A stretch of 17,357 nucleotides of DNA from positions 1-17,357 of IMG/VR virus record IMGVR_UViG_2663762648_000006; one strand, given 5' to 3'. Positions 1 through 17,357 of this stretch are shown here, one piece after another. Numbering within the stretch: position 1 is the first letter of the stretch; the number at the start of each line of letters is the position of its first letter. Under the pieces are notes generated by a model. It had not been told where the DNA came from and ran no database searches. It worked only from the letters and a program-made list of their open reading frames with translations. The position numbers were made by a program, and so were the translations under genes. Source of the stretch: a virus. Lineage: Duplodnaviria > Heunggongvirae > Uroviricota > Caudoviricetes.

Positions 1-868
1 CGGTGTTCTGCACCATGTGCAACGGCACCCGGAACAGACGACAGATTTCTTCAAGCTGAAACTTGCGGGTTTCCAGGAACTGGCTGTCCTCGGCGTTCAG
101 CGCCATCGACTTCCAGTCCAGCCCCATCTCAAGGATCATCGGGCGGTGAGCATTGCCAAGCCCGGTGTGACGCTCCTCAAAATCTTTCTTCAGGCGCTCA
201 TAAGCCTGATCTGACAGCGTCTGCTCTGTACGCAACACACCGGACGTCACCGCACCATTGCTGAACAGTCTGGCCCCGTGCTCTTCGGTCGCTGCCGCCA
301 GCGATATTGCCTCGCGGGCATAGGCGATGGGATTCAGCCCCACCAGACCGTCCAGCGTCAGCGTGCGCACATGCCAGATATCTTCCTGGCTCAGTACATC
401 CGTGGAACCGTCCGGGAATGTGACCTGATAGACCGGCTCCCAGCGACTGTTAAGCTTCGGTACCACACAACCGGGATCGACGGGCAGCAGTTCAGCCACT
501 TCGCCAAATGCTTTCACTTTGTAGGCGTAAAAGTTCCCCCTCAGGCACAGACAGGTGACCACCAGCTCCCAGAACTCCTGCGGCGTCATATAGCCATTGG
601 GATGCGTGGAGATCAGCTTATGCAGACGTTCGCCGGTGGCCCTCTGTTTCAGGCTGCCGTTCAGGTGATACAGATTGCAGGGCAACATCCCGACCGACTC
701 TGCCAGCACTCTGACGCAGGAAAAAACCGCCGTCAGTCGCATGGCCCGCTGACTGCTGATCTGCTTTCCGGTATAGGTGTCGTAAGACAACCCGATGGCA
801 TCCGCCAGCTCTGCTGGCGTGGTCACCGGCACGTCACTTTTTCGTTGAAATAATCCCGAAAAGAACAC
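1..868 (-). CDS. Phage portal protein, HK97-like (partial; C-terminus runs off the window)
   Basis: Minus-strand frame is open from a GTG at 868 to position 1, with GGAGG 6 nt upstream. The translation ([26 protein letters not shown]...LHMVQNT) looks like a portal N-terminus and it sits directly downstream of the large terminase. It is missing from the ORF track only because it is truncated. Confidence 0.8.
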   Translation of the reverse strand, partial: MFFSGLFQRKSDVPVTTPAELADAIGLSYDTYTGKQISSQRAMRLTAVFSCVRVLAESVGMLPCNLYHLNGSLKQRATGERLHKLISTHPNGYMTPQEFWELVVTCLCLRGNFYAYKVKAFGEVAELLPVDPGCVVPKLNSRWEPVYQVTFPDGSTDVLSQEDIWHVRTLTLDGLVGLNPIAYAREAISLAAATEEHGARLFSNGAVTSGVLRTEQTLSDQAYERLKKDFEERHTGLGNAHRPMILEMGLDWKSMALNAEDSQFLETRKFQLEEICRLFRVPLHMVQNT

Positions 869-1050
869 TATTTACCTCCGCCGACAGACTGCCGTGTACG
901 GTCGAGATATCGCGCCACCAGCCACGACCAGAACAGGCACAGCACCCCGGCAACAACAAAACCCGCCGGGGGATAAATCAGCCAGGCACCATACGCCAGC
1001 AAAAGCGCACCCAGCACGCCCACCAGTGGCGCGAGAATTATCAGAAACAT
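868..1050 (-). CDS. Small hydrophobic membrane protein (two predicted TM segments) between terminase and portal
   Basis: 60-aa ORF with GAGG 5 nt upstream of the ATG. Its stop overlaps the portal GTG (TAGTG). Strongly hydrophobic sequence ([24 protein letters not shown]...). Confidence 0.5.
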
Positions 1051-1061
1051 AATGACCTCGG

Positions 1062-2819
1062 TTAAAGCGAGCGGATGCCCACGCTGATCAGATGTTCAGA
1101 CAGATCCAGCTCCGGTTCACCACCATTGACCAGCATCCGGCTCATTGCTGTAAACATCGCAACAGGGCCGTCGATTTTGGCTTCCAGCGTGGATTTATTC
1201 GGGAAGATATTGTCGTTTTTGTCCGGTTTTACCGTAACGTTAGACATCATCCAGTTCATGACCGGATGATTGCTGTGATGGAAACGCCCGGCATAGACCA
1301 GTGATTCCGTTTCCTTCATGGCCTCTGACAGATTGCGAACCGTCTGCGGAACCTCCACCAGCGGTATCCCTTCTTCAGCCAGTGCCAGGCTGAACTGCAT
1401 CGCGCTCCACGGGTCAAATCCCAGTTCCCTGAGGTTTTCACCACCAATCCATTCCAGTAAGTCACTTTTTATCTGAGCATGATCGATAACATCACCATCC
1501 GTCAGAATCAGCTTATCCATCTCCGCCCACTTCCGGTAAAGTTCTGCCTGCTGCCGCGAGCATCGTTCCAGCCGTCCTTCCGGAAGCCAGAATTTAAAAT
1601 CGGCATGAACATGCCCGTTATCCGTTCGCCAGAGTTTTGCCGCCGCACAGATATCAATCTTATGAGCAAGGTCAACGCCGACCCACATGGGATACGTTTT
1701 CAGCTCATGTCGTGGGGCAATGTATTCGCACTTCTCCCACTTAATCATGTCCATCCAGGCAGACTCTGCTGTTACCCACACATTCATGTGTTTGGTAAAA
1801 AAATTCACCCGCGCAGAGACCTGTTCTTTCGCTTTTTTCGCCAGGCGACGCAGATCATCCCAGCGTTTACAGATGCCCAGGCCGGGATTCGCTTTCTGCC
1901 AGACCGTTTCATCAAACGGATCATCTCCCTCATCGAGGGTGTAAATAATCGCAAAGTAGGAGTCGTCTTTTACCGCGCCCTCCACGTCGCTGTTATAGCC
2001 ACGCAATACCTTGATGGCGTAATCACGCTGCTCGTAACAAATCCCTTCCTTGTTAAACCCTGCCGTGGTGATACCAAATAAAAGGGACTGCAGACGGGCA
2101 CCGGTTGCCGTTTCCAGAACGTCCCACACGTCACGGGTTTTATGTGCATGCAGCTCATCAATAATGGCGCAGTGGATGTTCAGACCATCCAGGTTGTTTG
2201 CATCCGAAGAAAGCGGTTCAAATTTTGATGCGCTCTGCTCCTGGTAAATCGCCAGCTTGTTGAAATCAAACAACCGCCCGAGTGTCGACCGGGCTTTTCT
2301 GACCATATTTTTGGCGTCTTCAAACACGATTCTGGCCTGGTCACGCGTGGTTGCGGCTGAATACACCTCAGCTCCGCCTTCACCATCTGCCCCCGTCATA
2401 TACAGGCCGATACCCGATGACAGAGTTGATTTTGCGTTTTTACGGGCGACTTCGTTGTACGCCGTCCGGAACCGGCGCACCATCACCGGACGTCCGCTGC
2501 CATCGCTGCGCATGACAACTTCCCCGGTCTCTTCATTGACCAGCGGAATGACAAAACCAAAAATATTAATGAGGATAAATACATGCCAGTCCATCAACTC
2601 AATGGGCTGGCCTGCCAGCGCCCCTTTTACATGAGGCACAAATTTGTAGAAATTCAGGATGTGCTGCGCACGGGGTTCACTGAAATAAATCCCCCGCTCT
2701 TCGCCGTACTTCAGATCATCAAGAAAACGCTGGCAGGCCAGGCGGACAAATTCGCCAGCAACAATTTCTCCTGCAACAACACGTTCGGCGTAGCGGATCC
2801 CGTCAGCCACTTTTGCCAT
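1062..2819 (-). CDS. Terminase large subunit
   Basis: 585-aa ORF with ATGA start/stop overlap to the upstream small subunit gene. Size, position and sequence character fit phage TerL; the family call is recollection-based. Confidence 0.93.
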
Positions 2820-3301
2820 CAGTCTCTCGCTTTTAAAAGCTCCGCCAGCGGATCAACATCATCCGGTCCGGCGATATTTACTTTAGCCCGGCTTGCCGGT
2901 GACATACCAAACTCTGCAAGCATTGCCCGGATCCGCTTCCAGGCATCCGCTTTCATTGCCGCCGCGGGGTGCGCCTTAATCAGTACATCACCGCTCTGCG
3001 TTTCCGTGCGGTAGGTATACCCCTCAACATCGAGTGTTTCGCAGTGATGCCGATATTCGGTGTAGGCTTCCACCAGCAGCTCGAGCGCACGCGCATCAAG
3101 CTGAGAAATGATCCCTTCCGCATTCAGCTCTTCCGCCATTCGCCTGAACCAGTACTTCCCCTGAGCCCCTAAATGCTGCGGAATTTTAGGAAGACCTTTT
3201 TCATCCTTTTTAGCGGTTTTTTTGTGGTCTTTAACGGGGCGCTTTGAGGGGTTACCTCGAATCAAATGCAGGCGTGGCGGGGTTTTCGGAGGTCCTGACA
3301 T
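2819..3301 (-). CDS. Terminase small subunit (P27-like)
   Basis: 160 aa with a basic N-terminus, immediately upstream of and overlapping TerL. Confidence 0.8.
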   Translation of the reverse strand: MSGPPKTPPRLHLIRGNPSKRPVKDHKKTAKKDEKGLPKIPQHLGAQGKYWFRRMAEELNAEGIISQLDARALELLVEAYTEYRHHCETLDVEGYTYRTETQSGDVLIKAHPAAAMKADAWKRIRAMLAEFGMSPASRAKVNIAGPDDVDPLAELLKARD

Positions 3302-3449
3302 AATCGGTCTTACCTATCAATCGTTTGTTCACATTTCCAAAAAAAAGTTTTCGAACCTGCGGCGATGTGAGGAAGGGTCAGGCGGCGGTACTGAACAGCC
3401 AGGGTTGCAGAGATTTGACCCGCCCCTCCCCTGCAGATGGGAGCTGTTA

Positions 3450-3800
3450 TCAATTGATGCGTTCGCGCGCTGTTTTTGCTTTATGACAGGGCCAGCACAG
3501 ACTCTGCAGGTTACTGTCTGCATCCGTGCCACCATGAGCTTTCGGAATGATGTGGTCCACAGTTCTGGCTTCAACGGCTCTCCCATTGCGCAGGCAGTTC
3601 TGACACAGATGATTATCACGCTTCAGTATGCGCGCACGTATGGCATCCCATTTCGAGCCATAGCCACGCTGGTGGCGGCTCAGTCCGCGTTGATGCTGTA
3701 CCCATCCTTCGCCACGATGTTTATCGCAGTAACCAGAACTGTCTGTGGTTGTACCTGCACATCCACGCTTACGGCAGGCGCGGGGGGTTAGTGCTGGCAT
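3450..3800 (-). CDS. HNH endonuclease (packaging-associated)
   Basis: 116 aa, cysteine-rich, with an HNH-like motif (DHIIPKAHGG...CWPCH). Its position just upstream of TerS is typical of HK97-like cos phages. Confidence 0.88.
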   Translation of the reverse strand: MPALTPRACRKRGCAGTTTDSSGYCDKHRGEGWVQHQRGLSRHQRGYGSKWDAIRARILKRDNHLCQNCLRNGRAVEARTVDHIIPKAHGGTDADSNLQSLCWPCHKAKTARERIN

Positions 3801-3938
3801 GTTTCGCCCTTATATAAATCAAAGGTGACCTGCATTGAGTATCTCCATGGAATAGATTTGCTGCTGATATGAGACAGATCAATAGACTTCATGAGCCAAC
3901 GGGTGTAGATATTACTTTTTACTTCAGAGGGTTAACTC

Positions 3939-4478
3939 ATGGATATTAAAGATAAAATCAATACCATTTTGTTATGTGACATTGCCATCCACCTAGGTAT
4001 CGAAACTGATATTGATCCACAGCTTGTTAAATATGCTGTGTCATCTGGTAATGATTGGGTTATCAAGGCCGAATATTCACATTTGGATGTTGACGAACCA
4101 AGTAAAGAAGATCGTGATTTTGTTACTGCTGTCTTGAATATGTATCGCGGACTTTCCAATGCTTTCAGGAAACTTAGTGATGACGAGCAAAAAGAATTAG
4201 TCCGTGACCATCATCTAAAAATACATGATGGGGCAATTCAGCTCCCAGGTTTCGACGGTAATAATGAATGCGATTACTTCAGTATCATTGAGGCATATCA
4301 GAAAATTGATCGCTTCCCCGAACAGAAACAGCCCATTGCCAATACTCATTCACGTACAGAACATCTCTATAACGCAATGCTTGATGAGTTTAAGAAAATT
4401 GACGCTGTAAATCGAAGCTGGGATTTATCGAAGGAAGAACTGGCATCCATTCTTTCCACAGCTCCACGCAGTTTCTAA
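3939..4478 (+). CDS. YfbU-family (UPF0304-like) protein; moron antisense to the late operon
   Basis: 179-aa ORF with AGAGGG 8 nt upstream. Local GC is visibly lower than the flanks. Blocks resemble my recollection of E. coli YfbU (NMYRGLS, GFDG, C-terminal LSKEEL...IL). A stem-loop follows the stop. Confidence 0.65.
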   Translation: MDIKDKINTILLCDIAIHLGIETDIDPQLVKYAVSSGNDWVIKAEYSHLDVDEPSKEDRDFVTAVLNMYRGLSNAFRKLSDDEQKELVRDHHLKIHDGAIQLPGFDGNNECDYFSIIEAYQKIDRFPEQKQPIANTHSRTEHLYNAMLDEFKKIDAVNRSWDLSKEELASILSTAPRSF

Positions 4479-4483
4479 GTGCT

Positions 4484-4750
4484 TTAGGCGGGTTTCCAAC
4501 CCGCCTTATTATGCTCGTATATAGAGAAGGAAGCACCCAAATTAACCAGCGCGGATTTCTTTTCCTCAATACGGCTGTTAAGTTCAGCAACTGCATGCGG
4601 GCGTATGGCCTCAAGAAAAGCACTATATTGATAGGCAGACTGGATTGTCACACCAAGCCCTGCACCACTTTCCAGTATACCTTTCTGTCGCTGTAGCTCT
4701 TTCATCTCGTTATAGATGTAATGTGCGTTACTTAGGTTTTCTACGTTCAC
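4484..4750 (-). CDS. Hypothetical protein (GTG start; doubtful)
   Basis: 88-aa ORF co-directional with the late operon, but its 3' end is encoded by the terminator hairpin of the opposite gene and there is no convincing RBS. Confidence 0.3.
   Translation of the reverse strand: MNVENLSNAHYIYNEMKELQRQKGILESGAGLGVTIQSAYQYSAFLEAIRPHAVAELNSRIEEKKSALVNLGASFSIYEHNKAGWKPA
4487..4510 (+). terminator. Stem-loop after the YfbU-like gene (8-bp GC-rich stem, 3-nt loop, then TTATT)
   Basis: ggcgggtt-tcc-aacccgcc is read directly from the sequence. The U-tract is weak. Confidence 0.45.
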
Positions 4751-4905
4751 GCCCTAAGTTCTTCCTGCAGTTAGCCTGCACTGATTTGTTATGCGCCAAT
4801 ATGTCCCGCTTCGTCTGTTGCATTATCATAAGTAATAGCGTAGGTTGACACCTTGGCTCTCTTTCGCCACCGGCGAATCTTTAGCGGATTATCCTTGGCC
4901 GGTTT

Positions 4906-5388
4906 TTATCTGAGACATTGCTCACGAATGTATAGCTGTGCCCCTTCCAGTTGCTTCTGCATCGTCATCAACCGTTCTCTGAGGGTGAAATAATCCCGTT
5001 CAGCGGTGTCTGCCAGTCTGGGGCTGGTTGCATTATCCACGCTGGTGGGTCCGGTGGCTTCACGCACGGCTGCGGAGCAACTGGCATTGACCCGCAGGCG
5101 CTTACGACCAGCGGCAACATCAGCGCGCAGAGTTTCATTTTCAGCTTTCGCATTGGCTAATTCTCTCGAGTACTTTGCATCGAGCGCAGCAACATCACGC
5201 TGACGCTGCTGCATGTCAGCGATGGTGGCGGTCAGCTGCTTCAGCTCACTGACTTTTTTATCACGCTGTTCTTTGTAGGTGATGGCGTTATCACGGTAAT
5301 GATTGACCGCCCACGACAGGCAGACGATGATGCAGATAACCAGAGCATAAATAATCGCGGCGACTCTGCTCACTGATCTATTCCCCAA
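4906..5388 (-). CDS. Rz-like i-spanin
   Basis: 160 aa with an N-terminal TM segment and a charged coiled-coil-like body, immediately after the endolysin, with an embedded +1-frame lipoprotein ORF. Confidence 0.88.
4968..5153 (-). CDS. Rz1-like o-spanin lipoprotein, embedded in Rz
   Basis: 61 aa with a lipobox (LVVSAC) and a proline-rich body, wholly inside the Rz gene in another frame. Confidence 0.82.
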
Positions 5389-5903
5389 CAGGCTAATGCG
5401 CTTTCTTGGTCACGACGAATAACCTGTCCATAGCAGTTATTTGAACGTATGCGGCAATCGCGCCCACCATCTTTTATCCACCAGCGAATCGCCTCGCATG
5501 CGCCCTTACGATCACCAGCATTCAGCCGCTTATAAAACGTCGATGGAAAACACTTACCGGGGCCAATGTTATAGGGACAAAATGACGCGATACCCGCTTT
5601 TTGTGGTTCGGTCAGTGGTACTTTAATATTGCGCTCCACCCATGCCAGCGCCTTATCACGCTCAATGGCGTTGACCTGGTCGCATTTTTCCTTCGACAGT
5701 TTCATACCGGGAAAAACGGGTTTTCCATCCACCATCGTGGCACCCCGACAGATGGTCCAGATGCCGGAACCATCGCGGTATGCCGTTGTGTGGTTACCTT
5801 CTTTTTCATCCAGAAACTGGTCGAGAATATCAGGCGCGGGCGCACCGACGGCAATCAGTGCCAGAACGGCAGCCGACAGGCCGTATCTGATTTTTGCGTT
5901 CAT
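5370..5903 (-). CDS. Endolysin, lysozyme-type with N-terminal signal-anchor-release (SAR) domain
   Basis: 177 aa. A hydrophobic Gly/Ala-rich N-terminus is followed by a T4-lysozyme-like Glu/Asp/Thr motif ([20 protein letters not shown]). It pairs with a pinholin as in phage 21. Confidence 0.88.
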
Positions 5904-5966
5904 GGATATTTATCAGGATTTATCGGTTTCTGCCCACGGACAGGTTTATCTGTTCCGGTCAGTGAC

Positions 5967-6317
5967 TTAAGGTTGTGATTCCGGAGGAGTCTTCAGAGAA
6001 CCAGTAATTCTTCCTGGTAGCTTTCCTTTGTAGGTTATCCACACATTCTGCGCCTCTAAAATTACGGGGCGCTTTTCCGGCGACTGCTCATCCCCTTCAC
6101 ATAACCCGGCAGCAACATCCAGGAAGACCTGTCTGATGCTCCTTCTGGCTGCTGCCTCATAAAACTCCAGCGCGGCACCTTCAACACGGTCCAGCGAGAT
6201 GTCCAGGTCAAAAATTTCACCGTCAAAGCGTTTTTTGTCCCGTAACGCTAAAGTTACCGTAACTTTATTCTCAAAATTGCGGATCCCTTTCACAATCAGT
6301 TCATAGTTTTGAGTCAT
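5967..6317 (-). CDS. Hypothetical protein inserted between holin and endolysin
   Basis: 116-aa soluble ORF with a 4-nt gap to the holin stop. It may correspond to small DUF proteins found between essQ and rrrQ in cryptic prophages, but I could not verify that. Confidence 0.55.
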   Translation of the reverse strand: MTQNYELIVKGIRNFENKVTVTLALRDKKRFDGEIFDLDISLDRVEGAALEFYEAAARRSIRQVFLDVAAGLCEGDEQSPEKRPVILEAQNVWITYKGKLPGRITGSLKTPPESQP

Positions 6318-6321
6318 TGAA

Positions 6322-6537
6322 TTACTCTCCCCGTGCAGCCTTACGCTTGTCTTCTCTGATTTTGAAGTACAGATTTGTCAGATAAGTCAGGAAGCCCAGA
6401 ACCAGACTCCCCAGTACACCAATCGCAGCCCACTGTGACGGACTGACCTGATCAAGCCACTGTAAAAACCAGTAGCCAGCACTGCCTGCGGAGGTGCCAT
6501 AGGCAATGCCCGTTGAAATTTTGTCCATGGATTTCAT
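6322..6537 (-). CDS. S: Class II holin, phage 21 S-type pinholin with dual-start motif
   Basis: 71 aa starting MKSMDK, nearly identical to my recollection of S21 (…[26 protein letters not shown]…). GGAGGTGAG precedes the start. Confidence 0.9.
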
Positions 6538-6594
6538 AGCCTCACCTCCGCAAATAACGGATGGCGTAGTTTTACACTGAGAAATGAAAGGGAT

Positions 6595-6622
6595 TTGAAA
6601 AGAAAAGCCCGCAAAAGCGGGC
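6595..6622 (-). terminator. Rho-independent terminator (tR'-like) between the tRNA cluster and the holin
   Basis: Minus strand reads GCCCGC-TTTT-GCGGGC followed by TTTTCTTTTC. Confidence 0.7.
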
Positions 6623-6829
6623 GAAACAATATATACAGTAAGGAAAGCACTCTATCCAACAAACCACCCACAGTTAATCGGAATAAAAGCAGAGTGCTTA
6701 TGAATGATCGCCTGCCCGAAGGTTAGTATTTCTGCACAGCAATTTTGCAAAAAAAAGCGATCATTCATAACTTAAACGTCTTTCAGTCACTCCGGGATTT
6801 CCCATCATCGCAGACTGAAAGACTCTAAC

Positions 6830-6904
<75 letters not shown>

Positions 6905-6907
6905 ATA

Positions 6908-6983
<76 letters not shown>

Positions 6984-6985
6984 AC

Positions 6986-7062
6986 TGGACCGCCACCGGG
7001 GACTCGAACCTCGCACACTCAACTTAAAGGGTTGACGCTCTTTCCTGATGAACTGGTGACGG
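6986..7062 (-). tRNA. Atypical tRNA-like gene (anticodon loop CCTTTAA, nominally UUU; possibly degenerate)
   Basis: 77 nt with encoded CCA and a T-loop TTCGAGT, but C at position 8, C at position 33 and a T-stem mismatch. It lies 1 nt downstream of the tRNA-Ile-like gene. Confidence 0.4.
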
Positions 7063-7063
7063 T

Positions 7064-7139
7064 TGGTGGCCCTTGCTGGATTTGAACCAGCGACCTGGCG
7101 ATTATGAGTCGCTCGCTCTCACCACTGAGCTAAAGGGCC
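7064..7139 (-). tRNA. ileZ: tRNA with CAU anticodon, tRNA-Ile2 (lysidine) type, ileZ-like
   Basis: 76-nt clean cloverleaf: acceptor GGCCCTT/AAGGGCC, anticodon loop CTCATAA, T-arm GCTGG-TTCAAAT-CCAGC, CCA. It closely resembles my recollection of E. coli ileX and of the tRNA carried by Stx-type phages. Confidence 0.8.
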
Positions 7140-7148
7140 GGGCGCAGG

Positions 7149-7177
7149 ATAATAACGTTACGAAATCAATGTTGCAA
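7149..7177 (-). promoter_or_regulatory. Sigma-70 promoter (pR'-like) driving the tRNA cluster
   Basis: Minus strand has TTGCAA, a 17-nt spacer, then TATTAT. The predicted start is about 7 nt upstream of the first tRNA 5' end. Confidence 0.6.
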
Positions 7178-7254
7178 GCATTCAAAAATCACCTGGTTAA
7201 AAATCACCCTTAGCTCCTCCACCAGCGCATTCACCATGTCTATCCGAGATAAGT

Positions 7255-7296
7255 GGCACAAAAAAACCCGCTTGTGGGCGGGTTTTGTTTGCTTTT
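7255..7296. terminator. Bidirectional Rho-independent terminator downstream of the Q-like gene
   Basis: AAAAAAA-CCCGC-ttgtgg-GCGGG-TTTTGTTTGCTTTTG: hairpin flanked by an A-run and a T-run. Confidence 0.65.
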
Positions 7297-7349
7297 GCCA
7301 TCACGTACAAAATCGGCAAAATATCAGATTTGCATGAAATATATGCCTT

Positions 7350-8039
7350 TCAATCTACTTTTGCAACACTTTGCTTTGAAAATGCCGCCTTTTGTTTTGA
7401 ACGTGTTCTCATTACAAACAATAAAGCCTCACTATCCAGTCGTTGAAAAATGTGTTTCATTGCAACCCAGTGACGAGTAAATGTTTTGGACCAGTTTTTA
7501 GTTGTCACTCCCGCCAGTAATGCCAGCTCCTGGTATTCATAACCTTCCCCACCAAAAAGTTCTGCTTTTACTGCCTGCGCCGCCAGCCAGATTAATTTTT
7601 TCAGGCGTTCCTGCGTTTTCCCTGCAATTTTTCTGGTACCGGATTGAGTATTAAATTCATTCCACGCCCACTGTGTTATCGCGATCTGATATTCCCAACA
7701 AATACTCTCGCCGTAACACCACAACAACCAGGCTTTATGATGCTCTTCAAGAGACAGCAAAGCCCGCCGCCATGATGATGTCGAAAACTCAACCGGGCTG
7801 ACCAGGGCAATTGATGAGCCATTCGCCAGTGATTGTTTTCCCGGGATTGGTGGATTATCCCGCGTTATCATTTTTCCAGTCACTTCATCGCGGTACCGGA
7901 TTTTTTTTCGCCTGTAACGCCCTGTATCGAACATGGCATTCTCCTGCCAGGCTTCAAGCTGACCTTTTGTTGCCCCACTCAAATCAGCGGTGGCGATAAT
8001 GAGCTGCTCACGCACAAACTGTAAATACTGGTTATTCAT
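7350..8039 (-). CDS. Putative late-gene antiterminator (Q-like); assignment by position only
   Basis: 229 aa from the ATG at 8039, which overlaps the rusA stop (ATGA). It is the last gene before the terminator, promoter, tRNAs and lysis cassette. I do not recognise the sequence as a specific Q family. Confidence 0.45.
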   Translation of the reverse strand: MNNQYLQFVREQLIIATADLSGATKGQLEAWQENAMFDTGRYRRKKIRYRDEVTGKMITRDNPPIPGKQSLANGSSIALVSPVEFSTSSWRRALLSLEEHHKAWLLWCYGESICWEYQIAITQWAWNEFNTQSGTRKIAGKTQERLKKLIWLAAQAVKAELFGGEGYEYQELALLAGVTTKNWSKTFTRHWVAMKHIFQRLDSEALLFVMRTRSKQKAAFSKQSVAKVD

Positions 8040-8401
8040 GCGCACTCCAGTTCTGTGATTTTTATCCCCAGCCGCCCACCAGGAACGAGCTGACCGCGCA
8101 CAATATTGATTTCATCAAACTGCTCGTCGTCTATGAGTAGTCCGGCATGCGTCAGCGCATCCAGTGGTGCTTTCAGGATATTGTCCAGGTCACGACGGCG
8201 CTTATCCGGTGGCTCTGCAATAATCTTTATCGCCAGCCTTCCGGACAGGTTTAATTTCAACCGCTGCTGGCGAACAATTAGCGCCACATCATGGCGATAA
8301 CGCTTTCCGGCCTCCGAGATGAAATACGTATTGCCATGACGTCGCCAGTAGGTATTCACCGTCGGCGGGTAAGGCAAAACAAATTCTATGCGTTCAGTCA
8401 T
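8036..8401 (-). CDS. rusA: Holliday junction resolvase RusA
   Basis: 121 aa with motifs matching my recollection of RusA (PPTVNTYW, DKRRRDLDN...K...DALT). Confidence 0.88.
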   Translation of the reverse strand: MTERIEFVLPYPPTVNTYWRRHGNTYFISEAGKRYRHDVALIVRQQRLKLNLSGRLAIKIIAEPPDKRRRDLDNILKAPLDALTHAGLLIDDEQFDEINIVRGQLVPGGRLGIKITELECA

Positions 8402-9457
8402 TCATGCTTTCCACTTCAGGACACCCGAATTTCTCGCGTGCATTAAAAAACGAATCAGCAACAACAGCTGGCTGCCGTGTTTTTCTTCAAAATCTTTTAC
8501 CCCGGCGTGCAGTTCGTTATGACATTTACGGCACAGCGGAATAACAAACAAATCATCAGCCTTTGTTCCCATCCCTCCCAGTCCATGACCAATGATGTGA
8601 TGCGGATCATCTGCCTGATTACCGCACGTCATGCATTTCTGCGTTTTTACCCAACGCGTGTATACAGGCATCTCTTCCCGTTGTGGTTTCTGGCGCTGGA
8701 GATACTGAGCCGGTGACTCCGGATCAACGGCAATGCTGACCACCGTCTTTTCCTGTGGCGGGTTTTGCTGGTGGGCATGAGGCAACGGCGCAAGATTTTT
8801 TGTGCGCTGCTTCAGTATGCTGGTGGCGGTCTGCTCTCCCGGTACGATGTCGCTTTCGCGGTACAAGGAGCGGATTTTTTCCGCACGTAACCCCAGAGAA
8901 CGACGTAATACTGCCTCCGGAAGCGCGTCCGCCACCTGATTGCAGACCGCCCACCAGGATAATTCAGCCAGCGACAATTCCCGCTCCTGCGTGCCATTCA
9001 TTGCATGGCGTATGACGTCAATCATCCATGCTGACAGGTTTTGATGAGCAAGTTGCCCGAGTGATTCGGATGTCTGGTCACGCAACTGGTTGTCGCAGTG
9101 CCAGCACAACACCATCGCGCCGGTACCGTAACGATGTATGACGATTTCACTGTGATGATAGTCACCATGAGGCCACTGGCAGGATTTGACATGACGCAAC
9201 AGCCAGTCAGACAGTGCCCCAGCGCCGCCAGCAGCACGAATCACCCGCTCATCGCTGAAAAATGGCAGTAATGATTTATCCTCCGCCAGCGGCTGGCGAA
9301 CGGCAGGGACGACTCCGGACGGCAGACCGCGCATGCTTTTCGGTTCAGGCTCCACCAGCACTCGAGGGTTATGAAATACTTGCATGGATTCACGGCCCGG
9401 CCTAAGGACCACCAGCCCGAGTTCCGGTACCAGAACAGGTCGAAGTAATATCCGCAC
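8402..9457 (-). CDS. DUF968-like prophage protein with C-terminal HNH/zinc-finger-like motif (YdfU-like)
   Basis: The long ORF reaches 9529, but a GTG at 9457 has GGAGG 5 nt upstream and sits 1 nt after the upstream gene's stop, so I prefer that start. The C-terminus carries CMTCGN...HHIIGHGLGG...CRKCHNELH. Confidence 0.65.
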   Translation of the reverse strand: MRILLRPVLVPELGLVVLRPGRESMQVFHNPRVLVEPEPKSMRGLPSGVVPAVRQPLAEDKSLLPFFSDERVIRAAGGAGALSDWLLRHVKSCQWPHGDYHHSEIVIHRYGTGAMVLCWHCDNQLRDQTSESLGQLAHQNLSAWMIDVIRHAMNGTQERELSLAELSWWAVCNQVADALPEAVLRRSLGLRAEKIRSLYRESDIVPGEQTATSILKQRTKNLAPLPHAHQQNPPQEKTVVSIAVDPESPAQYLQRQKPQREEMPVYTRWVKTQKCMTCGNQADDPHHIIGHGLGGMGTKADDLFVIPLCRKCHNELHAGVKDFEEKHGSQLLLLIRFLMHARNSGVLKWKA

Positions 9458-9458
9458 G

Positions 9459-9737
9459 TTACCTCCAGATCCGTTGCTGGTATGTGCGGGATGGGCGCGG
9501 TGGGCGTTCGGAATAAGGGAGCCTGACATAGATTATCCAGTGACGATAATCGAGGCTGAGGGCTTTCTTAATCTCGTATCCGCGTCTGCGATAGTTATGA
9601 ATTAGCCATTCGGCCTGTTCTTCAGTACATGGGTCATGCTGGAACCAGTCAGATTTGAAAGTGCGGGAACGCCGCCCGTGCCTGCTGGCAAAGACGGCAG
9701 AATCATCAGAATTGTGTAATTTGGTATCGTGCGCCAT
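9459..9737 (-). CDS. Hypothetical nin-region protein (92 aa from internal ATG)
   Basis: The ORF extends to 9818 with an alternative start; the first ATG is at 9737. Same strand and tightly packed with the DUF968 gene. Confidence 0.45.
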   Translation of the reverse strand: MAHDTKLHNSDDSAVFASRHGRRSRTFKSDWFQHDPCTEEQAEWLIHNYRRRGYEIKKALSLDYRHWIIYVRLPYSERPPRPSRTYQQRIWR

Positions 9738-9814
9738 CGGTTGTCTCTGCTGGCGCAGCAGGTGCCAGTTGTTCAGGCTGGCGTGCGAATTGTAAACCAG
9801 AATGCCAGGAAAAA

Positions 9815-9843
9815 ACAAAACCCGCCGAAGCGGGTATGCTAAA
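9815..9843 (-). terminator. Rho-independent terminator after the lipoprotein gene
   Basis: Minus strand reads CCCGC-TTCG-GCGGG followed by TTTTGTTTTTT. The same motif recurs at the 3' ends of both hok copies. Confidence 0.65.
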
Positions 9844-10033
9844 ACAAACTGAAAGTAATATACCGGACTTGTAAAGGAACGATAGAATAATTATTGGATT
9901 AAACCCTGACTCAATCCAGATTTTATAGGCAACAACTACGGACTAATCATCACAGTCATGTTTGATAGGCTTAGTCCACATTGGGTGAGGGTTTACGGCG
10001 TTTTCACTAATAATTTATCGTCCAAGCTATACA

Positions 10034-10426
10034 CTACTGCCCTGTTTTAACGAAGTTTTTAAAGGAAACAACTGCCTGATAGGGGTTTGGTTGACAGCCA
10101 AACATATTATCGCAAAAAGGCTTGATGAAAATTCTTGAGGATCCATCTTCATTTGGCATTTTACTCACTTGATAAGCGAGGAATGGACTATTTGGAGAGG
10201 GATTATAAGTGGAAATTAGCGTGTCTGTCGCCGTTTGAATTTTCCATGAGGAATTATTAGCCAACCAGAATTGCGCTCGTTTCCAATAAAAGTCACATTG
10301 CTTTTCATCATTACATGTTAGTGGCTTCATTGCTTCTGCTTTCAACGCTGGATCGACCTTTGCTGCACACCCTCCCAACATTACTGTTGCAATCATTACA
10401 CCTGCGACTAAAACAAGTTTCTTCAT
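10034..10426 (-). CDS. Secreted lipoprotein (moron); possible superinfection-exclusion or surface-modifying factor
   Basis: 130 aa with a signal peptide and lipobox (VMLGGC), four further cysteines, and markedly low-GC DNA. It has its own terminator. Confidence 0.7.
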   Translation of the reverse strand: MKKLVLVAGVMIATVMLGGCAAKVDPALKAEAMKPLTCNDEKQCDFYWKRAQFWLANNSSWKIQTATDTLISTYNPSPNSPFLAYQVSKMPNEDGSSRIFIKPFCDNMFGCQPNPYQAVVSFKNFVKTGQ

Positions 10427-10569
10427 CTCCCTGCCCCATCAATAAAAGTTCGGTTCTCTAATAACTAGAGTTAATCAACGGAAAAAACGCCGAAGCGGGT
10501 TAAGTGCGGGTGCGTTGAGGATGCCTGACACATCAGAGGTGGCGAGGGATTTCTCCCCCGCCAGGTCTC

Positions 10570-10782
10570 TTACTCCTCAGGTTCGTAAGCTGTGAAGACA
10601 GCGACCTCCGTCTGGCCGGTTCGGATTCGTACCTCGCAGAGGTCTTTCCTCGTTACCAGTGCCGTCACAATGACGGTTAAACAGATGACGATCAGGGCGA
10701 TTAACATCGCCTTTTGCTGCTTCATAGCCTGCTTCTCCTTGCCTTTCGGCACGTAAGAGGCTAACCTAGATTTGCCGTTCAT
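10570..10782 (-). CDS. hok: Mok/Hok-family type I toxin, copy 1 (Hok/Gef-like 51 aa from the internal ATG at 10725)
   Basis: C-terminal 51 aa (MKQQKAMLIALIVICLTVIVTALVTRKDLCEVRIRTGQTEVAVFTAYEPEE) matches Gef/HokC as I recall it. AAGGAG precedes the internal ATG. The in-frame upstream extension resembles MokC. Confidence 0.85.
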   Translation of the reverse strand: MNGKSRLASYVPKGKEKQAMKQQKAMLIALIVICLTVIVTALVTRKDLCEVRIRTGQTEVAVFTAYEPEE

Positions 10783-10978
10783 AGATTGAGCCTCAGATTA
10801 ATGTTAAGCGTCTTGCAGCAATTCTACTTAAGTATTTTTGATTCTATTCCGGCACCATCTAAAACTTCAAACGCGTTGAAAATAAAAACAAAAACCCGCC
10901 GAAGCGGGTTAAGTGTGGGTGCATTGAGGATGCCTGCCCCATCAGAGGTGGCGAGGGATTTCTCCCCCGCCTGGTCTC

Positions 10979-11191
10979 TTACTCCTCAGGTTCGTAAGCT
11001 GTGAAGACAGCGACCTCCGTCTGGCCGGTTCGGATTCGTACCTCGCAGAGGTCTTTCCTCGTTACCAGTGCCGTCACTATGACGGTTAAACAGATGACGA
11101 TCAGGGCGATTAACATCGCCTTTTGCTGCTTCATAGCCTGCTTCTCCTTGCCTTTCGGCACGTAAGAGGCTAACCTAGATTTGCCGTTCAT
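10979..11191 (-). CDS. hok: Mok/Hok-family type I toxin, copy 2 (identical protein)
   Basis: Translation is identical to copy 1 and lies in the second unit of the tandem duplication. Confidence 0.85.
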   Translation of the reverse strand: MNGKSRLASYVPKGKEKQAMKQQKAMLIALIVICLTVIVTALVTRKDLCEVRIRTGQTEVAVFTAYEPEE

Positions 11192-11387
11192 AGATTGAGC
11201 CTCAGATTAATGTTAAGCGTCTTGCCGGACGCGTAATGTTAACTGGGGCTTTTCTCTATCTGCCTTTGGTGTTCATGCCTGAGGCAGATAGCCTCAAGCA
11301 CCCGCAGCAATTCTACTTAAGTTAGATAAGCTTTTCTATGGTATTCTCTCAGCGTCCCGTAAATACAGTCTCGGCTCATCATTTTTA

Positions 11388-11645
11388 TCACAGGTGCGAG
11401 GAAAATATATAGCGCCCTCCATCAAGCATAACGAAATACATTTTCCATTCATCGCCATTCCTCAATTTAATACGAAGACTTTCCCCGCAAGTGTATTTAT
11501 TAAACAACTGTTCCGATGTGCTAGTAAGAGGTATTTTTACCGTTATTACAACTACTGCCCCACCATTTAACTCTCGAAGTTCAGCATCCGCATCCACAAA
11601 AGATGAATAAATGTTATGATCTGGGTAATCAACAATTAACTGCAT
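11388..11645 (-). CDS. Hypothetical protein, low-GC orphan
   Basis: 85 aa from an ATG with AAGGAG 5 nt upstream. Very AT-rich DNA; no recognisable motif. Confidence 0.5.
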   Translation of the reverse strand: MQLIVDYPDHNIYSSFVDADAELRELNGGAVVVITVKIPLTSTSEQLFNKYTCGESLRIKLRNGDEWKMYFVMLDGGRYIFSSHL

Positions 11646-11783
11646 ATTCACTCCTTAAATATAGCAACTAAAACAAACAACGATTTAACAGTAGGAATTG
11701 TTTTTATAACATATGAACGGTGCAAGATCTATCCAGATGAAGCCTCCCCTCACACCCCCGTCTCATTACATGCATTTACTATC

Positions 11784-12299
11784 TCACCGTAAAACATCCT
11801 CCACGCTTATCAGTCCGTTTCGCTTCAGGTAGTCCATCGCCTTCTCCGGTAATTTGCAGTCCGGCTTGGCTTTTTTCAGTTGGCTGACCAGTCGTTTAAC
11901 CCACATTGTTAATTCGCTAACCTGATTGCCGGAAGCTGGTGGGTTGTCGGCTTTACCCAGAATGACAGCACTGCAGGCCTCTTTGAGTACCCAATCAACA
12001 GCATCTTTCCATGCTCCTGTTTCGACTGGTGGATTCTCACGCTTTACCTGTTCATAAAAGCGCACGGCTTTAACCAGTCCTTCTGATGTCAGTGGCACAG
12101 GCGGGGCAGTGAATAACGCCTGAATTTCATAGCTCGGCCTGTCGTTGCAATCCTCTTTTGTCGGTACATATTTCCAGTCACCAACCCACGGCTCCCCCTG
12201 TGAGTCCGTAATGCCTTTTTTCACGTAGCGATATCGCCATGCAACTGGTTTTGCCTGCCCTGCCGTTTCATGTCCTTCCTGATAATTAATCTCGCTCAT
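11784..12299 (-). CDS. Hypothetical phage early protein
   Basis: 171-aa ORF with ATGA overlap to the upstream gene. Confidence 0.6.
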   Translation of the reverse strand: MSEINYQEGHETAGQAKPVAWRYRYVKKGITDSQGEPWVGDWKYVPTKEDCNDRPSYEIQALFTAPPVPLTSEGLVKAVRFYEQVKRENPPVETGAWKDAVDWVLKEACSAVILGKADNPPASGNQVSELTMWVKRLVSQLKKAKPDCKLPEKAMDYLKRNGLISVEDVLR

Positions 12300-12472
12300 T
12301 CATCGCCCCACTCATCACAATATGCTTCGACCGGAGTTTTTCCTGCTTCGTAGTCATAACGCCATGCTTCAGCATCAGCGGCACTTCCACCGCGTAACTC
12401 TGCATAGTCCATTAACAGTTCATGCCATTCTTCAAAACTGACGTTGTATTTAGTTGAACCAAAATCAGCCAT
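12296..12472 (-). CDS. Hypothetical small acidic protein
   Basis: Internal ATG at 12472 with AGGAGG 9 nt upstream; overlaps neighbours at both ends. Confidence 0.5.
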   Translation of the reverse strand: MADFGSTKYNVSFEEWHELLMDYAELRGGSAADAEAWRYDYEAGKTPVEAYCDEWGDE

Positions 12473-12647
12473 TTTGTTCTTCCTCCTCATCTTTTATTTC
12501 GTGATATGAGTAATTGCAGTAGTTAAAGAAAATTTCTTTTGCTTCGTCCTGTATTTCATCTGGTGTCGCACCATCATCCACTTCGAATACATCCTCAAAA
12601 TCTCCACCAGCTATTCCCGTTTCAATAATTATTCTGAACTTTCGCAT
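12465..12647 (-). CDS. Hypothetical small acidic protein
   Basis: 60-aa ORF in the same operon-like array. A GC hairpin lies just upstream of the start. Confidence 0.45.
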   Translation of the reverse strand: MRKFRIIIETGIAGGDFEDVFEVDDGATPDEIQDEAKEIFFNYCNYSYHEIKDEEEEQNG

Positions 12648-12742
12648 TTCATTACCGCCCTTTCGGGCGGCCTCCTGATGTTCTGAGGGTGCAGAAATCC
12701 CTCCGGTTAAGGATTAAATTTTATTTACAACACTAAATTTAA

Positions 12743-12943
12743 TTATTCAGGCGCGCGAATCTGTTCCGCACAATGCAACAATGCTTCTGTCACTTCCTTA
12801 AGCGTTACGGTATCGGCATCATCCAGTCCTGCAACTTTTGCGTGCCTGGCAAACGCCGCGCAAAGGTCGTTAAACGCCACCGCCCGTACATCAGCTAGGA
12901 AAGCGTTAGCAGCAGCCAATTCCTGGTAGTCAATCCTGCTCAC
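12743..12943 (-). CDS. Hypothetical small protein
   Basis: 66-aa ORF whose start overlaps the upstream gene's stop. Confidence 0.45.
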   Translation of the reverse strand: MSRIDYQELAAANAFLADVRAVAFNDLCAAFARHAKVAGLDDADTVTLKEVTEALLHCAEQIRAPE

Positions 12944-13365
12944 TGCGCCGCCTCCTGAAAATTCCCCTGATAGAAAGCCAGTACACGCTGCATAACTTCA
13001 CTATTCCGGCACTCGCGACAGATTATGTTCAGACGCCTGTCATAGCGGCGTATTTCTCCGTCTGGTAACGACCAGATAAGGTCCGGATCAACCACAGATG
13101 TTTTTTTCTTCAGCTTTGCCCTTGAGAGTTTTTTGCGGGCATTTTGCCAGTCCTTACGAGCCTGTTCAGACGGGAATAACCCGTAACCAGAGTTGTATAC
13201 ATCGCCACTGGCAACCAGCTCTCTGGCAAGAACGCTCATCAGATATCTTGTTGCCCCAGTTTTAGCTTCCAGTTGTCGTAACGTCTCGCGCCCACTCTGG
13301 CGTACGAGTTCAACAACCTGCCCTTTAATTTTTTCCCGCTCTTCTTGTGTAAAAACTTTTGCCAC
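12940..13365 (-). CDS. Hypothetical basic protein downstream of the replication initiator (possible replication accessory or DNA-binding protein)
   Basis: 141-aa lysine/arginine-rich ORF at the position P or ren would occupy in lambda. No family recognised. Confidence 0.55.
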   Translation of the reverse strand: MAKVFTQEEREKIKGQVVELVRQSGRETLRQLEAKTGATRYLMSVLARELVASGDVYNSGYGLFPSEQARKDWQNARKKLSRAKLKKKTSVVDPDLIWSLPDGEIRRYDRRLNIICRECRNSEVMQRVLAFYQGNFQEAAQ

Positions 13366-13405
13366 AAGCCCTCCTGAAAATTACCTCATGACCAGAAATT
13401 AACAC

Positions 13406-14482
13406 TTACCCCCTGAAGCCCGGCGGAATTTCGTTATCCGGTTCAGAAATATGATTCACACAACGCTGGTTGTTCGTGCCGCTTACCGGGAGCAACCAGG
13501 GGTTCTCAAAATTCCGGTCCGGTCCAAAAAACGTCGTCGCTCGCTGAACAAATTCCGTTCCCGTTTTCCCGGTAGCCGCCAAGTATCTTGCGTAACGCCT
13601 CACGCCATCCAGCATGGCCTCTGGTGGCACCCCCTCGCGTAATCTGGCCTTCCAGGCACTGAAAGCGGATTTCTTCGGGTTTGCTCCGGCACGCAACGGG
13701 TACTCCCGCCAGACCTGTTCGAACGCATCCGGATAATCCACTCGTCCCACAGACAGCCCGGTGTTTTCCGGGACTACCCGATCGGCTTTCCGCTGAATGG
13801 CGGAATCGGCTTCAGGCTGCTGCAGTTGGAGTGATTGCTCCGGCCTTGCGGTCATCACCTGCTGCACAGCGCCCGAATCGGCTTTCAGCGCATACGCTGA
13901 ATCGGCTTCCGGTGTCGTGCCTGCTGGCTGACCAGGATTGACGGTCTGAACATCCCCTGCCTGGTTCGTGGCGTTTTTTACGCCATGGACCATAGTGTTT
14001 TGATCTTCTTGATCTGTATCTTTATCTGTATCTTTATCTGTCGTGACTCGTCGTGACATGTGCGTGACATTTCGTGACGCGCCGTGACAATCGCCATTTT
14101 GTTCCCGCTTTCTTTCCCTCTCTCGCTGCGCCCTCTTGCGCTCTGCAGGAGATTTTGCGGTTTGCGAAATATTGCCGTTGTCCTCTTTAAGCACCTGGCG
14201 TTTTTCCCATCCAGTGATTAAATCACCATCAAGTACCCGCCCCTGCATCGTCTGCAAAATTGAATCAATTACCTCTTCTGTCACGTCGAGCGCACTTGCC
14301 AAATCTTCTGTCGTGACATCAATGTGACCTCGCGTGACATTTCGTGACGCGCTCACCAGGAGGTGGATATACACTGCCATCACTGTTGCAATTGGCTGCC
14401 CTGACACCCTGGCAATTGTTCGCCACTTAGGGTCATTTGGCATGTCATGCCATAATCTGAGCCAGGCGTTAGCCATACTCAC
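13406..14482 (-). CDS. Replication initiator (O-like; possibly YdaU/DUF1376-type) containing the origin iterons
   Basis: 358 aa, third gene after the Cro-like and YdaT-like genes as in Rac. Two iteron arrays lie inside the N-terminal half of the gene, as ori-lambda lies inside O. Confidence 0.6.
   Translation of the reverse strand: MSMANAWLRLWHDMPNDPKWRTIARVSGQPIATVMAVYIHLLVSASRNVTRGHIDVTTEDLASALDVTEEVIDSILQTMQGRVLDGDLITGWEKRQVLKEDNGNISQTAKSPAERKRAQRERERKREQNGDCHGASRNVTHMSRRVTTDKDTDKDTDQEDQNTMVHGVKNATNQAGDVQTVNPGQPAGTTPEADSAYALKADSGAVQQVMTARPEQSLQLQQPEADSAIQRKADRVVPENTGLSVGRVDYPDAFEQVWREYPLRAGANPKKSAFSAWKARLREGVPPEAMLDGVRRYARYLAATGKTGTEFVQRATTFFGPDRNFENPWLLPVSGTNNQRCVNHISEPDNEIPPGFRG
14042..14088. 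repeat. Iteron array 1: five CGTGAC repeats at 10-11 bp spacing (putative origin)
   Basis: CGTGAC at 14042, 14052, 14063, 14073 and 14083. A TCTGTATCTTTA tandem repeat lies just upstream (14005-14040). Confidence 0.65.
14280..14348. repeat. Iteron array 2: four to five (C/T)GTGAC repeats including one inverted copy
   Basis: GTCACG at 14280; CGTGAC at 14312, 14333 and 14343; TGTGAC at 14324. The 20-mer CGTGACATTTCGTGACGCGC is shared with array 1. Confidence 0.6.
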
Positions 14483-14547
14483 CTCTTCTGATACCGAATC
14501 TTTTTACTCACGAGTTGCCGGAAGCGATTCGATATGGCTATTGTCAG

Positions 14548-14973
14548 TCAATGTACTGCCACAGCATTTCCTGCCGGGCCACCACGGTTCATCTGATTGA
14601 AACCGGCGATTGCCACTGCGACAAAATCATCAGCGTCTCTCACCAGTCGTTCATGCGTCTCCACCAGTTCCCGAAAATAAGCTGAACTGTGGCTGCGCAT
14701 TCGAGCCACCAGCGGAGGTGGCATTGCCCTTTCGATCGCAGGTAACAACGCCTGAATTTTTTCAACAGCGTCAGGGGTGTCTTTATCCAGCCAACGGAAA
14801 ATCTTTTGGGTGTTGAGATAAAGCGTGTTGTGCTTGCTGTCGTTATGCAGAACCGGAAACGTCATTCCCAGTTCGAAATAAACCCTGGTTATTTCAGCTG
14901 CCGGAACTTTTTCACCGTCCGGATGCGCCCAGGCTTTCATCGCCATGCGGATGTGTTCATGCTTGATTTTCAT
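14548..14973 (-). CDS. ydaT: YdaT-like protein (CII-position regulator of Rac-type prophages)
   Basis: 141 aa starting MKIKHEHI, as I recall for Rac YdaT; it directly follows the Cro-like gene. Confidence 0.7.
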   Translation of the reverse strand: MKIKHEHIRMAMKAWAHPDGEKVPAAEITRVYFELGMTFPVLHNDSKHNTLYLNTQKIFRWLDKDTPDAVEKIQALLPAIERAMPPPLVARMRSHSSAYFRELVETHERLVRDADDFVAVAIAGFNQMNRGGPAGNAVAVH

Positions 14974-15233
14974 GAATCAACCCCCGCCGATGGTTGTGTG
15001 TTAGCCTGAAACTCAGCAGGCAAGCCGTCAGTTGGGTTGGGGTAGGTTTTACTGTCAATCTCATGTGGGGTCACCACCCATCCCGTTGCTTCACACCAAC
15101 GTAATATTTTTTCTCCTGTAAGTTTTGCACGCCCCGTTATAACGTGGCTGACCATCCCTTGGGATGCGCCAACAATCTCAGCAAATGAACTCTGGGTTAT
15201 ATGAAAATGATGCAAATATTCTCCAAGATTCAT
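14970..15233 (-). CDS. Cro/YdaS-like HTH regulator
   Basis: 87 aa from the ATG at 15233 (the ORF extends to a TTG at 15260). HTH-like segment SQGMVSHVITGRAKL. Divergent from the repressor gene. Confidence 0.7.
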   Translation of the reverse strand: MNLGEYLHHFHITQSSFAEIVGASQGMVSHVITGRAKLTGEKILRWCEATGWVVTPHEIDSKTYPNPTDGLPAEFQANTQPSAGVDS

Positions 15234-15260
15234 AATCCGCCCTATGTGATGTGTTACCAA

Positions 15261-15344
15261 TGCATAATTAATAGCACTGTTATTTTTAAAAGTAAATAGT
15301 GATACTATTTCAAAGTGATTAGCAATCTTATTAGAATTGGATGT
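15261..15344. promoter_or_regulatory. Immunity-region intergenic spacer with divergent promoters and operator-like repeats
   Basis: 84-bp AT-rich spacer between divergent HTH genes, with repeated AGTGAT/AGCACT half-site-like motifs. Confidence 0.45.
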
Positions 15345-15845
15345 ATGAAAAGAAAATCATTGTCAGACACCGACCTCAACGCCGCCAGAAGACTGAAAGA
15401 AATCTGGATGGCAAAGAAATCTCAGTTGGGATTGACTCAGGAACGTGCGGCGGAAATTATGGGGTTTTCAACACAAGGGGCGGTAAGTCACTACCTAAAT
15501 GGTCAAACCCCACTAAACCTTGAGGCTGTTCTAAAGTTTGCTGGCTTACTGAAAGTTCCCCCTGAGTCAATCAGGCCAGACATGGTAGATTTGCTGCAAA
15601 TTGCAAGGATGTATTGTCGAGAACCACAGCAAGATAACATAGTCGCATTACCAGCAGACACAGAACAAACAGAGGATGAACTACCGTTTGCCGTAGAGCC
15701 GATGGAACGAGATTTAATCCATACGTTCAGAGCTTTTCCGAAAGAAGATCAAGAACACATGCTTCAGGAGATGAAAGATAAAAAAGAATCAATGGATCGT
15801 ACGGTTGCGCGGTGGTTAGCTGCACAAAAAGGCCGTCGCGCCTAA
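15345..15845 (+). CDS. Prophage repressor, HTH type (RacR/CI-like, apparently without an S24 peptidase domain)
   Basis: 166 aa from the ATG at 15345. HTH segment LTQERAAEIMGFSTQGAVSHYLNGQ; the C-terminus is acidic and shows no Ser/Lys peptidase motif. Confidence 0.7.
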   Translation: MKRKSLSDTDLNAARRLKEIWMAKKSQLGLTQERAAEIMGFSTQGAVSHYLNGQTPLNLEAVLKFAGLLKVPPESIRPDMVDLLQIARMYCREPQQDNIVALPADTEQTEDELPFAVEPMERDLIHTFRAFPKEDQEHMLQEMKDKKESMDRTVARWLAAQKGRRA

Positions 15846-15864
15846 ATCAGAGGAGATATGTAAA

Positions 15865-16059
15865 ATGAGTACAGTCCTTTCCCCAATGGTTTCAGAATTT
15901 GAGACAGTTGAGCAAGAAAATAGTTACAACGAATGGCTGCGGGCCAAAGTAGCAGCAAGCCTCGCGGATCCCCGCCCGGCGATTCCGCATGATGAGGTAA
16001 TGGCGGAAATGGAACAAATTATTGCCCAAATTGCTGCTGCAACTCACAGAGGTGAATAA
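15865..16059 (+). CDS. Type II antitoxin, ParD/Phd-like
   Basis: 64-aa acidic protein whose stop overlaps the start of a ParE/RelE-like toxin (TAATG). Confidence 0.65.
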   Translation: MSTVLSPMVSEFETVEQENSYNEWLRAKVAASLADPRPAIPHDEVMAEMEQIIAQIAAATHRGE

Positions 16060-16349
16060 TGTTACCCGTTTTATGGCTACCATCTGCTCGTGATGATTTG
16101 CGCCAGATCGTAGCCTACATAGCTAAAGAAAATCCCGCGGCAGCACGCAGAATGAAAATTCGAATTGAAACATCCGTTTTGCCGCTCACAGAGCATCCTT
16201 ACCTGTATCCTCCAAGCGAGCGAGTTCTTGGTCTTCGTGAAATTGTAACTCATCCTAACTACATCATCCTTTACCGAGTAACAGCATCAAGCATAGAAGT
16301 AGTAAATATTGTGCATTCTCGAAGACAGTATCCAGGCAAAAACAGTTAA
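16059..16349 (+). CDS. Type II toxin, ParE/RelE family
   Basis: 96 aa with the pattern LPVLWLPSARDDLRQIVAYIAKENPAAA...REIVTHPNYIILYRV typical of ParE/RelE toxins. Confidence 0.75.
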   Translation: MLPVLWLPSARDDLRQIVAYIAKENPAAARRMKIRIETSVLPLTEHPYLYPPSERVLGLREIVTHPNYIILYRVTASSIEVVNIVHSRRQYPGKNS

Positions 16350-16365
16350 TTATTCCCGCCGACAG

Positions 16366-16390
16366 AACCACCTTAGGGTGGTTTTTTCTT
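16366..16390 (+). terminator. Rho-independent terminator after the toxin-antitoxin pair
   Basis: AACCACC-ttag-GGTGGTT followed by TTTTTTC. Confidence 0.75.
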
Positions 16391-16629
16391 GCCCCAACAA
16401 AAAACAATAGCGATGCTATTTACATCAAAAAAAAATAATGATGCTATTGTTTCAGGCGTCAACCCACCCCGCCCCACAGAATGCAGGGCAATACTTCGAG
16501 TTACCTGGCAGTGGTCAGGGGTTAAATAGCCAGCCCGAGGCGTAAGAACATGACGGCAGGGTTCAATCTTTAACTATGCAGCAGGTTTTTTGTTCCGCCA
16601 CCCCGGCGTTAAGGGGAAATGAGGTCAGC

Positions 16630-16782
16630 ATGGATACTATCGATCTTGGCAACAACGAATCTCTGGTGTGCGGCGTGTTCCCTAACCAGGATGGAACGTT
16701 TACCGCCATGACGTATACCAAAAGCAAAACGTTTAAAACCGAATCTGGCGCGCGTTGCTGGTTAGCCAGAAACACTGACTGA
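16630..16782 (+). CDS. Small hypothetical protein (possibly YdaF-like)
   Basis: 50 aa from the internal ATG at 16630, with GAGG 6 nt upstream. The stop overlaps the next start. Confidence 0.45.
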   Translation: MDTIDLGNNESLVCGVFPNQDGTFTAMTYTKSKTFKTESGARCWLARNTD

Positions 16783-17159
16783 TGAGGCTGACGATGGAAT
16801 TTAAAGATTTACCGTCTGATGTACAGAAAACAGCAGCTCATACATTGCATTCTGTGCTGCGAGAAATCGGGAAAGATATTGCAAGCGAGCCAGCAAAAGA
16901 TCTGGCCCGGAAAATCAAGACCGCTTTCGTTGAGCTTTATAATGTTGGCACTGACTCTGAAACTGTCGAGACCAAGACCGTAAGTTCACCAATATTCTCA
17001 CTTGAGCCAAGCGTATTATCAGGTGAAATATGCACCGAGATTTCCAGCGAACTGCTTCCGGTAATACGAGAAGCAATTCGCCGTCGCGGTTTGGATGGAA
17101 GTTATGATCATGACGTTCTGCAAGTTCTCAGGACAATGGTGACTTCACTGGGGATTTGA
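16782..17159 (+). CDS. Hypothetical early-left protein
   Basis: 125-aa ORF, translationally coupled to the preceding small gene. Confidence 0.5.
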   Translation: MRLTMEFKDLPSDVQKTAAHTLHSVLREIGKDIASEPAKDLARKIKTAFVELYNVGTDSETVETKTVSSPIFSLEPSVLSGEICTEISSELLPVIREAIRRRGLDGSYDHDVLQVLRTMVTSLGI

Positions 17160-17357
17160 TCCCTGCGTCCTCTAAGCTTTTGATATAGCGGTCCTCCAAG
17201 AAGCGGTAAATTTTGTCGAAATCATCTTTTCCCTCTGGTTTATTCAGAGGATTACAGGACCCGTAAGTAGCGGCATACATTTCAACCGTTTGGTAATGAC
17301 TCCAACTTATTGATAGTGTTTTATGTTCAGATAATGCCCGATGACTTTGTCATGCAG

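Follow-up and report, generated by a model that had tools for sequence, protein, structure and literature searches.

The 17,357-nucleotide viral stretch analysed here (the window), from an E. coli prophage, has a moron locus in its bor/iss slot, the interval that separates the final lysis gene from HNH and the terminase genes. It carries a single-gene cassette encoding a 179-aa protein of the YfbU family, antisense to the late operon and mobile between otherwise conserved flanks. By analogy with a plasmid-borne abortive-infection (Abi) protein of the same family, prophage-encoded defence is a good candidate, and a plausible function, for this cassette.

A mosaic island in the bor/iss slot

The variable segment spans positions 3801-4935, from the HNH start codon to the last codons of Rz, and both terminase genes (TerS and TerL) lie on the far side of HNH from it. 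The features of the region are the following.

3450-3800, minus strand: HNH endonuclease gene, left flank, late operon (Pfam HNH, 1.9e-16)
3801-4521, plus strand: segment A, the yfbU-like cassette with upstream region, gene and hairpin (common to GPEC1031, absent from D2)
3874-3938, plus strand: conserved block, putatively promoter-proximal, and 5' leader (77-78% identity to loci L019 and L021)
3883-3913, plus strand: weak candidate promoter, -35 TAGACT (3883-3888), 19-bp spacer, -10 GATATT (3908-3913) (8/12 match, looser scan)
3939-4478, plus strand: YfbU-family gene, 179 aa, antisense to the late operon (Pfam PF03887; phrog_6084)
4486-4506, plus strand: GC-rich hairpin, 9-bp stem and 3-nt loop (dG -16.2 kcal/mol; z -3.1 against shuffles)
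4484-4750, minus strand: 88-aa ORF with GTG start, the phrog_5415 gene plus a 12-codon read-through (phrog_5415, E 2e-38)
4522-4819, minus strand: segment B, late-operon fragment of a GH19-type lysis cassette (common to E. coli D2 and GPEC1031)
4728-4829, minus strand: 3'-terminal relic of an o-spanin gene, 33-aa ORF MIMQQTKRDILAHNK... (C-terminus match, D2 and Enterobacter)
4766-4935, no strand assigned: segment C, sequence downstream of Rz (also in prophages with other cargo)
4906-5388, minus strand: Rz i-spanin, right flank (Pfam Phage_lysis, 1.6e-49; PGAP 'lysis protein')
4968-5153, minus strand: Rz1, embedded in Rz (ORF list)

The first-pass annotation had pointed to an AT-rich island of about 1.1 kb inside the late operon and had taken it for a horizontally exchanged accessory cassette, and both claims hold. 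With a GC of 0.419, against 0.491 window-wide and 0.49-0.53 in the surrounding genome, 3801-4935 is the GC minimum of the window at a length of 1135 bp, and 0.04% of sliding windows are equally low. The low GC is centred on 3801-4521 (0.397), with the yfbU-like gene itself at 0.391 (GC3 0.34). Homology with two phages in which the site is empty, vB_EcoM-606R7 and Evi, stops exactly at 3800/3801 and at ~4930-4936. The island is a real insertion/deletion polymorphism, present or absent between conserved flanks, with sharp joints and deviant GC. The segment was found, at a cover of at least 80%, in 224 of 5426 complete E. coli genomes (~4%). One island copy, H174, is broken by an IS3-family element.

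The same annotation treated the island as a single unit; instead, it is built from at least two or three mosaic segments. Segment A is present in E. coli GPEC1031, and D2 carries a different 187-aa gene where it stands. Segment B contains the phrog_5415 gene and the o-spanin relic, which matches the C-terminus of 68-aa and 62-aa proteins in o-spanin position (D2, Enterobacter). Segment C recurs at 94% identity in the AR_0119 prophage, which carries a GNAT gene, and in many other genomes. Segments B and C overlap at 4766-4819, a stretch common to all that constitutes a recombination linker.

This mosaic structure bears on the 88-aa ORF, which had been described as a GTG-initiated orphan converging on the yfbU-like gene through the hairpin. 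The geometry is as described, since its last 12 codons cross 4486-4506, but the orphan label has to be dropped. Residues 1-76 match the 76-position profile of phrog_5415 (76 codons, 4523-4750), and the read-through at 4484-4522 enters the hairpin. The D2 homologue is 76 aa long and 85.5% identical, and its TAA stop aligns with ATA at 4520-4522; the 12-codon extension and the hairpin overlap exist because the stop codon was lost at the mosaic joint. In D2, Citrobacter Chris1 and Klebsiella phi6.3 the 76-aa form is found without yfbU, in each case 3' of the spanins and oriented like them; dN/dS is ~0.29 for this gene. In GPEC1031 the copy of the 88-aa ORF has an internal stop and yfbU is intact. 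The ORF is thus a conserved late gene, unrelated to the yfbU-like gene, that came in on a piece of a different lysis cassette.

Contrary to the initial statement that lambdoid phages normally have nothing at this position, lambda bor lies 32 bp past Rz on the opposite strand, and E. coli prophages carry Iss/Bor or GNAT genes there. The same flanks enclose differing content: nothing in 606R7 and Evi, bor with a DUF4347 fragment in 733R4, a GNAT gene in AR_0119, Iss, or the island. In relatives, co-tenants of the slot include a PD-T4-6-like kinase with a PP2C (PADLOC, 3.6e-30) and, in one case, an Acb2/Tad1-like protein (Pfam, 3.2e-10) whose gene points the same way as the late operon; Pfam and PADLOC searches with three further tenants (187 aa in D2, 143 aa in L022 and 65 aa in L019) gave no matches. 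The yfbU-like cassette shows three hallmarks of a moron, namely presence or absence between flanks, deviant composition and its own, probable, terminator hairpin, and we conclude that a moron locus occupies the bor/iss slot here, between the last lysis gene and HNH/terminase. The slot exchanges defence-related and counter-defence-related cargo. Nevertheless, residence in this slot is not by itself a sign of defence, because tenants such as Bor/Iss and GNAT are not anti-phage genes.

The likeness to lambda bor and E. coli iss covers the slot directly 3' of Rz, the antisense orientation, the small single-gene format and the presence or absence among otherwise colinear phages. Bor and Iss are lipoproteins of the outer membrane with a link to serum resistance, and bor is reportedly expressed in the lysogen, according to Barondess and Beckwith. 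The 179-aa protein, on the other hand, is a cytoplasmic protein with, by its predicted structure, an all-helical YfbU fold, has no signal peptide-like N-terminus and bears no sequence relation to them. The slot also resembles the hotspots of P2/P4 and other prophages (Rousset et al. 2022, PMC9122126), where unrelated accessory genes swap at a fixed site bounded by conserved flanks and defence genes are among the tenants, as are here the PD-T4-6-like kinase, Acb2-like and YfbU-like genes. It differs from them in being lambdoid, not P2-like, and in including the non-defence tenants Bor/Iss and GNAT.

The yfbU-like cassette

The YfbU-like identity of the 179-aa protein, first proposed from the translation, is confirmed at two levels. 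Pfam YfbU (PF03887) is matched with 46.3 bits against a gathering cut-off of 25 (E 6.5e-12), residues 46-172 aligning to profile positions 46-164 of 166, and phrog_6084 is matched at 8.3e-83. The AF2 model (pLDDT 90.3) has as best Foldseek matches the crystal structures of E. coli YfbU, 4lr3 and 1wpb, with TM 0.69-0.74 over 176 columns; the match to 4lr3_A has E 4.5e-4 and probability 1.00, and the next unrelated match has E 1.6. The family profile also matches 1wpb at E 4e-9, whereas phmmer of the single 179-aa sequence against the PDB did not retrieve 1WPB. The protein thus belongs to the YfbU family and, as modelled, has the YfbU fold.

A sub-threshold Pfam match to the Cfr10I/Bse634I restriction endonucleases (18.4 bits, cut-off 27) was rejected, since the fold search gives YfbU only, and a PDB sequence match to a designed stathmin-like repeat protein (4f61) was discarded as an artefact of composition or helicity, since Foldseek does not support it. 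The viral structure library yielded one unnamed structural match, which is uninformative.

The protein is not an orthologue of chromosomal YfbU, as it scores 34.8 bits against the NCBIfam equivalog NF003936, whose cut-off is 90. Both proteins share a two-domain helical fold, in the case of the prophage protein a predicted one, and the GFD...E...Y positions of the C-terminal two thirds, but identity is 15% and the prophage protein is 15 residues longer. C13, W40 and H137 are invariant, and N108-N109 conserved in at least 90%, specifically in the prophage subfamily. Moreover, chromosomal YfbU is a core gene (UPF0304; 1WPB, 4LR3), whereas the yfbU-like gene is AT-rich and stands on a mobile element. 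RefSeq already annotates the gene, and the type of element is textbook.

Concerning the organisation of the cassette, the early description of a gene antisense to the late genes with its own ribosome-binding site and hairpin agrees with what we find. A Shine-Dalgarno sequence, AGAGGG, lies at 3926-3931 ahead of the gene, and the N-terminus is kept across 35 homologues, which indicates that the start codon is correct. Upstream, identity to L019 and L021 is 77-78% in the 65-bp block at 3874-3938 and falls to 41-45% farther upstream, whereas the gene itself differs at 65-79% of its synonymous sites; from this conservation we infer that the block may act as a promoter. A consensus sigma-70 promoter scan returned none on the plus strand, and its total of 2 was not above shuffles; the TAGACT-19-GATATT site came from a looser, home-made scan. 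On the plus strand the hairpin at 4486-4506 is followed by UUAUUAUG, a weak U tract that explains why a consensus terminator scan missed it, and the minus strand has no U tract. The hairpin is probably the terminator of the yfbU-like transcript, and analogous hairpins lie 3' of the homologous genes in the four loci examined (L010, L014, L017 and the P2-like L008).

Homologues with 50-83% identity occupy loci L010-L024, Enterobacter, Providencia and Superficieibacter among them. Each sits in the interval from lysis to terminase genes, even though the type of lysis cassette (GH19 or lysozyme) and of terminase (Nu1/GpA or P27-type) varies. In every locus examined the gene runs antisense to the late operon, and its GC is 10-19 points below that of its flanks in 10 of 10 loci. 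Length is held at 179-180 aa. Synonymous sites are saturated, and a dN/dS of 0.07-0.13 indicates strong purifying selection. Invariant residues include G104, F105, D106 and E110 (in the GFDGNNE motif), W40, H137 and Y144. Two clusters, of 156 aa and 143 aa, are truncated or chimeric alleles that match residues 1-103 only. Beyond the slot, a P2-like Yersinia phage has a 32%-identical homologue in a cargo region, plasmids commonly carry YfbU-family genes, and homologues are present on a conjugative plasmid. A tblastn search of the Enterobacter, Providencia and Superficieibacter yfbU loci found no homologue of the 88-aa protein beside the gene, and the convergent ORFs of L019, L021 and L022 are unrelated both to it and to each other. 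Comparison of these loci thus identifies the yfbU-like cassette as a self-contained, single-gene unit with no conserved partner.

Candidate functions

Kamadhenu, a 180-aa single-gene YfbU-domain protein encoded by the Lactococcus plasmid pUCCL624_130, is an abortive-infection protein (PMC11381338), and phages escape it through mutations in a Sak-like single-strand-annealing protein (SSAP) (PMC12184496). One gene of ~180 aa with a YfbU domain is also what the cassette contains: both are single genes on mobile elements, of 180 and 179 aa, with a PF03887 domain, and the Kamadhenu structure matches E. coli YfbU 1WPB (PMC11381338), as does the 179-aa model. Since Kamadhenu is a demonstrated Abi system, defence is a reasonable hypothesis for the 179-aa protein. 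The two differ in that one stands on a Gram-positive plasmid and the other in an enterobacterial prophage; their kinship is known through a shared Pfam family, fold and size, and anti-phage activity and SSAP-dependent escape have been demonstrated for Kamadhenu only (PMC11381338, PMC12184496). In a tblastn search of PLSDB with the 179-aa protein and an E. faecium plasmid YfbU protein, no Lactococcus was among the matches listed. Neither the 179-aa nor the 88-aa protein had a match at E <= 1 in PADLOC-DB 2.0, a result that is uninformative because Kamadhenu is missing from PADLOC, as it is from DefenseFinder (PMC13335696).

The reading that we favour, with a confidence falling slightly short of even, is that the moron slot holds a single-gene YfbU-fold cassette, expressed from the lysogen, that would give Abi-type protection of the lysogen against superinfecting phages. 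We infer that the gene would be transcribed in the lysogen while the late genes are silent, and that head-on late transcription would shut it off after induction. On the model of Kamadhenu, the 179-aa protein would most likely guard the lysogen through an abortive-infection-type response, for which intermediates of phage recombination or replication are a possible trigger.

A rather unlikely alternative is that the protein is a lysogenic-conversion or host-physiology factor, a YfbU paralogue that modulates host stress or DNA-damage death and so tunes how the lysogen survives or how SOS induction turns out, for example by joining the large oligomer that chromosomal YfbU forms, or by competing with it. 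The architecture of the cassette is equally compatible with lysogen expression for this purpose, the classic slot tenants Bor/Iss alter host phenotype, a GNAT gene is also found in the slot, and E. coli yfbU was reported as necessary in mazEF-linked death after DNA damage (PMC2646832), which is the inducing signal of lambdoid prophages too. However, at 15% identity and with an N-terminal third that cannot be aligned by sequence, hetero-oligomerization with chromosomal YfbU is doubtful; furthermore, the sole experimentally characterized YfbU-domain protein from a mobile element is an anti-phage Abi, and the family also travels on plasmids and stands beside defence or counter-defence genes. It is more improbable still that the gene is a lytic-cycle accessory or counter-defence gene serving the infecting phage, for instance by blocking a host abortive-infection pathway, even if one relative has an Acb2/Tad1-like anti-defence gene in its slot and no strong constitutive promoter was found. 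Being antisense in every locus examined, it would meet Q-antiterminated transcription head-on just when a lytic function is needed, whereas the Acb2-like gene is co-oriented with the late genes, and on a conjugative plasmid a lytic role would be senseless.

The two remaining explanations are both very hard to sustain. Cooperation of the 179-aa and 88-aa proteins in a two-gene module, such as a toxin-antitoxin pair sharing the hairpin, is suggested by their tail-to-tail arrangement with a 5-bp gap, by the overlap of the ORF with the hairpin and by their joint travel in the 224 E. coli genomes, but it was rejected because co-occurrence fails across homologous loci: the partner is absent, by tblastn, beside yfbU in the Enterobacter, Providencia and Superficieibacter loci, unrelated ORFs take its position in L019, L021 and L022, the 76-aa form stands without yfbU in D2, Chris1 and phi6.3, the GPEC1031 copy is interrupted next to an intact yfbU, and the overlap is accounted for by the stop codon that went missing at the joint. 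As for a neutral or decaying passenger without function, the truncated and chimeric 156-aa and 143-aa clusters and the IS3-family interruption in H174 could be read as decay; against it stand the dN/dS of 0.07-0.13 at saturated synonymous sites, the conserved length, invariant motifs and conserved upstream block, and a position and orientation that are constant across genera.

Significance for the YfbU family

The practical gain is modest, as the gene had been annotated previously and the element is a textbook type, not a new kind. The YfbU (UPF0304) family has solved structures and two functional leads: Kamadhenu on a mobile element in Lactococcus, and DNA-damage-triggered death for the chromosomal gene in E. 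coli. A strongly constrained paralogue in ~4% of complete E. coli genomes, always antisense and always in one prophage slot, provides a genetically tractable system, and E. coli, lambdoid phages and existing panels are well suited for asking whether YfbU-fold proteins are anti-phage sensors and what triggers them.

A bolder proposal, which we consider doubtful, is that the yfbU-like protein is the first counterpart of Kamadhenu to be both Gram-negative and phage-borne, sensing SSAP or ssDNA, and that the chromosomal YfbU 'death gene' is a domesticated relative. If this were true, the protein would be a single-protein Abi sensor-effector that detects the recombination machinery of superinfecting phages (SSAP or ssDNA intermediates), and the whole UPF0304 family would gain a function.

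An antisense unit in the late gene region

The window comes from a lambdoid, HK97-like prophage of E. coli, the late genes of which lie on the minus strand. Its relevant features are as follows.

Features of the window (coordinates, strand, identity)
1062-2819, minus, TerL
2819-3301, minus, P27-type TerS
3450-3800, minus, HNH
3939-4478, plus, 179-aa ORF (yfbU-like gene), Pfam YfbU match
4484-4750, minus, 88-aa ORF with a GTG start, converging on the yfbU-like gene and passing through the hairpin
4486-4506, hairpin with a 9-bp stem, dG about -16 kcal/mol, z = -3.1
4728-4829, minus, 33-aa ORF, relic of an o-spanin 3' end from a GH19-type lysis cassette
4906-5388, minus, Rz, with Rz1 inside at 4968-5153
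5370-5903, minus, lysozyme
beyond lysozyme, in order: DUF1327/YdfR protein, holin, four tRNAs, Q, RusA, DUF968

The first-pass annotation had described an AT-rich island carrying a YfbU-family gene antisense to the late genes, and each of the elements it described was found in its place. The region 3801-4935 has a GC content of 0.419, against 0.491 for the whole window, and is the lowest-GC 1135-bp stretch of the window (0.04% of sliding windows are equally low), with the deficit concentrated in 3801-4521 (0.397). The 179-aa protein belongs to the YfbU family (46.3 bits, cut-off 25) and matches phrog_6084 from end to end. Its gene runs on the plus strand against the minus-strand late genes as a unit of its own, being followed by the hairpin and preceded by a good Shine-Dalgarno sequence (AGAGGG, 3926-3931), and the N-terminus of the protein is conserved among 35 homologues. 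In E. coli strain 4/4 the stretch 3801-4935 is present at 100% identity, within a prophage region annotated in RefSeq.

Three further observations concern the surrounding prophage. The four-tRNA cluster between Q and holin (6830-7139, minus) comprises Gly-TCC, Thr-TGT, Lys-TTT and a CAT-anticodon tRNA, called as Ile by PGAP in strain 4/4; since a different set (two Arg tRNAs and a pseudo-tRNA) stands there in the near-identical phage vB_EcoS-611R1, the place is a second slot with variable cargo. A hok/sok-type region is duplicated at 10482-11190 (minus) as a 300-nt direct repeat whose copies are 97% identical at a spacing of 409 bp, yielding two 70-aa ORFs (10570-10782 and 10979-11191); sok RNA is matched by Rfam at the second copy only (11129-11303, minus, 111.7 bits), and in strain 4/4 the RefSeq annotation of the matching prophage region includes a hokD toxin. 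Finally, all related phages keep the 148-bp gap between HNH and TerS (3302-3449), which, on the analogy of HK97, we take to be where cos should lie; this would place the island near the right end of virion DNA.

An exchangeable slot with mosaic content

The site had initially been thought to be normally empty in lambdoid phages. This premise is wrong, because phage lambda carries bor on the opposite strand 32 bp after Rz, and then two further accessory ORFs before cos. The proposal of an accessory cassette held: megablast comparison with phage genomes found the island, identical and with the same flanks, in vB_EcoS-611R1 and 689R5. Between these flanks the site is empty in vB_EcoM-606R7 and Evi (HNH-Rz distance about 40-72 bp), 733R4 and its relatives have bor with a DUF4347 fragment, and E. 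coli chromosomes have a GNAT acetyltransferase or Iss. The homology ends precisely with the HNH start codon (3800/3801) on one side and in the final Rz codons (about 4930-4936) on the other. The site is thus the bor/iss slot, a classic location for morons. Of 5426 complete E. coli genomes, 224 carry the island, which PGAP labels as 'YfbU family protein' and 'hypothetical protein'; a moron in this slot is a textbook type of element, and the gene is already named in RefSeq. One island copy, in E. coli EC190329, is broken by an IS3-family (ISSen4) element.

Aligned with E. coli GPEC1031, D2 and AR_0119, the island is a mosaic of three segments.

Segments of the island (coordinates, content, distribution)
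3801-4521, segment A, yfbU cassette, common to GPEC1031 only
4522-4819, segment B, phrog_5415 gene and o-spanin relic, common to D2 and GPEC1031
4766-4935, segment C, common to many Rz-type prophages with other cargo

The overlap of B and C (4766-4819, about 55 bp) is present in all prophages sharing segment C, despite their differing cargo, and this core may be a recombination linker. The o-spanin C-terminus relic sits downstream of a complete Rz/Rz1 pair. Exactly at the position of the yfbU cassette, D2 has an unrelated 187-aa gene (locus L007 2359-2922, minus), with no match in Pfam or PADLOC.

The 88-aa ORF, regarded at first as an orphan meaningfully linked to the hairpin, is neither. Residues 1-76 match phrog_5415 (76-position profile, E 2e-38), homologues of which, about 76-80 aa long, lie directly after the spanins and in the orientation of the late genes in D2, Citrobacter phage Chris1 and Klebsiella phage ST101-KPC2phi6.3. 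The TAA stop codon of D2 is ATA in the window (4520-4522), and 12 extra codons are therefore translated, through the yfbU hairpin. The dN/dS ratio against the D2 homologue is about 0.29. We rejected a two-gene module of the 179-aa and 88-aa proteins because no 88-aa homologue adjoins a yfbU-like gene at the loci from Enterobacter, Providencia and Superficieibacter, where the convergent neighbours are mutually unrelated, and because in GPEC1031 the ORF has an internal stop and yfbU is intact.

A YfbU subfamily constrained in position and sequence

The AlphaFold model of the 179-aa protein is confident (pLDDT 90.3). It has no significant PDB match other than the crystal structures of E. coli YfbU, to which it aligns over 176 columns with TM 0.69-0.74 and 15% identity. 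A single-sequence search did not retrieve one of these, 1WPB, which the family profile matched over its C-terminal two thirds (E 4e-9). Given this fold and profile match, and a score of 34.8 against a cut-off of 90 for the NCBIfam equivalog of chromosomal YfbU, the protein is a member of the YfbU superfamily in a distinct paralogous subfamily, not an orthologue.

A large protein collection yielded 44 relatives, almost all of 179-180 aa and 50-98% identical, with outliers near 30%. Genomic context was compared for eight protein clusters (Enterobacter, Providencia, Superficieibacter, metagenomic or genomic contigs), and in all eight the gene has the lysis cassette on one side and the terminase small subunit on the other and is antisense to both, despite differing lysis cassettes (GH19 or lysozyme, with various holins and spanins) and differing terminases (Nu1/GpA-type or P27 TerS/TerL). 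Its GC content is 10-19 points under that of the flanks at all loci, low-GC Providencia included, and a hairpin follows the gene in each of four homologue loci examined (L010, L014, Superficieibacter L017 and the P2-like L008). Among more distant relatives, one 32% identical lies in a lambdoid prophage, antisense again yet upstream of holin, another among cargo genes of a P2-like Yersinia phage, and one 53% identical on a conjugative plasmid.

Synonymous sites of the gene are close to saturation, and its dN/dS ratio is 0.07-0.13. Nine residues are invariant (C13, A33, W40, G104, F105, D106, E110, H137 and Y144), four of which (G104, F105, D106, E110) fall in a GFDGNNE motif. The 65 bp before the start codon are 77-78% identical between loci, whereas synonymous sites differ at 65-79% and identity beyond the block is only 41-45%. 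Within it lies a weak site resembling a promoter (TAGACT, 19 bp, GATATT); a standard consensus promoter scan of the gene's strand found nothing, so that any promoter activity is putative.

More widely, a search of 1.84 billion proteins with the family profile gave 2082 cluster representatives, mostly single-domain and of 170-190 aa. Metagenomes contain shortened or chimeric alleles (143-156 aa) that retain only residues 1-103. Well over a hundred plasmids of Enterococcus faecium carry a 172-aa YfbU-family gene, frequently beside IS elements; 7 bp after the gene comes a 170-aa ORF in the same orientation, for which PADLOC gave no match (L025 2998-4035, plus). Further plasmid-borne members occur in Actinobacteria, Bacillus, Acinetobacter and an archaeon.

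Candidate functions

The cassette has the same architecture and orientation as that of lambda bor. By this analogy, the yfbU-like gene could be transcribed in the lysogen, and late transcription would oppose it after induction. In E. coli, mazEF-linked death following DNA damage requires yfbU (PMC2646832). Kamadhenu, a 180-aa YfbU-domain protein encoded as a single gene on a Lactococcus plasmid, has an abortive-infection phenotype (PMC11381338), and phages escape it through a point mutation in a Sak-like single-strand-annealing protein (PMC12184496). Going by the published description of Kamadhenu, the prophage protein resembles it in being a single-gene, YfbU-domain protein of similar length (179 aa). 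In Superficieibacter, a Ser/Thr kinase adjoining the yfbU-like gene in the same lysis-to-terminase slot (L017 6990-8488, minus) matches the PADLOC defence models PD-T4-6 (E 3.6e-30) and mad6 (7.9e-34), and a PP2C phosphatase lies beside it. In another yfbU-carrying relative, the slot holds an 85-aa Acb2/Tad1-like protein (L021 6620-6877, minus; Pfam 3.2e-10) in the orientation of the late genes, its hairpin domain being the fold of anti-CBASS and anti-Thoeris sponges.

Because of the bor-like architecture, these literature leads and the defence-related co-tenants of the slot, we tentatively favour a Kamadhenu-like defence, encoded by the prophage and directed at superinfecting phages, and give it slightly less than an even chance. 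The defence role raised by the first-pass annotation is in this respect plausible, on the Kamadhenu precedent and the slot co-tenants; the PADLOC search gave no match, and Kamadhenu is absent from both PADLOC and DefenseFinder (PMC13335696). A role in host physiology or in the tuning of induction would fit both the DNA-damage link of yfbU and the Bor/Iss precedent, and we hold it to be a serious, if rather unlikely, alternative. Action in the lytic cycle or in counter-defence is improbable, as the antisense orientation speaks against it. The convergent arrangement could also be read as a toxin-antitoxin-like pair, which the co-occurrence test contradicts, or the gene as a neutral passenger, which is contradicted by purifying selection; we consider both extremely improbable. 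What is new is the strict conservation of position and orientation of a YfbU subfamily in lambdoid prophages of several genera, together with the proposed link, by analogy, of this prophage subfamily to Kamadhenu.

Follow-up and report, generated by a model that had tools for sequence, protein, structure and literature searches.

A YdfR/DUF1327-family gene between pinholin and SAR endolysin in an Escherichia coli lambdoid prophage and its possible link to RNase E

RESULTS

The lysis cassette and its neighborhood

We analyzed a stretch of viral DNA of 17,357 nucleotides (referred to as the window here), which comes from an E. coli lambdoid prophage with its late genes on the minus strand. Read along this strand, the order is Q, tRNAs, a hairpin, the holin, ydfR, the endolysin, Rz/Rz1, and then the packaging genes. 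Between the Q antiterminator gene (positions 7350-8045, minus strand) and the holin gene lie four tRNA genes (Gly-TCC, Thr-TGT, Lys-TTT, and Met-CAT; 6830-7139, minus strand); a phage record with 99.8% identity has only three tRNAs annotated, with tRNA-Lys missing. Upstream of the holin gene, a terminator-like hairpin was picked up by consensus scan only (6607..6622, minus strand). It is GC-rich, is followed by a T run, and precedes the holin start by 70 nt, a candidate for the tR' of a Q-dependent late operon at which Q readthrough would take place.

The holin (6322..6537, minus strand; 71 amino acids) matches PF04971 (E = 1.4e-35), named "Bacteriophage P21 holin S" in Pfam, and has the MKSM dual start and the two hydrophobic segments of an S21-type pinholin; it presumably has the sequence of the published S21 holin. 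The 177-amino-acid endolysin (5370..5903, minus strand) is of the RrrQ/933W-R type and matches PF00959 (E = 1.4e-24), with an E-8-D-5-T catalytic motif at residue 35. Its N terminus is Ala/Gly-rich and weakly hydrophobic (53% G+A+S in residues 8 to 24), and we class it as a SAR endolysin on the basis of its lysozyme domain, its catalytic triad, and this Gly/Ala/Ser-rich segment, whose release from the membrane is a prediction. The Rz i-spanin gene (4906..5388, minus strand; PF03245, E = 1.6e-49), for which a near-identical phage (ON470583) has the start annotated at 5373, contains the embedded Rz1 gene (4968-5153, minus strand; PF06085, E = 1.4e-18). These matches agree with the compact phage-21 set that the original prediction had described here. 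Over 1.66 kb, the lysis genes are 99.8% identical to those of Escherichia phage vB_EcoS-689R5. Beyond the cassette, the near-identical phage record has a gene for a homing endonuclease beside that of the small terminase (window 3450-3800, minus strand), as well as a 179-amino-acid hypothetical gene of opposite orientation between the lysis and packaging modules (window 3939-4478, plus strand).

Between the holin and the endolysin lies the ydfR-family coding sequence, which runs from ATG to TAA at 5967..6317 on the minus strand and encodes 116 amino acids (13.1 kDa; pI 5.6). In a hydrophobicity scan, its maximum 19-residue Kyte-Doolittle mean was 0.69 and no transmembrane or signal segment was found, compared with 1.72 (19 residues) for the holin and 1.91 (17 residues) for the SAR segment of the endolysin. 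The soluble 116-amino-acid protein predicted at this position is thus present as described.

Junctions and translation start signals

The junction between the holin gene (S) and ydfR (6318..6330, minus strand) can be read directly as GGAGAG, TAA, TTCA, and then ATG. The gene starts 4 nt past the holin stop, as had been predicted, with TTCA between the TAA (6322-6324) and the ATG (6315-6317). GGAGAG (6325-6330), the final pair of holin sense codons, precedes the ydfR ATG by 7 nt and serves as the ydfR Shine-Dalgarno sequence from within the holin end. The motif GGAGAGTAATTCAATG, or a near variant of it, was present in every locus for which a ydfR start was parsed. Phage 933W lacks ydfR, and there the endolysin gene (R) starts 4 nt after S, using the same GGAGAG. 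By this comparison, ydfR appears to have been inserted between S and R and to have taken over the ribosome-binding site embedded in the holin gene. A Salmonella locus carries a 3' remnant of an S21 holin gene, including GGAGAG, between an intact PF16080 holin and ydfR (L098, 2950-2996), suggesting that ydfR moved along with its initiation region.

On its other side, ydfR is separated from R by a spacer of 63 nt (5904..5966, minus strand), the last 23 nt of which (5904-5926) form a conserved, AU-rich R leader devoid of a Shine-Dalgarno sequence, CCGATAAATCCTGATAAATATCC, in which GATAAAT occurs twice. This leader is conserved in the ydfR-bearing loci that we read, Salmonella included, and in these loci R follows ...GATAAATCCTGATAAATATCC-ATG with no Shine-Dalgarno sequence; only K-12 deviates, with an R gene that overlaps the stop of ydfR. 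For comparison, the R leader was inspected in two ydfR-less cassettes only. The R-like endolysin of Lambda_ev203, different from that of the window, is presumably of the R21 type. A search for RNA structure gating R in the ydfR-R spacer gave a value that did not differ significantly from that of shuffled sequence (z = -0.13).

A consensus scan found neither promoter-like nor terminator-like sites within S-ydfR-R, in keeping with the earlier proposal that the gene is coexpressed with the lysis genes. By this result, ydfR does not fit the classical moron type, in which a gene has a promoter and a terminator to itself and is active in the lysogen; ydfR has neither and is oriented with the late transcript. 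It resembles lambdoid morons such as bor (after Rz) and lom (in the tail region) in being an optional insert at a late-operon junction with a mosaic distribution.

Family identity and canonical position

The original prediction had named a DUF1327/YdfR-like protein as a guess to be checked against Pfam, and this guess proved right: the window protein matches PF07041 (DUF1327) with an E value of 7.5e-43 and 145.1 bits (cutoff, 25) over model positions 1 to 92 of 93. It also matches PHROG families 406 (E = 5e-68) and 2091, both at about 1e-68, while a search of NCBIfam with it returned no family. Proteins that are 100% identical are annotated as "putative YdfR family protein" in phage vB_EcoS-611R1 and as "YdfR family protein" in RefSeq, and the latter annotation is already present in the 99.8% identical phage record. 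It is nearly certain that the window ORF is a true late gene of the E. coli lambdoid prophage and a member of the YdfR/DUF1327 family. Among 33 distinct alleles of its N-terminal domain (N-domain), the median dN/dS was 0.26, with 0.24 to 0.32 for the C-terminal module, showing that selection acts on the protein, beyond the DNA alone.

The gene had been singled out as an unusual extra gene in the cassette, a view that does not hold, since it occupies the canonical position of its family, as seen in K-12 Qin, O157 prophages, YYZ-2008, and all 88 of the 88 related loci with both flanks, in which an S21-type holin is followed by ydfR and then by a 177-amino-acid lysozyme. A typical PF07041 gene belongs to a lambdoid late operon, in which an S21-type holin directly precedes it and a PF00959 lysozyme follows; the window fits this pattern, and divergent members differ. 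In K-12 Qin, YdfR (P76160, b1555) belongs to the same family, the order is essQ(S)-ydfR-rrrQ(R)-rzpQ, and the 4-nt S/ydfR junction is the same; in contrast to the 63-nt spacer of the window, the stop of ydfR and the start of rrrQ overlap in K-12. The gene, the family to which it belongs, and its placement between holin and endolysin are thus already documented, in Pfam and RefSeq as well as on the map of K-12 and in the record of the nearly identical phage. Its occurrence at this place is an ordinary finding, namely, a common accessory late gene in its usual position.

Distribution of the family

Of the 5426 complete E. coli genomes searched, 4349 had a YdfR match, and a single genome could contain as many as 10 copies. 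Among phage records, 101 carried YdfR compared with 438 carrying an S21-type holin. The two were unevenly related across Shiga-toxin phages, as the records with YdfR versus those with the S21-type holin numbered 41 versus 47 for Stx1a, 15 versus 17 for Stx2c, and 2 versus 124 for Stx2a. These results lend good support to the view of ydfR as an accessory gene, carried in the late operon as a moron-like passenger, and no core lysis component.

The family is narrow, with 65 representative clusters retrieved by phmmer from 1.84 billion proteins. All of these clusters are DUF1327 apart from P0162, a 3128-amino-acid repeat protein (E = 5e-8) with six weak stretches of the kind ...LDLSQAEIVGSELEFF..., which we judged to be an artifact of summing over repeats. 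A profile of the N-domain alone retrieved 325 proteins, and the listed hits with a named source were from Escherichia/Shigella, except for one Salmonella member; a one-genome-per-species GTDB set held 8 loci. The ydfR family is almost confined to Escherichia and Shigella. Two of the GTDB loci are in metagenome-assembled genomes labeled Veillonella parvula and Bacillota (L087 and L089). They are typical E. coli S-ydfR-R cassettes, the proteins of L087 having 99 to 100% identity to K-12 proteins, and both are most likely misbinned Escherichia contigs. Many copies are rearranged: in L035 (3349-4590), a duplicated partial R-Rz block is joined to the C-terminal module described below, P0064 is a YdfR-Rz1 fusion that arose via deletion, and P0072 and P0093 have internal duplications of the N-domain. 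Such copies are consistent with decay in cryptic prophages and with recombination among coresident lysis cassettes.

A conserved N-domain with exchangeable C-terminal tails

The N-domain (codons 1 to 73; 6099..6317, minus strand) was confidently predicted by AlphaFold2 to consist of three β-strands and a helix, β(5-14)-β(18-27)-β(34-43)-α(50-73), with the same β-β-β-α topology in two independent runs (block pLDDT of 80 to 93 and 66 to 84). Residues 1 to 73 are conserved across all family members and include an invariant acidic motif, E46-G47...E51-x-Y53-E54, as well as a conserved K/R patch at positions 58, 59, and 62. The N-domain is mildly acidic (pI 5.3) and 81% identical to residues 1 to 73 of K-12 YdfR.

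It is followed by a linker, EGDEQSPEKRP, and a segment referred to as module B, VILEAQNVWITYKGKLPGRITGSLKTPP (together codons 74 to 113; 5979..6098, minus strand). Both are predicted to be disordered, with pLDDT values below 50 for the region of residues 74 to 116 in both AlphaFold2 models. Module B is nearly invariant among the alleles carrying it (40 sequences), and it probably folds on a partner. The protein ends in an allele-specific tail, ESQP plus stop (5967..5978, minus strand), located at the junction where other alleles hold extra modules or an antisense gene; the tail variants are ESQP*, KW*, LA*, EF*, and TALRSEKDD.... Other members have different C-terminal regions altogether, including an unrelated one in K-12, a 104-amino-acid type with "RPCSEARYTIKINSS," and forms of 176 to 183 and 268 to 287 amino acids with further modules. 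The C-terminal 30 to 40 residues of K-12 YdfR, EKLSEKVESYLQHQYSFKIENPANKHERPHHKYL, are reported to be helical and are unrelated to module B of the window.

We compared the window protein with several known classes. It lacks the transmembrane or SAR segment, at least one of which marks holins, antiholins, and releasin-type proteins. Nor does it show the α-β-β-β-α fold of a dsRBD with a significant structural or profile match to that domain. By sequence profile or fold, no significant similarity to any protein of solved structure was obtained, and no fold or sequence relatives with a known function were found for YdfR. PADLOC, which models defense and excludes antidefense, was queried with the window protein plus three longer relatives and returned no family at an E value of ≤1.

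An empty site downstream of ydfR

An alignment with RefSeq locus L100, spanning the end of ydfR and the leader of R, showed that about 280 bp of that locus are absent from the window. This extra segment holds a PGAP-annotated gene of 90 amino acids on the opposite strand (phrog_2411; L100 1811-2083, minus strand), the last 35 nt of which overlap ydfR. On this alignment, the ESQP* tail and the 63-nt spacer of the window can be read as two joined flanks, that is, as an "empty-site" allele, and the O157 allele is likewise empty. A remnant of the antisense gene can be recognized in the window in the form of its last codons, IPEESSENQ* (plus strand, 5978-6007), which survive because they overlap the conserved end of ydfR.

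Small genes of opposite strand (phrog_2411, phrog_2572, and phrog_1853) recur between ydfR and R, as found in L100, L070, L071, L035, and L072, which makes this region (5904-6007 in the window) a hot spot for them. Taken over the whole family, a convergent ORF follows the DUF1327 gene in at least seven contexts (L094, L095, L096, L098/L099, L070, L071/L035/L100, and L072), and each of these ORFs matches a PHROG family of unknown function. The partner ORFs of L094, in a tail operon, and L098, in a Salmonella lysis cassette, are distant homologs (BLASTP E = 8e-5) that share phrog_6806; sequence comparison detected no mutual relationship among the other convergent partners. DUF1327 may travel as one half of a two-gene cassette, or else morons may favor its 3' flank as a landing site.

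Divergent relatives outside the lysis cassette

The most distant DUF1327 proteins (31 to 51% identity) consist of the N-domain alone or little more. Their genes are found between the tail genes I and J (L094, 3001-3506), between the tail genes M and L (L095, 449-1001), and directly after an Rz-like spanin gene (L096, 503-1328). A Salmonella member (L097 to L099) is found after a holin of the PF16080 family (L098, 3001-3548). All of these share the orientation of the late genes, and all except L097 are followed by a convergent small ORF. What DUF1327 members have in common is late expression, and lysis is no shared feature. A megablast search of phages with the tail-operon relatives gave no match; the tail protein adjoining them is closest to proteins of Serratia, Cronobacter, and Klebsiella phages (about 58 to 61%).

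DISCUSSION

Possible functions of YdfR

Our literature search yielded a single functional study of YdfR (PMC13232886). In this work, Göpel et al. (RNA Biol 2026) isolated K-12 YdfR 1-72 three times in a bacterial two-hybrid screen (PMC13232886). Full-length K-12 YdfR gave a two-hybrid signal with Rne 1-597 that was limited to one Rne construct, and it falls in the interaction class of RapZ, group II, which interacts only with constructs containing the Rne catalytic half (PMC13232886). Rne 1-598 coeluted with Strep-YdfR, and the eluate held DNase-resistant nucleic acid, for which the authors allow for a contaminating RNA binder (PMC13232886). Overproduction of K-12 YdfR altered few transcripts and left growth unaffected (PMC13232886). 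A threefold increase in the streptomycin MIC upon ydfR overexpression was reported elsewhere, with no mechanism given (PMC12924614).

The K-12 fragment that interacts with RNase E coincides with the folded N-domain. Given that this domain is 81% identical in the window, binding of a late-made cytoplasmic protein to the catalytic half of RNase E and/or to RNA is the best-supported mechanism. Almost certainly, ydfR is transcribed on the Q-dependent late mRNA, and with the end of the pinholin gene as its initiation region, the protein is made in the cytoplasm during the last phase of infection. In the mechanism we propose, its N-domain, like that of the K-12 homolog, would bind RNase E, in its catalytic N-terminal half, and/or RNA and thereby act on RNA turnover late in infection, e.g., by protecting late transcripts or host RNAs or by redirecting their decay, with a second contact coming from the variable tail. 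We put this forward tentatively, as a possibility that falls short of even odds. Such binding has been reported for K-12 YdfR only, and for the window protein we infer it; since the window tail is wholly unlike that of K-12, the behavior of the two proteins may differ. The copurification of Rne with YdfR could be bridged by RNA, and the acidic N-domain is unusual for an RNA binder, which counts against a role at RNase E or RNA, as do the single responsive Rne construct and the slight effect of overproduction on transcripts and growth.

Among known systems, RapZ is an adaptor of the RNase E N-terminal domain, and K-12 YdfR resembles it in that it, too, brings down RNA. No sequence or fold relationship was found between the two, and RapZ is a tetrameric, kinase-like protein of 284 amino acids with defined sRNA clients, whereas neither a client RNA nor an influence on cleavage is known for YdfR. 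T7 gp0.7, phiKZ Dip/gp37, and T4 Srd are small phage proteins that target the RNA decay machinery of the host, and the activity proposed here for YdfR is the same. A more elaborate form of the idea, which we regard as improbable, is that YdfR proteins are lambdoid RNase E adaptors, in which the β3-α domain would anchor on the catalytic half of RNase E and/or on RNA while swappable tails and, in many phages, overlapping convergent partners would select the RNAs to be protected or destroyed as the lytic cycle ends.

The original prediction had suggested a lysis regulator or a late-expressed antidefense gene, and as a lysis regulator YdfR would bind the basic cytoplasmic C-terminal tail of the pinholin, the N terminus of the antiholin, or the nascent SAR endolysin and shift the trigger time. 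We found no positive evidence for this role beyond the position of the gene, several of our results weaken it, and we consider it unlikely. The position is suggestive in itself, as the gene lies between S and R with an invariant junction in every Escherichia locus examined, and a soluble protein with the conserved acidic residues E46, E51, and E54 could bind the basic cytoplasmic tail of the holin. The Keio ydfR mutant also appears in the primary hit lists of a CPRG screen for envelope leakiness (PMC3879167 supplements), although the entry is an unvalidated primary hit that, as we infer, may reflect a polar effect of the kan cassette on rrrQ. Against these points, a protein devoid of transmembrane and signal segments has no access to the periplasmic endolysin, roughly 77% of the phage records with the same holin type are without YdfR, and divergent members reside in tail operons, after Rz, and in one case after a different holin family. 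Linkage between YdfR alleles and holin or endolysin alleles, taken as a sign of physical interaction, gave no signal: identical YdfR proteins occur with clearly different holins, the same allele being found with holins only 79% identical to each other. Dedicated lysis regulators such as the S21-71 antiholin, the Mu releasin gp25, P1 LydB, and T4 RI act at or in the membrane or in the periplasm and are mostly membrane anchored. YdfR is like them in being encoded in the lysis cassette and coexpressed with holin and endolysin, but it has no hydrophobic segment and is optional in S21-type cassettes.

We considered two further explanations. DUF1327 could be paired with the downstream antisense gene as a two-gene accessory cassette or an antidefense or counter-factor, of which the window copy would be an orphan. 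The recurrence of a convergent ORF in at least seven contexts, each with a PHROG family, points in this direction, as do the 35-nt overlap of the PGAP-annotated L100 ORF with ydfR and the distant homology of the L094 and L098 partners despite their unrelated contexts. Yet most partners are unrelated in sequence, which fits a generic hot spot for morons, like that of bor after Rz; partnerless alleles (the window, K-12, O157, and many others) are still under purifying selection; and PADLOC gave no match. These results make a paired function doubtful, with a rather small chance of being correct. Alternatively, the insertion may matter in cis, by uncoupling R from the holin ribosome-binding site and lowering or retiming endolysin synthesis, with the protein being dispensable, in effect a selfish ORFan. 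R of 933W does use GGAGAG, ydfR-bearing loci have the leader without a Shine-Dalgarno sequence or the K-12-type overlap, and the family is narrow (65 clusters) and often decayed or rearranged; the link between leader and ydfR, however, rests on the two ydfR-less cassettes. The dN/dS of about 0.26 in both domains and the near-invariant module B indicate selection on the protein, and a copy is retained in the 4349 E. coli genomes counted above, leaving a mainly cis effect very improbable.

Significance

We return to RNase E and RNA binding as the preferred reading. If this lead holds in infection, YdfR would add a modulator of host RNA decay to the lambdoid late program, and if the lysis-timing idea were true instead, a soluble regulator would be added to the pinholin/SAR-endolysin pathway. 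Should the adaptor reading be correct, YdfR would, to our knowledge, be the first protein of temperate coliphages described to modulate RNase E, one with a copy in about 80% of E. coli genomes. The function of YdfR carries some weight because the family occurs in roughly four-fifths of the sequenced E. coli genomes, often in multiple copies.

Follow-up and report, generated by a model that had tools for sequence, protein, structure and literature searches.

Does the short stretch between the tRNA cluster and the lysis genes of this phage carry a function of its own? The window, by which we mean the whole stretch of 17,357 nucleotides that was analysed (Caudoviricetes; IMG/VR record IMGVR_UViG_2663762648_000006), contains a gap of 292 bp (6538-6829) between the gene for tRNA-Gly (6830-6904, minus strand) and the start of the holin gene (6537). 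The initial annotation regarded this gap as an empty cargo slot at the place where Stx-type phages carry toxin genes, and noted in it two inverted repeats and a terminator resembling the lambdoid tR'. The longer repeat was proposed to be an RNA structure in the late leader, a protein-binding site, or a scar of cargo gain or loss, to be resolved by comparison with related loci and by folding of the minus-strand RNA.

Layout of the late region and repeats in the gap

All genes around the gap are encoded on the minus strand. In the direction of their transcription, the features of the region are the following:

7350-8045, minus strand: gene for the Q antiterminator (Pfam PF06323, E=2e-91)
7338-7366, minus strand: pR'-like late promoter, TTGCAA-17-TATATT, overlapping the end of the Q gene (consensus scan)
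7260-7289, minus strand: first intrinsic terminator past the late promoter, equivalent of tR' (inverted repeat and terminator scan)
7149-7177, minus strand: putative tRNA-operon promoter, TTGCAA-17-TATTAT followed by a G+C-rich discriminator (consensus scan)
7064-7139, minus strand: tRNA-1, anticodon CAT (Met according to ARAGORN; Ile, ileZ-like, according to PGAP)
6986-7062, minus strand: non-canonical argN-like tRNA, anticodon UUU (ARAGORN; below the Rfam tRNA threshold)
6908-6983, minus strand: tRNA-Thr(UGU) (ARAGORN and Rfam)
6830-6904, minus strand: tRNA-Gly(UCC), the last of the cluster (ARAGORN and Rfam)
6778-6823, minus strand: optional 5' hairpin module, in which an 11-bp repeat closes an inner GGG/CCC hairpin (repeat scan, fold, covariation)
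6698-6770, minus strand: core domain 1, with helix 1, helix 2, and a small UUCG-type hairpin (fold, covariation, covariance model)
6647-6697, minus strand: core domain 2, with helices 4 and 5 (covariation)
6598-6625, minus strand: intrinsic terminator, GCCCGC-UUUU-GCGGGC followed by UUUUCUUUUC (6607-6625 in the terminator scan)
6538-6597, minus strand: holin leader with the Shine-Dalgarno region at 6543-6552, outside the RNA element

The four tRNAs, read in the minus direction from 7139 to 6830, carry the anticodons CAT, UUU, UGU, and UCC. Beyond the gap, a P21-type holin (PF04971) is followed by DUF1327, lysozyme, and Rz. The first half of the tRNA cluster shares 82-87% identity with the ileZ-argN-argO genes of Stx2 phages, in which stx2AB comes next, and the analogy with the toxin slot was thereby borne out. 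The genes for tRNA-Thr and tRNA-Gly, on the other side of the cluster, are 99.4% identical to chromosomal tRNA-Thr/tRNA-Gly genes of E. coli, the counterpart being what we take to be the thrU-glyT region.

Judging from its position, the promoter at 7338-7366 probably acts as pR', and the leader RNA from there to the terminator at 7260-7289 would measure about 70-75 nt. The gap does contain a terminator, as annotated, but this cannot be identified with tR', since the first terminator after the pR'-like promoter is the one at 7260-7289; the gap terminator is the second of the leader and lies 3' of the tRNAs. The short transcript from pR' to tR' is known as 6S RNA in lambda and as StxS. It shares with the gap element a location in the late leader region and a terminator at its end, but its counterpart in this phage is 7260-7338, upstream of the tRNAs, and not the gap element. 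The terminator at 7260-7289 also showed a weak, sub-threshold resemblance to isrJ/isrK.

The perfect 14-bp repeat reported in the gap exists, and its first arm, TTATGAATGATCGC, is found at 6698-6711 as described. Its partner, GCGATCATTCATAA, lies at 6757-6770 rather than at 6767-6780, which makes the spacer 45 nt long instead of 55 bp. The second repeat had been placed correctly but measured too short, as it comprises 11 bp (GTCTTTCAGTC at 6778-6788 and GACTGAAAGAC at 6813-6823) and not 8. When the gap was shuffled 500 times with its dinucleotides preserved, the longest perfect inverted repeat had a mode of 7 bp and reached 11 bp only once, compared with the 14 bp observed; both repeats are real and far above chance. 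A third repeat of 9 bp (6645-6653 and 6691-6699) had been overlooked.

A strand-specific, covarying RNA structure under purifying selection

For the RNA of the minus strand from 6829 to 6596, the predicted fold consists of three hairpin domains followed by the terminator (-83 kcal/mol, z = -6.0). As for any palindrome, the fold of the plus strand was about equally stable, and relatives were therefore needed to decide between the two. In related loci the long repeat is conserved, and its arms stand 45-47 nt apart around conserved sequence. A consensus of 45 distinct cores contained five helices with a total of 42 pairs, and standard pairs were found in 98.1% of the pair cells, versus 38-50% when the 3' partners were slid by 1-3 columns. 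Double-sided changes affected nine pairs and 104 cells, whereas shuffles gave 39 +/- 6.5 cells and none of the 500 reached the observed number; these covarying changes come from a few lineage splits, and therefore represent few independent events.

All three repeats correspond to helices. Helix 1, which is the 14-bp repeat, consists of 15 pairs, 5 of which showed compensatory changes, with 97.9% of its cells paired. Helix 4 represents the 9-bp repeat and showed such changes in 4 of its 8 pairs. The 5' hairpin covaries as well: among 27 distinct copies, 3 of its 17 predicted pairs carried compensatory changes, and in 13 of these copies one pair was altered from A-U to G-U.

The relatives also distinguished between the strands. 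Helix cells contained G-U 225 times and A-C 9 times, and the proportion of paired cells, 98.1% in the sense reading, was 86.6% in the antisense reading. A covariance model built from the core alignment scored 135-150 bits in sense and 15-19 bits in antisense, and detected exactly one copy per locus, with that of the window at 6642-6774, on the minus strand only (145 bits). The excess of G-U pairs, the drop in antisense pairing, and the scores of the covariance model therefore indicate that the repeats are RNA helices of a transcript running in the late direction, rather than DNA sites. Of the proposals made for the long repeat, the RNA structure in the late leader is thus the one that held, as the helices covary in relatives and their G-U pairs fit the minus-strand transcript only. 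We are highly confident that the minus strand specifies a functional structured RNA.

The conserved core of this RNA spans ~125 nt (6647-6770). In domain 1, helix 1 encloses helix 2 (UUUUUGCA/UGCAGAAA, with the 9-nt loop AAAUUGCUG) as well as the small tetraloop hairpin; a conserved motif in helix 2, TTGCAAAATTGCTG, is referred to here as block B. Domain 2 comprises helix 4 (GCACUCUG/UAGAGUGC) and helix 5, and has the near-invariant GGGUGGUUUGUUGG (6656-6669) on its 3' side; this stretch, the most conserved one, is predicted to be largely paired. Domain 1 was found alone in four loci.

The near-invariance of two blocks in the first alignment was partly forced by the two-block pattern used for the search. 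A scan anchored on GCTCATCCAAAAGCA and followed by nhmmer yielded 22 further members. These showed single changes in the first block, such as TTTTCGCA, in which a U-G pair of helix 2 has become C-G, and in this pattern-independent scan the second block showed one insertion and one substitution. Conservation of the two blocks is high, but not absolute. The window contained no more sites similar or complementary to them than expected by chance.

To quantify constraint, site diversity was calculated from 32 distinct full-length relatives of the window type. It was 0.004-0.007 in tRNA-Thr and tRNA-Gly, 0.009 in the 5' hairpin, 0.012 in the core, 0.036 in the terminator, and 0.056 at the third codon positions of the holin, and was highest in the linker before the terminator (0.086), the most variable segment with 47% variable columns. 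The holin leader (6538-6597) was almost without variation in these relatives. Among close relatives, the element thus varies about as little as the tRNAs do.

Distribution and linkage to the tRNA cluster

Among 5,426 complete E. coli genomes, 530 carried the gap with an identity of 94-100%, EAEC 042 and APEC isolates being among these carriers, and it was also present in four phage records. At least 80% of the tRNA cluster was detected in 600 genomes, and the element in 523-530. Phage HK639 and a prophage-like region of Salmonella contained copies with ~76-77% identity. Scanning with the two-block pattern returned at least 120 loci from IMG/VR, and the scan of GTDB species representatives returned E. 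coli, Shigella flexneri, Enterobacter hormaechei, Citrobacter sedlakii, Yokenella regensburgei, and Phytobacter ursingii. No annotation of the gap was seen in 30 records sampled across the match ranking. An origin from the host was rejected, as the E. coli core genome contained no homolog. Among the tRNA-cluster matches listed, coverage of the cluster was only 55% in the one O157:H7 genome, and lab strains of E. coli matched only through their own chromosomal tRNA genes; the lack of the full cluster in these strains may explain why sRNA surveys of such strains have missed the element.

Nearly all loci with sufficient upstream sequence have a co-directional tRNA cluster preceding the element, and in 109 of 131 related loci the last upstream tRNA is tRNA-Gly(UCC). 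Block B starts 78-81 nt after this tRNA in 101 loci and 22-24 nt after it in 8 loci. In the latter, the short distance means that the core abuts the tRNA and that the optional 5' hairpin is absent. The first helix begins 1-6 nt past the 3' end of the tRNA in the long and the short architecture alike. Of tRNA-Gly, no more than a remnant is left in HK639 and the Salmonella locus, next to an intact element. Elsewhere in the cluster, the argN-like scaffold carries UCU, AAA, GAA, or unreadable loops in relatives.

The downstream side is less uniform. The next gene usually encodes a holin, which belongs to one of several families and lies 87-880 nt away, and STnc100 sRNA modules or small ORFs are sometimes located in between; in both HK639 and the Salmonella locus, such STnc100 modules stand beside the element. 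A deletion has truncated the holin of E. coli 042, and the module of tRNAs and RNA in this strain is 100% identical to that of the window. The fixed distance to the tRNA, combined with the varying distance and family of the holin, indicates that the element belongs with the tRNAs and not with the holin. Terminators were likewise diverse. Of 127 loci, 91 have a terminator satisfying strict criteria behind the core, 25 have a weakened form of the same hairpin, and 11 have none; the hairpins represent at least four sequence types that are unrelated to one another. Where the terminator is missing or weak, the element would be part of a longer leader.

Upstream of tRNA-1, 71 distinct sequences have kept a -35 element (TTGCA/TTGCG), a spacing of 17 nt, and a -10 element (TATTAT/TATCAT), as well as the G+C-rich discriminator, while the sequence farther upstream is of many unrelated types. 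We infer from this that 7149-7177 is a conserved sigma-70-type promoter of the tRNA cluster. The retention of its motifs amid unrelated upstream sequence suggests a mobile cassette of promoter, tRNAs, RNA, and terminator. With a predicted promoter and terminator of its own, a position between Q and the lysis genes, and other cargo in Stx phages, this putative cassette can be classed as a moron in the usual sense, located downstream of tR'.

The architecture of promoter, tRNAs, and terminator described initially is therefore retained, as there is a conserved putative tRNA promoter and a terminator after the RNA, with the correction that this terminator is not tR'. The cargo slot, on the other hand, is not empty, but occupied by a conserved non-coding RNA. 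Taken together, the alignments show a strand-specific covarying RNA structure under purifying selection, which is tied to the 3' end of the phage tRNA cluster.

Relation to known RNAs and possible modes of action

At Rfam 15 gathering thresholds, the window contained only sok and three tRNAs. When E-values up to 10 were allowed for 6300-7450, no family matched within the structured element (6642-6823); weak matches in the gap (E 0.55-9.7) covered the terminator and the holin leader, and a tRNA-like match extended from tRNA-Gly to 6819. Membership of a known Rfam family, including STnc100, AgvB, AsxR, Esr41, GcvB, and IsrK, was rejected, as the gathering score was not reached. The PasA, PasB, and PasC loci of EPEC E2348/69 gave only chance matches of 10-16 nt to the gap in local blastn (E >= 1), and identity with a Pas sRNA was rejected because these three are dissimilar and PasD is STnc100-like, for which there was no match. 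A likeness to GcvB, suggested by a G/U-rich seed and the shared GGUCUGCGAU, was discarded after 94 and 257 of 1000 shuffles equalled the alignment to MG1655 gcvB. So was the idea that the 5' hairpin is a decayed copy of tRNA-Gly, for which 418 of 2000 shuffles scored as high. A search of the available literature found no paper with the conserved strings, and nothing relevant for HK639 or for the tRNA genes of Stx phages.

Despite this lack of sequence relatives, several known RNAs are comparable in context. The closest in position is 3'ETS-leuZ, an sRNA sponge which Lalaouna et al. 2015 reportedly described from the 3' external transcribed spacer of the E. coli glyW-cysT-leuZ operon. Like 3'ETS-leuZ, the element comes directly behind the tRNA that closes an operon, and reads in the same direction; in 109 of 131 loci it is on the same strand, immediately 3' of the last tRNA, and at fixed spacing. 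Conserved promoter motifs, and a terminator in most loci, are sequence features that would fit transcription from an operon promoter up to an operon terminator; processing of the tRNA 3' end would then generate the 5' end of the RNA, and the intrinsic terminator its 3' end. Unlike 3'ETS-leuZ, which is ~50 nt long, little structured, and chromosomal, the element is ~175-230 nt long, contains five covarying helices, and is phage-borne, and the two share no sequence similarity.

Phage T4 encodes two small stable RNAs, species 1 and species 2 (rnaC and rnaD), together with its tRNA cluster. These are ~120-140 nt long, structured, and co-transcribed and co-processed with the tRNAs, and their function is unknown. 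The element resembles them as a structured RNA accompanying a phage tRNA cluster; T4, unlike the phage studied here, is virulent and belongs to a different lineage. A further precedent for a small RNA as the tail of a stable-RNA operon is provided by the rrA/rrB/rrF sRNAs, located between the dual terminators of E. coli rRNA operons (PMC8144298), but these differ from the element in belonging to ribosomal operons, in being chromosomal, and in arising from terminator read-through.

Other parallels concern the cargo site itself. PasD is an abundant Hfq-associated sRNA in EPEC (PMC8550237; bioRxiv 10.64898/2026.05.13.724894). Like STnc100 (RF02076) and PasD, the element occupies the slot between Q and the holin, reads in the late direction, and is delimited by a terminator; unlike it, STnc100 is not attached to tRNAs, and the Rfam model of STnc100 did not match at any threshold tried. 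Prophage sRNAs of EHEC and EPEC, namely PasA/PasC and those at moron sites, also adjoin the holin (PMC4104026, PMC8550237). The element is comparable to them as a prophage non-coding RNA next to the holin, in a cargo site downstream of pR'. The moron-site sRNAs of EHEC are described as convergent (PMC4104026), whereas the element is co-directional with late transcription. We conclude that it represents a previously unannotated family of structured prophage RNA, whose kin are of kinds already known: the non-coding RNA modules of lambdoid late leaders and the trailer RNAs of tRNA operons.

A role as antiterminator RNA was considered as well. The put elements of the HK022 type consist of two stem-loops that act in cis on the polymerase to suppress downstream terminators, in phages without a protein antiterminator for the operon concerned. 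Such a role is unlikely here, as this phage has Q and a terminator normally follows the element, and because read-through would express the lysis genes in the lysogen.

Several readings of how the RNA acts were weighed. The one we favor, tentatively and with slightly less than even confidence in the pathway as a whole, is that of a stable non-coding RNA from the 3' trailer of the prophage tRNA operon, which acts in trans. The tRNA operon would form a self-contained unit between tR' and the lysis genes, with the RNA as its 3' trailer. The sigma-70-type promoter at 7149-7177 would drive the four tRNAs and the RNA, and after induction, Q-modified polymerase from pR' would read through them as well. 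Maturation of the tRNA-Gly 3' end would free the 5' end of the RNA, 1-6 nt before a stable helix, and the terminator at 6598-6625 would set the 3' end, giving a product of ~200-230 nt, or ~175 nt where the first hairpin is absent. The RNA may then act by base-pairing or by protein binding, through the loop AAAUUGCUG and its flanks and through GGGUGGUUUGUUGG. Promoter activity, processing, stability of the product, and action in trans are all inferred from sequence features.

Several observations bear on this pathway. Counting for it, in addition to the fold, covariation, strand, constraint, tRNA linkage, and promoter and terminator motifs described above, are the STnc100 sRNA modules found in the same slot, and the module of 042, which is intact despite the deletion in the holin. 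Counting against it, the fold is long and tight, and a paired GGGUGGUUUGUUGG is unlike the accessible seed of a typical sRNA. A classical Hfq-dependent sRNA would be expected to have a longer U tail than the U4-C-U4 of the window, and the terminator is weakened in ~20% of the loci and absent in ~9%.

The main rival, although an unlikely one, is a leader acting in cis on the lysis mRNA. Cutting of the tRNAs from the Q-antiterminated transcript would leave this mRNA with a 5'-monophosphate end, which the helix would shield from RNase E while insulating tRNA processing from the lysis genes. Consistent with this, the element is always located between the last tRNA and the lysis cassette, the onset of its first helix is 1-6 nt from the tRNA 3' end in either architecture, and it persists in the 11 loci without a terminator. 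However, a stabilizer needs only a stable helix, while here loops and strands are conserved at a level similar to tRNAs. In addition, the distance is fixed to the tRNA and not to the holin, STnc100 modules or ORFs can intervene, a terminator usually separates the element from the holin, and the element is intact where the holin has been deleted.

Less probable still is a protein-binding or decoy RNA tied to the tRNAs instead of a base-pairing regulator, either as the partner of a processing or modification enzyme or as a decoy for a tRNA-targeting defence. The tight and ancient linkage to tRNA-Gly(UCC), which persists in HK639 and Salmonella although only a remnant of the tRNA is left there, would fit such a role, as would a rigid multi-helix fold with conserved internal loops, and anticodon switching in the neighboring tRNA slot hints at selection on tRNA function. 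The RNA does not resemble tRNA or any Rfam family, however, and the linkage to tRNA-Gly may reflect common descent of a single cassette. We attach an equally low probability to the broader proposal that the tRNAs and the RNA form one functional cassette, with the RNA not as a conventional sRNA but as a structured effector working with the phage tRNAs. If this were true, the effector could serve as a decoy or antidote against tRNA-targeting defences of the host, or tune how the adjacent rare-codon tRNAs are matured or used, and would have spread among prophages of Enterobacteriaceae in one mobile unit with the promoter, the tRNAs, and the terminator.

We consider it very improbable that the fold is an attenuator or riboswitch-like sensor, gating a terminator and thereby the read-through from the tRNA promoter into the lysis genes. 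A structured domain is indeed followed within 20-60 nt by an intrinsic terminator, upstream of lethal genes, and the helix-5 loop of the window (GUGGGU) could pair with the 5' arm of the terminator (GCCCGC). Yet terminator sequences fall into four or more unrelated types, and no other segment varies as much as the linker; therefore no alternative pairing is conserved, and this class was rejected, as it calls for a conserved alternative pairing between sensor and terminator. Moreover, some loci lack the terminator, and Q-modified polymerase ignores terminators.

A feature of the DNA itself, whether a palindromic protein-binding site, a recombination site, or a cargo scar, has been largely refuted and keeps a very small probability. 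Perfect inverted repeats of 14 and 11 bp in a known hot spot for cargo may suggest one, but the 225 G-U cells, against 9 A-C, would be meaningless in duplex DNA. The protein-binding site proposed initially is contradicted by helices kept through G-U pairs and compensatory changes, which preserve pairing and not sequence. The proposed scar fails as well, as the arms bracket inserted cargo in none of ~150 related loci, and the extra modules lie downstream of the element.

Least credible of all is a small protein from a 38-aa minus-strand ORF (6652-6768) or a 43-aa plus-strand ORF: these ORFs are present, a plus-strand CDS is listed as "hypothetical protein" in two GenBank phage records, and the peptide FLQNCC recurs in HK639 and Salmonella, but the length of a T-run varies between near-identical copies (6-8 T) and shifts the frame, as do 1-nt indels that separate the main lineages at two further positions of the alignment, the ATG exists only in the window type and has no Shine-Dalgarno sequence before it, and FLQNCC merely mirrors a conserved nucleotide block, with substitutions that preserve pairs.

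In their accessory regions downstream of Q, prophages encode toxins and regulatory sRNAs with which the host is rewired, and the element adds a further RNA family to these regions. This family is present in ~10% of complete E. coli genomes, and in prophages of Shigella, Salmonella, Enterobacter, Citrobacter, Yokenella, and Phytobacter, which makes it a candidate for inclusion in Rfam and in genome annotation. It also provides a concrete case of a phage tRNA operon that probably makes a structured RNA in addition to its tRNAs.

The tRNA cluster and its second slot

On sequence comparison, the tRNA cluster is a mosaic of differently related parts. Its tRNA-Thr and tRNA-Gly genes (6830-6983) show 99.4% identity to chromosomal tRNA-Thr/tRNA-Gly genes of E. 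coli, which lie in the thrU-glyT region. The putative promoter and first tRNA (7064-7180), together with the second tRNA, share 82-87% identity with ileZ-argN(-argO) of Stx2 phages. The second tRNA, as called by ARAGORN, is the following:

6986-7062, minus strand: non-canonical tRNA on an argN-like scaffold

This gene scores below the Rfam tRNA threshold, and it is missing from the PGAP annotation of E. coli 042. Among the relatives at loci L008-L133, the argN-like scaffold carries the anticodons UUU (Lys), UCU (Arg), AAA/GAA (Phe) and, once, UUA, while some have 6-nt anticodon loops that ARAGORN cannot read. A single tRNA slot with changing loops looks like anticodon switching.

The terminator and the holin leader

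Among window-type relatives, the terminator hairpin (6598-6625) is polymorphic at the boundary between G-run and T-run, where the variants GCGGGC-TTTT, GCGG-TTTTTT and GCG-TTTTTTT occur. The stem measures 6, 4 or 3 bp across loci that are near-identical elsewhere, and because of this variation in length, read-through into the holin may differ from strain to strain.

The 60-nt holin leader is nearly without variation among the 32 relatives compared. In the minus-strand RNA, the Shine-Dalgarno region UGCGGAGGUG (6543-6552) pairs perfectly over 10 bp with 6487-6496, which corresponds to about codons 14-17 of the holin ORF, and the holin N-terminus, MKSM, is a dual-start motif. Together, leader pairing and dual start probably provide translational control of the holin/antiholin ratio.

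The prophage of E. coli 042 is degraded, its holin being truncated and joined to tail-gene fragments (3872-4000 of the E. coli 042 locus). The adjoining tRNA-RNA module still has 100% identity to the window.

A putative toxin-antitoxin module in the early region

Rfam returned one full-length match (RF01794, 111.7 bits) in the early region:

11129-11303, minus strand: sok antitoxin RNA

Such a match implies that the early region of the window carries a putative toxin-antitoxin module of the hok/sok type; hokD is annotated at the equivalent place in E. coli 042.

RNA modules between Q and the holin

The short leader from the late promoter-like site pR' to the terminator tR' (7260-7338, minus strand) gave weak, sub-threshold Rfam matches to isrJ and isrK (23-25 bits); in HK639, the isrJ match reached 34.6 bits, below the threshold of 37. 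Both are Salmonella prophage sRNAs, and they may belong with the pR'-to-tR' RNA in one class of Q-region leader transcripts.

Rfam also matched STnc100 sRNA (RF02076) in two relatives:

HK639 locus, 2206-2411: one copy
Salmonella prophage-like region, 2390-2603 and 2804-2926: two copies

These copies, scoring 53-134 bits, sit between the conserved structured RNA element and the holin, with one terminator per copy. The Q-to-holin leader behaves like a rack of RNA modules, each bounded by a terminator.

Follow-up and report, generated by a model that had tools for sequence, protein, structure and literature searches.

Does a terminator hairpin that recurs between prophage genes mark the joint at which those genes were gained, or is it simply the terminator that each of them happens to own? 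Prophage morons and defence systems cluster in hotspots, and to our knowledge the entry of cargo into such a slot without wrecking the transcription programme of the phage is rarely visible at nucleotide resolution. The question was raised by a stretch of 17,357 nt from a Caudoviricetes virus (IMG/VR record IMGVR_UViG_2663762648_000006, positions 1 to 17,357; hereafter, the window), in which a short motif occurs three times around a lipoprotein gene and two hok genes. A preliminary description of the window had proposed that the lipoprotein and hok cassettes were gained or amplified by recombination between these repeats, each arriving as a self-terminated unit. This interpretation was partly supported. 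Overall, the content of the window is modest in this region: an ordinary hok locus, a second hok copy that is damaged, and a lipoprotein moron.

The 19-mer AAAACCCGCCGAAGCGGGT was found without mismatch at 9817-9835 (T1) and 10891-10909 (T3), and the copy lying between them (T2), which reads AAAAAACGCCGAAGCGGGT, differs at two positions; the chance expectation for the motif was 0 matches in 200 dinucleotide shuffles. The threefold repetition was thus confirmed, as was the proposed order of repeat, lipoprotein, repeat, hok1, repeat and hok2 (Table 1). As for the positions given earlier, the first was 8 nt too high, 10488 is indeed the start of CGCCGAAGCGGGTTAAGTG, and the third was correct within 1-3 nt. 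All three copies stand on the plus strand as written, corresponding to terminators for the minus strand. The terminator scan of the window called T1 and T3 and left T2 uncalled. T1 and T3 have stems of 6-7 bp with five GC pairs, a UUCG loop and a U-tract behind it (U-rich tails UUUGUUUUUU and UUUGUUUUUA, respectively), and RNA folding gave -13.1 kcal/mol (z -3.4) for T1 and -12.5 kcal/mol (z -2.9) for T3. The folding of T2 gave -5.3 kcal/mol (z +0.3) with no hairpin, so that the copy described earlier as "degenerate" is a hairpin cut short and no working terminator. With the CCCGC/GCGGG stem, the UUCG loop and the U-tract, T1 and T3 are predicted to be Rho-independent terminators and T2 is not.

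The thrice-repeated motif is the ordinary terminator hairpin that ends the prophage hok mRNA. T2 and T3 mark the 3' termini of the hok1 and hok2 mRNAs, respectively; in both, the hairpin closely follows the fbi element, at a distance of six nucleotides. The exact 19-mer is also a generic phage terminator, as approximately 98 of the 123 matches listed from IMG/VR, where frequencies are rough and counts refer to the matches listed, were unrelated to hok. A shared 19-mer alone is therefore no evidence of common descent.

Table 1. Features of the hok-lipoprotein region, with positions in the window
Feature	Position	Strand	Basis
T1, intact intrinsic terminator	stem-loop 9835..9820 (ACCCGC-UUCG-GCGGGU), U-tract 9819..9810	-	terminator scan, fold
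Untranslated 3' tail of lipoprotein cassette	9836..10033	-	sequence matches, fold z -1.1
Lipoprotein moron CDS, 130 aa, signal peptide ending in lipobox LGGC	10034..10426	-	ORF list, PHROG 16082
5' flank of lipoprotein gene	10427..10487	-	homologous, from hairpin to ATG, to Enterobacter/Pantoea 5' flanks
T2, truncated hairpin: ACCCGCUUCGGCG then U6, 3' arm GGU gone	10482..10500	-	motif scan, fold
fbi-like element of hok1, CCUCAACGCACCC, without 5' partner	10508..10520	-	analogy with hok2
hok1, 51-aa Hok CDS (10570-10725) and in-frame 70-aa extended ORF (Mok-type)	10570..10782	-	PF01848
hok1 deletion joint, GCAG microhomology	10815..10818	-	comparison with L001 and hok2
hok1/hok2 joint, 10-bp microhomology CTACTTAAGT	10824..10833	-	junction alignment
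57-bp rem-type spacer with promoter-like TTGAAG-18-TAGAAT (10870..10841)	10834..10890	-	junction alignment, promoter scan
T3, intact terminal hairpin and U-tract of hok2 mRNA	stem-loop 10910..10893, tail 10892..10883	-	scan, fold
fbi-like element of hok2, CCUCAAUGCACCC	10917..10929	-	MFE fold: pairs with mRNA 5' end 11292-11303
hok2, 51-aa Hok CDS (10979-11134) and 70-aa extended ORF	10979..11191	-	ORF list, repeat analysis
Complete hok2 leader	11129..11303	-	Rfam RF01794 'sok' model, 111.7 bits
tac-like 5' end of hok2 mRNA, GGGUGCUUGAGG	11303..11292	-	fold
Promoter-like site of hok2	11338..11310	-	promoter scan

The window was compared with related prophages carrying or lacking the lipoprotein gene. 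In the cassette-free prophage L003, one hairpin is fused directly to hok, and the empty site reads ...aaaacccgccgaagcgggt/tacgtgcgggtgcgttgagg (the slash marks the junction). In L001, L002, L006 and the window, the left flank of L003 is followed by gggt/atgcta...lipoprotein...aaaaaacgccgaagcgggt/taagtgcggg, and a 665-bp AT-rich cassette lies between two copies of the hairpin sharing 13 nt, CGCCGAAGCGGGT. The cassette is thus extra DNA at one position, present in L001 and the window and absent from L003, and the GC content of 9750-10500 was 0.39-0.42 (with a dip at approximately 0.39) compared to 0.52-0.58 in the flanks. The 13-nt direct repeat of T2 with T1, located at 10488-10500, forms the joint of the hok1 3' UTR and the cassette, and the 3' flank of T1 is that of the single hok terminator in cassette-free prophages. 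The check proposed in the preliminary description, a comparison with prophages lacking the lipoprotein, accordingly put the junction exactly in the repeat. As judged from these alignments, the lipoprotein gene is inserted exactly inside the hok terminator hairpin. The T1 junction was unchanged in 12 further lipoprotein loci and identical in every E. coli locus checked; among 5,426 E. coli genomes, 255 carried the cassette, in all cases on the chromosome, and the partial-match loci that were inspected had the same genomic context. The T2 joint admits more than one register, as T2 could be either a T1 copy lacking GGTTTTG or a hybrid that includes the tail of the moron itself. No donor hairpin for the lipoprotein was demonstrated at the right-hand junction GCAT/ACCCGC, and when species-representative genomes were scanned for the lipoprotein, the only matches were two distant homologues in Pseudomonas, with no donor context.

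The lipoprotein matched PHROG 16082 (function unknown), the other lead being a negligible Cor match, and Pfam and PADLOC searches gave no match. The AF2 model was good (pLDDT 83.7), and a PDB structure search with it gave no match at E < 0.01, the best one being weak and BamC-like (TM about 0.4). A role in superinfection exclusion is a guess. Prophages of Enterobacter, Pantoea and others encode homologues (66-85% at the amino acid level) among their tail genes, each with a terminator 40-90 nt past the stop codon, and two of these homologues have the hok-terminator hairpin in the 5' flank, aligned from the hairpin to the ATG (AAACCCGCTTCGGCGGGTTTTTG in L018 and AGCCCGCTTCGGTGGGTTTTG in L010). 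A TAGGAT-like box upstream of the gene is conserved in the homologues and altered in the window, where no sigma-70 consensus promoter was called upstream of 10426. T1 is located 198 nt past the lipoprotein stop codon. This 198-nt tail had two matches only in the phage collection, both in E. coli phage records with the lipoprotein cassette, and 110 nt of it are deleted in L004. An sRNA in the tail was considered and rejected, as its fold was no better than those of shuffled sequences.

The best explanation is that the hok-terminator hairpin was the slot where the lipoprotein moron was joined, which we regard as probable. The accessory-gene slot in lambdoid prophages would lie just 3' of the hairpin, between hok and either the ORF-DUF968(ydfU)-rusA-Q block or rem. 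The moron would have been joined inside the hairpin, leaving the hok-proximal T2 as a truncated, non-folding hybrid and the distal T1 intact with the original downstream flank, and we infer that recombination across the short identity of the hairpin was the most likely mechanism. Four other cassette types downstream of hok were bracketed in the same way as the lipoprotein. Among the IMG/VR matches listed, 17 of 120 hok 3' ends had a cassette between two hairpin copies, and the cargos in these listed loci were the lipoprotein (6), RosmerTA in three alleles, Fic/Doc, and HTH plus Peptidase_M78. The identity at the cassette ends, the truncated T2 excepted, comprised only the 16-nt hairpin plus 3-4 T, extending up to about 26 nt in L115.

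It is conceivable, if rather unlikely, that the copies are coincident generic terminators, each unit owning the commonest enterobacterial phage terminator, with insulation being selected and the repeats playing no role in recombination. Indeed, about 80% of the listed 19-mer matches in IMG/VR lie in unrelated contexts, the Doc cassettes end in the same hairpin, CCCGCTTCGGCGGG, even when not beside this hok, the same hairpin is the cargo terminator before tail gene M, and morons by definition bring their own terminator (PMC3594210). However, when cassette-bearing genomes are aligned with cassette-free ones, homology is lost within the hairpin and not beside it, and the U-tail and flank behind the distal hairpin are always those found where the cassette is absent. 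T2, a truncated hybrid predicted to be unable to terminate, is not what selection for insulation would yield. The loops of the RosmerTA hairpins also speak against coincidence, as they match the TTCG of hok in 30 of the 34 hok-context loci (TACG in the other 4) and vary in most other contexts.

The preliminary description implied a wider model, in which all three units are repeat-bounded and unequal crossing-over between the hairpins amplified hok as well. The two hok units constitute a 300-nt repeat with 97% identity and both encode an identical 51-aa Hok with the Hok/Gef toxin domain (PF01848, E 3e-23); their 409-bp tandem period, with a hairpin at the start of each unit, would agree with such an event, and hok 'islets' arising from local duplication are common (bioRxiv 10.1101/2025.08.07.668861). 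In the junction alignment, however, the joint was found at CTACTTAAGT, where the hok promoter region meets the rem-type leader, at a distance of 57 bp from the hairpin. Qin-type prophages have an identical 57-bp stretch between the hok terminator and the rem promoter, and both this stretch and the SNPs of hok2 match hok-T-rem prophages (L005, L007) and not the hok1 lineage. The two copies differ at 3% of positions, and hok1 has a separate 78-nt deletion. The alignment ruled out hairpin-mediated amplification of hok, and the wider model as a whole is highly improbable; gain at the repeats was thus upheld for the lipoprotein and not for the hok duplication. The duplication is, on the evidence of this joint, a hairpin-independent joining of two prophage lineages by microhomology. 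T3 would be present only via the second hok unit, derived from a hok-T-rem type prophage and joined upstream of hok1 in an illegitimate event unrelated to the hairpin. Exact-pattern scans of IMG/VR and JGI metagenomes found neither the two-hok joint nor the 78-nt deletion joint, and a 61-nt probe across the two joints was covered to at most 48% in any of 5,426 complete E. coli genomes.

In the MFE fold of the 415-nt hok2 mRNA (z -7.6), the 5'-terminal GGGUGCUUGAGG is predicted to pair with CCUCAAUGCACCC, which immediately precedes the hairpin, in agreement with the published tac/fbi model (PMC9841398). The hok2 leader matched Rfam RF01794 at 111.7 bits (gathering score 59), while hok1 was unmatched because 78 nt of its leader are deleted. 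When compared with L001 and hok2, the hok1 mRNA lacks these first 78 nt, tac included, and hok1 is predicted to be probably translationally silent. T2 would leak, and hok1 and the lipoprotein gene would therefore probably be co-terminated at T1. The claim that each cassette is a self-terminated unit is in this respect half true today. In the prophage state, transcripts of hok and the moron would end at T1 and T3 without reaching DUF968-Q.

A last explanation, very improbable in our view, treats the cassettes as small transposon- or integron-like elements duplicating the hairpin as their target site, for which direct repeats around every cassette and several unrelated cargos at one site could speak, but the cassettes contain no conserved termini, inverted repeats, transposase or integrase (Pfam, PADLOC), the duplicated length varies (13, about 20 and about 26 nt), and the same cargos stand beside different hairpin variants elsewhere. 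The target-site-duplication reading was rejected, the cassette ends being unrelated and the proteins being RmrT/RmrA, Fic/Doc, HTH/M78 and the lipoprotein only.

Against the preferred reading of the hairpin as the slot of the moron stands the length of the shared identity, as 13-22 nt is little for recombination of the RecA type. It also speaks against this reading that the two hairpin copies could be independent terminators side by side, because the 19-mer is generic and the Doc cassettes end alike away from hok. RosmerTA and Doc cassettes were also found in the tail H/M slot and in other contexts, bounded by CCCGC-loop-GCGGG hairpins. Since the 5' flank of the moron in other genera has the hairpin, and the hairpin is the commonest terminator of such cargo cassettes, the cassettes may be swappable between terminator-marked slots with the neighbouring operons undisturbed, much like the PeSL (promoter-early stem-loop) cassettes of T4-like phages. 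A bolder and quite tentative extension is that CCCGC-UUCG-GCGGG might be a portable homology-based docking site, with the lipoprotein, RosmerTA, Fic/Doc TA and HTH-M78 hopping between at least two lambdoid slots (the post-hok nin region and tail H/M) via excised circles or template switching; temperate phages would then have their own equivalent of the PeSL shuffling of T4. A candidate for stimulating exchange at the hairpin is the HNH-like DUF968 protein encoded next to it.

The joints are readable directly in the window, where insertion of the cargo within the hok terminator has left a terminator facing each of hok, the cargo and the downstream Q-proximal genes; these few cargos recur in the tail operon, again between hairpins. 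Should short terminator hairpins be general recombination joints, accessory and defence genes could be searched for between duplicated terminators, and the mobility of morons would have a testable mechanism. Insertion could then also cripple the hok 3' end, as in T2, an end that is essential in the hok regulatory model.

The locus was compared with known systems. It resembles hok/sok in the Hok/Gef domain, the Mok-type extended ORF, the RF01794 leader, the predicted tac/fbi pairing followed by the terminal hairpin, and the position beside rem or ydfU as in Qin. It differs in having two tandem copies, of which the proximal one is without tac and the terminal hairpin and has the lipoprotein gene in its terminator. 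Two near-identical hok genes 409 bp apart are also reminiscent of hok 'islets', defined as 2-6 hok copies within 2 kb (bioRxiv 10.1101/2025.08.07.668861), although the pair here is chimeric, its two copies coming from different prophage lineages fused via microhomology, and one copy is damaged. The lipoprotein cassette shares with lambdoid morons (the Juhala/Hendrix concept; PMC3594210) the status of extra DNA relative to sibling prophages, the low GC content, an end in its own terminator (T1) and the occurrence of the same gene at other places (the tail operon) in other phages. Unlike them, it was inserted inside a pre-existing terminator, so that two copies of one hairpin bracket it, a clear sigma-70 promoter was not detected in the window, and the upstream hairpin copy is disabled. 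The defence hotspots of prophages and satellites described for P2/P4 (PMC9122126) likewise combine a fixed slot, with conserved genes on either side, and interchangeable cargo (here RosmerTA, Fic/Doc TA, HTH-M78 and the lipoprotein), whereas the present slot lies at the lambdoid hok terminator and its borders are the repeated terminator, not flanking core genes.

No description of cassettes bracketed by the hok terminator was found in the portion of the literature on PeSL, morons and hok regulation or distribution that was covered. The closest likeness is offered by the PeSL cassettes of the T4-like phages phi1 and RB49, in which a terminator stem-loop is repeated around variable accessory genes, and recombination between the copies, possibly through excised circles, was proposed as the route (PMC2839356). 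In both systems the stem-loop is repeated around a variable gene, and genomes lacking that gene have the stem-loop only once. The PeSL motif is conserved over approximately 100 bp including a promoter, while here the identity is 13-26 nt and covers the hairpin and U-tract only; unlike the strong early promoter of PeSL, no promoter common to the cassettes was found in the cassette comparison. The hosts here are temperate lambdoid phages, and mini-circles were shown for PeSL. With these differences, the locus appears to be a moron slot at a terminator, resembling the PeSL shuffling in T4-like phages.

The 19-mer AAAACCCGCCGAAGCGGGT was found exactly at two sites (T1 and T3) and with two mismatches at a third (T2) in the window, while none was expected from 200 dinucleotide-preserving shuffles. 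Every gene in this part of the window lies on the minus strand, on which the motif reads ACCCGC-UUCG-GCGGGU followed by a U-tract. The order of repeat, lipoprotein gene, repeat, hok1, repeat and hok2 given in the preliminary description agreed with the motif and gene positions, and all three copies were real, the first having been placed 8 nt too high. The consensus terminator scan called only T1 and T3, whose RNA folds had energies of -13.1 kcal/mol (z -3.4) and -12.5 kcal/mol (z -2.9), respectively, whereas T2 formed no hairpin (-5.3 kcal/mol, z +0.3). As the sequence of T2, ACCCGCUUCGGCG, runs directly into U6, its 3' arm is gone. The anatomy of an intrinsic terminator was present in T1 and T3 but not in T2.

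Coordinates of features in the window and in two compared loci
Feature	Position	Strand	Remark
tRNA genes	6830-7139	minus	four by ARAGORN (Gly-tcc, Thr-tgt, Lys-ttt, Met-cat), three by Rfam
DUF968/HNH-like ORF (YdfU family)	8402-9529	minus	longest ORF 375 aa; about 350 aa annotated in relatives
Small conserved ORF (PHROG 1212)	9459-9737	minus	directly upstream of DUF968 ORF, 3' of T1; 'toxin to Rem' in some phage records
T1, 19-mer	9817-9835		exact
T1, terminator	9835..9820	minus	consensus terminator scan
Untranslated stretch	9836-10033		198 nt, lipoprotein stop to T1; predicted structure not significant
Lipoprotein gene	10034-10426	minus	
T2, 19-mer	10482-10500		two mismatches
Direct repeat, 300 nt	10482-10781 and 10891-11190		97% identical, period 409
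hok1 CDS	10570-10725	minus	
hok1 leader	10783-10833		-35 region replaced by rem-type sequence, compared with hok2 leader
CTACTTAAGT	10824-10833		
rem promoter/leader	10834-10870		
T3, 19-mer	10891-10909		exact
T3, terminator	10910..10893	minus	consensus terminator scan
hok2 transcript	11303 to 10889		415 nt
hok2 CDS	10979-11134	minus	
RF01794 match	11129-11303		111.7 bits
hok2 leader	11192-11303		
L004 (E. coli TUM1886)	1990-2040		most diverged lipoprotein locus
L007, rem promoter/leader	2010-2060		

The direct repeat contains two identical Hok ORFs, and the Rfam hok/sok leader model matched only hok2. In the predicted fold of the hok2 transcript (z -7.6), the 5' end GGGUGCUUGAGG pairs with CCUCAAUGCACCC, located six nt ahead of the terminal hairpin, and so reproduces the tac/fbi architecture known from hok in plasmid R1 (PMC9841398). 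This agreement suggests that T3 and the remains of T2 correspond to the 3'-terminal hairpins of the hok2 and hok1 mRNAs, respectively.

The lipoprotein gene and the hok units had both been proposed to be gained by recombination between the repeats. This was supported for the lipoprotein gene, as comparison of E. coli prophages with and without it placed the break within the hairpin, and contradicted for the hok duplication. The prophage of strain 167 (L003), lacking the gene, has one hairpin, joined to the 3' UTR of hok (ccaggaaaaaacaaaacccgccgaagcgggt-tacgtgcgggtgcgttgagg). Those of HCP5S3_I2, Jnd12 and STEC384 (L001, L002 and L006) and the window share the left flank and hairpin of L003, followed by atgcta, the lipoprotein gene and ggaaaaaacgccgaagcgggt-taagtgcgggtgcgttgagg; the 665-bp cassette therefore sits between two copies sharing CGCCGAAGCGGGT. 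T1, the distal copy, retains the original U-tail and flank, and the hok-proximal T2 retains the original hok side. The joint gggt/atgcta was identical in every other lipoprotein locus examined, namely four E. coli genomes (three diverged or partial) and five IMG/VR contigs. The cassette was present in 255 of 5,426 complete E. coli genomes, chromosomal in all, and partial matches lay at the same site, one interrupted by an IS. The identical joint, the chromosomal occurrence and the shared site point to a single insertion in an ancestor. With a GC of ~0.39 against 0.52-0.58 in the flanks, the cassette is AT-rich; it is a moron spliced into the hok terminator. Its 198-nt tail, longer than the 40-90 nt separating stop and terminator in homologues elsewhere, matched only two E. 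coli phages in the phage collection, both with the same cassette. L004, at about 93% identity, carries 4 substitutions in the 16-nt hairpin of T1 (ACCAGCCTCAGCGAGT) and a 110-nt deletion in the cassette 3' tail, more change than in its flanks.

Homologues of the lipoprotein (66-85% identity) were found in Enterobacter, Pantoea, Phytobacter and uncultured contigs, between lambda-like tail genes (H/M, M/L, K/I or I/J) or after an ant/Bro-N gene. Their 5' flanks align from a hairpin to the ATG, starting with AAACCCGCTTCGGCGGGTTTTTG in Pantoea sp. 201603H and with AGCCCGCTTCGGTGGGTTTTG, directly past the tape-measure stop, in E. hormaechei; two further contigs have variant hairpins at this place. 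By this alignment, the moron carries the hairpin in its own upstream flank, giving 13-22 nt identity to the hok terminator. The downstream terminators are different, each homologue having its own. The cassette is thus a moron that moves. Its product has a lipobox. Neither Pfam nor PADLOC assigned it to a family, its PHROG is one of unknown function, and a confident AF2 model had no significant PDB neighbour.

The sequence upstream of hok1 matched the hok leader of L001 only up to GCGTCTTGCAG; the following 78 nt, with which the mRNA begins and which include tac, were missing, and the match restarted at CAATTCTACTTAAGT. From CTACTTAAGT on, the sequence matched Qin-type prophages (L005, L007 and K-12 L009) across their rem leader, rem promoter and hok terminator, and then on into a hok body with the SNPs of that lineage. 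The two hok units were thus joined where the hok promoter region and the rem leader share a 10-bp microhomology, 57 bp from the hairpin, and not at the hairpin repeats. The 5' end of the hok1 leader was removed by another small deletion, at a GCAG microhomology. Neither joint was found in the 5,426 complete E. coli genomes, IMG/VR or JGI metagenomes. The hok duplication is thus an event separate from the lipoprotein insertion; hok islets are already known (bioRxiv 10.1101/2025.08.07.668861). The R1 model predicts that, if tac is absent, a hok mRNA remains locked with the mok SD sequestered (PMC9841398), so hok1 is probably silent, and Sok from hok2 could still cover it. Both ACTTAAGTAG and a TAGAAT -10 box are shared by the rem promoter/leader and the promoter of hok. 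The region upstream of rem may itself be what remains of an older hok promoter; if so, it would hint at tandem hok arrays in the past.

The shared hairpin by itself is no evidence of common descent, because ACCCGCTTCGGCGGGTTTT, the exact 19-mer, serves very commonly as a terminator in phages and follows hok in only 25 of the 123 matches listed from IMG/VR (at least 123 in total). The weight lies in the homology breakpoints between genomes with and without the cassette and in the hybrid T2. Among 120 hok 3' ends in the IMG/VR matches listed, hok was directly followed by the ORF-ydfU context in ~50, the rem context in ~38 and other sequences in several; a cassette flanked by two hairpin copies was found in 17, the lipoprotein accounting for six loci. 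Other bracketed cargos in this slot of lambdoid prophages (L029/L042/L148/L198, L161, L213, L115, L141/L146/L194; also L242-L291 and L292-L371) were three divergent RosmerTA alleles of 1,835-1,865 bp (PADLOC: RmrA E 6e-105, RmrT E 5e-25), a Fic/Doc-type pair of 840-847 bp (Pfam Fic, E 1e-11) and an HTH plus Peptidase_M78 pair of 1,348 bp. The identity common to both ends consisted of the 16-nt hairpin and 3-4 T, extending to about 26 nt in L115; the termini of different cassettes were unrelated, and no transposase or integrase was present in the bracketed cassettes. In 34 of 50 loci among the matches listed, RosmerTA adjoined hok and both hairpins were perfect; in other contexts the hairpins at its borders had the form CCCGC-loop-GCGGG but different loops, and one such locus was the tail H/M slot. 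The Doc cassette behaved likewise, its H/M-slot relative ending in AACCCGCTTCGGCGGGTTTTTTT abutting gene M. In L318 and L319 (IMG/VR), the 3' coding end ahead of the Doc cassette (gcttacgaatccgccagtaag) is hok-like but diverged and not of hokW/hokD type, and the cassette still finishes with the same hairpin, joined to the ORF-ydfU flank. Several cargos thus use the hok slot with the same bracketing, and it looks like a small defence/TA hotspot. The intergenic site between H (tape-measure) and M in lambda-like tail modules, where AACCCGCTTCGGCGGGTTTTTTT abuts the M start and lipoprotein, RosmerTA or Doc cargo occurs (L010, L019, L020, L280, L341, L117, L061 and L085), is a second terminator-marked moron slot.

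In the prophage state, hok2 transcripts would end at T3, while hok1 transcription would read through T2 into the lipoprotein gene and both would end at T1. The ORF-DUF968-(rusA)-Q block further downstream would thereby be protected, in much the way that terminators in the nin region of lambda protect Q. In the window, the place after the DUF968 gene at which relatives have the rusA/Q block, where the late region starts, is taken by the tRNA cluster.

The hok terminator, the moron and the hok islet are known kinds. Modestly new is the nucleotide-level view of a terminator-marked cargo slot adjoining hok, common to the lipoprotein moron and several defence/TA cassettes also found in the tail H/M slot. 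Cassettes most likely come and go by recombination over the short terminator-hairpin identity, possibly through single crossovers of co-resident lambdoid genomes, through excised circles or by template switching. Among described systems, the PeSL of T4-like phages is the closest precedent: variable ORFs lie between repeats of a promoter/stem-loop unit, an empty site has just one such unit, and mini-circles have been detected (PMC2839356). Exchange at the hok slot would work like PeSL shuffling, yet it falls outside the PeSL family definition, as only about 20 nt are shared and the repeat has no promoter.

What the first reader, a model, noticed from the sequence alone, without database searches (positions are those of the whole stretch)
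10034..10426. Low-GC lipoprotein moron in the nin region
This 130-aa lipoprotein, with four additional cysteines, sits in a strongly AT-rich segment and has its own terminator. Prophage lipoproteins such as Cor, Llp and Bor often mediate receptor-blocking superinfection exclusion or serum resistance. This one does not resemble those I can recall, so it may be a distinct exclusion or virulence factor.
Basis: partly seen in the sequence, partly recalled or inferred. Interest (0 to 1): 0.5.

Follow-up and report, generated by a model that had tools for sequence, protein, structure and literature searches.

The report
Mobile outer-membrane lipoprotein cassette in prophage
This is a real, well-conserved gene for a small outer-membrane lipoprotein, inserted as a cassette behind the hok toxin gene of an E. 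coli lambdoid prophage. It belongs to a large unnamed family carried by prophages, tiny plasmids and an integron, and it is a plausible but untested shield of the cell envelope against phages or other outside attack.

Summary
The ORF at 10034-10426 (-) encodes a 130-aa prolipoprotein with lipobox LGG|C20, Ala at +2 and four more cysteines. It lies in an AT-rich insert (39% vs 49% GC) between hok and rem/ydfU/rusA/Q.

A cassette-free phage (Evi) sets the insert at about 9836-10486. The same hairpin, ACCCGCTTCGGCG(GG), bounds it on both sides. The upstream copy is crippled and no sigma-70 promoter precedes the ATG, so read-through from the hok promoter is likely. A strong terminator sits 198 nt past the stop.

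The protein matches no Pfam, NCBIfam, PADLOC or PDB sequence, and is not Cor, Llp, Rtp45 or Bor. It belongs to a large family (1,141 clusters at 50% identity) with an invariant lipobox, two C-x5-C pairs and strong purifying selection. The AF2 model is confident (pLDDT 95.6), but the alpha+beta fold is generic (Flpp3, BamC-N, KA1).

Relatives sit in phage tail-tip modules (six sites), just after or near S24-type repressor genes, on 2.5-kb ColE1-type plasmids and beside an integron integrase. Some are fused to PDZ or LysM.

Best reading: a self-sufficient, carrier-expressed envelope protector, most likely blocking phage entry (about 0.4). A periplasmic immunity or inhibitor role is the main rival. 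Function is untested.

The parts
10034..10426 (-). Prolipoprotein ORF, 130 aa (mature 111 aa, 12.6 kDa, pI 8.6)
   Evidence: Identical to WP_000737636.1 of E. coli 042. PHROG 16082, E 2.6e-84, function unknown. dN/dS 0.07-0.11.
10370..10426 (-). Signal peptide, residues 1-19. The lipobox L17-G-G-C20 spans 10367-10378.
   Evidence: PS51257-type pattern match, +2 Ala. In all 80 family members the lipobox Cys is invariant and +2 is A (69), V (9), N (1) or G (1), never Asp.
10295..10315 (-). First C-x5-C pair, Cys38...Cys44 (CNDEKQC)
   Evidence: Both Cys are invariant in 80 sequences; the spacing is 5 in 79 of 80.
10094..10114 (-). Second C-x5-C pair, Cys105...Cys111 (CDNMFGC; family consensus CxNxFGC)
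   Evidence: Cys105 is invariant and Cys111 is present in 79 of 80; the spacing is 5 in 73 of 80.
10427..10481 (-). 5' leader shared with Enterobacter and Pantoea cassettes (TTTAYTGATGGGG.AGGGA-ATG; SD-like GGGG 7 nt before the ATG). The TGnTAGGAT extended -10-like element of relatives is degenerate here (AGtTATTAG).
   Evidence: The consensus scan finds no sigma-70 promoter here.
10482..10499 (-). Crippled hairpin plus T-run at the hok-B/cassette junction (CCCGCTTCGGCG-TTTTTT; the two G that close the stem are missing)
   Evidence: Fold energy -4.5 kcal/mol, no better than shuffles, against -11.8 and -13.1 for the intact copies. The junction is identical in 48 of the 50 fetched loci that carry this start-codon core; in L028 it is the same from TTAACCCGC onward.
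9836..10033 (-). AT-rich (36% GC) 198-nt 3' tail of the insert with no credible ORF. Bases 9919-9987 are absent from about 12 of 59 related loci.
9810..9835 (-). Intrinsic terminator (ACCCGCTTCGGCGGGT + TTTGTTTTTT) that ends the insert. It is the same hairpin that ends hok in phage Evi.
10841..10870 (-). Promoter-like site TTGAAG-18-TAGAAT upstream of hok copy B. It is the nearest candidate promoter able to drive the lipoprotein gene by read-through.
   Evidence: one search gives the consensus match only; the read-through is an inference.
10570..10782 (-). hok copy B (70-aa Hok/Gef reading frame), immediately upstream of the cassette
   Evidence: PF01848, E 3e-23. Copy B spans 10482-10818 by BLAST to phage Evi. 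The repeat finder aligns 300 nt (10482-10781 with 10891-11190) at 97%.
10891..11320 (-). hok copy A with the sok region (Rfam RF01794 at 11129-11303) and an intact terminator (10893-10910)

Best explanation
The segment at about 9836-10486 is a horizontally mobile single-gene cassette (a moron in the broad sense) encoding an outer-membrane lipoprotein.

Shown. The precursor has a canonical type-II signal peptide with no Asp at +2. The mature 111-residue domain carries two invariant C-x5-C cysteine pairs. It is confidently predicted to fold as a compact alpha+beta domain: a four-to-five-stranded antiparallel sheet packed against two long helices. The gene is absent from otherwise collinear phages. 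It is flanked by copies of one GC-rich hairpin. Its family travels on prophages, phage-plasmids, ColE1-type mini-plasmids and next to an integron integrase.

Inferred from established pathways. [quoted passage not shown] It faces the periplasm, with two disulfides made by DsbA. In E. coli it is transcribed in the lysogen by read-through from the hok promoter across the crippled hairpin, and the transcript ends at 9820-9835.

Inferred function, and my commitment. The protein protects the carrier cell at the envelope. The most likely route is binding the periplasmic side of an outer-membrane protein or entry complex that incoming phages need. That would block adsorption or DNA entry. This is superinfection exclusion as in Llp/FhuA and Rtp45/LptD, achieved by an unrelated, twice-as-large protein.
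For: Lipoprotein signal and OM sorting residues.
Insert boundaries and the empty site in phage Evi.
Hairpin copies occur 4 times against 0.11 expected by chance. The same hairpin precedes the homologue in Enterobacter and Pantoea prophages.
The upstream hairpin is crippled (-4.5 vs -11.8 and -13.1 kcal/mol) and this is fixed in 48 of 50 fetched loci that carry the gene.
The only upstream promoter-like site is the hok one.
Relatives have extended -10-like elements: TGnTAGGAT and TGtTAAAAT on the plasmid. They have terminators just after the stop. They therefore look constitutively expressed.
Family size: 1,141 clusters.
Conservation and purifying selection.
Robust fold: pLDDT 95.6, all five models at least 94.
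Contexts pointing to the phage adsorption and entry apparatus:
- between gpH and gpM
- between gpI and gpJ
- upstream of gpI/gpJ
- next to a gpM remnant
- in an RcGTA-like tail module
- between gpK and gpI/J of a Klebsiella phage-plasmid.
Known exclusion lipoprotein genes are likewise linked to receptor-binding protein genes (my own knowledge). Their mechanism is described in PMC12685063 and PMC9586334.
Contexts pointing to expression from the prophage: directly after an S24 repressor gene, same strand, and near sieB.
Contexts pointing to a self-sufficient benefit for the carrier: the main cargo of 2.5-4 kb ColRNAI plasmids and the first ORF beside an integron integrase.
Against: - There are no experimental data, and no sequence or fold similarity to any known exclusion protein.
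- The fold matches are generic helix-grip/TBP-like domains with unrelated functions.
- In E. coli the gene lies in the nin region, far from tail genes. The two cultured phages that carry it are named vB_EcoS and vB_EcoM, so it is not tied to one tail type (names only, not verified).
- The E. coli copy lacks a recognisable promoter, so expression in lysogens is an inference.
- Presence on plasmids and in an integron, and the LysM and PDZ fusions, fit other periplasmic protective roles equally well.
- Tail modules are general moron hot-spots, so the positional argument is only suggestive.
Confidence: 0.4

Rival explanations
1. It is a periplasmic immunity or inhibitor protein. The OM-anchored domain binds and neutralises an incoming envelope-degrading enzyme or toxin. 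Candidates are lysozyme, a T6SS amidase or muramidase effector, a periplasm-acting bacteriocin, or a phage tail or lysis hydrolase. One of its disulfide-stapled C-x5-C loops would serve as the binding or inhibitory loop.
For: - Two invariant, rigidly spaced C-x5-C motifs. The second (CxNxFGC) is among the best-conserved stretches.
- Acinetobacter plasmids carry the domain behind a type-I signal peptide and a peptidoglycan-binding LysM domain.
- PDZ fusions exist.
- It is the main cargo of ColE1-type mini-plasmids, a replicon class that classically carries bacteriocin and immunity genes (my own knowledge).
- In several tail modules it lies next to the NlpC/P60 (gpK) gene.
Against: - No toxin or effector gene accompanies it in any of the 15 contexts read.
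- Its recurrence inside the tail-tip modules of temperate phages is not obviously explained.
Confidence: 0.25
2. It is a host-physiology or virulence factor in the manner of Bor/Iss. The lipoprotein would alter serum resistance, adhesion, envelope-stress signalling or outer-membrane biogenesis (for example by touching the Bam, Lpt or Rcs machinery), and so raise lysogen fitness independently of phages.
For: - OM lipoprotein on prophages of pathogens such as EAEC 042 and STEC strains.
- Like RcsF it has about 130 residues with four non-lipid cysteines (my own knowledge).
Against: - The family is spread across environmental Proteobacteria and metagenomes (Rhodanobacteraceae, Asticcacaulis, Shewanella, Mycetohabitans), where serum resistance is irrelevant.
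- No match to the Bor, RcsF or BamC families.
- The fold similarity is generic and shared with eukaryotic KA1 and Bet v 1 domains.
Confidence: 0.15
3. It has a lytic-cycle function for the phage itself. It could be a tail-assembly or lysis accessory. Or, like T5 Llp during infection, it could mask receptors on debris to protect released progeny, with no role in the lysogen.
For: - In six contexts it lies on the same strand inside tail gene clusters.
- In E. coli it lies in the pR-driven nin region and lacks its own promoter.
Against: - It also occurs on plasmids with no phage genes, beside an integron integrase and directly after repressor genes.
- It is absent from collinear functional phages such as Evi.
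- It is bracketed by terminators and carries promoter-like elements in relatives.
- The window has its own Rz-type spanin gene (4906-5388; annotation of the identical phage).
Confidence: 0.07
4. It is a decaying passenger or an annotation artefact with no function in E. coli.
For: - The promoter element is degenerate and the upstream hairpin is damaged.
- Frameshifted or truncated copies exist (P0012, P0006, P0013).
- IS insertions lie next to it in some loci.
Against: - The full-length ORF is 95-100% identical in 55 of 59 viral contigs.
- 254 complete E. coli genomes carry at least 80% of the 761-nt cassette query.
- dN/dS is about 0.1 with saturated dS.
- All five cysteines are retained.
Confidence: 0.03

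Closest known systems
[quoted passage not shown]
   Same: Phage-borne lipoproteins with a type-II signal peptide, anchored in the inner leaflet of the outer membrane and stabilised by disulfides. Relatives of the present gene often sit next to tail-tip or host-specificity genes, as the exclusion genes do (mechanism from PMC12685063, and PMC9586334).
   Different: No sequence match. The mature protein is about 12.6 kDa with two cysteine pairs and a globular alpha+beta fold. Llp and Rtp45 are about 6-7 kDa with one disulfide. The E. coli copy is in the nin region, not next to a receptor-binding protein gene. No target is known.
Cor (phi80, N15, T1, HK022; FhuA-dependent exclusion)
   Same: A prophage-encoded small lipoprotein and accessory gene of lambdoid phages.
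   Different: The PHROG 1119 (Cor) match is E 0.007 and covers only residues 1-44, i.e. the signal peptide, aligned to profile positions 1-39 of 78. There is no similarity in the mature part.
Lambda Bor / Iss (serum-resistance lipoproteins) and the moron concept of lambdoid phages (my own knowledge: Juhala et al. 2000, HK97/HK022)
   Same: An accessory gene with deviant base composition, present or absent between collinear genomes and bracketed by transcription signals. An OM lipoprotein.
   Different: No match to the Lambda_Bor family. In E. coli the upstream terminator and the promoter element are degenerate, so the cassette looks transcriptionally fused to hok rather than autonomous.
Flpp3 (DUF3568) of Francisella and the N-terminal domain of BamC
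Ivy-type periplasmic lysozyme inhibitors (my own knowledge)
   Same: A periplasmic alpha+beta protein of similar size whose functional element is a short loop closed by a disulfide (CKPHDC in Ivy).

Membership tests
Bacterial lipoprotein (type-II signal peptide, PROSITE PS51257) | Positively charged n-region, hydrophobic h-region, and a lipobox [LVI][ASTVIG][GAS]C within the first 40 residues or so | tested here: met
   MKK-LVLVAGVMIATVM-LGG|C20; pattern match. The lipobox Cys is invariant in 80 relatives.
Bacterial lipoprotein (type-II signal peptide, PROSITE PS51257) | Outer-membrane sorting: no Asp at +2 (Lol avoidance rule of Enterobacterales) | tested here: met
   +2 is Ala here. Among 80 relatives it is A (69), V (9), N (1) or G (1).
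Bacterial lipoprotein (type-II signal peptide, PROSITE PS51257) | Actual lipidation and LspA cleavage | not testable with these tools
   Needs globomycin or palmitate labelling, or mass spectrometry.
Moron (accessory cassette of lambdoid phages) | Present or absent between otherwise collinear phage genomes | tested here: met
   Phage Evi joins window 9835 directly to the hok hairpin. 89 phage records match only the flanks; 2 carry the insert.
Moron (accessory cassette of lambdoid phages) | Base composition different from the neighbours | tested here: met
   0.39 against 0.49 in the window. The gene is also below its flanks in 9 of 12 other contexts.
Moron (accessory cassette of lambdoid phages) | Own promoter | tested here: inconclusive
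   There is no consensus sigma-70 site upstream of the ATG in the window or in L009, L013 and L004. By eye, relatives have extended -10-like TGnTAGGAT or TGtTAAAAT. The E. coli copy has AGtTATTAG.
Moron (accessory cassette of lambdoid phages) | Own factor-independent terminator | tested here: met
   Terminator at 9820-9835(-) plus a T-run, although 198 nt from the stop and identical to the hok terminator. Relatives have terminators 20-50 nt after the stop.
Moron (accessory cassette of lambdoid phages) | Expressed from the repressed prophage | not testable with these tools
   Needs RNA-seq or 5'RACE of a lysogen.
Cor exclusion lipoproteins (PHROG 1119) | Profile match over the mature protein | tested here: not met
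   E 0.007; residues 1-44 align to profile positions 1-39 of 78, i.e. the signal peptide only.
Llp / Rtp45 exclusion lipoproteins | Sequence similarity to the solved chains; mature size of about 6-7 kDa with one disulfide | tested here: not met
   PDB-wide phmmer and profile searches give nothing beyond signal-peptide-level hits. The mature protein is 12.6 kDa with four Cys.
Llp / Rtp45 exclusion lipoproteins | Binds the periplasmic face of the phage's OM receptor and abolishes RBP binding | not testable with these tools
   Needs plating, adsorption and pull-down experiments, or complex prediction.
Bor/Iss (Pfam Lambda_Bor) and Lom/Ail | Pfam profile match | tested here: not met
   No Pfam family at E<=1 except a chance C4 collagen hit.
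o-spanin (Rz1) | Short proline-rich OM lipoprotein embedded in or adjacent to the Rz gene in the lysis cassette | tested here: not met
   The PHROG 812 hit is E 0.21 and covers the signal peptide only. The gene is 4.6 kb from the lysis cassette, which has its own Rz (4906-5388). The protein is globular at 111 aa.
DUF3568 / Flpp3 | Pfam profile match; Bet v 1-like lipoprotein fold | tested here: inconclusive
Known anti-phage defence proteins (PADLOC-DB 2.0) | Profile match | tested here: not met
   No hit at E<=1 for the window protein or four distant relatives.

The most novel reading that the evidence does not exclude
The gene is the E. coli representative of a large, unnamed and structurally well-defined family. 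The family has at least 1,100 clusters at 50% identity, an OM lipid anchor, two C-x5-C pairs and optional PDZ or LysM modules. Under this reading it forms a new, widespread class of single-gene envelope-level anti-phage or entry-exclusion proteins. The family is traded between prophage tail modules, positions just after repressor genes, mini-plasmids and integrons. It would act on a periplasm-exposed target by a mechanism different from the 6-7 kDa Llp/Cor/Rtp45 lipoproteins.
Probability: 0.3. Interest if true: 0.65.

Novelty: new variant of a known kind. Interest (0 to 1): 0.45.

Why it matters
Prophage and plasmid accessory lipoproteins are an established but thinly sampled route to phage resistance and altered envelope properties. 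The few characterised ones (Llp, Cor, Rtp45, Bor) are small and unrelated to this protein.

This is a compact, confidently modelled domain with no annotation in any curated library. It is nevertheless present in about 5% of complete E. coli genomes and in more than a thousand sequence clusters. It turns up as a single-gene cargo on four kinds of mobile element.

That distribution argues for a simple, portable, selectable phenotype that one cloning experiment could test. If the phenotype is phage exclusion or toxin immunity, it would add a new family to defence and immunity catalogues. It would also help predict phage host range in Enterobacterales.

The cassette also illustrates how one short GC-rich terminator hairpin recurs at module junctions in unrelated prophages and may serve as a recombination joint.

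Tried and rejected
- Pfam, NCBIfam, PADLOC, PDB sequence (single protein and 80-sequence profile): no family. Weak hits were to signal peptides or chance matches.
- PHROG gives only unknown-function families 16082 and 4186.
- Foldseek against PDB and BFVD: nothing below E 0.01. The afdb50 library was unavailable.
- The GTDB genome scan with the close alignment found no confirmed locus.
- Literature searches by accession (WP_000737636, WP_032201349, A0A0B1FDW6) found nothing. A keyword search found no paper on this family.
- tblastn of three family members against 50,697 phage records found only the two induced E. coli prophages.
- Spanin, Cor, Bor and Lom identities were considered and rejected (see the membership tests).
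- The 198-nt 3' tail was checked for ORFs. Only 30-41 aa frames of no evident significance were found.
- The unrelated second lipoprotein genes that follow some homologues do not suggest a gene remnant there. This was not tested by direct comparison.

Full report
OBSERVATION. The N-terminus MKKLVLVAGVMIATVMLGG|CAAK has two lysines, a 14-residue hydrophobic core and the lipobox LGGC. It fits the PROSITE-type lipoprotein pattern. Residue +2 is Ala, so the Lol rule predicts outer-membrane sorting. Four more cysteines lie at residues 38, 44, 105 and 111. The ORF is 40.2% GC (GC3 36.6%) in a window of 49.1%. The window is an E. coli lambdoid (Qin-like) prophage read backwards, so its minus strand is the rightward, early-to-late direction. 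In transcription order the genes are DUF977, unknowns, hok x2, the lipoprotein gene, a rem-like ORF, DUF968/YdfU, RusA, Q, three tRNAs and the lysis genes. 'nin region' is therefore a fair description.

THE INSERT. Phage Evi is collinear on both sides but lacks the gene. Window 9300-9835 continues directly from the hok terminator in Evi. The insert is about 9836-10486. It is bounded on both sides by the same hairpin core, ACCCGCTTCGGCG. The motif CCCGCTTCGGCGGG, allowing up to 2 mismatches, occurs four times in the window against 0.11 expected. The same hairpin precedes the homologous gene in Enterobacter and Pantoea prophages, where no hok is present. It therefore travels with the cassette and probably served as the short homology for insertion. 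That last step is an inference. The cassette query is at least 80% covered in 254 of 5,426 complete E. coli genomes. The gene is found in 59 IMG/VR contigs, 55 of them at least 95% identical. Only 2 of 50,697 phage records carry it.

TRANSCRIPTION SIGNALS. The terminator downstream (stem 9820-9835, then TTTGTTTTTT) is strong: -13.1 kcal/mol, z -3.4. It lies 198 nt past the stop codon, after an ORF-less 36%-GC tail. The hairpin upstream of the gene has lost the two G that close its stem. It folds no better than shuffled sequence: -4.5 kcal/mol against -11.8 for the intact hok-A copy. This damaged junction is identical in 48 of the 50 fetched loci that contain the gene's start. In L028 the junction is the same from TTAACCCGC onward, and L014 has an IS upstream. 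The consensus scan finds no sigma-70 promoter between the hairpin and the ATG. The nearest one upstream is TTGAAG-18-TAGAAT in front of hok copy B. In relatives the leader is conserved (TTTACTGATGGGGATAGGGA-ATG) even though synonymous sites in the ORF are saturated. By eye it is preceded by an extended -10-like element: TGnTAGGAT in Enterobacter and Pantoea, and TGtTAAAAT on the Citrobacter plasmid. In E. coli this element reads AGtTATTAG. Relatives also have terminators 20-50 nt after the stop. My inference is that the ancestral unit was hairpin, extended -10 promoter, ORF and terminator. The E. coli version has lost its insulation and promoter and is probably co-transcribed with hok.

WHERE RELATIVES LIVE. 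I read 15 independent contexts.
- Tail-tip modules of siphophage-type prophages, on the same strand as the tail genes, at six different junctions:
  - gpH|gpM in Enterobacter
  - gpI|gpJ in Pantoea ananatis
  - before a second lipoprotein gene, gpI and gpJ in Pantoea sp.
  - beside a gpM remnant in Phytobacter
  - in an RcGTA-like tail module
  - gpK|gpI-J in a Klebsiella phage-plasmid, as a PDZ fusion.
- Immunity regions:
  - directly after an S24 repressor gene, same strand
  - after a repressor plus an ion-channel gene, as a PDZ fusion
  - beside ParDE and near SieB in Yersinia.
- Other mobile DNA:
  - an IS/TA island
  - next to an integrase
  - the largest ORF of 2.5-4 kb ColRNAI plasmids of Citrobacter and Salmonella, and of an 8.6-kb Enterobacter relative
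  - the first ORF beside an integron integrase on a Shewanella conjugative plasmid, attC not checked
  - fused to LysM behind a type-I signal peptide on about 110-kb Acinetobacter plasmids.
PDZ fusions recur, and one tandem-domain protein exists.

MECHANISM. What is shown: it is an exported lipoprotein of a conserved family, mobile as a single gene, and placed where lysogen-expressed accessory genes sit. What follows from established pathways: Sec/Lgt/LspA/Lnt/Lol delivery to the periplasmic leaflet of the outer membrane, and DsbA-made disulfides. What is inferred is the function. It appears as sole cargo on mini-plasmids and in the first-cassette position next to an integron integrase. That argues for a self-sufficient benefit to the carrier and against a virion or lysis role. 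Its recurrence in tail-tip modules and next to repressor and Sie genes mirrors cor, llp and rtp45. Llp and Rtp45 bind the periplasmic side of the phage's receptor (PMC12685063; PMC9586334). I therefore favour entry or superinfection exclusion at about 0.4.

The main rival, at about 0.25, is a periplasmic immunity or inhibitor protein against a peptidoglycan hydrolase or bacteriocin. The disulfide-stapled loops, the LysM and PDZ fusions and the ColE1-type carriers suggest it. The absence of any partner toxin gene weakens it. A Bor-like or envelope-physiology role (about 0.15), a purely lytic-cycle role (about 0.07) and decay (about 0.03) are less likely.

COMPARISON AND NOVELTY. It works like a moron-borne OM lipoprotein, but it fails the membership tests for Cor, Llp/Rtp45, Bor, Lom and the o-spanins. 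Homology to Flpp3/DUF3568 is neither shown nor excluded. It is about twice the size of the known exclusion lipoproteins and has two cysteine pairs and a different fold. I rate it a new variant of a known kind. The gene and its family are unannotated and uncharacterised, but the biological category is familiar. Interest is moderate at 0.45: a specialist would not be astonished, yet the family's size, robust fold and multi-element distribution make it a cheap and promising target for a phage-challenge experiment.

Noticed in passing
window 10482-11320 (-): There are two tandem hok units 409 nt apart, 97% identical over 300 nt. Copy A (10891-11320) has the sok/leader region (Rfam RF01794, 11129-11303). 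Copy B (10482-10818) lacks about 80 nt of that leader, including the sok region, but keeps a promoter-like TTGAAG-18-TAGAAT and a 19-nt repeat (10815-10833 = 11304-11322). None of the top-ranked matches among 5,426 complete E. coli genomes carries the A/B junction as one piece; the listed ones show a single hok. All fetched related loci also have a single hok. A hok copy without its antisense partner, feeding into the lipoprotein gene, may be worth a look.
   Followed up: partly
window 9821-9834, 10486-10499, 10895-10908, 6608-6621 (-); L009 about 7925-7945; L013 7918-7936: One GC-rich tetraloop hairpin (CCCGCTTCGGCGGG plus a T-run) recurs at module junctions in this prophage: 4 copies against 0.11 expected. 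It also sits in front of the homologous cassette in Enterobacter and Pantoea prophages. It looks like a shared terminator that doubles as a recombination joint.
   Followed up: partly
window 3939-4478 (+): A 179-aa ORF lies on the opposite strand in a 36-41% GC island between the Rz gene and the HNH/terminase genes. It matches PHROG 6084 (unknown function, E 8e-83) and is annotated hypothetical in phage vB_EcoS-689R5. It is a second candidate moron in the window.
   Followed up: partly
window 6833-7139 (-): Three tRNA genes lie between the Q antiterminator and the holin gene (Rfam RF00005). The identical phage record annotates them as Gly-TCC, Thr-TGT and Met-CAT.
   Followed up: no
L014 1-331; L028 6592-7920: In one viral contig an IS (its transposase N-terminus looks IS3-family by eye; not tested) ends 7 bp upstream of the lipoprotein ATG and replaces the whole leader. 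In another contig a 1.3-kb insertion sits exactly at the crippled hairpin junction. Both could supply new promoters.
   Followed up: partly
window 9919-9987: A 69-bp stretch of the 3' tail is absent from about 12 of 59 related loci. It contains an inverted repeat (GGACTAA...TTAGTCC) and a direct repeat (ATAGGC). L067 lacks a different stretch, 9843-9942.
   Followed up: partly
L013 8386-8721; L068 about 8370-8760; L012 1456-1944: In three contexts the homologue is immediately followed, sometimes with overlap, by a second lipoprotein gene. The three second genes appear unrelated to each other by eye. One matches PHROG 914, of unknown function. Lipoprotein accessory genes seem to accumulate at the same hot-spots.
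   Followed up: partly
L079 4696-6702: A same-strand run resembling a cI operon reads S24 repressor, then a 203-aa ion-channel-like protein (Ion_trans/Ion_trans_2), then a PDZ-fused homologue of the lipoprotein. The channel gene in this position is reminiscent of abortive-infection or exclusion genes.
   Followed up: no
window 11401-11700, 12451-12750, 15151-15450: There are further AT-rich islands (GC 0.36-0.38). The first overlaps an 87-aa ORF (11388-11651) with no Pfam or PHROG match.
   Followed up: no
protein collection, cluster of the window protein: The 90%-identity cluster that holds this lipoprotein (1,137 members) also lists many 70-aa Hok proteins, and its representative is an 87-aa fragment. 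This is apparently a clustering artefact, so the member count of 1,137 overstates the lipoprotein.
   Followed up: no

Follow-up and report, generated by a model that had tools for sequence, protein, structure and literature searches.

An apparently canonical hok/sok locus in tandem with a probable leader-deleted derivative in a prophage

A viral stretch of 17,357 nucleotides (IMG/VR record IMGVR_UViG_2663762648_000006; hereafter the window) carries two hok toxin genes in direct repeat, one of which has 80 bp more than the other in its regulatory region. Which of the two copies has been altered, and what does the difference mean for the control of the toxin? An earlier note, made from the sequence alone, had taken the longer copy as the changed one. 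We consider it highly probable that the locus instead consists of one canonical hok/sok unit (copy 2) and a leader-deleted copy 1 derived by recombination, with the origin and regulation proposed below.

Two copies and the direction of the 80-bp change

Two 70-aa open reading frames (ORFs) lie on the minus strand, at 10570..10782 (copy 1) and 10979..11191 (copy 2). Their proteins are identical, both toxin ORFs match Pfam HOK_GEF (PF01848) with 81.6 bits against a cut-off of 22, and both are contained in a direct repeat of 300 nt with 97% identity and a spacing of 409 bp. The earlier note had described two identical toxin genes in direct repeats about 409 bp apart. The likeness is not due to chance, as only 8 of 333 shared positions differ, and the two mok frames are separated by a single synonymous difference at position 10669. 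The 19-mer GCAGCAATTCTACTTAAGT (repeat family D4) recurs at 489 bp rather than 409 bp, so copy 2 is longer by the 80 bp previously noted. This extra segment aligned to 11224-11303, equivalent to the 11226-11305 given earlier because a GC at the boundary leaves the placement ambiguous. Another repeat, at 9810-9835 (family D2), was considered as a third hok relic and rejected, being only a generic CCCGCTTCGGCGGG terminator after a 130-aa gene in surroundings without hok homology.

Judged by its sequence, copy 2 (10886-11338) is a complete, canonical locus of the hokD/hokW-sokW type, with the following features:

10886..11303, minus strand: full-length hok mRNA of about 418 nt; +1 is G11303, to which position 1 of the RF01794 model is aligned
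11310..11338, minus strand: predicted hok promoter, TAGAAA-17-TAGAAT (promoter scan, 9/12), with its -10 box 6 nt upstream of the inferred +1
11224..11303, minus strand: the 80-nt segment, hok mRNA +1..+80 (RF01794 match, alignment to relatives, genome count)
11292-11303, minus strand: tac, within the 80-nt segment (element definitions from PMC9841398)
about 11244-11254, minus strand: putative ucb/anti-SD, within the 80-nt segment (same definitions)
10979..11191, minus strand: mok ORF, 70 aa, of which the hok ORF (10979-11134, 51 aa, HOK_GEF match) is the in-frame 3' part
11183..11253, plus strand: predicted Sok antisense RNA of about 71 nt, with coordinates from the sokW misc_RNA annotation of phage 933W (L001 877-947)
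11148..11176, plus strand: putative Sok promoter within mok, TTGCCT-17-TAACCT, a weak consensus match identified by visual inspection ahead of the SokW start as transferred, and not reported by the promoter scan
10917..10929, minus strand: fbi element CCUCAAUGCACCC, complementary to tac (tac x fbi duplex, -21.5 kcal/mol)
10893..10910, minus strand: intrinsic terminator AACCCGCTTCGGCGGGTT followed by a T-run (terminator scan)

RF01794, the curated hok-leader/sok model, matches copy 2 over its full length (model 1-157/157, at 11303..11129) with 111.7 bits against a gathering score of 59, which, along with the HOK_GEF match, bears out the earlier assignment to the mok/hok type I toxin loci. On this mRNA the mok AUG falls at +113 and the hok AUG at +170; in the 933W record, mokW and hokW are annotated with a common stop codon. 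The MFE fold pairs nt 1-12 (tac) with nt 375-387 (fbi), and nt 1-60 in isolation form the tac/ucb stem at -30.3 kcal/mol. A duplex of ucb with the mok SD is possible at -10.4 kcal/mol but is missing from the MFE fold, in which the SD pairs locally. The predicted Sok is convergent to hok mRNA and overlaps the start of mok. Its region folds at -29.9 kcal/mol into a long stem-loop preceded by 14 unpaired nt at the 5' end and followed by UUUU, the architecture and energy of the annotated SokW. The Sok start site, both promoters and transcription of copy 1 are read from consensus matches and from GenBank annotation, and the 933W sokW annotation that supplied the Sok coordinates may itself be a prediction.

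Alignment within the window by itself fits an insertion and a deletion equally, and an inverted repeat, CTATCTGCC / GGCAGATAG, does occur within the segment, as the earlier note had observed. To this extent the evidence permits the reading given there, in which copy 1 is original and copy 2 has gained an insertion with a palindrome in it; a small mobile element or one like REP would be an example. The repeat, however, is the core of a 21-nt repeat, 76% complementary (11245-11265 / 11282-11302), and its nature is that of the conserved tac/ucb hairpin. The segment holds this hairpin (nt 1-59) as well as the 5' arm of the Sok-target stem, while its opposite strand supplies the last 30 nt of Sok, namely the hairpin 3' arm and U-tail. 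It corresponds to positions 1 to ~70 of RF01794, and its first 12 nt complement fbi at the 3' end of the same mRNA. It is found in every single-copy relative aligned (933W hokW-sokW, E. coli 1303 and CAU16175). Of 5,426 complete E. coli genomes, 4,131 carry the intact leader as one contiguous piece, with 8,901 occurrences in all; the closest prophage, that of E. coli 702/18, carries a single hokD in the equivalent position. The short form is absent from all collections searched. Nor does the segment have the marks of a mobile or REP-like insertion (presence at a minority of sites, no relation to RNA elements, a target duplication), its boundary repeat being merely 2 to 4 nt of microhomology. 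We regard an insertion into copy 2 as exceedingly improbable. The 80 bp are the ancestral 5' end of hok mRNA, and copy 1 is the altered copy, from which +1..+80 have been deleted. The segment does lie in the hok leader, where the earlier note had placed it; the putative Sok promoter, which was also expected there, falls within mok instead, with the same sequence in the two copies.

What copy 1 keeps and what it has lost

The features of copy 1 are those of a truncated derivative:

10570..10782, minus strand: mok ORF, 70 aa, with the hok ORF at 10570-10725
10783..10814, minus strand: leader remnant, +81..+112, with the 3' arm of the Sok-target stem and the mok SD (GAGG), identical to copy 2
10815..10833, minus strand: hok promoter remnant of 19 nt; -10 TAGAAT (10821-10826) retained, -35 gone
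10739..10814, plus strand: truncated sok; promoter and first 41 nt (10774-10814) intact, hairpin 3' arm and U-tail deleted
10508..10520, minus strand: orphan fbi CCUCAACGCACCC, with no tac partner in cis
10482..10501, minus strand: weak 3' hairpin, a 1303-type allele (terminator scan and fold)

Positions 10735-10814 are identical to their counterpart in copy 2. The equivalent 71 nt of Sok in copy 1 fold at just -7.5 kcal/mol, and the terminator scan found no plus-strand terminator in 10400-11450. The fbi of copy 1 reaches -6.8 kcal/mol in its best duplex with the first 60 nt of its own transcript, versus -21.5 kcal/mol with a tac, and it is unpaired in the MFE folds of copy 1. Against RF01794, copy 1 reaches 43.7 bits and so falls short of the gathering score of 59; the alignment is confident only from ~75 to 157, and the first half of the model ends up, with low posterior probability, on spacer sequence that is unrelated to it. 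As an autonomous hok/sok module, copy 1 has the toxin and mok ORFs, but it stays under the RF01794 threshold and has neither tac nor a complete Sok. Read by eye, a GAATAG now stands at 17-bp spacing from the copy 1 -10 box.

The 3' end of copy 1 had been described as a degraded version of that of copy 2. It is indeed weaker, in its terminator stem (GGCGTTTTTT versus GGCGGGTTTTT in copy 2) and in the 3'-end folds (-11.4 versus -20.6 kcal/mol), and the terminator scan reports a site in copy 2 only (10910..10893). This is not decay after duplication, however. The copy 1 terminator and downstream flank (10400-10501) are identical at 102/102 positions to the single-copy loci of E. coli 1303 and 702/18, and the hairpin is the normal allele there.

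Mosaic parentage and the origin of the tandem

The two copies differ in parentage. The outer flanks and copy 1 are of the E. coli 1303 type, while the 3' end of copy 2 and the spacer are of the Qin/K-12 type, with 10834-10910 identical at 75/77 positions to CAU16175 and at 74/77 to K-12 but at 24/77 to E. coli 1303. Four features mark the region in which the types meet:

10834..10892, minus strand: spacer between the copies, 57 bp, the normal downstream flank of a Qin/K-12-type hokD (parentage alignment)
10870..10841, minus strand: promoter-like site TTGAAG-18-TAGAAT within the spacer, facing copy 1 (promoter scan)
10824..10833, minus strand: duplication junction J1, a 10-bp microhomology, ACTTAAGTAG, common to the Qin-type downstream flank and the 1303-type hok promoter
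10811..10818, minus strand: deletion junction J2 at 10814/10815, where the base before +1 is joined to +81, with a CTGC microhomology in the 1303-type parent

ACTTAAGTAG has exactly 2 occurrences in the window versus 0.01 expected by chance, and J1 and J2 are 19 nt apart. Searches that detect near-exact matches found neither junction in the 5,426 E. coli genomes, GTDB species representatives, IMG/VR or JGI metagenomes, with Logan and ENA assemblies sampled at 10 places. A 41-nt junction query gave no match; it replaced a 73-nt query that the microhomologies had made leaky, with 31-nt and 36-nt partial matches in thousands of genomes. All 15 loci fetched are single-copy; the sample of contigs encoding the exact 70-aa protein, 10 places from 24 blocks read out of 18,190, showed one copy at each. 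Among the collections searched, the copy 1 arrangement therefore appears to be a private, strain-specific rearrangement. We infer an origin by illegitimate or template-switch recombination between a 1303-type and a Qin-type prophage sequence, each bearing hok. Joining would have taken place at the 10-bp microhomology, with a second junction at a 4-bp one, in one complex event or in several successive events.

Other routes to the same arrangement have to be weighed against this one. The 489-bp spacing of ACTTAAGTAG is the product expected of unequal exchange between both short repeats, and recombination among lambdoid prophages is frequent, so that a plain 489-bp tandem duplication may have come first, followed by a separate 80-bp deletion and by gene conversion or recombination with a second prophage. 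Plain duplication, though, needs one flank type behind both copies, and the flanks differ; independent junctions merely 19 nt apart would be unlikely by chance, and an intermediate with J1 and without J2 was not found in the collections searched. We think this stepwise course rather unlikely, while granting it an appreciable chance. Far less probable is an artefact, in which the tandem would be an assembly or library chimera of two hok-bearing prophages in one genome. The difference in parentage between the halves, the number of such loci in E. coli genomes (up to 10, median 1 to 2) and the occurrence of the arrangement in this window alone among the collections searched would all fit a chimera. 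Yet the joins are microhomologies of 10 bp and 4 bp only 19 nt apart, assemblers use longer overlaps, and reads must supply every junction-crossing k-mer. Moreover, on either side of the tandem the flank runs collinear with the same prophage type (1303, 702/18), which argues for an internal addition and not for an end-to-end chimera. Recombination between a 1303-type and a Qin-type sequence remains our preferred account of the tandem.

Relation to known systems and proposed regulation

The locus shares its architecture and its lambdoid prophage position with hokW-sokW of the Stx2 phages 933W and Sp5 (Sakai prophage 5); with our 906-nt query, the best places in the records of 933W and VT2-Sakai share 92.9% identity. 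In hokW-sokW, mok is in frame with hok, as here, and the Sok stem-loop is identical to that of copy 2, including a 16-nt extension beyond the Rfam consensus. MokW/HokW and the window protein are 89% identical over 70 aa, with differences in the first five residues and the C-terminus. The 3' flank and terminator of 933W are unlike those of the window, and its one copy stands without a leader-deleted partner. Experimentally, hokW-sokW is a type I toxin-antitoxin system that depends on RNase III and Hfq and assists phage release (PMC8621323). Toxicity of Hok and its neutralization by Sok through RNase III have been demonstrated for this homologue (PMC8621323).

The 51-aa toxin is 100% identical to that of hokD (relF) in the Qin prophage of E. 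coli K-12, whose 3' UTR, terminator and 57-bp downstream flank are of the same type as those of copy 2 (10834-10910, 74/77). K-12 hokD is also a natural precedent for a hok gene without its upstream regulatory RNA elements. Located behind relBE, it is missing all of the sequence before the hok SD and with it mok, sok, tac and ucb, whereas in copy 1 only +1..+80 are gone, and mok, the Sok promoter and 41 nt of both Sok and its target remain. Defects in chromosomal hok loci were reportedly described by Pedersen and Gerdes in 1999. In hok/sok (parB) of plasmid R1, mok is in another reading frame than hok, unlike mok in the window, which is an in-frame extension, and R1 hok/sok is plasmid-borne while the window locus is in a prophage. 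The tac/fbi pair and mok-hok coupling of R1 are present in copy 2, as are a candidate ucb anti-SD and a predicted Sok with 5' tail and stem-loop; this comparison was made through the Rfam alignment and the R1 numbering quoted in PMC9841398, from which similar element positions follow. HokW and R1 Hok are 44% identical (PMC8621323).

With the roles of tac, fbi, ucb and other hok/sok elements taken from PMC9841398, copy 2 would behave like hokW-sokW. Its mRNA would be locked by tac-fbi pairing, with the mok SD masked by ucb, then activated by 3' processing and neutralized through Sok and RNase III. The mRNA of copy 1 would have no tac-fbi lock and no ucb anti-SD pairing, and no proper Sok would be made from this copy. 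If transcribed, from the promoter-like site in the Qin flank or from the remnant -10 box, its mRNA would be born open, translatable and accessible to Sok. This expectation draws on the R1 literature, since our folds failed to distinguish the locked state from the open one. Across full-length copy 2, 3'-trimmed copy 2 and two candidate copy 1 transcripts, the mok SD, the AUGs and the Sok-tail target had nearly equal values of predicted accessibility, and we dropped these values as evidence on the unlocked state, as they barely differ between constructs. The mok SD was paired in a local SD/dcb hairpin in every construct folded, and the MFE of 3'-truncated copy 2 did not cleanly reproduce the published tac/ucb stem, the 5' end having re-paired with the new 3' end.

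The earlier note had proposed that the two copies are regulated differently, which agrees with the absence of +1..+80 and of a complete Sok from copy 1. Its further suggestion, that one copy may be decoupled from antisense control, fails for either copy. Because copy 1 retains 41 nt of perfect Sok target, trans control by the neighboring antisense RNA is possible, and the duplex modeled between copy 2 Sok and copy 1 hok mRNA (-84.6 kcal/mol) suggests that the former could control the latter. With an mRNA open from the start, copy 1 would depend on this Sok in trans, and its own terminator-less Sok-like transcript may perhaps also contribute.

Whether copy 1 acts at all is a closer question. 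The same structure would result if copy 1 were a transcriptionally silent relic without effect and the locus worked as a single hokD/hokW-sokW, a reading to which we give considerable weight, if somewhat less than even. Copy 1 has other sequence in place of its native -35 box (GAATAG at 17-bp spacing), the strong copy 2 terminator lies directly upstream, leader-less hok genes persist harmlessly, as in K-12 hokD, and an arrangement private to this window gives no sign of selection for copy 1. On the other side, the imported flank brings a promoter-like site 20 bp upstream whose score of 9/12 matches that of the native promoter, the TAGAAT -10 box is kept, and an intact Sok promoter that has lost its terminator leads one to expect some new plus-strand transcript. 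At the opposite extreme, copy 1 could be a naturally unlocked hok mRNA that needs no 3' processing and is checked only by its neighbor's Sok, the two copies forming a two-speed module. We find this unlikely. Were it true, the terminator-less Sok promoter of copy 1 would read antisense into the fbi and 3' end of copy 2, and a drop in Sok, such as that reported for hokW-sokW when the prophage is induced, would release Hok immediately from copy 1 and later from copy 2. Most likely, copy 1 is a by-product of recombination that is close to neutral, rather than a second module by design.

The copy once taken as odd is thus the normal one, and the locus belongs to the well-known prophage hok/sok (hokD/hokW-sokW) system; the hok tandem opens no long-standing question. 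Its leader-deleted copy illustrates microhomology recombination among the many hok-bearing lambdoid prophages of E. coli. Copy 1 also offers a ready-made natural mutant, in which tac, ucb and the Sok terminator are gone and mok, hok and the Sok target are kept, useful for testing whether loss of the anti-SD and of the 5' lock yields a constitutively open, trans-controlled toxin mRNA.

The two toxin copies and the direction of change

The window carries two copies of a mok/hok toxin unit, both matching the Pfam HOK_GEF family (81.6 bits). As the earlier note had described, their products (70 residues) are identical and the genes lie in direct repeats (300 nt, 97% identity, spacing 409 bp); over the C-terminal 51 residues the identity to K-12 HokD is 100%, and the two occurrences of the 19-mer GCAGCAATTCTACTTAAGT are 489 bp apart. 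An extra 80-bp segment reported in copy 2 is likewise present, and alignment of the copies places it at 11224-11303, equivalent to the 11226-11305 of that note because a boundary GC leaves placement ambiguous. The inverted repeat seen within it (CTATCTGCC and GGCAGATAG) forms the core of an imperfect 21-nt inverted repeat.

Features of the two units
10570-10782, minus strand: copy 1 mok/hok, 70 aa (ORF calling)
10979-11191, minus strand: copy 2 mok/hok, 70 aa (ORF calling)
11338-11310, minus strand: copy 2 hok promoter, TAGAAA-17-TAGAAT (promoter scan)
11183-11253, plus strand: predicted copy 2 Sok antisense RNA (transferred sokW coordinates)
11148-11176: putative Sok promoter, TTGCCT-17-TAACCT, inside mok (read by eye)
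10870-10841: promoter-like site in the imported flank, TTGAAG-18-TAGAAT (promoter scan; score equal to that of the native hok promoter)

The features had been correctly seen, but the proposed direction, an insertion in copy 2, is reversed. Rfam model RF01794, named "sok" but as matched here the hok-strand leader, matches copy 2 over its full length (1-157 of 157, 111.7 bits, E = 4e-25, at 11303..11129); the supposed insertion lies within this match and accounts for model positions 1 to ~70. Copy 1, at 43.7 bits, falls short of the gathering score (59), with confident alignment limited to positions ~75 to 157. When both copies were aligned with four single-copy loci (phage 933W hokW-sokW, E. 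coli 1303, E. coli CAU16175 and K-12 hokD), the 80 nt were present in all intact ones; K-12 hokD is cut back far beyond them. Among 5,426 complete E. coli genomes, 4,131 contain, at 8,901 places, an unbroken match to a 128-nt query that takes in the 80 nt with their two borders. On these sequence comparisons the insertion reading is rejected; the 80 bp are therefore ancestral, and copy 1 bears a deletion.

RNA elements kept and lost

We place the hok mRNA start at G11303, from RF01794 position 1 and the copy 2 promoter; the deletion corresponds exactly to +1 to +80 in one of its equivalent placements. In full-length R1 hok mRNA, fbi is the pairing partner of tac, and ucb is an anti-Shine-Dalgarno (SD) sequence sequestering the mok SD; after 3' processing, a tac/ucb stem and SD-dcb pairing give a translatable, Sok-binding form (PMC9841398). 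In the minimum free energy (MFE) fold of the 418-nt copy 2 transcript, nucleotides 1-12 (GGGUGCUUGAGG) pair with 375-387 (CCUCAAUGCACCC), a duplex of -21.5 kcal/mol, and nucleotides 1-60 form a tac/ucb hairpin (-30.3 kcal/mol), which is the palindrome of the earlier note. Two substitutions found in copy 2 alone, at 10937 and 10939 in the 3' untranslated region (minus-strand GAUGGGGCAGG; GTGTC in other loci, GTGGC in K-12), create a UGGGGC that pairs with ucb GCCCCA in the full-length fold; this modeled pairing may be chance or an additional means of holding ucb.

The 933W GenBank record annotates mokW and hokW, which share a stop codon and hence a frame, and the sokW RNA, whose coordinates were transferred to copy 2 (offset 10306). 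The predicted copy 2 Sok combines a single-stranded 5' tail of 14 nt, a stem-loop of -29.9 kcal/mol and a UUUU tail, and is like SokW in architecture and fold energy. At 11207-11243, the Sok stem-loop and hok target stem, the window locus and 933W share a 16-nt extension relative to the Rfam consensus (cgcguccggcaagacgc), which sits at the hairpin tip and lengthens the stem. The Sok promoter had been expected within the 80 bp; the putative promoter lies outside, within mok, in a stretch identical between the copies. What the loss takes is the last 30 nt of sok, the hairpin 3' arm and U-tail.

Copy 1 is without tac, ucb, the native -35 box and the Sok hairpin/terminator; the fold energy of the corresponding stretch is -7.5 kcal/mol, and a terminator scan found no plus-strand terminator in 10400-11450. 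Because tac is absent, fbi is orphaned, its best duplex with the transcript's own first 60 nt being -6.8 kcal/mol. Retained are the -10 box, mok, hok, the mok SD, the putative Sok promoter and 41 nt of perfect Sok/Sok-target sequence, including the complement of the Sok 5' tail; the duplex of copy 2 Sok with copy 1 hok mRNA is -84.6 kcal/mol. By the R1 model, the copy 1 transcript would be unable to lock, would fold straight into the open form, translatable and Sok-binding, and would be held harmless by Sok in trans, contributing little to the stable mRNA reservoir. Predicted SD accessibility is low in every construct folded, so that the folds speak neither for nor against the open form. On this analysis, we consider it about equally probable that copy 1 is expressed but trans-controlled and that it is effectively silent.

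Parentage and occurrence of the tandem

The 57-bp spacer between the copies is ordinary flank from downstream of Qin/K-12-type hokD, and the segments differ in their closest relatives.

Best matches of segments
Copy 2 upstream flank: E. coli 1303, 98/98
Copy 2 terminator and spacer to the duplication junction: CAU16175, 75/77; K-12, 74/77; 1303, only 24/77
Copy 1 coding sequence: 702/18, 213/213; 1303, 212/213
Copy 1 3' untranslated region: 1303 and 702/18, 68/68
Copy 1 terminator and downstream flank: 1303 and 702/18, 102/102

The 10-mer ACTTAAGTAG ends the Qin-type flank and also overlaps the -10 box of the 1303-type hok promoter; the window contains exactly two occurrences, where chance would give 0.01, and this 10-mer is the duplication junction (J1, 10824-10833). 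The deletion junction (J2, 10814/10815) lies 19 nt beyond, at a CTGC microhomology of the 1303-type allele. A single repair event with multiple template switches, involving two prophage sequences that each carried hok, may have produced the tandem. A stepwise history is possible, but we infer that one event fits the sequence arrangement best, because two microhomology junctions 19 nt apart bracket differently derived DNA. Recombination substrates are abundant: a single genome can carry the leader at as many as 10 places. Overall, 4,159 of the 5,426 complete E. coli genomes contain it. The Qin-type flank at 10834-10870, also downstream of hokD in aligned Qin-type loci, contains the TTGAAG-18-TAGAAT site, and its ATAGAA...ACTTAAGTAG motif loosely resembles a hok promoter; judging from sequence, the site may serve the next gene (rem) as promoter or be what is left of an older hok promoter.

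Neither junction has a match in the 5,426 complete E. coli genomes, GTDB species representatives, IMG/VR or JGI metagenomes, and the hits among INPHARED phage records were just partial or were joined from two pieces on single copies. Both the exact 70-residue protein, with 18,190 indexed blocks in the assembly collection, and its leader are extremely widespread, and hok is single in all 15 loci fetched. The closest prophage, in E. coli 702/18 (coverage 84%, identity 98%), has a single hokD with neighbors as in the window. A recent survey of Hok diversity reports prophage enrichment and makes no mention of tandem copies (bioRxiv 10.1101/2025.08.07.668861).

Neighboring genes and relation to known systems

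The flanking minus-strand reading frames gave no Pfam match at E <= 0.01.

9459-9818, minus strand: 119 aa
10034-10426, minus strand: 130 aa, with a lipoprotein-like N-terminal signal (MKKLVLVAGVMIATVMLGGC)
11388-11651, minus strand: 87 aa
11784-12299, minus strand: 171 aa

Farther away, the Q antiterminator gene and the lysis genes flank a phage tRNA cluster (6830-7139, minus strand), in which ARAGORN calls four genes, Gly-TCC, Thr-TGT, Lys-TTT and a CAT-anticodon tRNA (Met per ARAGORN, Ile per the 702/18 record), of which Rfam recovers only three at gathering score.

The 3' hairpin of copy 1, called degraded in the earlier note, is indeed weaker than that of copy 2, but the copy 1 terminator region is that of single-copy loci, to which it is identical. 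This 1303- and 702/18-type end (10482-10501; 102/102 in single-copy loci) has a stem of just 3 bp, and the next clear terminator is at 9810-9835, after the 130-residue gene. By sequence, mRNA from this type of allele may read through into that gene, which, if true, would shift the start of 3' processing.

Three features that define an autonomous module are missing from copy 1: its leader scores below the Rfam cut-off, tac is gone and Sok is incomplete. As an example of regulatory-region loss, K-12 hokD comes closest, although its breakpoint is unlike that of copy 1. Copy 2 has the features of hok/sok membership that sequence and folding could assess; a ucb-SD duplex could form in it, and in the MFE fold the SD is paired locally. 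The hokW-sokW locus is a type I toxin-antitoxin system dependent on RNase III and Hfq, giving faster lysis and doubled phage release upon induction (PMC8621323). By homology, copy 2 should behave likewise, and the locus is an instance of a known system, carrying a structural variant private to it.

Follow-up and report, generated by a model that had tools for sequence, protein, structure and literature searches.

In bacteriophage lambda, a single cluster of four iterons of ~19 bp, each an inverted repeat, lies in the middle of the initiator gene, and the two of these that adjoin the A/T-rich region are enough for ori-lambda plasmids to replicate in vitro (PMC7466680). The N-terminal part of the O protein binds DNA and its C-terminal part recruits the helicase machinery; Stx phages differ from lambda in iteron number, and the extra iterons add residues to O (PMC7466680). 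In phage SPP1, oriL is located inside gene 38, where the repeats bound by G38P (AB boxes) adjoin an A/T-rich DUE, and G38P is without an AAA+ domain (PMC5737612). The fold of RepA_N initiators binds iterons placed centrally in their own gene, the origin encoding a dispensable linker (PMC5703833, PMC7145576), the iterons in these systems being in most cases longer, semi-palindromic, and grouped around a poly-A tract (PMC7145576). Here we describe two arrays of short phased repeats within the initiator gene of a prophage and compare them with these systems.

The window analyzed, the whole stretch of 17,357 nt, comes from an E. coli prophage of a common type, and the gene under study is its replication initiator (Table 1). 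The program-made open reading frame of this gene spans 13406-14482 (-) and opens at GTG 14482; read from ATG 14476, the 356-aa protein has the length of the annotated CDS in phage Tritos. The protein matched phrog_3729 'replication initiation protein' (E = 2e-254), its NCBI cluster P0001 (5,786 members) is named 'phage replisome organizer', and the whole protein gave no Pfam family at E <= 0.01. In sequence records it goes only under the names 'hypothetical protein', 'replisome organizer' or, in loose usage, 'protein O'. It would belong to an early rightward-type operon (Cro-like, cII/YdaT-like, initiator), with HTH regulators encoded immediately upstream, and the next gene (12940-13365) is DUF977/Ren-like. 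No P-like or DnaC-like loader gene was found downstream of the initiator in the window; a DnaC/IstB-like gene is present downstream in some relatives. Of 5,426 complete E. coli genomes, 2,237 carried the module, some of them in multiple copies (up to four per genome), and it also occurred in prophages of gamma-, beta- and alphaproteobacteria. Searches of the open-access literature gave nothing relevant on the repeats of this family or on GTCACG origins, and no report of experimental binding or origin activity for the family.

Table 1. Features of the initiator gene and of its repeat region, in window coordinates
Feature	Position	Strand	Details
Replication initiator / 'phage replisome organizer' gene	13406..14476	-	ORF list, translation; 356 aa; likely start ATG 14476
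N-terminal helical/winged-helix domain, proposed repeat-binding domain (aa 1-85)	14222..14476	-	
Array A (promoter-proximal; 'second array' of the first-pass annotation)	14312..14348	-	Four direct cores, coding strand
Inverted core copy	14280..14285	+ (GTCACG)	CGTGAC on coding strand, gene nt 192; 32 bp after array A
Conserved basic helix aa 110-126 (AERKRAQRERERKRE)	14099..14149	-	Helix in structure model; between winged helix and array B
Array B ('array 1' of the first-pass annotation)	14042..14088	-	Five direct GTCACG cores, gene nt 389, 399, 409, 420, 430
A/T-rich tract, proposed DNA unwinding element	14000..14041	-	Directly after array B; encodes DKDTDKDTDQED
Palindrome, 13-bp arms (TGGTTCGTGGCGT-N5-ACGCCATGGACCA)	13962..13992	.	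Just beyond A/T tract; start of C-terminal module; encodes MVHGVKNAT
C-terminal helical domain, exchangeable module (aa 245-332)	13481..13744	-	pLDDT 80-96 for nearly all of residues 250-330
C-terminal tail RCVNHISEPDNEIPPGFRG	13409..13471	-	Nearly identical to extreme C-terminus of E. coli DnaT

The hexamer CGTGAC (+) was located exactly at 14042, 14052, 14063, 14073, and 14083 (spacing 10, 11, 10, and 10 bp), the same five positions at helical-turn spacing that the first-pass annotation had given. Exact copies were also present at 14312, 14333, and 14343, with an inverted copy at 14280, in agreement with its second array at 14280-14348, and the degenerate copy TGTGAC at 14323 fills the gap in the 14312-14348 array. 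Both arrays lie, as it had stated, inside the minus-strand ORF of the initiator. The segment 14042-14348 holds nine of the window's 15 CGTGAC sites, plus the degenerate copy, in two arrays with 10-11 bp spacing. In the whole window, 15 sites were observed against 7.0 +/- 2.75 expected (15 reached in 2 of 200 shuffles), and in the 310-bp region nine were observed against 0.11 expected from the outside density (Poisson P = 5e-15). When 600-bp segments were slid along the window, more than one 10/11-bp-phased hexamer pair appeared only where the segment covered the array region. The arrays are 39-nt direct repeats of each other (72% identical), 260 bp apart from start to start with a gap of 223 bp between the direct arrays, so that the annotated distance of about 240 bp was roughly right. 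A test for constant helical phasing of the two arrays relative to each other gave R = 0.44 at 10.0 bp and R = 0.23 (p = 0.24) at 10.5 bp, values that depend on the period and are confounded by shared ancestry. Rfam, promoter, and terminator scans of the region gave nothing above chance. A promoter-like match at 14064-14091 consists of the repeats themselves.

We next examined how the cores are read as codons. Array A (GTCACG at gene nt 129, 139, and 160; GTCACA at nt 149) encodes aa 43-55 (A-SR-N-VT-R-GH-ID-VT), which in the structure model form the end of helix 3 and a low-confidence loop (residues 48-52). The inverted copy encodes D-V-T (aa 64-66), and array B encodes aa 130-145 (CH-GA-SR-N-VT-HM-SR-R-VT) in a predicted disordered linker, pLDDT being <50 over residues 128-243, the segment with array B and the A/T tract. 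The cores occupy all three codon phases, giving SR, VT, and GH/CH (phases 2, 3, 1, 3, and 1 in array B), and the repeat is therefore a feature of the DNA and not of the peptide. Among 21 sequences, each from a different species, normalized codon entropy was 0.06 at the 11 core codons and 0.82 at 48 other codons for conserved residues (Mann-Whitney p = 3e-7). Array A codons 44, 47-48, 50-51, and 54-55 each used a single codon in 20-21 of the 21 sequences, and V65 of the inverted copy was GTG in 19 of 19. Core synonymous sites were thus invariant across the 21 species in a gene that is otherwise saturated, and the residues between cores varied freely. These patterns show that the repeats are conserved as DNA signals, under selection independent of the protein code. 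Because the arrays sit where nearly every residue is tolerated, in a loop and in a disordered linker, the DNA signal dictates the amino acids there, a clear example of such an effect in tolerant protein segments.

The G+C content of the gene reaches its minimum, 0.275, at 14000-14039, immediately beside array B. The tandem repeat annotated there as encoding a linker was recovered by TRF as the 12-mer TCTTTATCTGTA at 14007-14041 (2.9 copies, 95% matches), which encodes TTDKDTDKDTDQ on the minus strand. Codons of the D/K tract were GAT or AAA in 133 of 145 cases, compared with about 50% upstream. Furthermore, the 40 nt after array B were richer in A/T than the gene in 46 of 47 relatives (0.66 versus 0.45), including those in GC-rich hosts.

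The comparative set comprised ~75-80 homologous genes from diverse genomes, scanned on the basis of alignments with one genome per species. A scan of viral contigs with the N-terminal 155 aa had no comparative power, all 80 of the 80 loci returned being E. coli prophages 99-100% identical. The order of array A (nt ~130-190), array B (nt ~340-460), and an A/T tract was seen in most of the ~75 homologues from gamma-, beta-, and alphaproteobacteria. A hexamer with at least three phased pairs was detected in 50 of 76 homologous gene segments and in 0 of 253 flanking control segments; the other 26 gene segments had fewer than three phased pairs under the exact-match criterion (weak or no phased hexamer). 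Copy number varied in frame, from 4 to 6 in array A and from 3 to 7 in array B, and relatives had 2-7 array B copies. The core differed with the lineage of the N-terminal domain (GTCACG, GTAACG, GTGACG, GCAACG, CGAACG(C), and TAACGCA), with ACG common to all. Distant lineages retained the architecture under a different core, so that the residues encoded there were also different (A-T or E-R in place of V-T). The inverted copy was found at its same position in the genes of Aeromonas and Pseudomonas phages as well as in many genomic relatives, and in Ralstonia phage Firinga array A was followed by inverted copies of that phage's own core (CGTTGC). The two large core classes, GTCACG and CGAACG, were told apart only by residue 48 (encoded by the repeat), residue 109, and an indel spanning 100-108, a separation that is confounded by phylogeny.

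The N-terminal domain looks like a winged helix of the DnaD-NTD type, and its putative fold is closest to DnaD-NTD and RepA_N initiators. In the basic helix that follows it, R113, R118, E119, and R120 were invariant in the family alignment, and the sole non-repeat columns dividing GTCACG- from CGAACG-type proteins (100-109) lie just before it; speculatively, this helix may provide an additional DNA contact. The C-terminal domain matched phrog_1701 'DnaD-like helicase loader' (E = 2e-62), shared 82% DNA identity with Stx phages that have an unrelated N-terminal module, and was absent from Aeromonas and Pseudomonas relatives. On that other N-terminal module the same C-terminal half occurred without GTCACG. 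GTCACG arrays accompanied only the N-terminal domain, and the C-terminal domain and neighboring genes were swapped freely: the gene downstream of GTCACG-type initiators was DUF977 in E. coli, DnaC-like in Aeromonas, and a 1.8-kb gene annotated 'P' in Pseudomonas. The C-terminal tail matched PDB entries 6aep, 2ru8, and 9zbt_D (residues 159-179) end to end by phmmer (E = 6e-5 to 1e-3), and only the tail matched the NCBIfam DnaT model; the contact partner of the extreme DnaT tail is not given in the 2026 preprimosome paper.

We then compared the locus with the described systems. As in ori-lambda, the repeats lie inside the initiator's own gene, an A/T-rich region comes after them, and the iteron number is variable; the earlier statement that the arrangement mirrors ori-lambda holds to this extent. 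By contrast, lambda has its four ~19-bp inverted-repeat iterons in one cluster (four to six being expected of the lambda type), whereas here asymmetric cores of 6-7 bp in units of 10-11 bp form two arrays, one of them within the region coding for the DNA-binding domain. In place of the helicase-loader gene (P or DnaC-like) expected immediately downstream of a lambda-type initiator, the present locus has a DUF977/Ren-like gene. The label 'O-like' likewise fits function and architecture but not homology: there was no match to Pfam Phage_rep_O, the N-terminal 128 aa at E <= 10 matched only PF09681 and HTH_Crp_2, and the N-terminal domain looks DnaD-NTD-like. The likeness to SPP1 lies in the embedding of oriL in gene 38 and in the NCBI name of the present protein. 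SPP1 differs in encoding its own loader and helicase (G39P and G40P) beside gene 38, and no homology to G38P was detected (hhalign probability 0.1% for the family profile against G38P; PF09524 is present in G38P and absent here). With RepA_N systems (pSK41, pTZ2162, and Vibrio PLE RepA), the likeness is architectural only, in that repeats inside the rep gene encode a linker and the C-terminal domain is variable. RepA_N systems belong to plasmids or satellites and the present one to a lambdoid prophage; for them no second array within the sequence coding for the NTD has been described, and the present protein gave no PF06970 match even at E <= 10.

The PF09681 match ran end to end, residues 5-123 aligning to profile positions 1-119 of 121, with a score of 16.6 bits against a gathering threshold of 23.3; E <= 0.01 was reached in only 1 of 40 diverse members, and membership in the family was not accepted. 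The PF09681 domain, from phages of Firmicutes, has the same size and place in the protein, and weak PHROG matches to 'replisome organizer' families were seen. The N-terminal domain of the initiator is at best a remote relative of PF09681. The best reading by analogy is that the locus corresponds in function to origins known from within other initiator genes: ori-lambda (gene O), SPP1 oriL (gene 38), and that of pSK41 (rep).

The arrays are very probably iterons bound by the protein of the same gene, which with the adjacent A/T tract would constitute the prophage's origin of theta replication. We infer the origin activity of the arrays and A/T tract, as well as initiator binding, looping, the melting site, and helicase recruitment. 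The first-pass annotation had proposed that initiator-binding iterons mark the origin, and every computable prediction of that proposal was borne out, including DNA-level selection and the A/T tract after array B. Its suggestion of a distinct initiator specificity also gained support, since the core changes with N-terminal-domain lineage and remains linked to this domain through exchanges of the C-terminal domain and of the flanking genes. Upon induction, transcription of the early operon would supply the initiator, whose putative winged helix, perhaps aided by the basic helix, would recognize the 6-7 bp core GTCACG; its recurrence every 10-11 bp would set 4-5 protomers on one helix face per array. 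The two arrays (~230-260 bp apart) and the inverted copy could assemble into a single nucleoprotein complex comparable to the lambda O-some, and strain together with negative supercoiling would melt the A/T-rich tract directly 3' of array B. The replicative helicase would be brought in by the exchangeable C-terminal domain. Since no phage loader gene is adjacent and the tail is DnaT-like, the initiator probably recruits host primosome proteins or DnaB-DnaC.

A more specific proposal, which we consider unlikely, is a distinct origin design with three joint elements. Both phased-hexamer arrays, about 25 turns apart, would be required and bridged by an initiator filament or loop; the promoter-proximal array, written in the code of the DNA-binding domain, would make protein and site inseparable by recombination, the first three core bases (GTC, GTA, GTG, GCA, or CGA, then ACG) serving a DnaD-like winged helix as a simple code of specificity that can evolve; and the DnaT-mimicking tail would plug into the host restart primosome, bypassing a phage helicase loader. 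It also seems improbable that the initiator-binding repeats are chiefly regulatory (autorepression, transcription roadblock, or copy-number/incompatibility 'handcuffing') and that unwinding occurs elsewhere. This would suit array A in particular, which begins only ~130 nt into the gene without an adjoining A/T-rich tract; because two A/T-adjacent iterons suffice in lambda, array A may be regulatory and not part of the firing origin. With up to four module copies in one E. coli genome, titration or cross-talk is also plausible. However, the A/T tract always comes after array B and codon bias preserves it even where the host is GC-rich, a signature of an unwinding element that an operator would not need, and regulatory and origin roles are not mutually exclusive.

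It is very improbable that the repeats are recognized by another protein, for a process such as transcription control or exclusion, whether that protein comes from the host or is a neighboring phage product such as the cII/YdaT-like, Cro-like, or DUF977/Ren-like one. HTH regulators are indeed encoded next to the gene, and the binding of the initiator to the repeats is itself something we infer, but the GTCACG loci of E. coli, Aeromonas, and Pseudomonas phages differ in their flanking genes and have only the N-terminal domain in common. Moreover, related enterobacterial hosts differ in core type (GTCACG, GTAACG, and TAACGCA), which argues against a conserved host factor. We find it hardly credible that the repeats are a by-product of a needed peptide motif (ASRNVT...VT) or a neutral relic of slippage or duplication. 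The 39-nt duplicate and the similar peptides encoded by the arrays (SASRNVTRGH..DVTTED and GASRNVTHMSRRVTTDKD) could be taken that way, but the hexamer yields different residues in its three frames, synonymous core sites are invariant where the gene is otherwise saturated, inter-core residues vary, distant lineages replace core and encoded residues within a constant architecture, and the array segments are predicted to be loop or disordered.

Read as iterons of the initiator, the arrays point to an ori and an initiator that can be tested as a pair. The prophages concerned are a major enterobacterial class, with relatives found in O157 and Stx-phage backgrounds. Natural initiator variants with different 6-bp cores provide a route to dissecting how this winged-helix family reads DNA, and core variants could predict replication incompatibility or cross-activation between co-resident prophages. 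In concept, the arrangement well known from lambda, SPP1, and pSK41 would be extended and nothing overturned; here it occurs in an experimentally unstudied family.

Finally, ori-lambda also has a palindrome beyond its A/T-rich region, and the present locus has one at 13962-13992. This palindrome was kept in two relatives, L166, which has a different N-terminal module, and L168, whose protein is 55% identical, with one arm pair altered on both sides, and it may tentatively be counted as part of the origin. A terminator-like match at 13962-13992 is the palindrome itself.

The first-pass annotation had placed two arrays of CGTGAC (GTCACG on the coding strand) inside the replication initiator gene, and both were recovered. 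Five copies start exactly at 14042, 14052, 14063, 14073, and 14083 (+ strand; array B), and the second group has copies at 14312, 14333, and 14343 (array A) and, in inverted orientation, at 14280. The gap in array A is filled at 14323 by a copy with one mismatch, and the two arrays also constitute a direct repeat of 39 nt with starts 260 bp apart. The tandem 12-mer beside array B encodes the linker DKDTDKDTD, as had been proposed. CGTGAC occurs 15 times in the window against 7.0 ± 2.75 expected; nine sites fall inside 310 bp, where the density elsewhere predicts 0.11 (Poisson P = 5e-15). When the window was scanned in sliding segments, only those covering this repeat region had a hexamer with two or more 10/11-bp-phased pairs. 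Array B is followed on its 3′ side directly by an A/T tract and then by a palindrome with 13-bp arms.

The setting of the gene is that of a lambdoid immunity and replication region, with no helicase-loader gene after the initiator in the window. The initiator protein, named "phage replisome organizer" at NCBI, matched phrog_3729 ("replication initiation protein," E = 2e-254), and a Pfam search with it gave no family above threshold. PF09681 (N-terminal phage replisome organiser) matched end to end but sub-threshold and was found in 1 of 40 members. A profile comparison for homology to SPP1 G38P was negative.

Features of the initiator gene and its neighborhood (window positions unless stated)
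Feature	Position	Strand	Remarks
Initiator gene	13406-14476	-	356 aa from ATG, as annotated in phage Tritos
Array A	gene nt 129-165		GTCACG on coding strand, four direct copies
Inverted core copy	gene nt 192		after array A
Array B	gene nt 389-435		GTCACG on coding strand, five copies
Tandem 12-mer TCTTTATCTGTA	14007-14041		G+C minimum of initiator gene, 0.275
Palindrome GGTCCATGGCG-A5-6-CGCCAC-GAACC	13962-13992		junction of A/T tract and C-terminal module
CI-like repressor	15315-15845	+	
Cro-like gene	14970-15260	-	
cII/YdaT-like gene	14548-14973	-	
DUF977/Ren-like gene	12940-13365	-	downstream of initiator
N-terminal helical domain with beta-hairpin	residues 1-85		pLDDT 70-87 over most of 11-80, moderately confident
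Conserved basic helix	residues 110-126		AlphaFold2 model
Long disordered linker	residues 128-243		AlphaFold2 model
C-terminal helical domain	residues 245-332		very confident in AlphaFold2 model

Repeats within a coding sequence could be a DNA signal or a feature of the protein. The core hexamer is read in three codon phases, giving S-R, V-T, or G/C-H. Twenty-one GTCACG-type genes of different species were aligned by codon (E. coli, Aeromonas and Pseudomonas phages, Aquitalea, Rahnella, Serratia, Bordetella, Acidovorax, Gilvimarinus, Chromobacterium, and others). Normalized codon entropy was 0.06 in the cores (11 columns) compared with 0.82 at conserved residues outside the arrays (48 columns; Mann-Whitney p = 3e-7). 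Synonymous positions of conserved residues were approximately randomized outside the arrays, whereas those inside the cores were frozen: GTC-ACG was invariant at codons 47-48 and 54-55, GGT-CAC at 50-51, and TCA at 134 (21/21 each). The D/K-rich tract after array B used GAT/AAA in 133 of 145 codons, compared with ~50% upstream, which indicates selection for A/T richness, not for the peptide. The three codon phases, the frozen synonymous sites, and this bias together settle the question in favor of a DNA signal.

The same architecture was examined in ~85 diverse loci, found by tblastn in phage genomes and by scanning one genome per species with an alignment; each gene was scored by its best 10/11-bp-phased hexamer in the first 600 nt. 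At least three phased pairs were present in 50/76 homologous genes and in 0/253 flanking control segments. Array positions were constant (nt ~130-190 and ~340-460), and copy number changed in frame. Array B has three copies in an Aeromonas phage and four in a Pseudomonas phage. Within E. coli, array A has four or six copies and array B five or 6-7, with protein lengths of 302-374 aa (alignment A2); the variant locus L167, encoding P0003, carries 6+1 and 6-7 copies, respectively (gene nt 120-500). The 40 nt after array B were more A/T-rich than the gene in 46/47 loci (0.66 vs 0.45), even where the gene was 60-65% G+C.

The core sequence and the lineage of the N-terminal domain vary together. 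Many gamma- and betaproteobacteria carry GTCACG; Pantoea, Enterobacter, Marinobacter, and Sphingomonas have GTAACG; Paraburkholderia and Caballeronia have GTGACG; and Cupriavidus, Burkholderia, and Ralstonia phage Firinga, the last with inverted copies after array A, have GCAACG. A Manatee Spring phage and many beta- and alphaproteobacteria use CGAACG(C), and one enterobacterial metagenomic contig has TAACGCA. ACG after a variable triplet is common to all, and the encoded residues follow the core, for example from V-T to A-T or E-R. A nine-residue segment, GNxxxxAKS (residues 100-109, window ~14150-14179), directly precedes the conserved basic helix in GTCACG- and GCAACG-type proteins and is missing from 15/15 CGAACG-type proteins (alignment A3); it may help determine specificity or simply mark the lineage.

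Across GTCACG-type loci, only one partner of the arrays stayed constant: the first ~130 residues of the protein encoded by the gene itself. E. coli, Aeromonas, and Pseudomonas proteins have unrelated C-terminal halves, and the downstream genes differ (DUF977, a DnaC-like loader, and a 1.8-kb gene annotated "P," respectively). In Shigella/Stx phage 75/02, the window's C-terminal half recurs at 82% DNA identity, joined to an unrelated N-terminal module, and the gene contains no GTCACG arrays. This modular pattern is expected if the N-terminal domain binds the origin and the C-terminal domain adapts to the helicase machinery. The AlphaFold2 model used 27 sequences (mean pLDDT 61.7). In it, the codons of array A fall at the end of helix 3 and in a loop of low confidence (48-52), those of the inverted copy in the turn that joins helices 56-63 and 67-77, and those of array B and the A/T tract in the disordered linker. 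The model would thus place the DNA signals where residue identity should matter least.

The first-pass annotation had described an ori-lambda-like origin in an O-like initiator gene. Strong comparative evidence supports an origin functionally analogous to ori-lambda, but membership of the lambda O family, like that of the G38P and RepA_N families, was ruled out by sequence. Ori-lambda in gene O (PMC7466680), SPP1 oriL in gene 38 (PMC5737612), and pSK41-type RepA_N plasmids share with the design proposed for the window an origin within the initiator gene, initiator-binding repeats, an adjoining A/T-rich element, an N-terminal binding domain, and an exchangeable C-terminal domain. Closest in architecture and fold are the pSK41-type plasmids, in which four Rep boxes in the middle of rep are bound by a DnaD-like N-terminal domain, and the segment encoded by the origin is a dispensable linker (PMC5703833; PMC7145576). 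Unlike all three, the window has very short asymmetric cores at every helical turn and two arrays, one within the coding sequence of the putative binding domain. The putative repeat origin is an uncharacterized example of a well-known kind; no description of GTCACG repeats was found in open-access papers. In the proposed mechanism, the N-terminal winged helix would bind the phased cores, one site per turn aligning protomers on one DNA face at each array. Both arrays and the inverted site would be drawn into one complex, which with supercoiling would melt the adjacent A/T tract, and the C-terminal domain would deliver the helicase. Array A may instead be an auxiliary or regulatory site outside the minimal origin.

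The last 21 initiator residues, RCVNHISEPDNEIPPGFRG (aa 336-356; 13409-13471, minus strand), are nearly the same as the C-terminal end of E. coli DnaT, matching end to end (PDB 9zbt_D, 2ru8, 6aep), and the Aeromonas relative terminates in KPPGFN. With the missing loader gene, this tail suggests that the host primosome or DnaB-DnaC is recruited by mimicry of a replication-restart protein. No partner of the tail was found in a 2026 preprimosome paper.

Seven sequenced E. coli phages, Tritos and Evi among them, carry near-identical DNA, and the putative origin region (13900-14500) is present in 2,237 of 5,426 complete E. coli genomes, at up to four places per genome; no origin or repeat feature is listed in the annotation of the matches examined. 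If prophages in one cell carry identical iterons and initiators, each could titrate or cross-activate the other. The system matters for this prevalence, for a clean series of naturally occurring specificity variants, and for the DnaT-tail lead. In Pseudomonas phage phi1 (KT887557.1), an initiator-homologue ORF with two GTCACG arrays at 2393-3400 has no CDS in the GenBank record, and records of related Pseudomonas phages divide it into two "hypothetical proteins."

The palindrome is kept in two distant relatives (phage 75/02 and a locus whose protein is 55% identical), with both sides of one arm pair altered (GGTCC/GGACC vs GGTTC/GAACC). Scored on the antisense strand, it also registers as a terminator-like hairpin. 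In the phage 75/02 gene (2501-3589, minus strand in its locus), AAGGGGCT stands at gene nt 185 and again at 196, and its inverse, AGCCCCTT, ~255 bp away at nt 441 and 452; after these come a (GAACAG)n tract, rich in A, and this palindrome. This may be a second origin type on the same plan. Elsewhere in the window, a sok antitoxin RNA (11129-11303, minus strand; Rfam, 111.7 bits) points to a hok/sok-type toxin-antitoxin locus in the prophage, and HokD toxin is annotated at the corresponding place in phage Tritos. Three consecutive tRNA genes lie at 6833-7139 (minus strand; Rfam tRNA, 65-73 bits); lambdoid and Stx-type prophages commonly carry such genes in their late regions.

Follow-up and report, generated by a model that had tools for sequence, protein, structure and literature searches.

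The window analysed here, the whole 17,357-nt stretch of DNA from a Caudoviricetes record, carries three genes in tandem on the + strand: a PaaR-type prophage repressor gene (15345–15845), a paaA-type antitoxin gene (15865–16059) and a parE-type toxin gene (16059–16349). A sequence-only reading had marked the last two as a toxin–antitoxin (TA) pair, and their open reading frames, of 64 and 96 aa, were recovered at exactly the coordinates and lengths it gave. The repressor combines a lambda-CI-like N-terminal helix-turn-helix (HTH) with a PaaR-type C-terminal domain. Its start is most likely the ATG at 15345, giving 166 aa, in agreement with the RefSeq start in the near-identical locus of E. 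coli FDAARGOS_944. The antitoxin ATG lies 19 nt beyond the repressor stop codon (15843–15845), and on direct reading this gap contains a Shine-Dalgarno sequence alone (GAGGAG, 15850–15855, 9 nt upstream of the antitoxin ATG). The antitoxin stop codon TAA (16057–16059) and the toxin ATG (16059–16061) share one base (TAATG), and a second Shine-Dalgarno sequence (GAGG, 16049–16052) is located 6 nt upstream of the toxin start. The translational coupling proposed for the two genes is visible as the TAATG overlap itself.

From the repressor start to the toxin stop, a consensus scan detected no terminator on the + strand, and it reported nothing after the toxin gene. Folding of 16345–16400 revealed a 9-bp hairpin in which 16364–16372 pairs with 16377–16385 and runs into TTTTTTCTT, with a folding energy of −15.1 kcal/mol (z = −3.0; equally good folding in 1 of 200 shuffles). 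We take this hairpin and its T-run (16364–16390, + strand), which occupy the position of lambda t_imm, as the putative terminator of a repressor–antitoxin–toxin transcript. It was probably missed by the consensus scan because its stem reaches into the T-run. Folding therefore supplies the terminator of its own with which the pair had been credited. An Rfam search found no known RNA family in or near the pair; sok and tRNAs were the only RNA families in the window, all of them elsewhere. Both reading frames are real genes under strong purifying selection, since their Pfam matches reach 3e-23 (antitoxin) and 1.8e-17 (toxin) and dN/dS against four other diverged alleles is 0.05–0.16 for both, with synonymous change near saturation.

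The surroundings are those of a lambdoid immunity region. On the opposite strand, a divergent early-right operon contains a ydaT-like gene (CII analogue; 14548–14973, − strand) and an immunity-specific ydaS-like gene (Cro analogue; 14970–15233, − strand). The ydaT-like product matches Pfam YdaT_toxin (5.1e-09) and PHROG 163 'CII-like transcriptional activator' (3.1e-40), and shares 77–87% identity with its YdaT counterparts in the reference loci described below. The ydaS-like product matches Pfam HTH_3 and PHROG 35; it shares 83% identity with YdaS of E. coli O104:H4, which has the same repressor type, and ~29% with YdaS of the PaaR1 and PaaR2 loci. The ydaS/ydaT junction carries a perfect YdaT operator, TTGATT-N6-AATCAA (14963–14980), the single match in the window even with up to 1 mismatch allowed; this is the YdaT operator published for CP-933P (PMC9986795). 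The CP-933P YdaT raises the activity of a promoter that is located between ydaS and ydaT and directed towards the repressor and TA genes (PMC8630535).

The DNA separating ydaS from the repressor gene contains two copies of a 15-bp palindrome, AATARYNNTRYTATT (15270–15284 and 15295–15309), and two more copies follow beyond the terminator, ahead of ydfA (16406–16420 and 16434–16448). Even with 1 mismatch allowed, a search of the 17.4 kb returned these four sites and no others, against an expected 0.28. Since the motif was derived from those same four sites, the weight falls on the lack of further matches, on its recurrence at equivalent positions in the FDAARGOS_944 locus and the 80%-identical O104:H4 locus, and on its absence from loci with other repressor types. 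We read the sites as candidate O_R and O_L operators, to which binding is predicted; for CP-933P, too, an O_L/P_L analogue has been described, under repression by both PaaR2 and YdaS (PMC8630535). A consensus scan also placed a P_RM-like promoter, TTCAAA-17-TAGAAT (15309–15337, + strand), directly upstream of the repressor gene. Because the number of promoter-like sites in this region equals chance, the putative P_RM is called from position and analogy. Only 7 nt separate the end of its −10 element from the repressor ATG, so that a transcript from this promoter would have no leader; leaderless translation has been shown for both paaR2 and lambda cI (PMC8630535).

Downstream of the O_L-like sites, the first early-left gene is ydfA (DUF1391; 16630–16782, + strand; Pfam 3.3e-28), with a likely start at ATG 16630 by homology with K-12 ydfA. 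From 16592 onward the DNA is 90% identical to ydfA of the K-12 Qin prophage, and the DNA common to thousands of other prophages starts at ~16460, just beyond the O_L sites. The pair had been placed between a prophage repressor and the early-left genes, and the ydfA…dicB genes that follow it uphold this position.

The antitoxin matches Pfam PaaA2 (PF21217) at 3e-23, its sole Pfam family at E ≤ 0.01, and aligns with the PaaA2 chains of PDB 3ZBE and 5CW7 (1.4e-23). A ParD-like antitoxin had been proposed, to be checked by an HMM search for ParD. Pfam and NCBIfam searches at E ≤ 0.01 found neither a ParD nor a ribbon-helix-helix domain in the 64-aa protein, and a ParD or ribbon-helix-helix antitoxin was rejected on these domain searches. 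The protein is assigned by domain content to the PaaA2 family, not to ParD. No DNA-binding domain was detected in it by these searches, and PaaA2 itself has been described as lacking any DNA-binding domain (PMC8630535). The toxin fared differently: an HMM search had likewise been proposed for it, and its ParE-family membership is confirmed by a full-length match to Pfam ParE_toxin (PF05016, 1.8e-17) and by a PDB match to the crystallised ParE2 of E. coli O157:H7 (5CW7_B; structures 5CW7 and 5CZE) at 6.7e-37 and ~67% identity. Overexpressed ParE2 induces SOS and co-localises with the nucleoid (PMC8630535), and it is reported neither to bind GyrA59 nor to inhibit gyrase (PMC10886550).

To place the locus, we drew reference loci from five pair-carrying E. 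coli genomes, including O157:H7-lineage, O104:H4, ATCC 25922 and O18 strains. All five share one layout, with ydaT–ydaS on one strand, repressor–antitoxin–toxin on the other, and then ydfA…dicB. Identity to the window falls from the FDAARGOS_944 locus (antitoxin 98%, toxin 100%, repressor 99%, YdaS 99%) through O104:H4 (84%, 88%, 78% and 83%, respectively) and a second EDL933-lineage allele from ATCC 43894 (78%, 83%, 42% and 29%) to the PaaR2/A2/E2 allele of ATCC 25922 (67%, 67%, 30% and 30%). The FDAARGOS_944 toxin, 100% identical to that of the window, is encoded at a CDS annotated WP_014334020.1. Two features mark the ATCC 25922 locus as the published allele: its ParE matches the PDB ParE2 chain at 100% identity, and its regulator opens with MQKKE, the N-terminal sequence established for PaaR2 (PMC8630535). 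The ATCC 43894 allele is presumably paaR1-paaA1-parE1 of CP-933M, assigned by exclusion as the non-ParE2 copy in that lineage.

Comparison of the TA-linked repressors places their similarity at the C-terminal end. Residues 1–81 of the window repressor (11–91 of the 176-aa open reading frame that was searched) align at 2.5e-09 with the N-terminal domain of lambda CI, and the protein matches Pfam HTH_3 (9.1e-09), while its C-terminal part yields a weak match to NCBIfam DicA (8.8e-08). Over the last 47 aa, identity is 79%, 68% and 49% to the O104, PaaR1-like and PaaR2 repressors, respectively, versus 15–30% to DicA-type repressors from loci without a TA pair. The N-terminal DNA-binding parts are only 17–20% identical to those of PaaR1 and PaaR2, the O104 type being a related exception. 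The N-terminal domain is therefore scored, by sequence, as unrelated to PaaR1 and PaaR2, so that regulatory details may differ. Because the aligned repressors share a C-terminus and have unrelated N-terminal parts, the window can be read as a third immunity type of one module, in which the DNA-binding domain, Cro analogue and operators differ, and the repressor C-terminus and TA pair are conserved. The repressor is more than a neighbour of the pair: it is the third, regulatory part of a three-gene module that is already known.

That module was described in E. coli O157:H7 by Hallez et al. 2010, as cited in PMC8630535 and PMC4803016, and its paaR2-paaA2-parE2 copy in cryptic prophage CP-933P was analysed in depth by Jurenas et al. 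2021 (PMC8630535). According to the latter, the three genes form one operon repressed by PaaR2; ParE2 is toxic and is neutralised by its antitoxin; PaaA2 is a substrate for degradation by ClpAP and ClpXP; carriage of the locus makes an unstable plasmid more stable; and PaaR2, YdaS and YdaT are the CI, Cro and CII analogues. In CP-933P, ParE2 activity was undetected in either transcriptional state (PMC8630535). The two O157:H7 paralogues PaaA1 and PaaA2 do not cross-neutralise (PMC4803016). The authors proposed that the TA pair had inserted into the immunity region and guards against its loss or replacement (PMC8630535). The window has a toxin close to ParE1 and ParE2 with a coupled PaaA2-family antitoxin upstream, an HTH regulator upstream on the same strand whose N-terminal DNA-binding domain is CI-like and of a different type, and a position in a lambdoid immunity region opposite ydaS–ydaT and upstream of early-left genes. 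We therefore assign it, with a probability of roughly 0.85, to the PaaR-PaaA-ParE module in the immunity region of a Qin/CP-933P-like lambdoid E. coli prophage. The original finding is correct, and the arrangement is one already known and experimentally characterised in close homologues.

The 19-nt gap, the lack of a detected + strand terminator before 16364 and the presence of one after the toxin gene are compatible with a single operon, and by analogy with CP-933P the three genes are probably co-transcribed. In a lysogen, the repressor gene (15345–15845) would be transcribed from the P_RM-like promoter, probably as a leaderless mRNA, and the transcript would run on through paaA and parE to end at the 16364–16390 terminator. 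The small PaaA, which lacks a DNA-binding domain and by homology would be labile, would wrap around ParE and neutralise it. Transcription would be controlled not by the antitoxin but by the prophage regulators (the repressor, Cro-like YdaS and CII-like YdaT) acting at O_R, at the O_L copy just past the terminator and at the YdaT site. If the immunity region were lost or replaced, PaaA would decay, and ParE, DNA-damaging and SOS-inducing, would kill or arrest the cell. Through this decay of PaaA and release of ParE upon loss of the region, the module is proposed to stabilise the prophage region, and a stabilising role of the pair is probable by analogy. We infer all of these functional steps for the window allele from its characterised homologues, and the purifying selection on both genes lends indirect support to an active toxin and antitoxin.

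The same molecular parts could also serve phage exclusion or abortive infection as their main role in place of addiction, the pair being expressed in the lysogen and ParE release being triggered by a superinfecting phage; this reading concerns role only and is compatible with those parts. The slot occupied by the pair, after the repressor gene and before t_imm and O_L/P_L, is that of rexA-rexB in lambda, an analogy also drawn in PMC8630535, and the repressor–TA–terminator–O_L layout is indeed present in the window. Against it, the PADLOC-DB 2.0 models returned 0 families for all three proteins, whereas plasmid stabilisation, that is, addiction, is the phenotype actually demonstrated for a homologue (PMC8630535). 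Membership of the repressor, antitoxin and toxin in a defence system was rejected on the PADLOC-DB 2.0 result, and our literature search found no defence phenotype for the PaaA-ParE clade. The abortive-infection role suggested for the pair thus gains neither a PADLOC match nor literature support, and we regard exclusion as an improbable main function.

Considerably less probable is that the genes are an inactive remnant carried along in a decaying cryptic prophage. Many such prophages are cryptic, and in the closest genome, FDAARGOS_944, several neighbouring phage genes are frameshifted or interrupted by IS elements, but both reading frames are intact, their coupling is preserved, the dN/dS values given above indicate constraint, and the toxin is 100% identical to the FDAARGOS_944 copy. 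A canonical two-gene ParD/ParE system, in which a ribbon-helix-helix antitoxin and its toxin autoregulate their own promoter independently of the repressor, receives marginally less credence still: the toxin does belong to the ParE family, but the antitoxin, at 64 aa, aligns with PaaA2 and yields that family alone, and the upstream gap holds a Shine-Dalgarno sequence and nothing else. The only promoter-like site within the repressor gene (15432–15460) lies ~400 nt upstream of the pair and is a consensus match at chance level. The domain search largely refutes this reading. Least probable of all is a RelB/RelE-type mRNA interferase pair whose toxin cleaves ribosome-bound mRNA, a reading suggested by NCBIfam NF050103 'RelB family antitoxin' (3.3e-27) for the antitoxin and by the RelE_StbE subfamily for the toxin (29.3 bits, barely above the 27.9-bit cut-off), but the toxin is ~67% identical to the SOS-inducing, nucleoid-co-localised ParE2 and gave no BLASTP alignment with K-12 RelE at E ≤ 100, so that the marginal RelE_StbE match is best taken as a superfamily label and a RelE-type toxin proper was rejected.

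In K-12 Qin, the gap between dicA and ydfA measures 166 nt and holds no TA pair, versus 784 nt between the repressor and ydfA in the window. The Qin arrangement, lacking the pair, recurs in three further E. coli loci whose repressors are of other types; the TA-less comparators found are Qin/DicA-type prophages. Alignment of dicA with the window repressor at the DNA level detected nothing, and only the ydfA region aligned. Among 5,426 complete E. coli genomes, the TA pair has a match in 842, and a query reaching from the repressor gene to ydfA is matched in some part, chiefly around ydfA, in 4,435; the exact allele of the window (at least 99% identity) is present in 2. The N-terminal part of this repressor type occurs in 72 genomes, and the whole block also in 72, an equality of counts and not a per-record comparison; as judged from these equal counts, no copy of this repressor type without the TA pair (an 'empty site') was seen. 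Among sequenced phages, tblastn gave two matches, one of them (phage Evi) a ParE2-type allele, so the window allele is absent from the phage collection.

Outside enterobacteria, ParE homologues with 43–73% identity were found in Paracoccus, Acetobacter, Komagataeibacter, Pseudomonas, Sphingomonas and metagenome-assembled genomes. A 61–66-aa PaaA2-family reading frame precedes the toxin gene in all 7 of the 7 distant loci for which the upstream region is present. The genes farther upstream are mutually unrelated: reading frames judged by eye to be CheY/CheZ-like, one judged by eye to be a substrate-binding protein, a plasmid initiator of the Rep3 family supported by a Pfam match and, at a single locus, an HTH_17 protein. 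The two-gene cassette is therefore mobile in its own right; in distant Proteobacteria it stands alone, on plasmids as well as chromosomes, and there too the antitoxin lacks a DNA-binding domain. As the antitoxin lacks this domain outside prophages too, the data suggest that phages captured the cassette behind a repressor gene, rather than that a DNA-binding domain of the antitoxin decayed within a prophage, which agrees with the published hypothesis.

These comparisons also raise a more tentative idea. The TA pair and the last ~47 repressor codons may form one conserved block, onto which at least three unrelated immunity specificities would have been recombined, each pairing a repressor DNA-binding domain with a matching Cro-like YdaS and a separate set of operators; the recombined specificities could then be the footprint of addiction constraining immunity swaps. 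We regard this as possible but less likely than not. If true, the pattern would lend natural support to the hypothesis, already in print, that addiction forces immunity-region recombinants to retain the module, and the TA pair would shape where lambdoid immunity swaps can break.

The practical value of the locus lies in annotation. RefSeq annotates the pair as a type II TA pair under the name 'RelB/RelE-ParE', PHROGs v4 lists both the antitoxin and the toxin family as 'unknown function', and in phage Evi the toxin gene carries no annotation; for these reasons, pipelines can miss the PaaR-PaaA-ParE module. Insertion behind the repressor and stabilisation of the immunity region are ideas already in print, and the window opens no new question on them. 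Particular to the window is a third allele of this known kind of module, distinguished by a repressor whose DNA-binding domain is of another, CI-like type and by a candidate operator motif of its own, which could serve to test the generality of the CP-933P regulatory model and cross-protection between the antitoxins of different alleles.

Set beside known systems, the locus resembles canonical ParD-ParE (RK2, Vibrio cholerae ParDE2) in its ParE-fold toxin and its small, coupled upstream antitoxin, but ParD has an autoregulating ribbon-helix-helix DNA-binding domain where PaaA has none. The ParE toxins of RK2 and Vibrio are gyrase inhibitors; ParE2, from the clade of the window toxin, is reported not to be one (PMC10886550). 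The K-12 Qin region dicC-dicA-ydfABC-dicF-dicB is a homologous immunity region with homologous early-left genes, and DicA shares its C-terminal domain distantly with the window repressor (23% identity). In architecture, lambda cI-rexA-rexB-t_imm-O_L/P_L matches the window order of repressor, PaaA, ParE, terminator, O_L and early-left genes; lambda has an accessory pair that is expressed in the lysogen and co-transcribed with a leaderless repressor gene, and the TA pair occupies the rexAB slot, although RexAB is unrelated in protein to PaaA/ParE and functions in phage exclusion in lambda.

The closest characterised TA allele is that of ATCC 43894, presumably CP-933M, by its antitoxin, its toxin and its repressor C-terminus; its neighbouring genes are alike, but its repressor N-terminal domain and YdaS are unrelated to those of the window (20% and 29% identity). 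A further close parallel is paaR2-paaA2-parE2 of CP-933P/Sp12 (Hallez 2010, Sterckx 2016, Jurenas 2021). The two differ in the repressor, which has 166 aa in the window versus 123 aa in PaaR2 and is 30% identical overall, and in the operator, which is AATARYNNTRYTATT in the window, versus a palindrome in CP-933P whose half-sites follow the published consensus GTTTAGTAA. They agree in gene order, orientation and the divergent ydaS–ydaT genes, in the PaaA2 and ParE families and the repressor C-terminal domain, in the YdaT operator at the ydaS/ydaT junction, and in having a further group of operators beyond the toxin gene, with ydfA…dicB coming next.

The repressor encoded at 15345–15845 is a mosaic. 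In comparison with the repressor loci L002–L009, its N-terminus carries a lambda CI-like HTH, whereas its last ~47 residues are common only to repressors that precede the toxin–antitoxin (TA) pair (49–79% identity); the same C-terminal part is only 15–30% identical to DicA-type repressors without the pair. At the DNA level, homology to the EDL933-lineage locus starts at position 15718, within the repressor gene. Both TA families of 15865–16349 are represented in PHROGs v4 (phrog_3936 and phrog_2455), where they are listed as of "unknown function". In the deposited genome of Escherichia phage Evi (LR597642.1, record positions 24917–25192), the PaaR2-like gene is annotated as "putative regulator" and the PaaA2-like gene as "hypothetical", and the ParE2-like gene carries no annotation at all.

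Free-standing two-gene paaA–parE cassettes were also observed in distant Proteobacteria, namely Paracoccus, Acetobacter, Komagataeibacter, Pseudomonas, Sphingomonas and MAGs (L010–L017). Their antitoxin is of the same short PaaA2-family type as that of the prophage, and no upstream regulator conserved among these loci was found; at one of them, the cassette adjoins a Rep3 plasmid initiator. A study of paaR2–paaA2–parE2 in CP-933P of E. coli O157:H7 asks whether PaaA lost a DNA-binding domain after entering the prophage (PMC8630535), a question to which these cassettes are relevant.

A tandem duplication of the hok/sok region was observed on the minus strand (10482–11303), with 97% identity over 300 nt between 10482–10781 and 10891–11190 at a spacing of 409 nt. 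Rfam matched sok at 11129–11303 (minus strand, 111.7 bits) and a second copy at 10720–10897 (minus strand, 43.7 bits, sub-threshold). Because the region is duplicated, the prophage may carry two type I TA copies besides the type II pair; the FDAARGOS_944 locus (L001), its closest annotated relative, has a single hokD.

After ydfA lies a 125-aa ORF of unknown function (16782–17159, plus strand; phrog_33007, 4.9e-80) with no Pfam match, where both L001 and K-12 Qin have ydfB and ydfC. Three clustered tRNA genes (6833–7139, minus strand) correspond to an L001 cluster with four annotated tRNAs (Gly, Thr, Lys and Ile), flanked there by the Q antiterminator and lysis genes. Megablast returned no L001 counterpart for 3801–4935, 5373–6334 and 14001–14547; L001 has an additional "ECs1072 family" gene between the replication gene and ydaT that the window lacks. 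These segmental differences between the window and L001 are ordinary lambdoid mosaicism.
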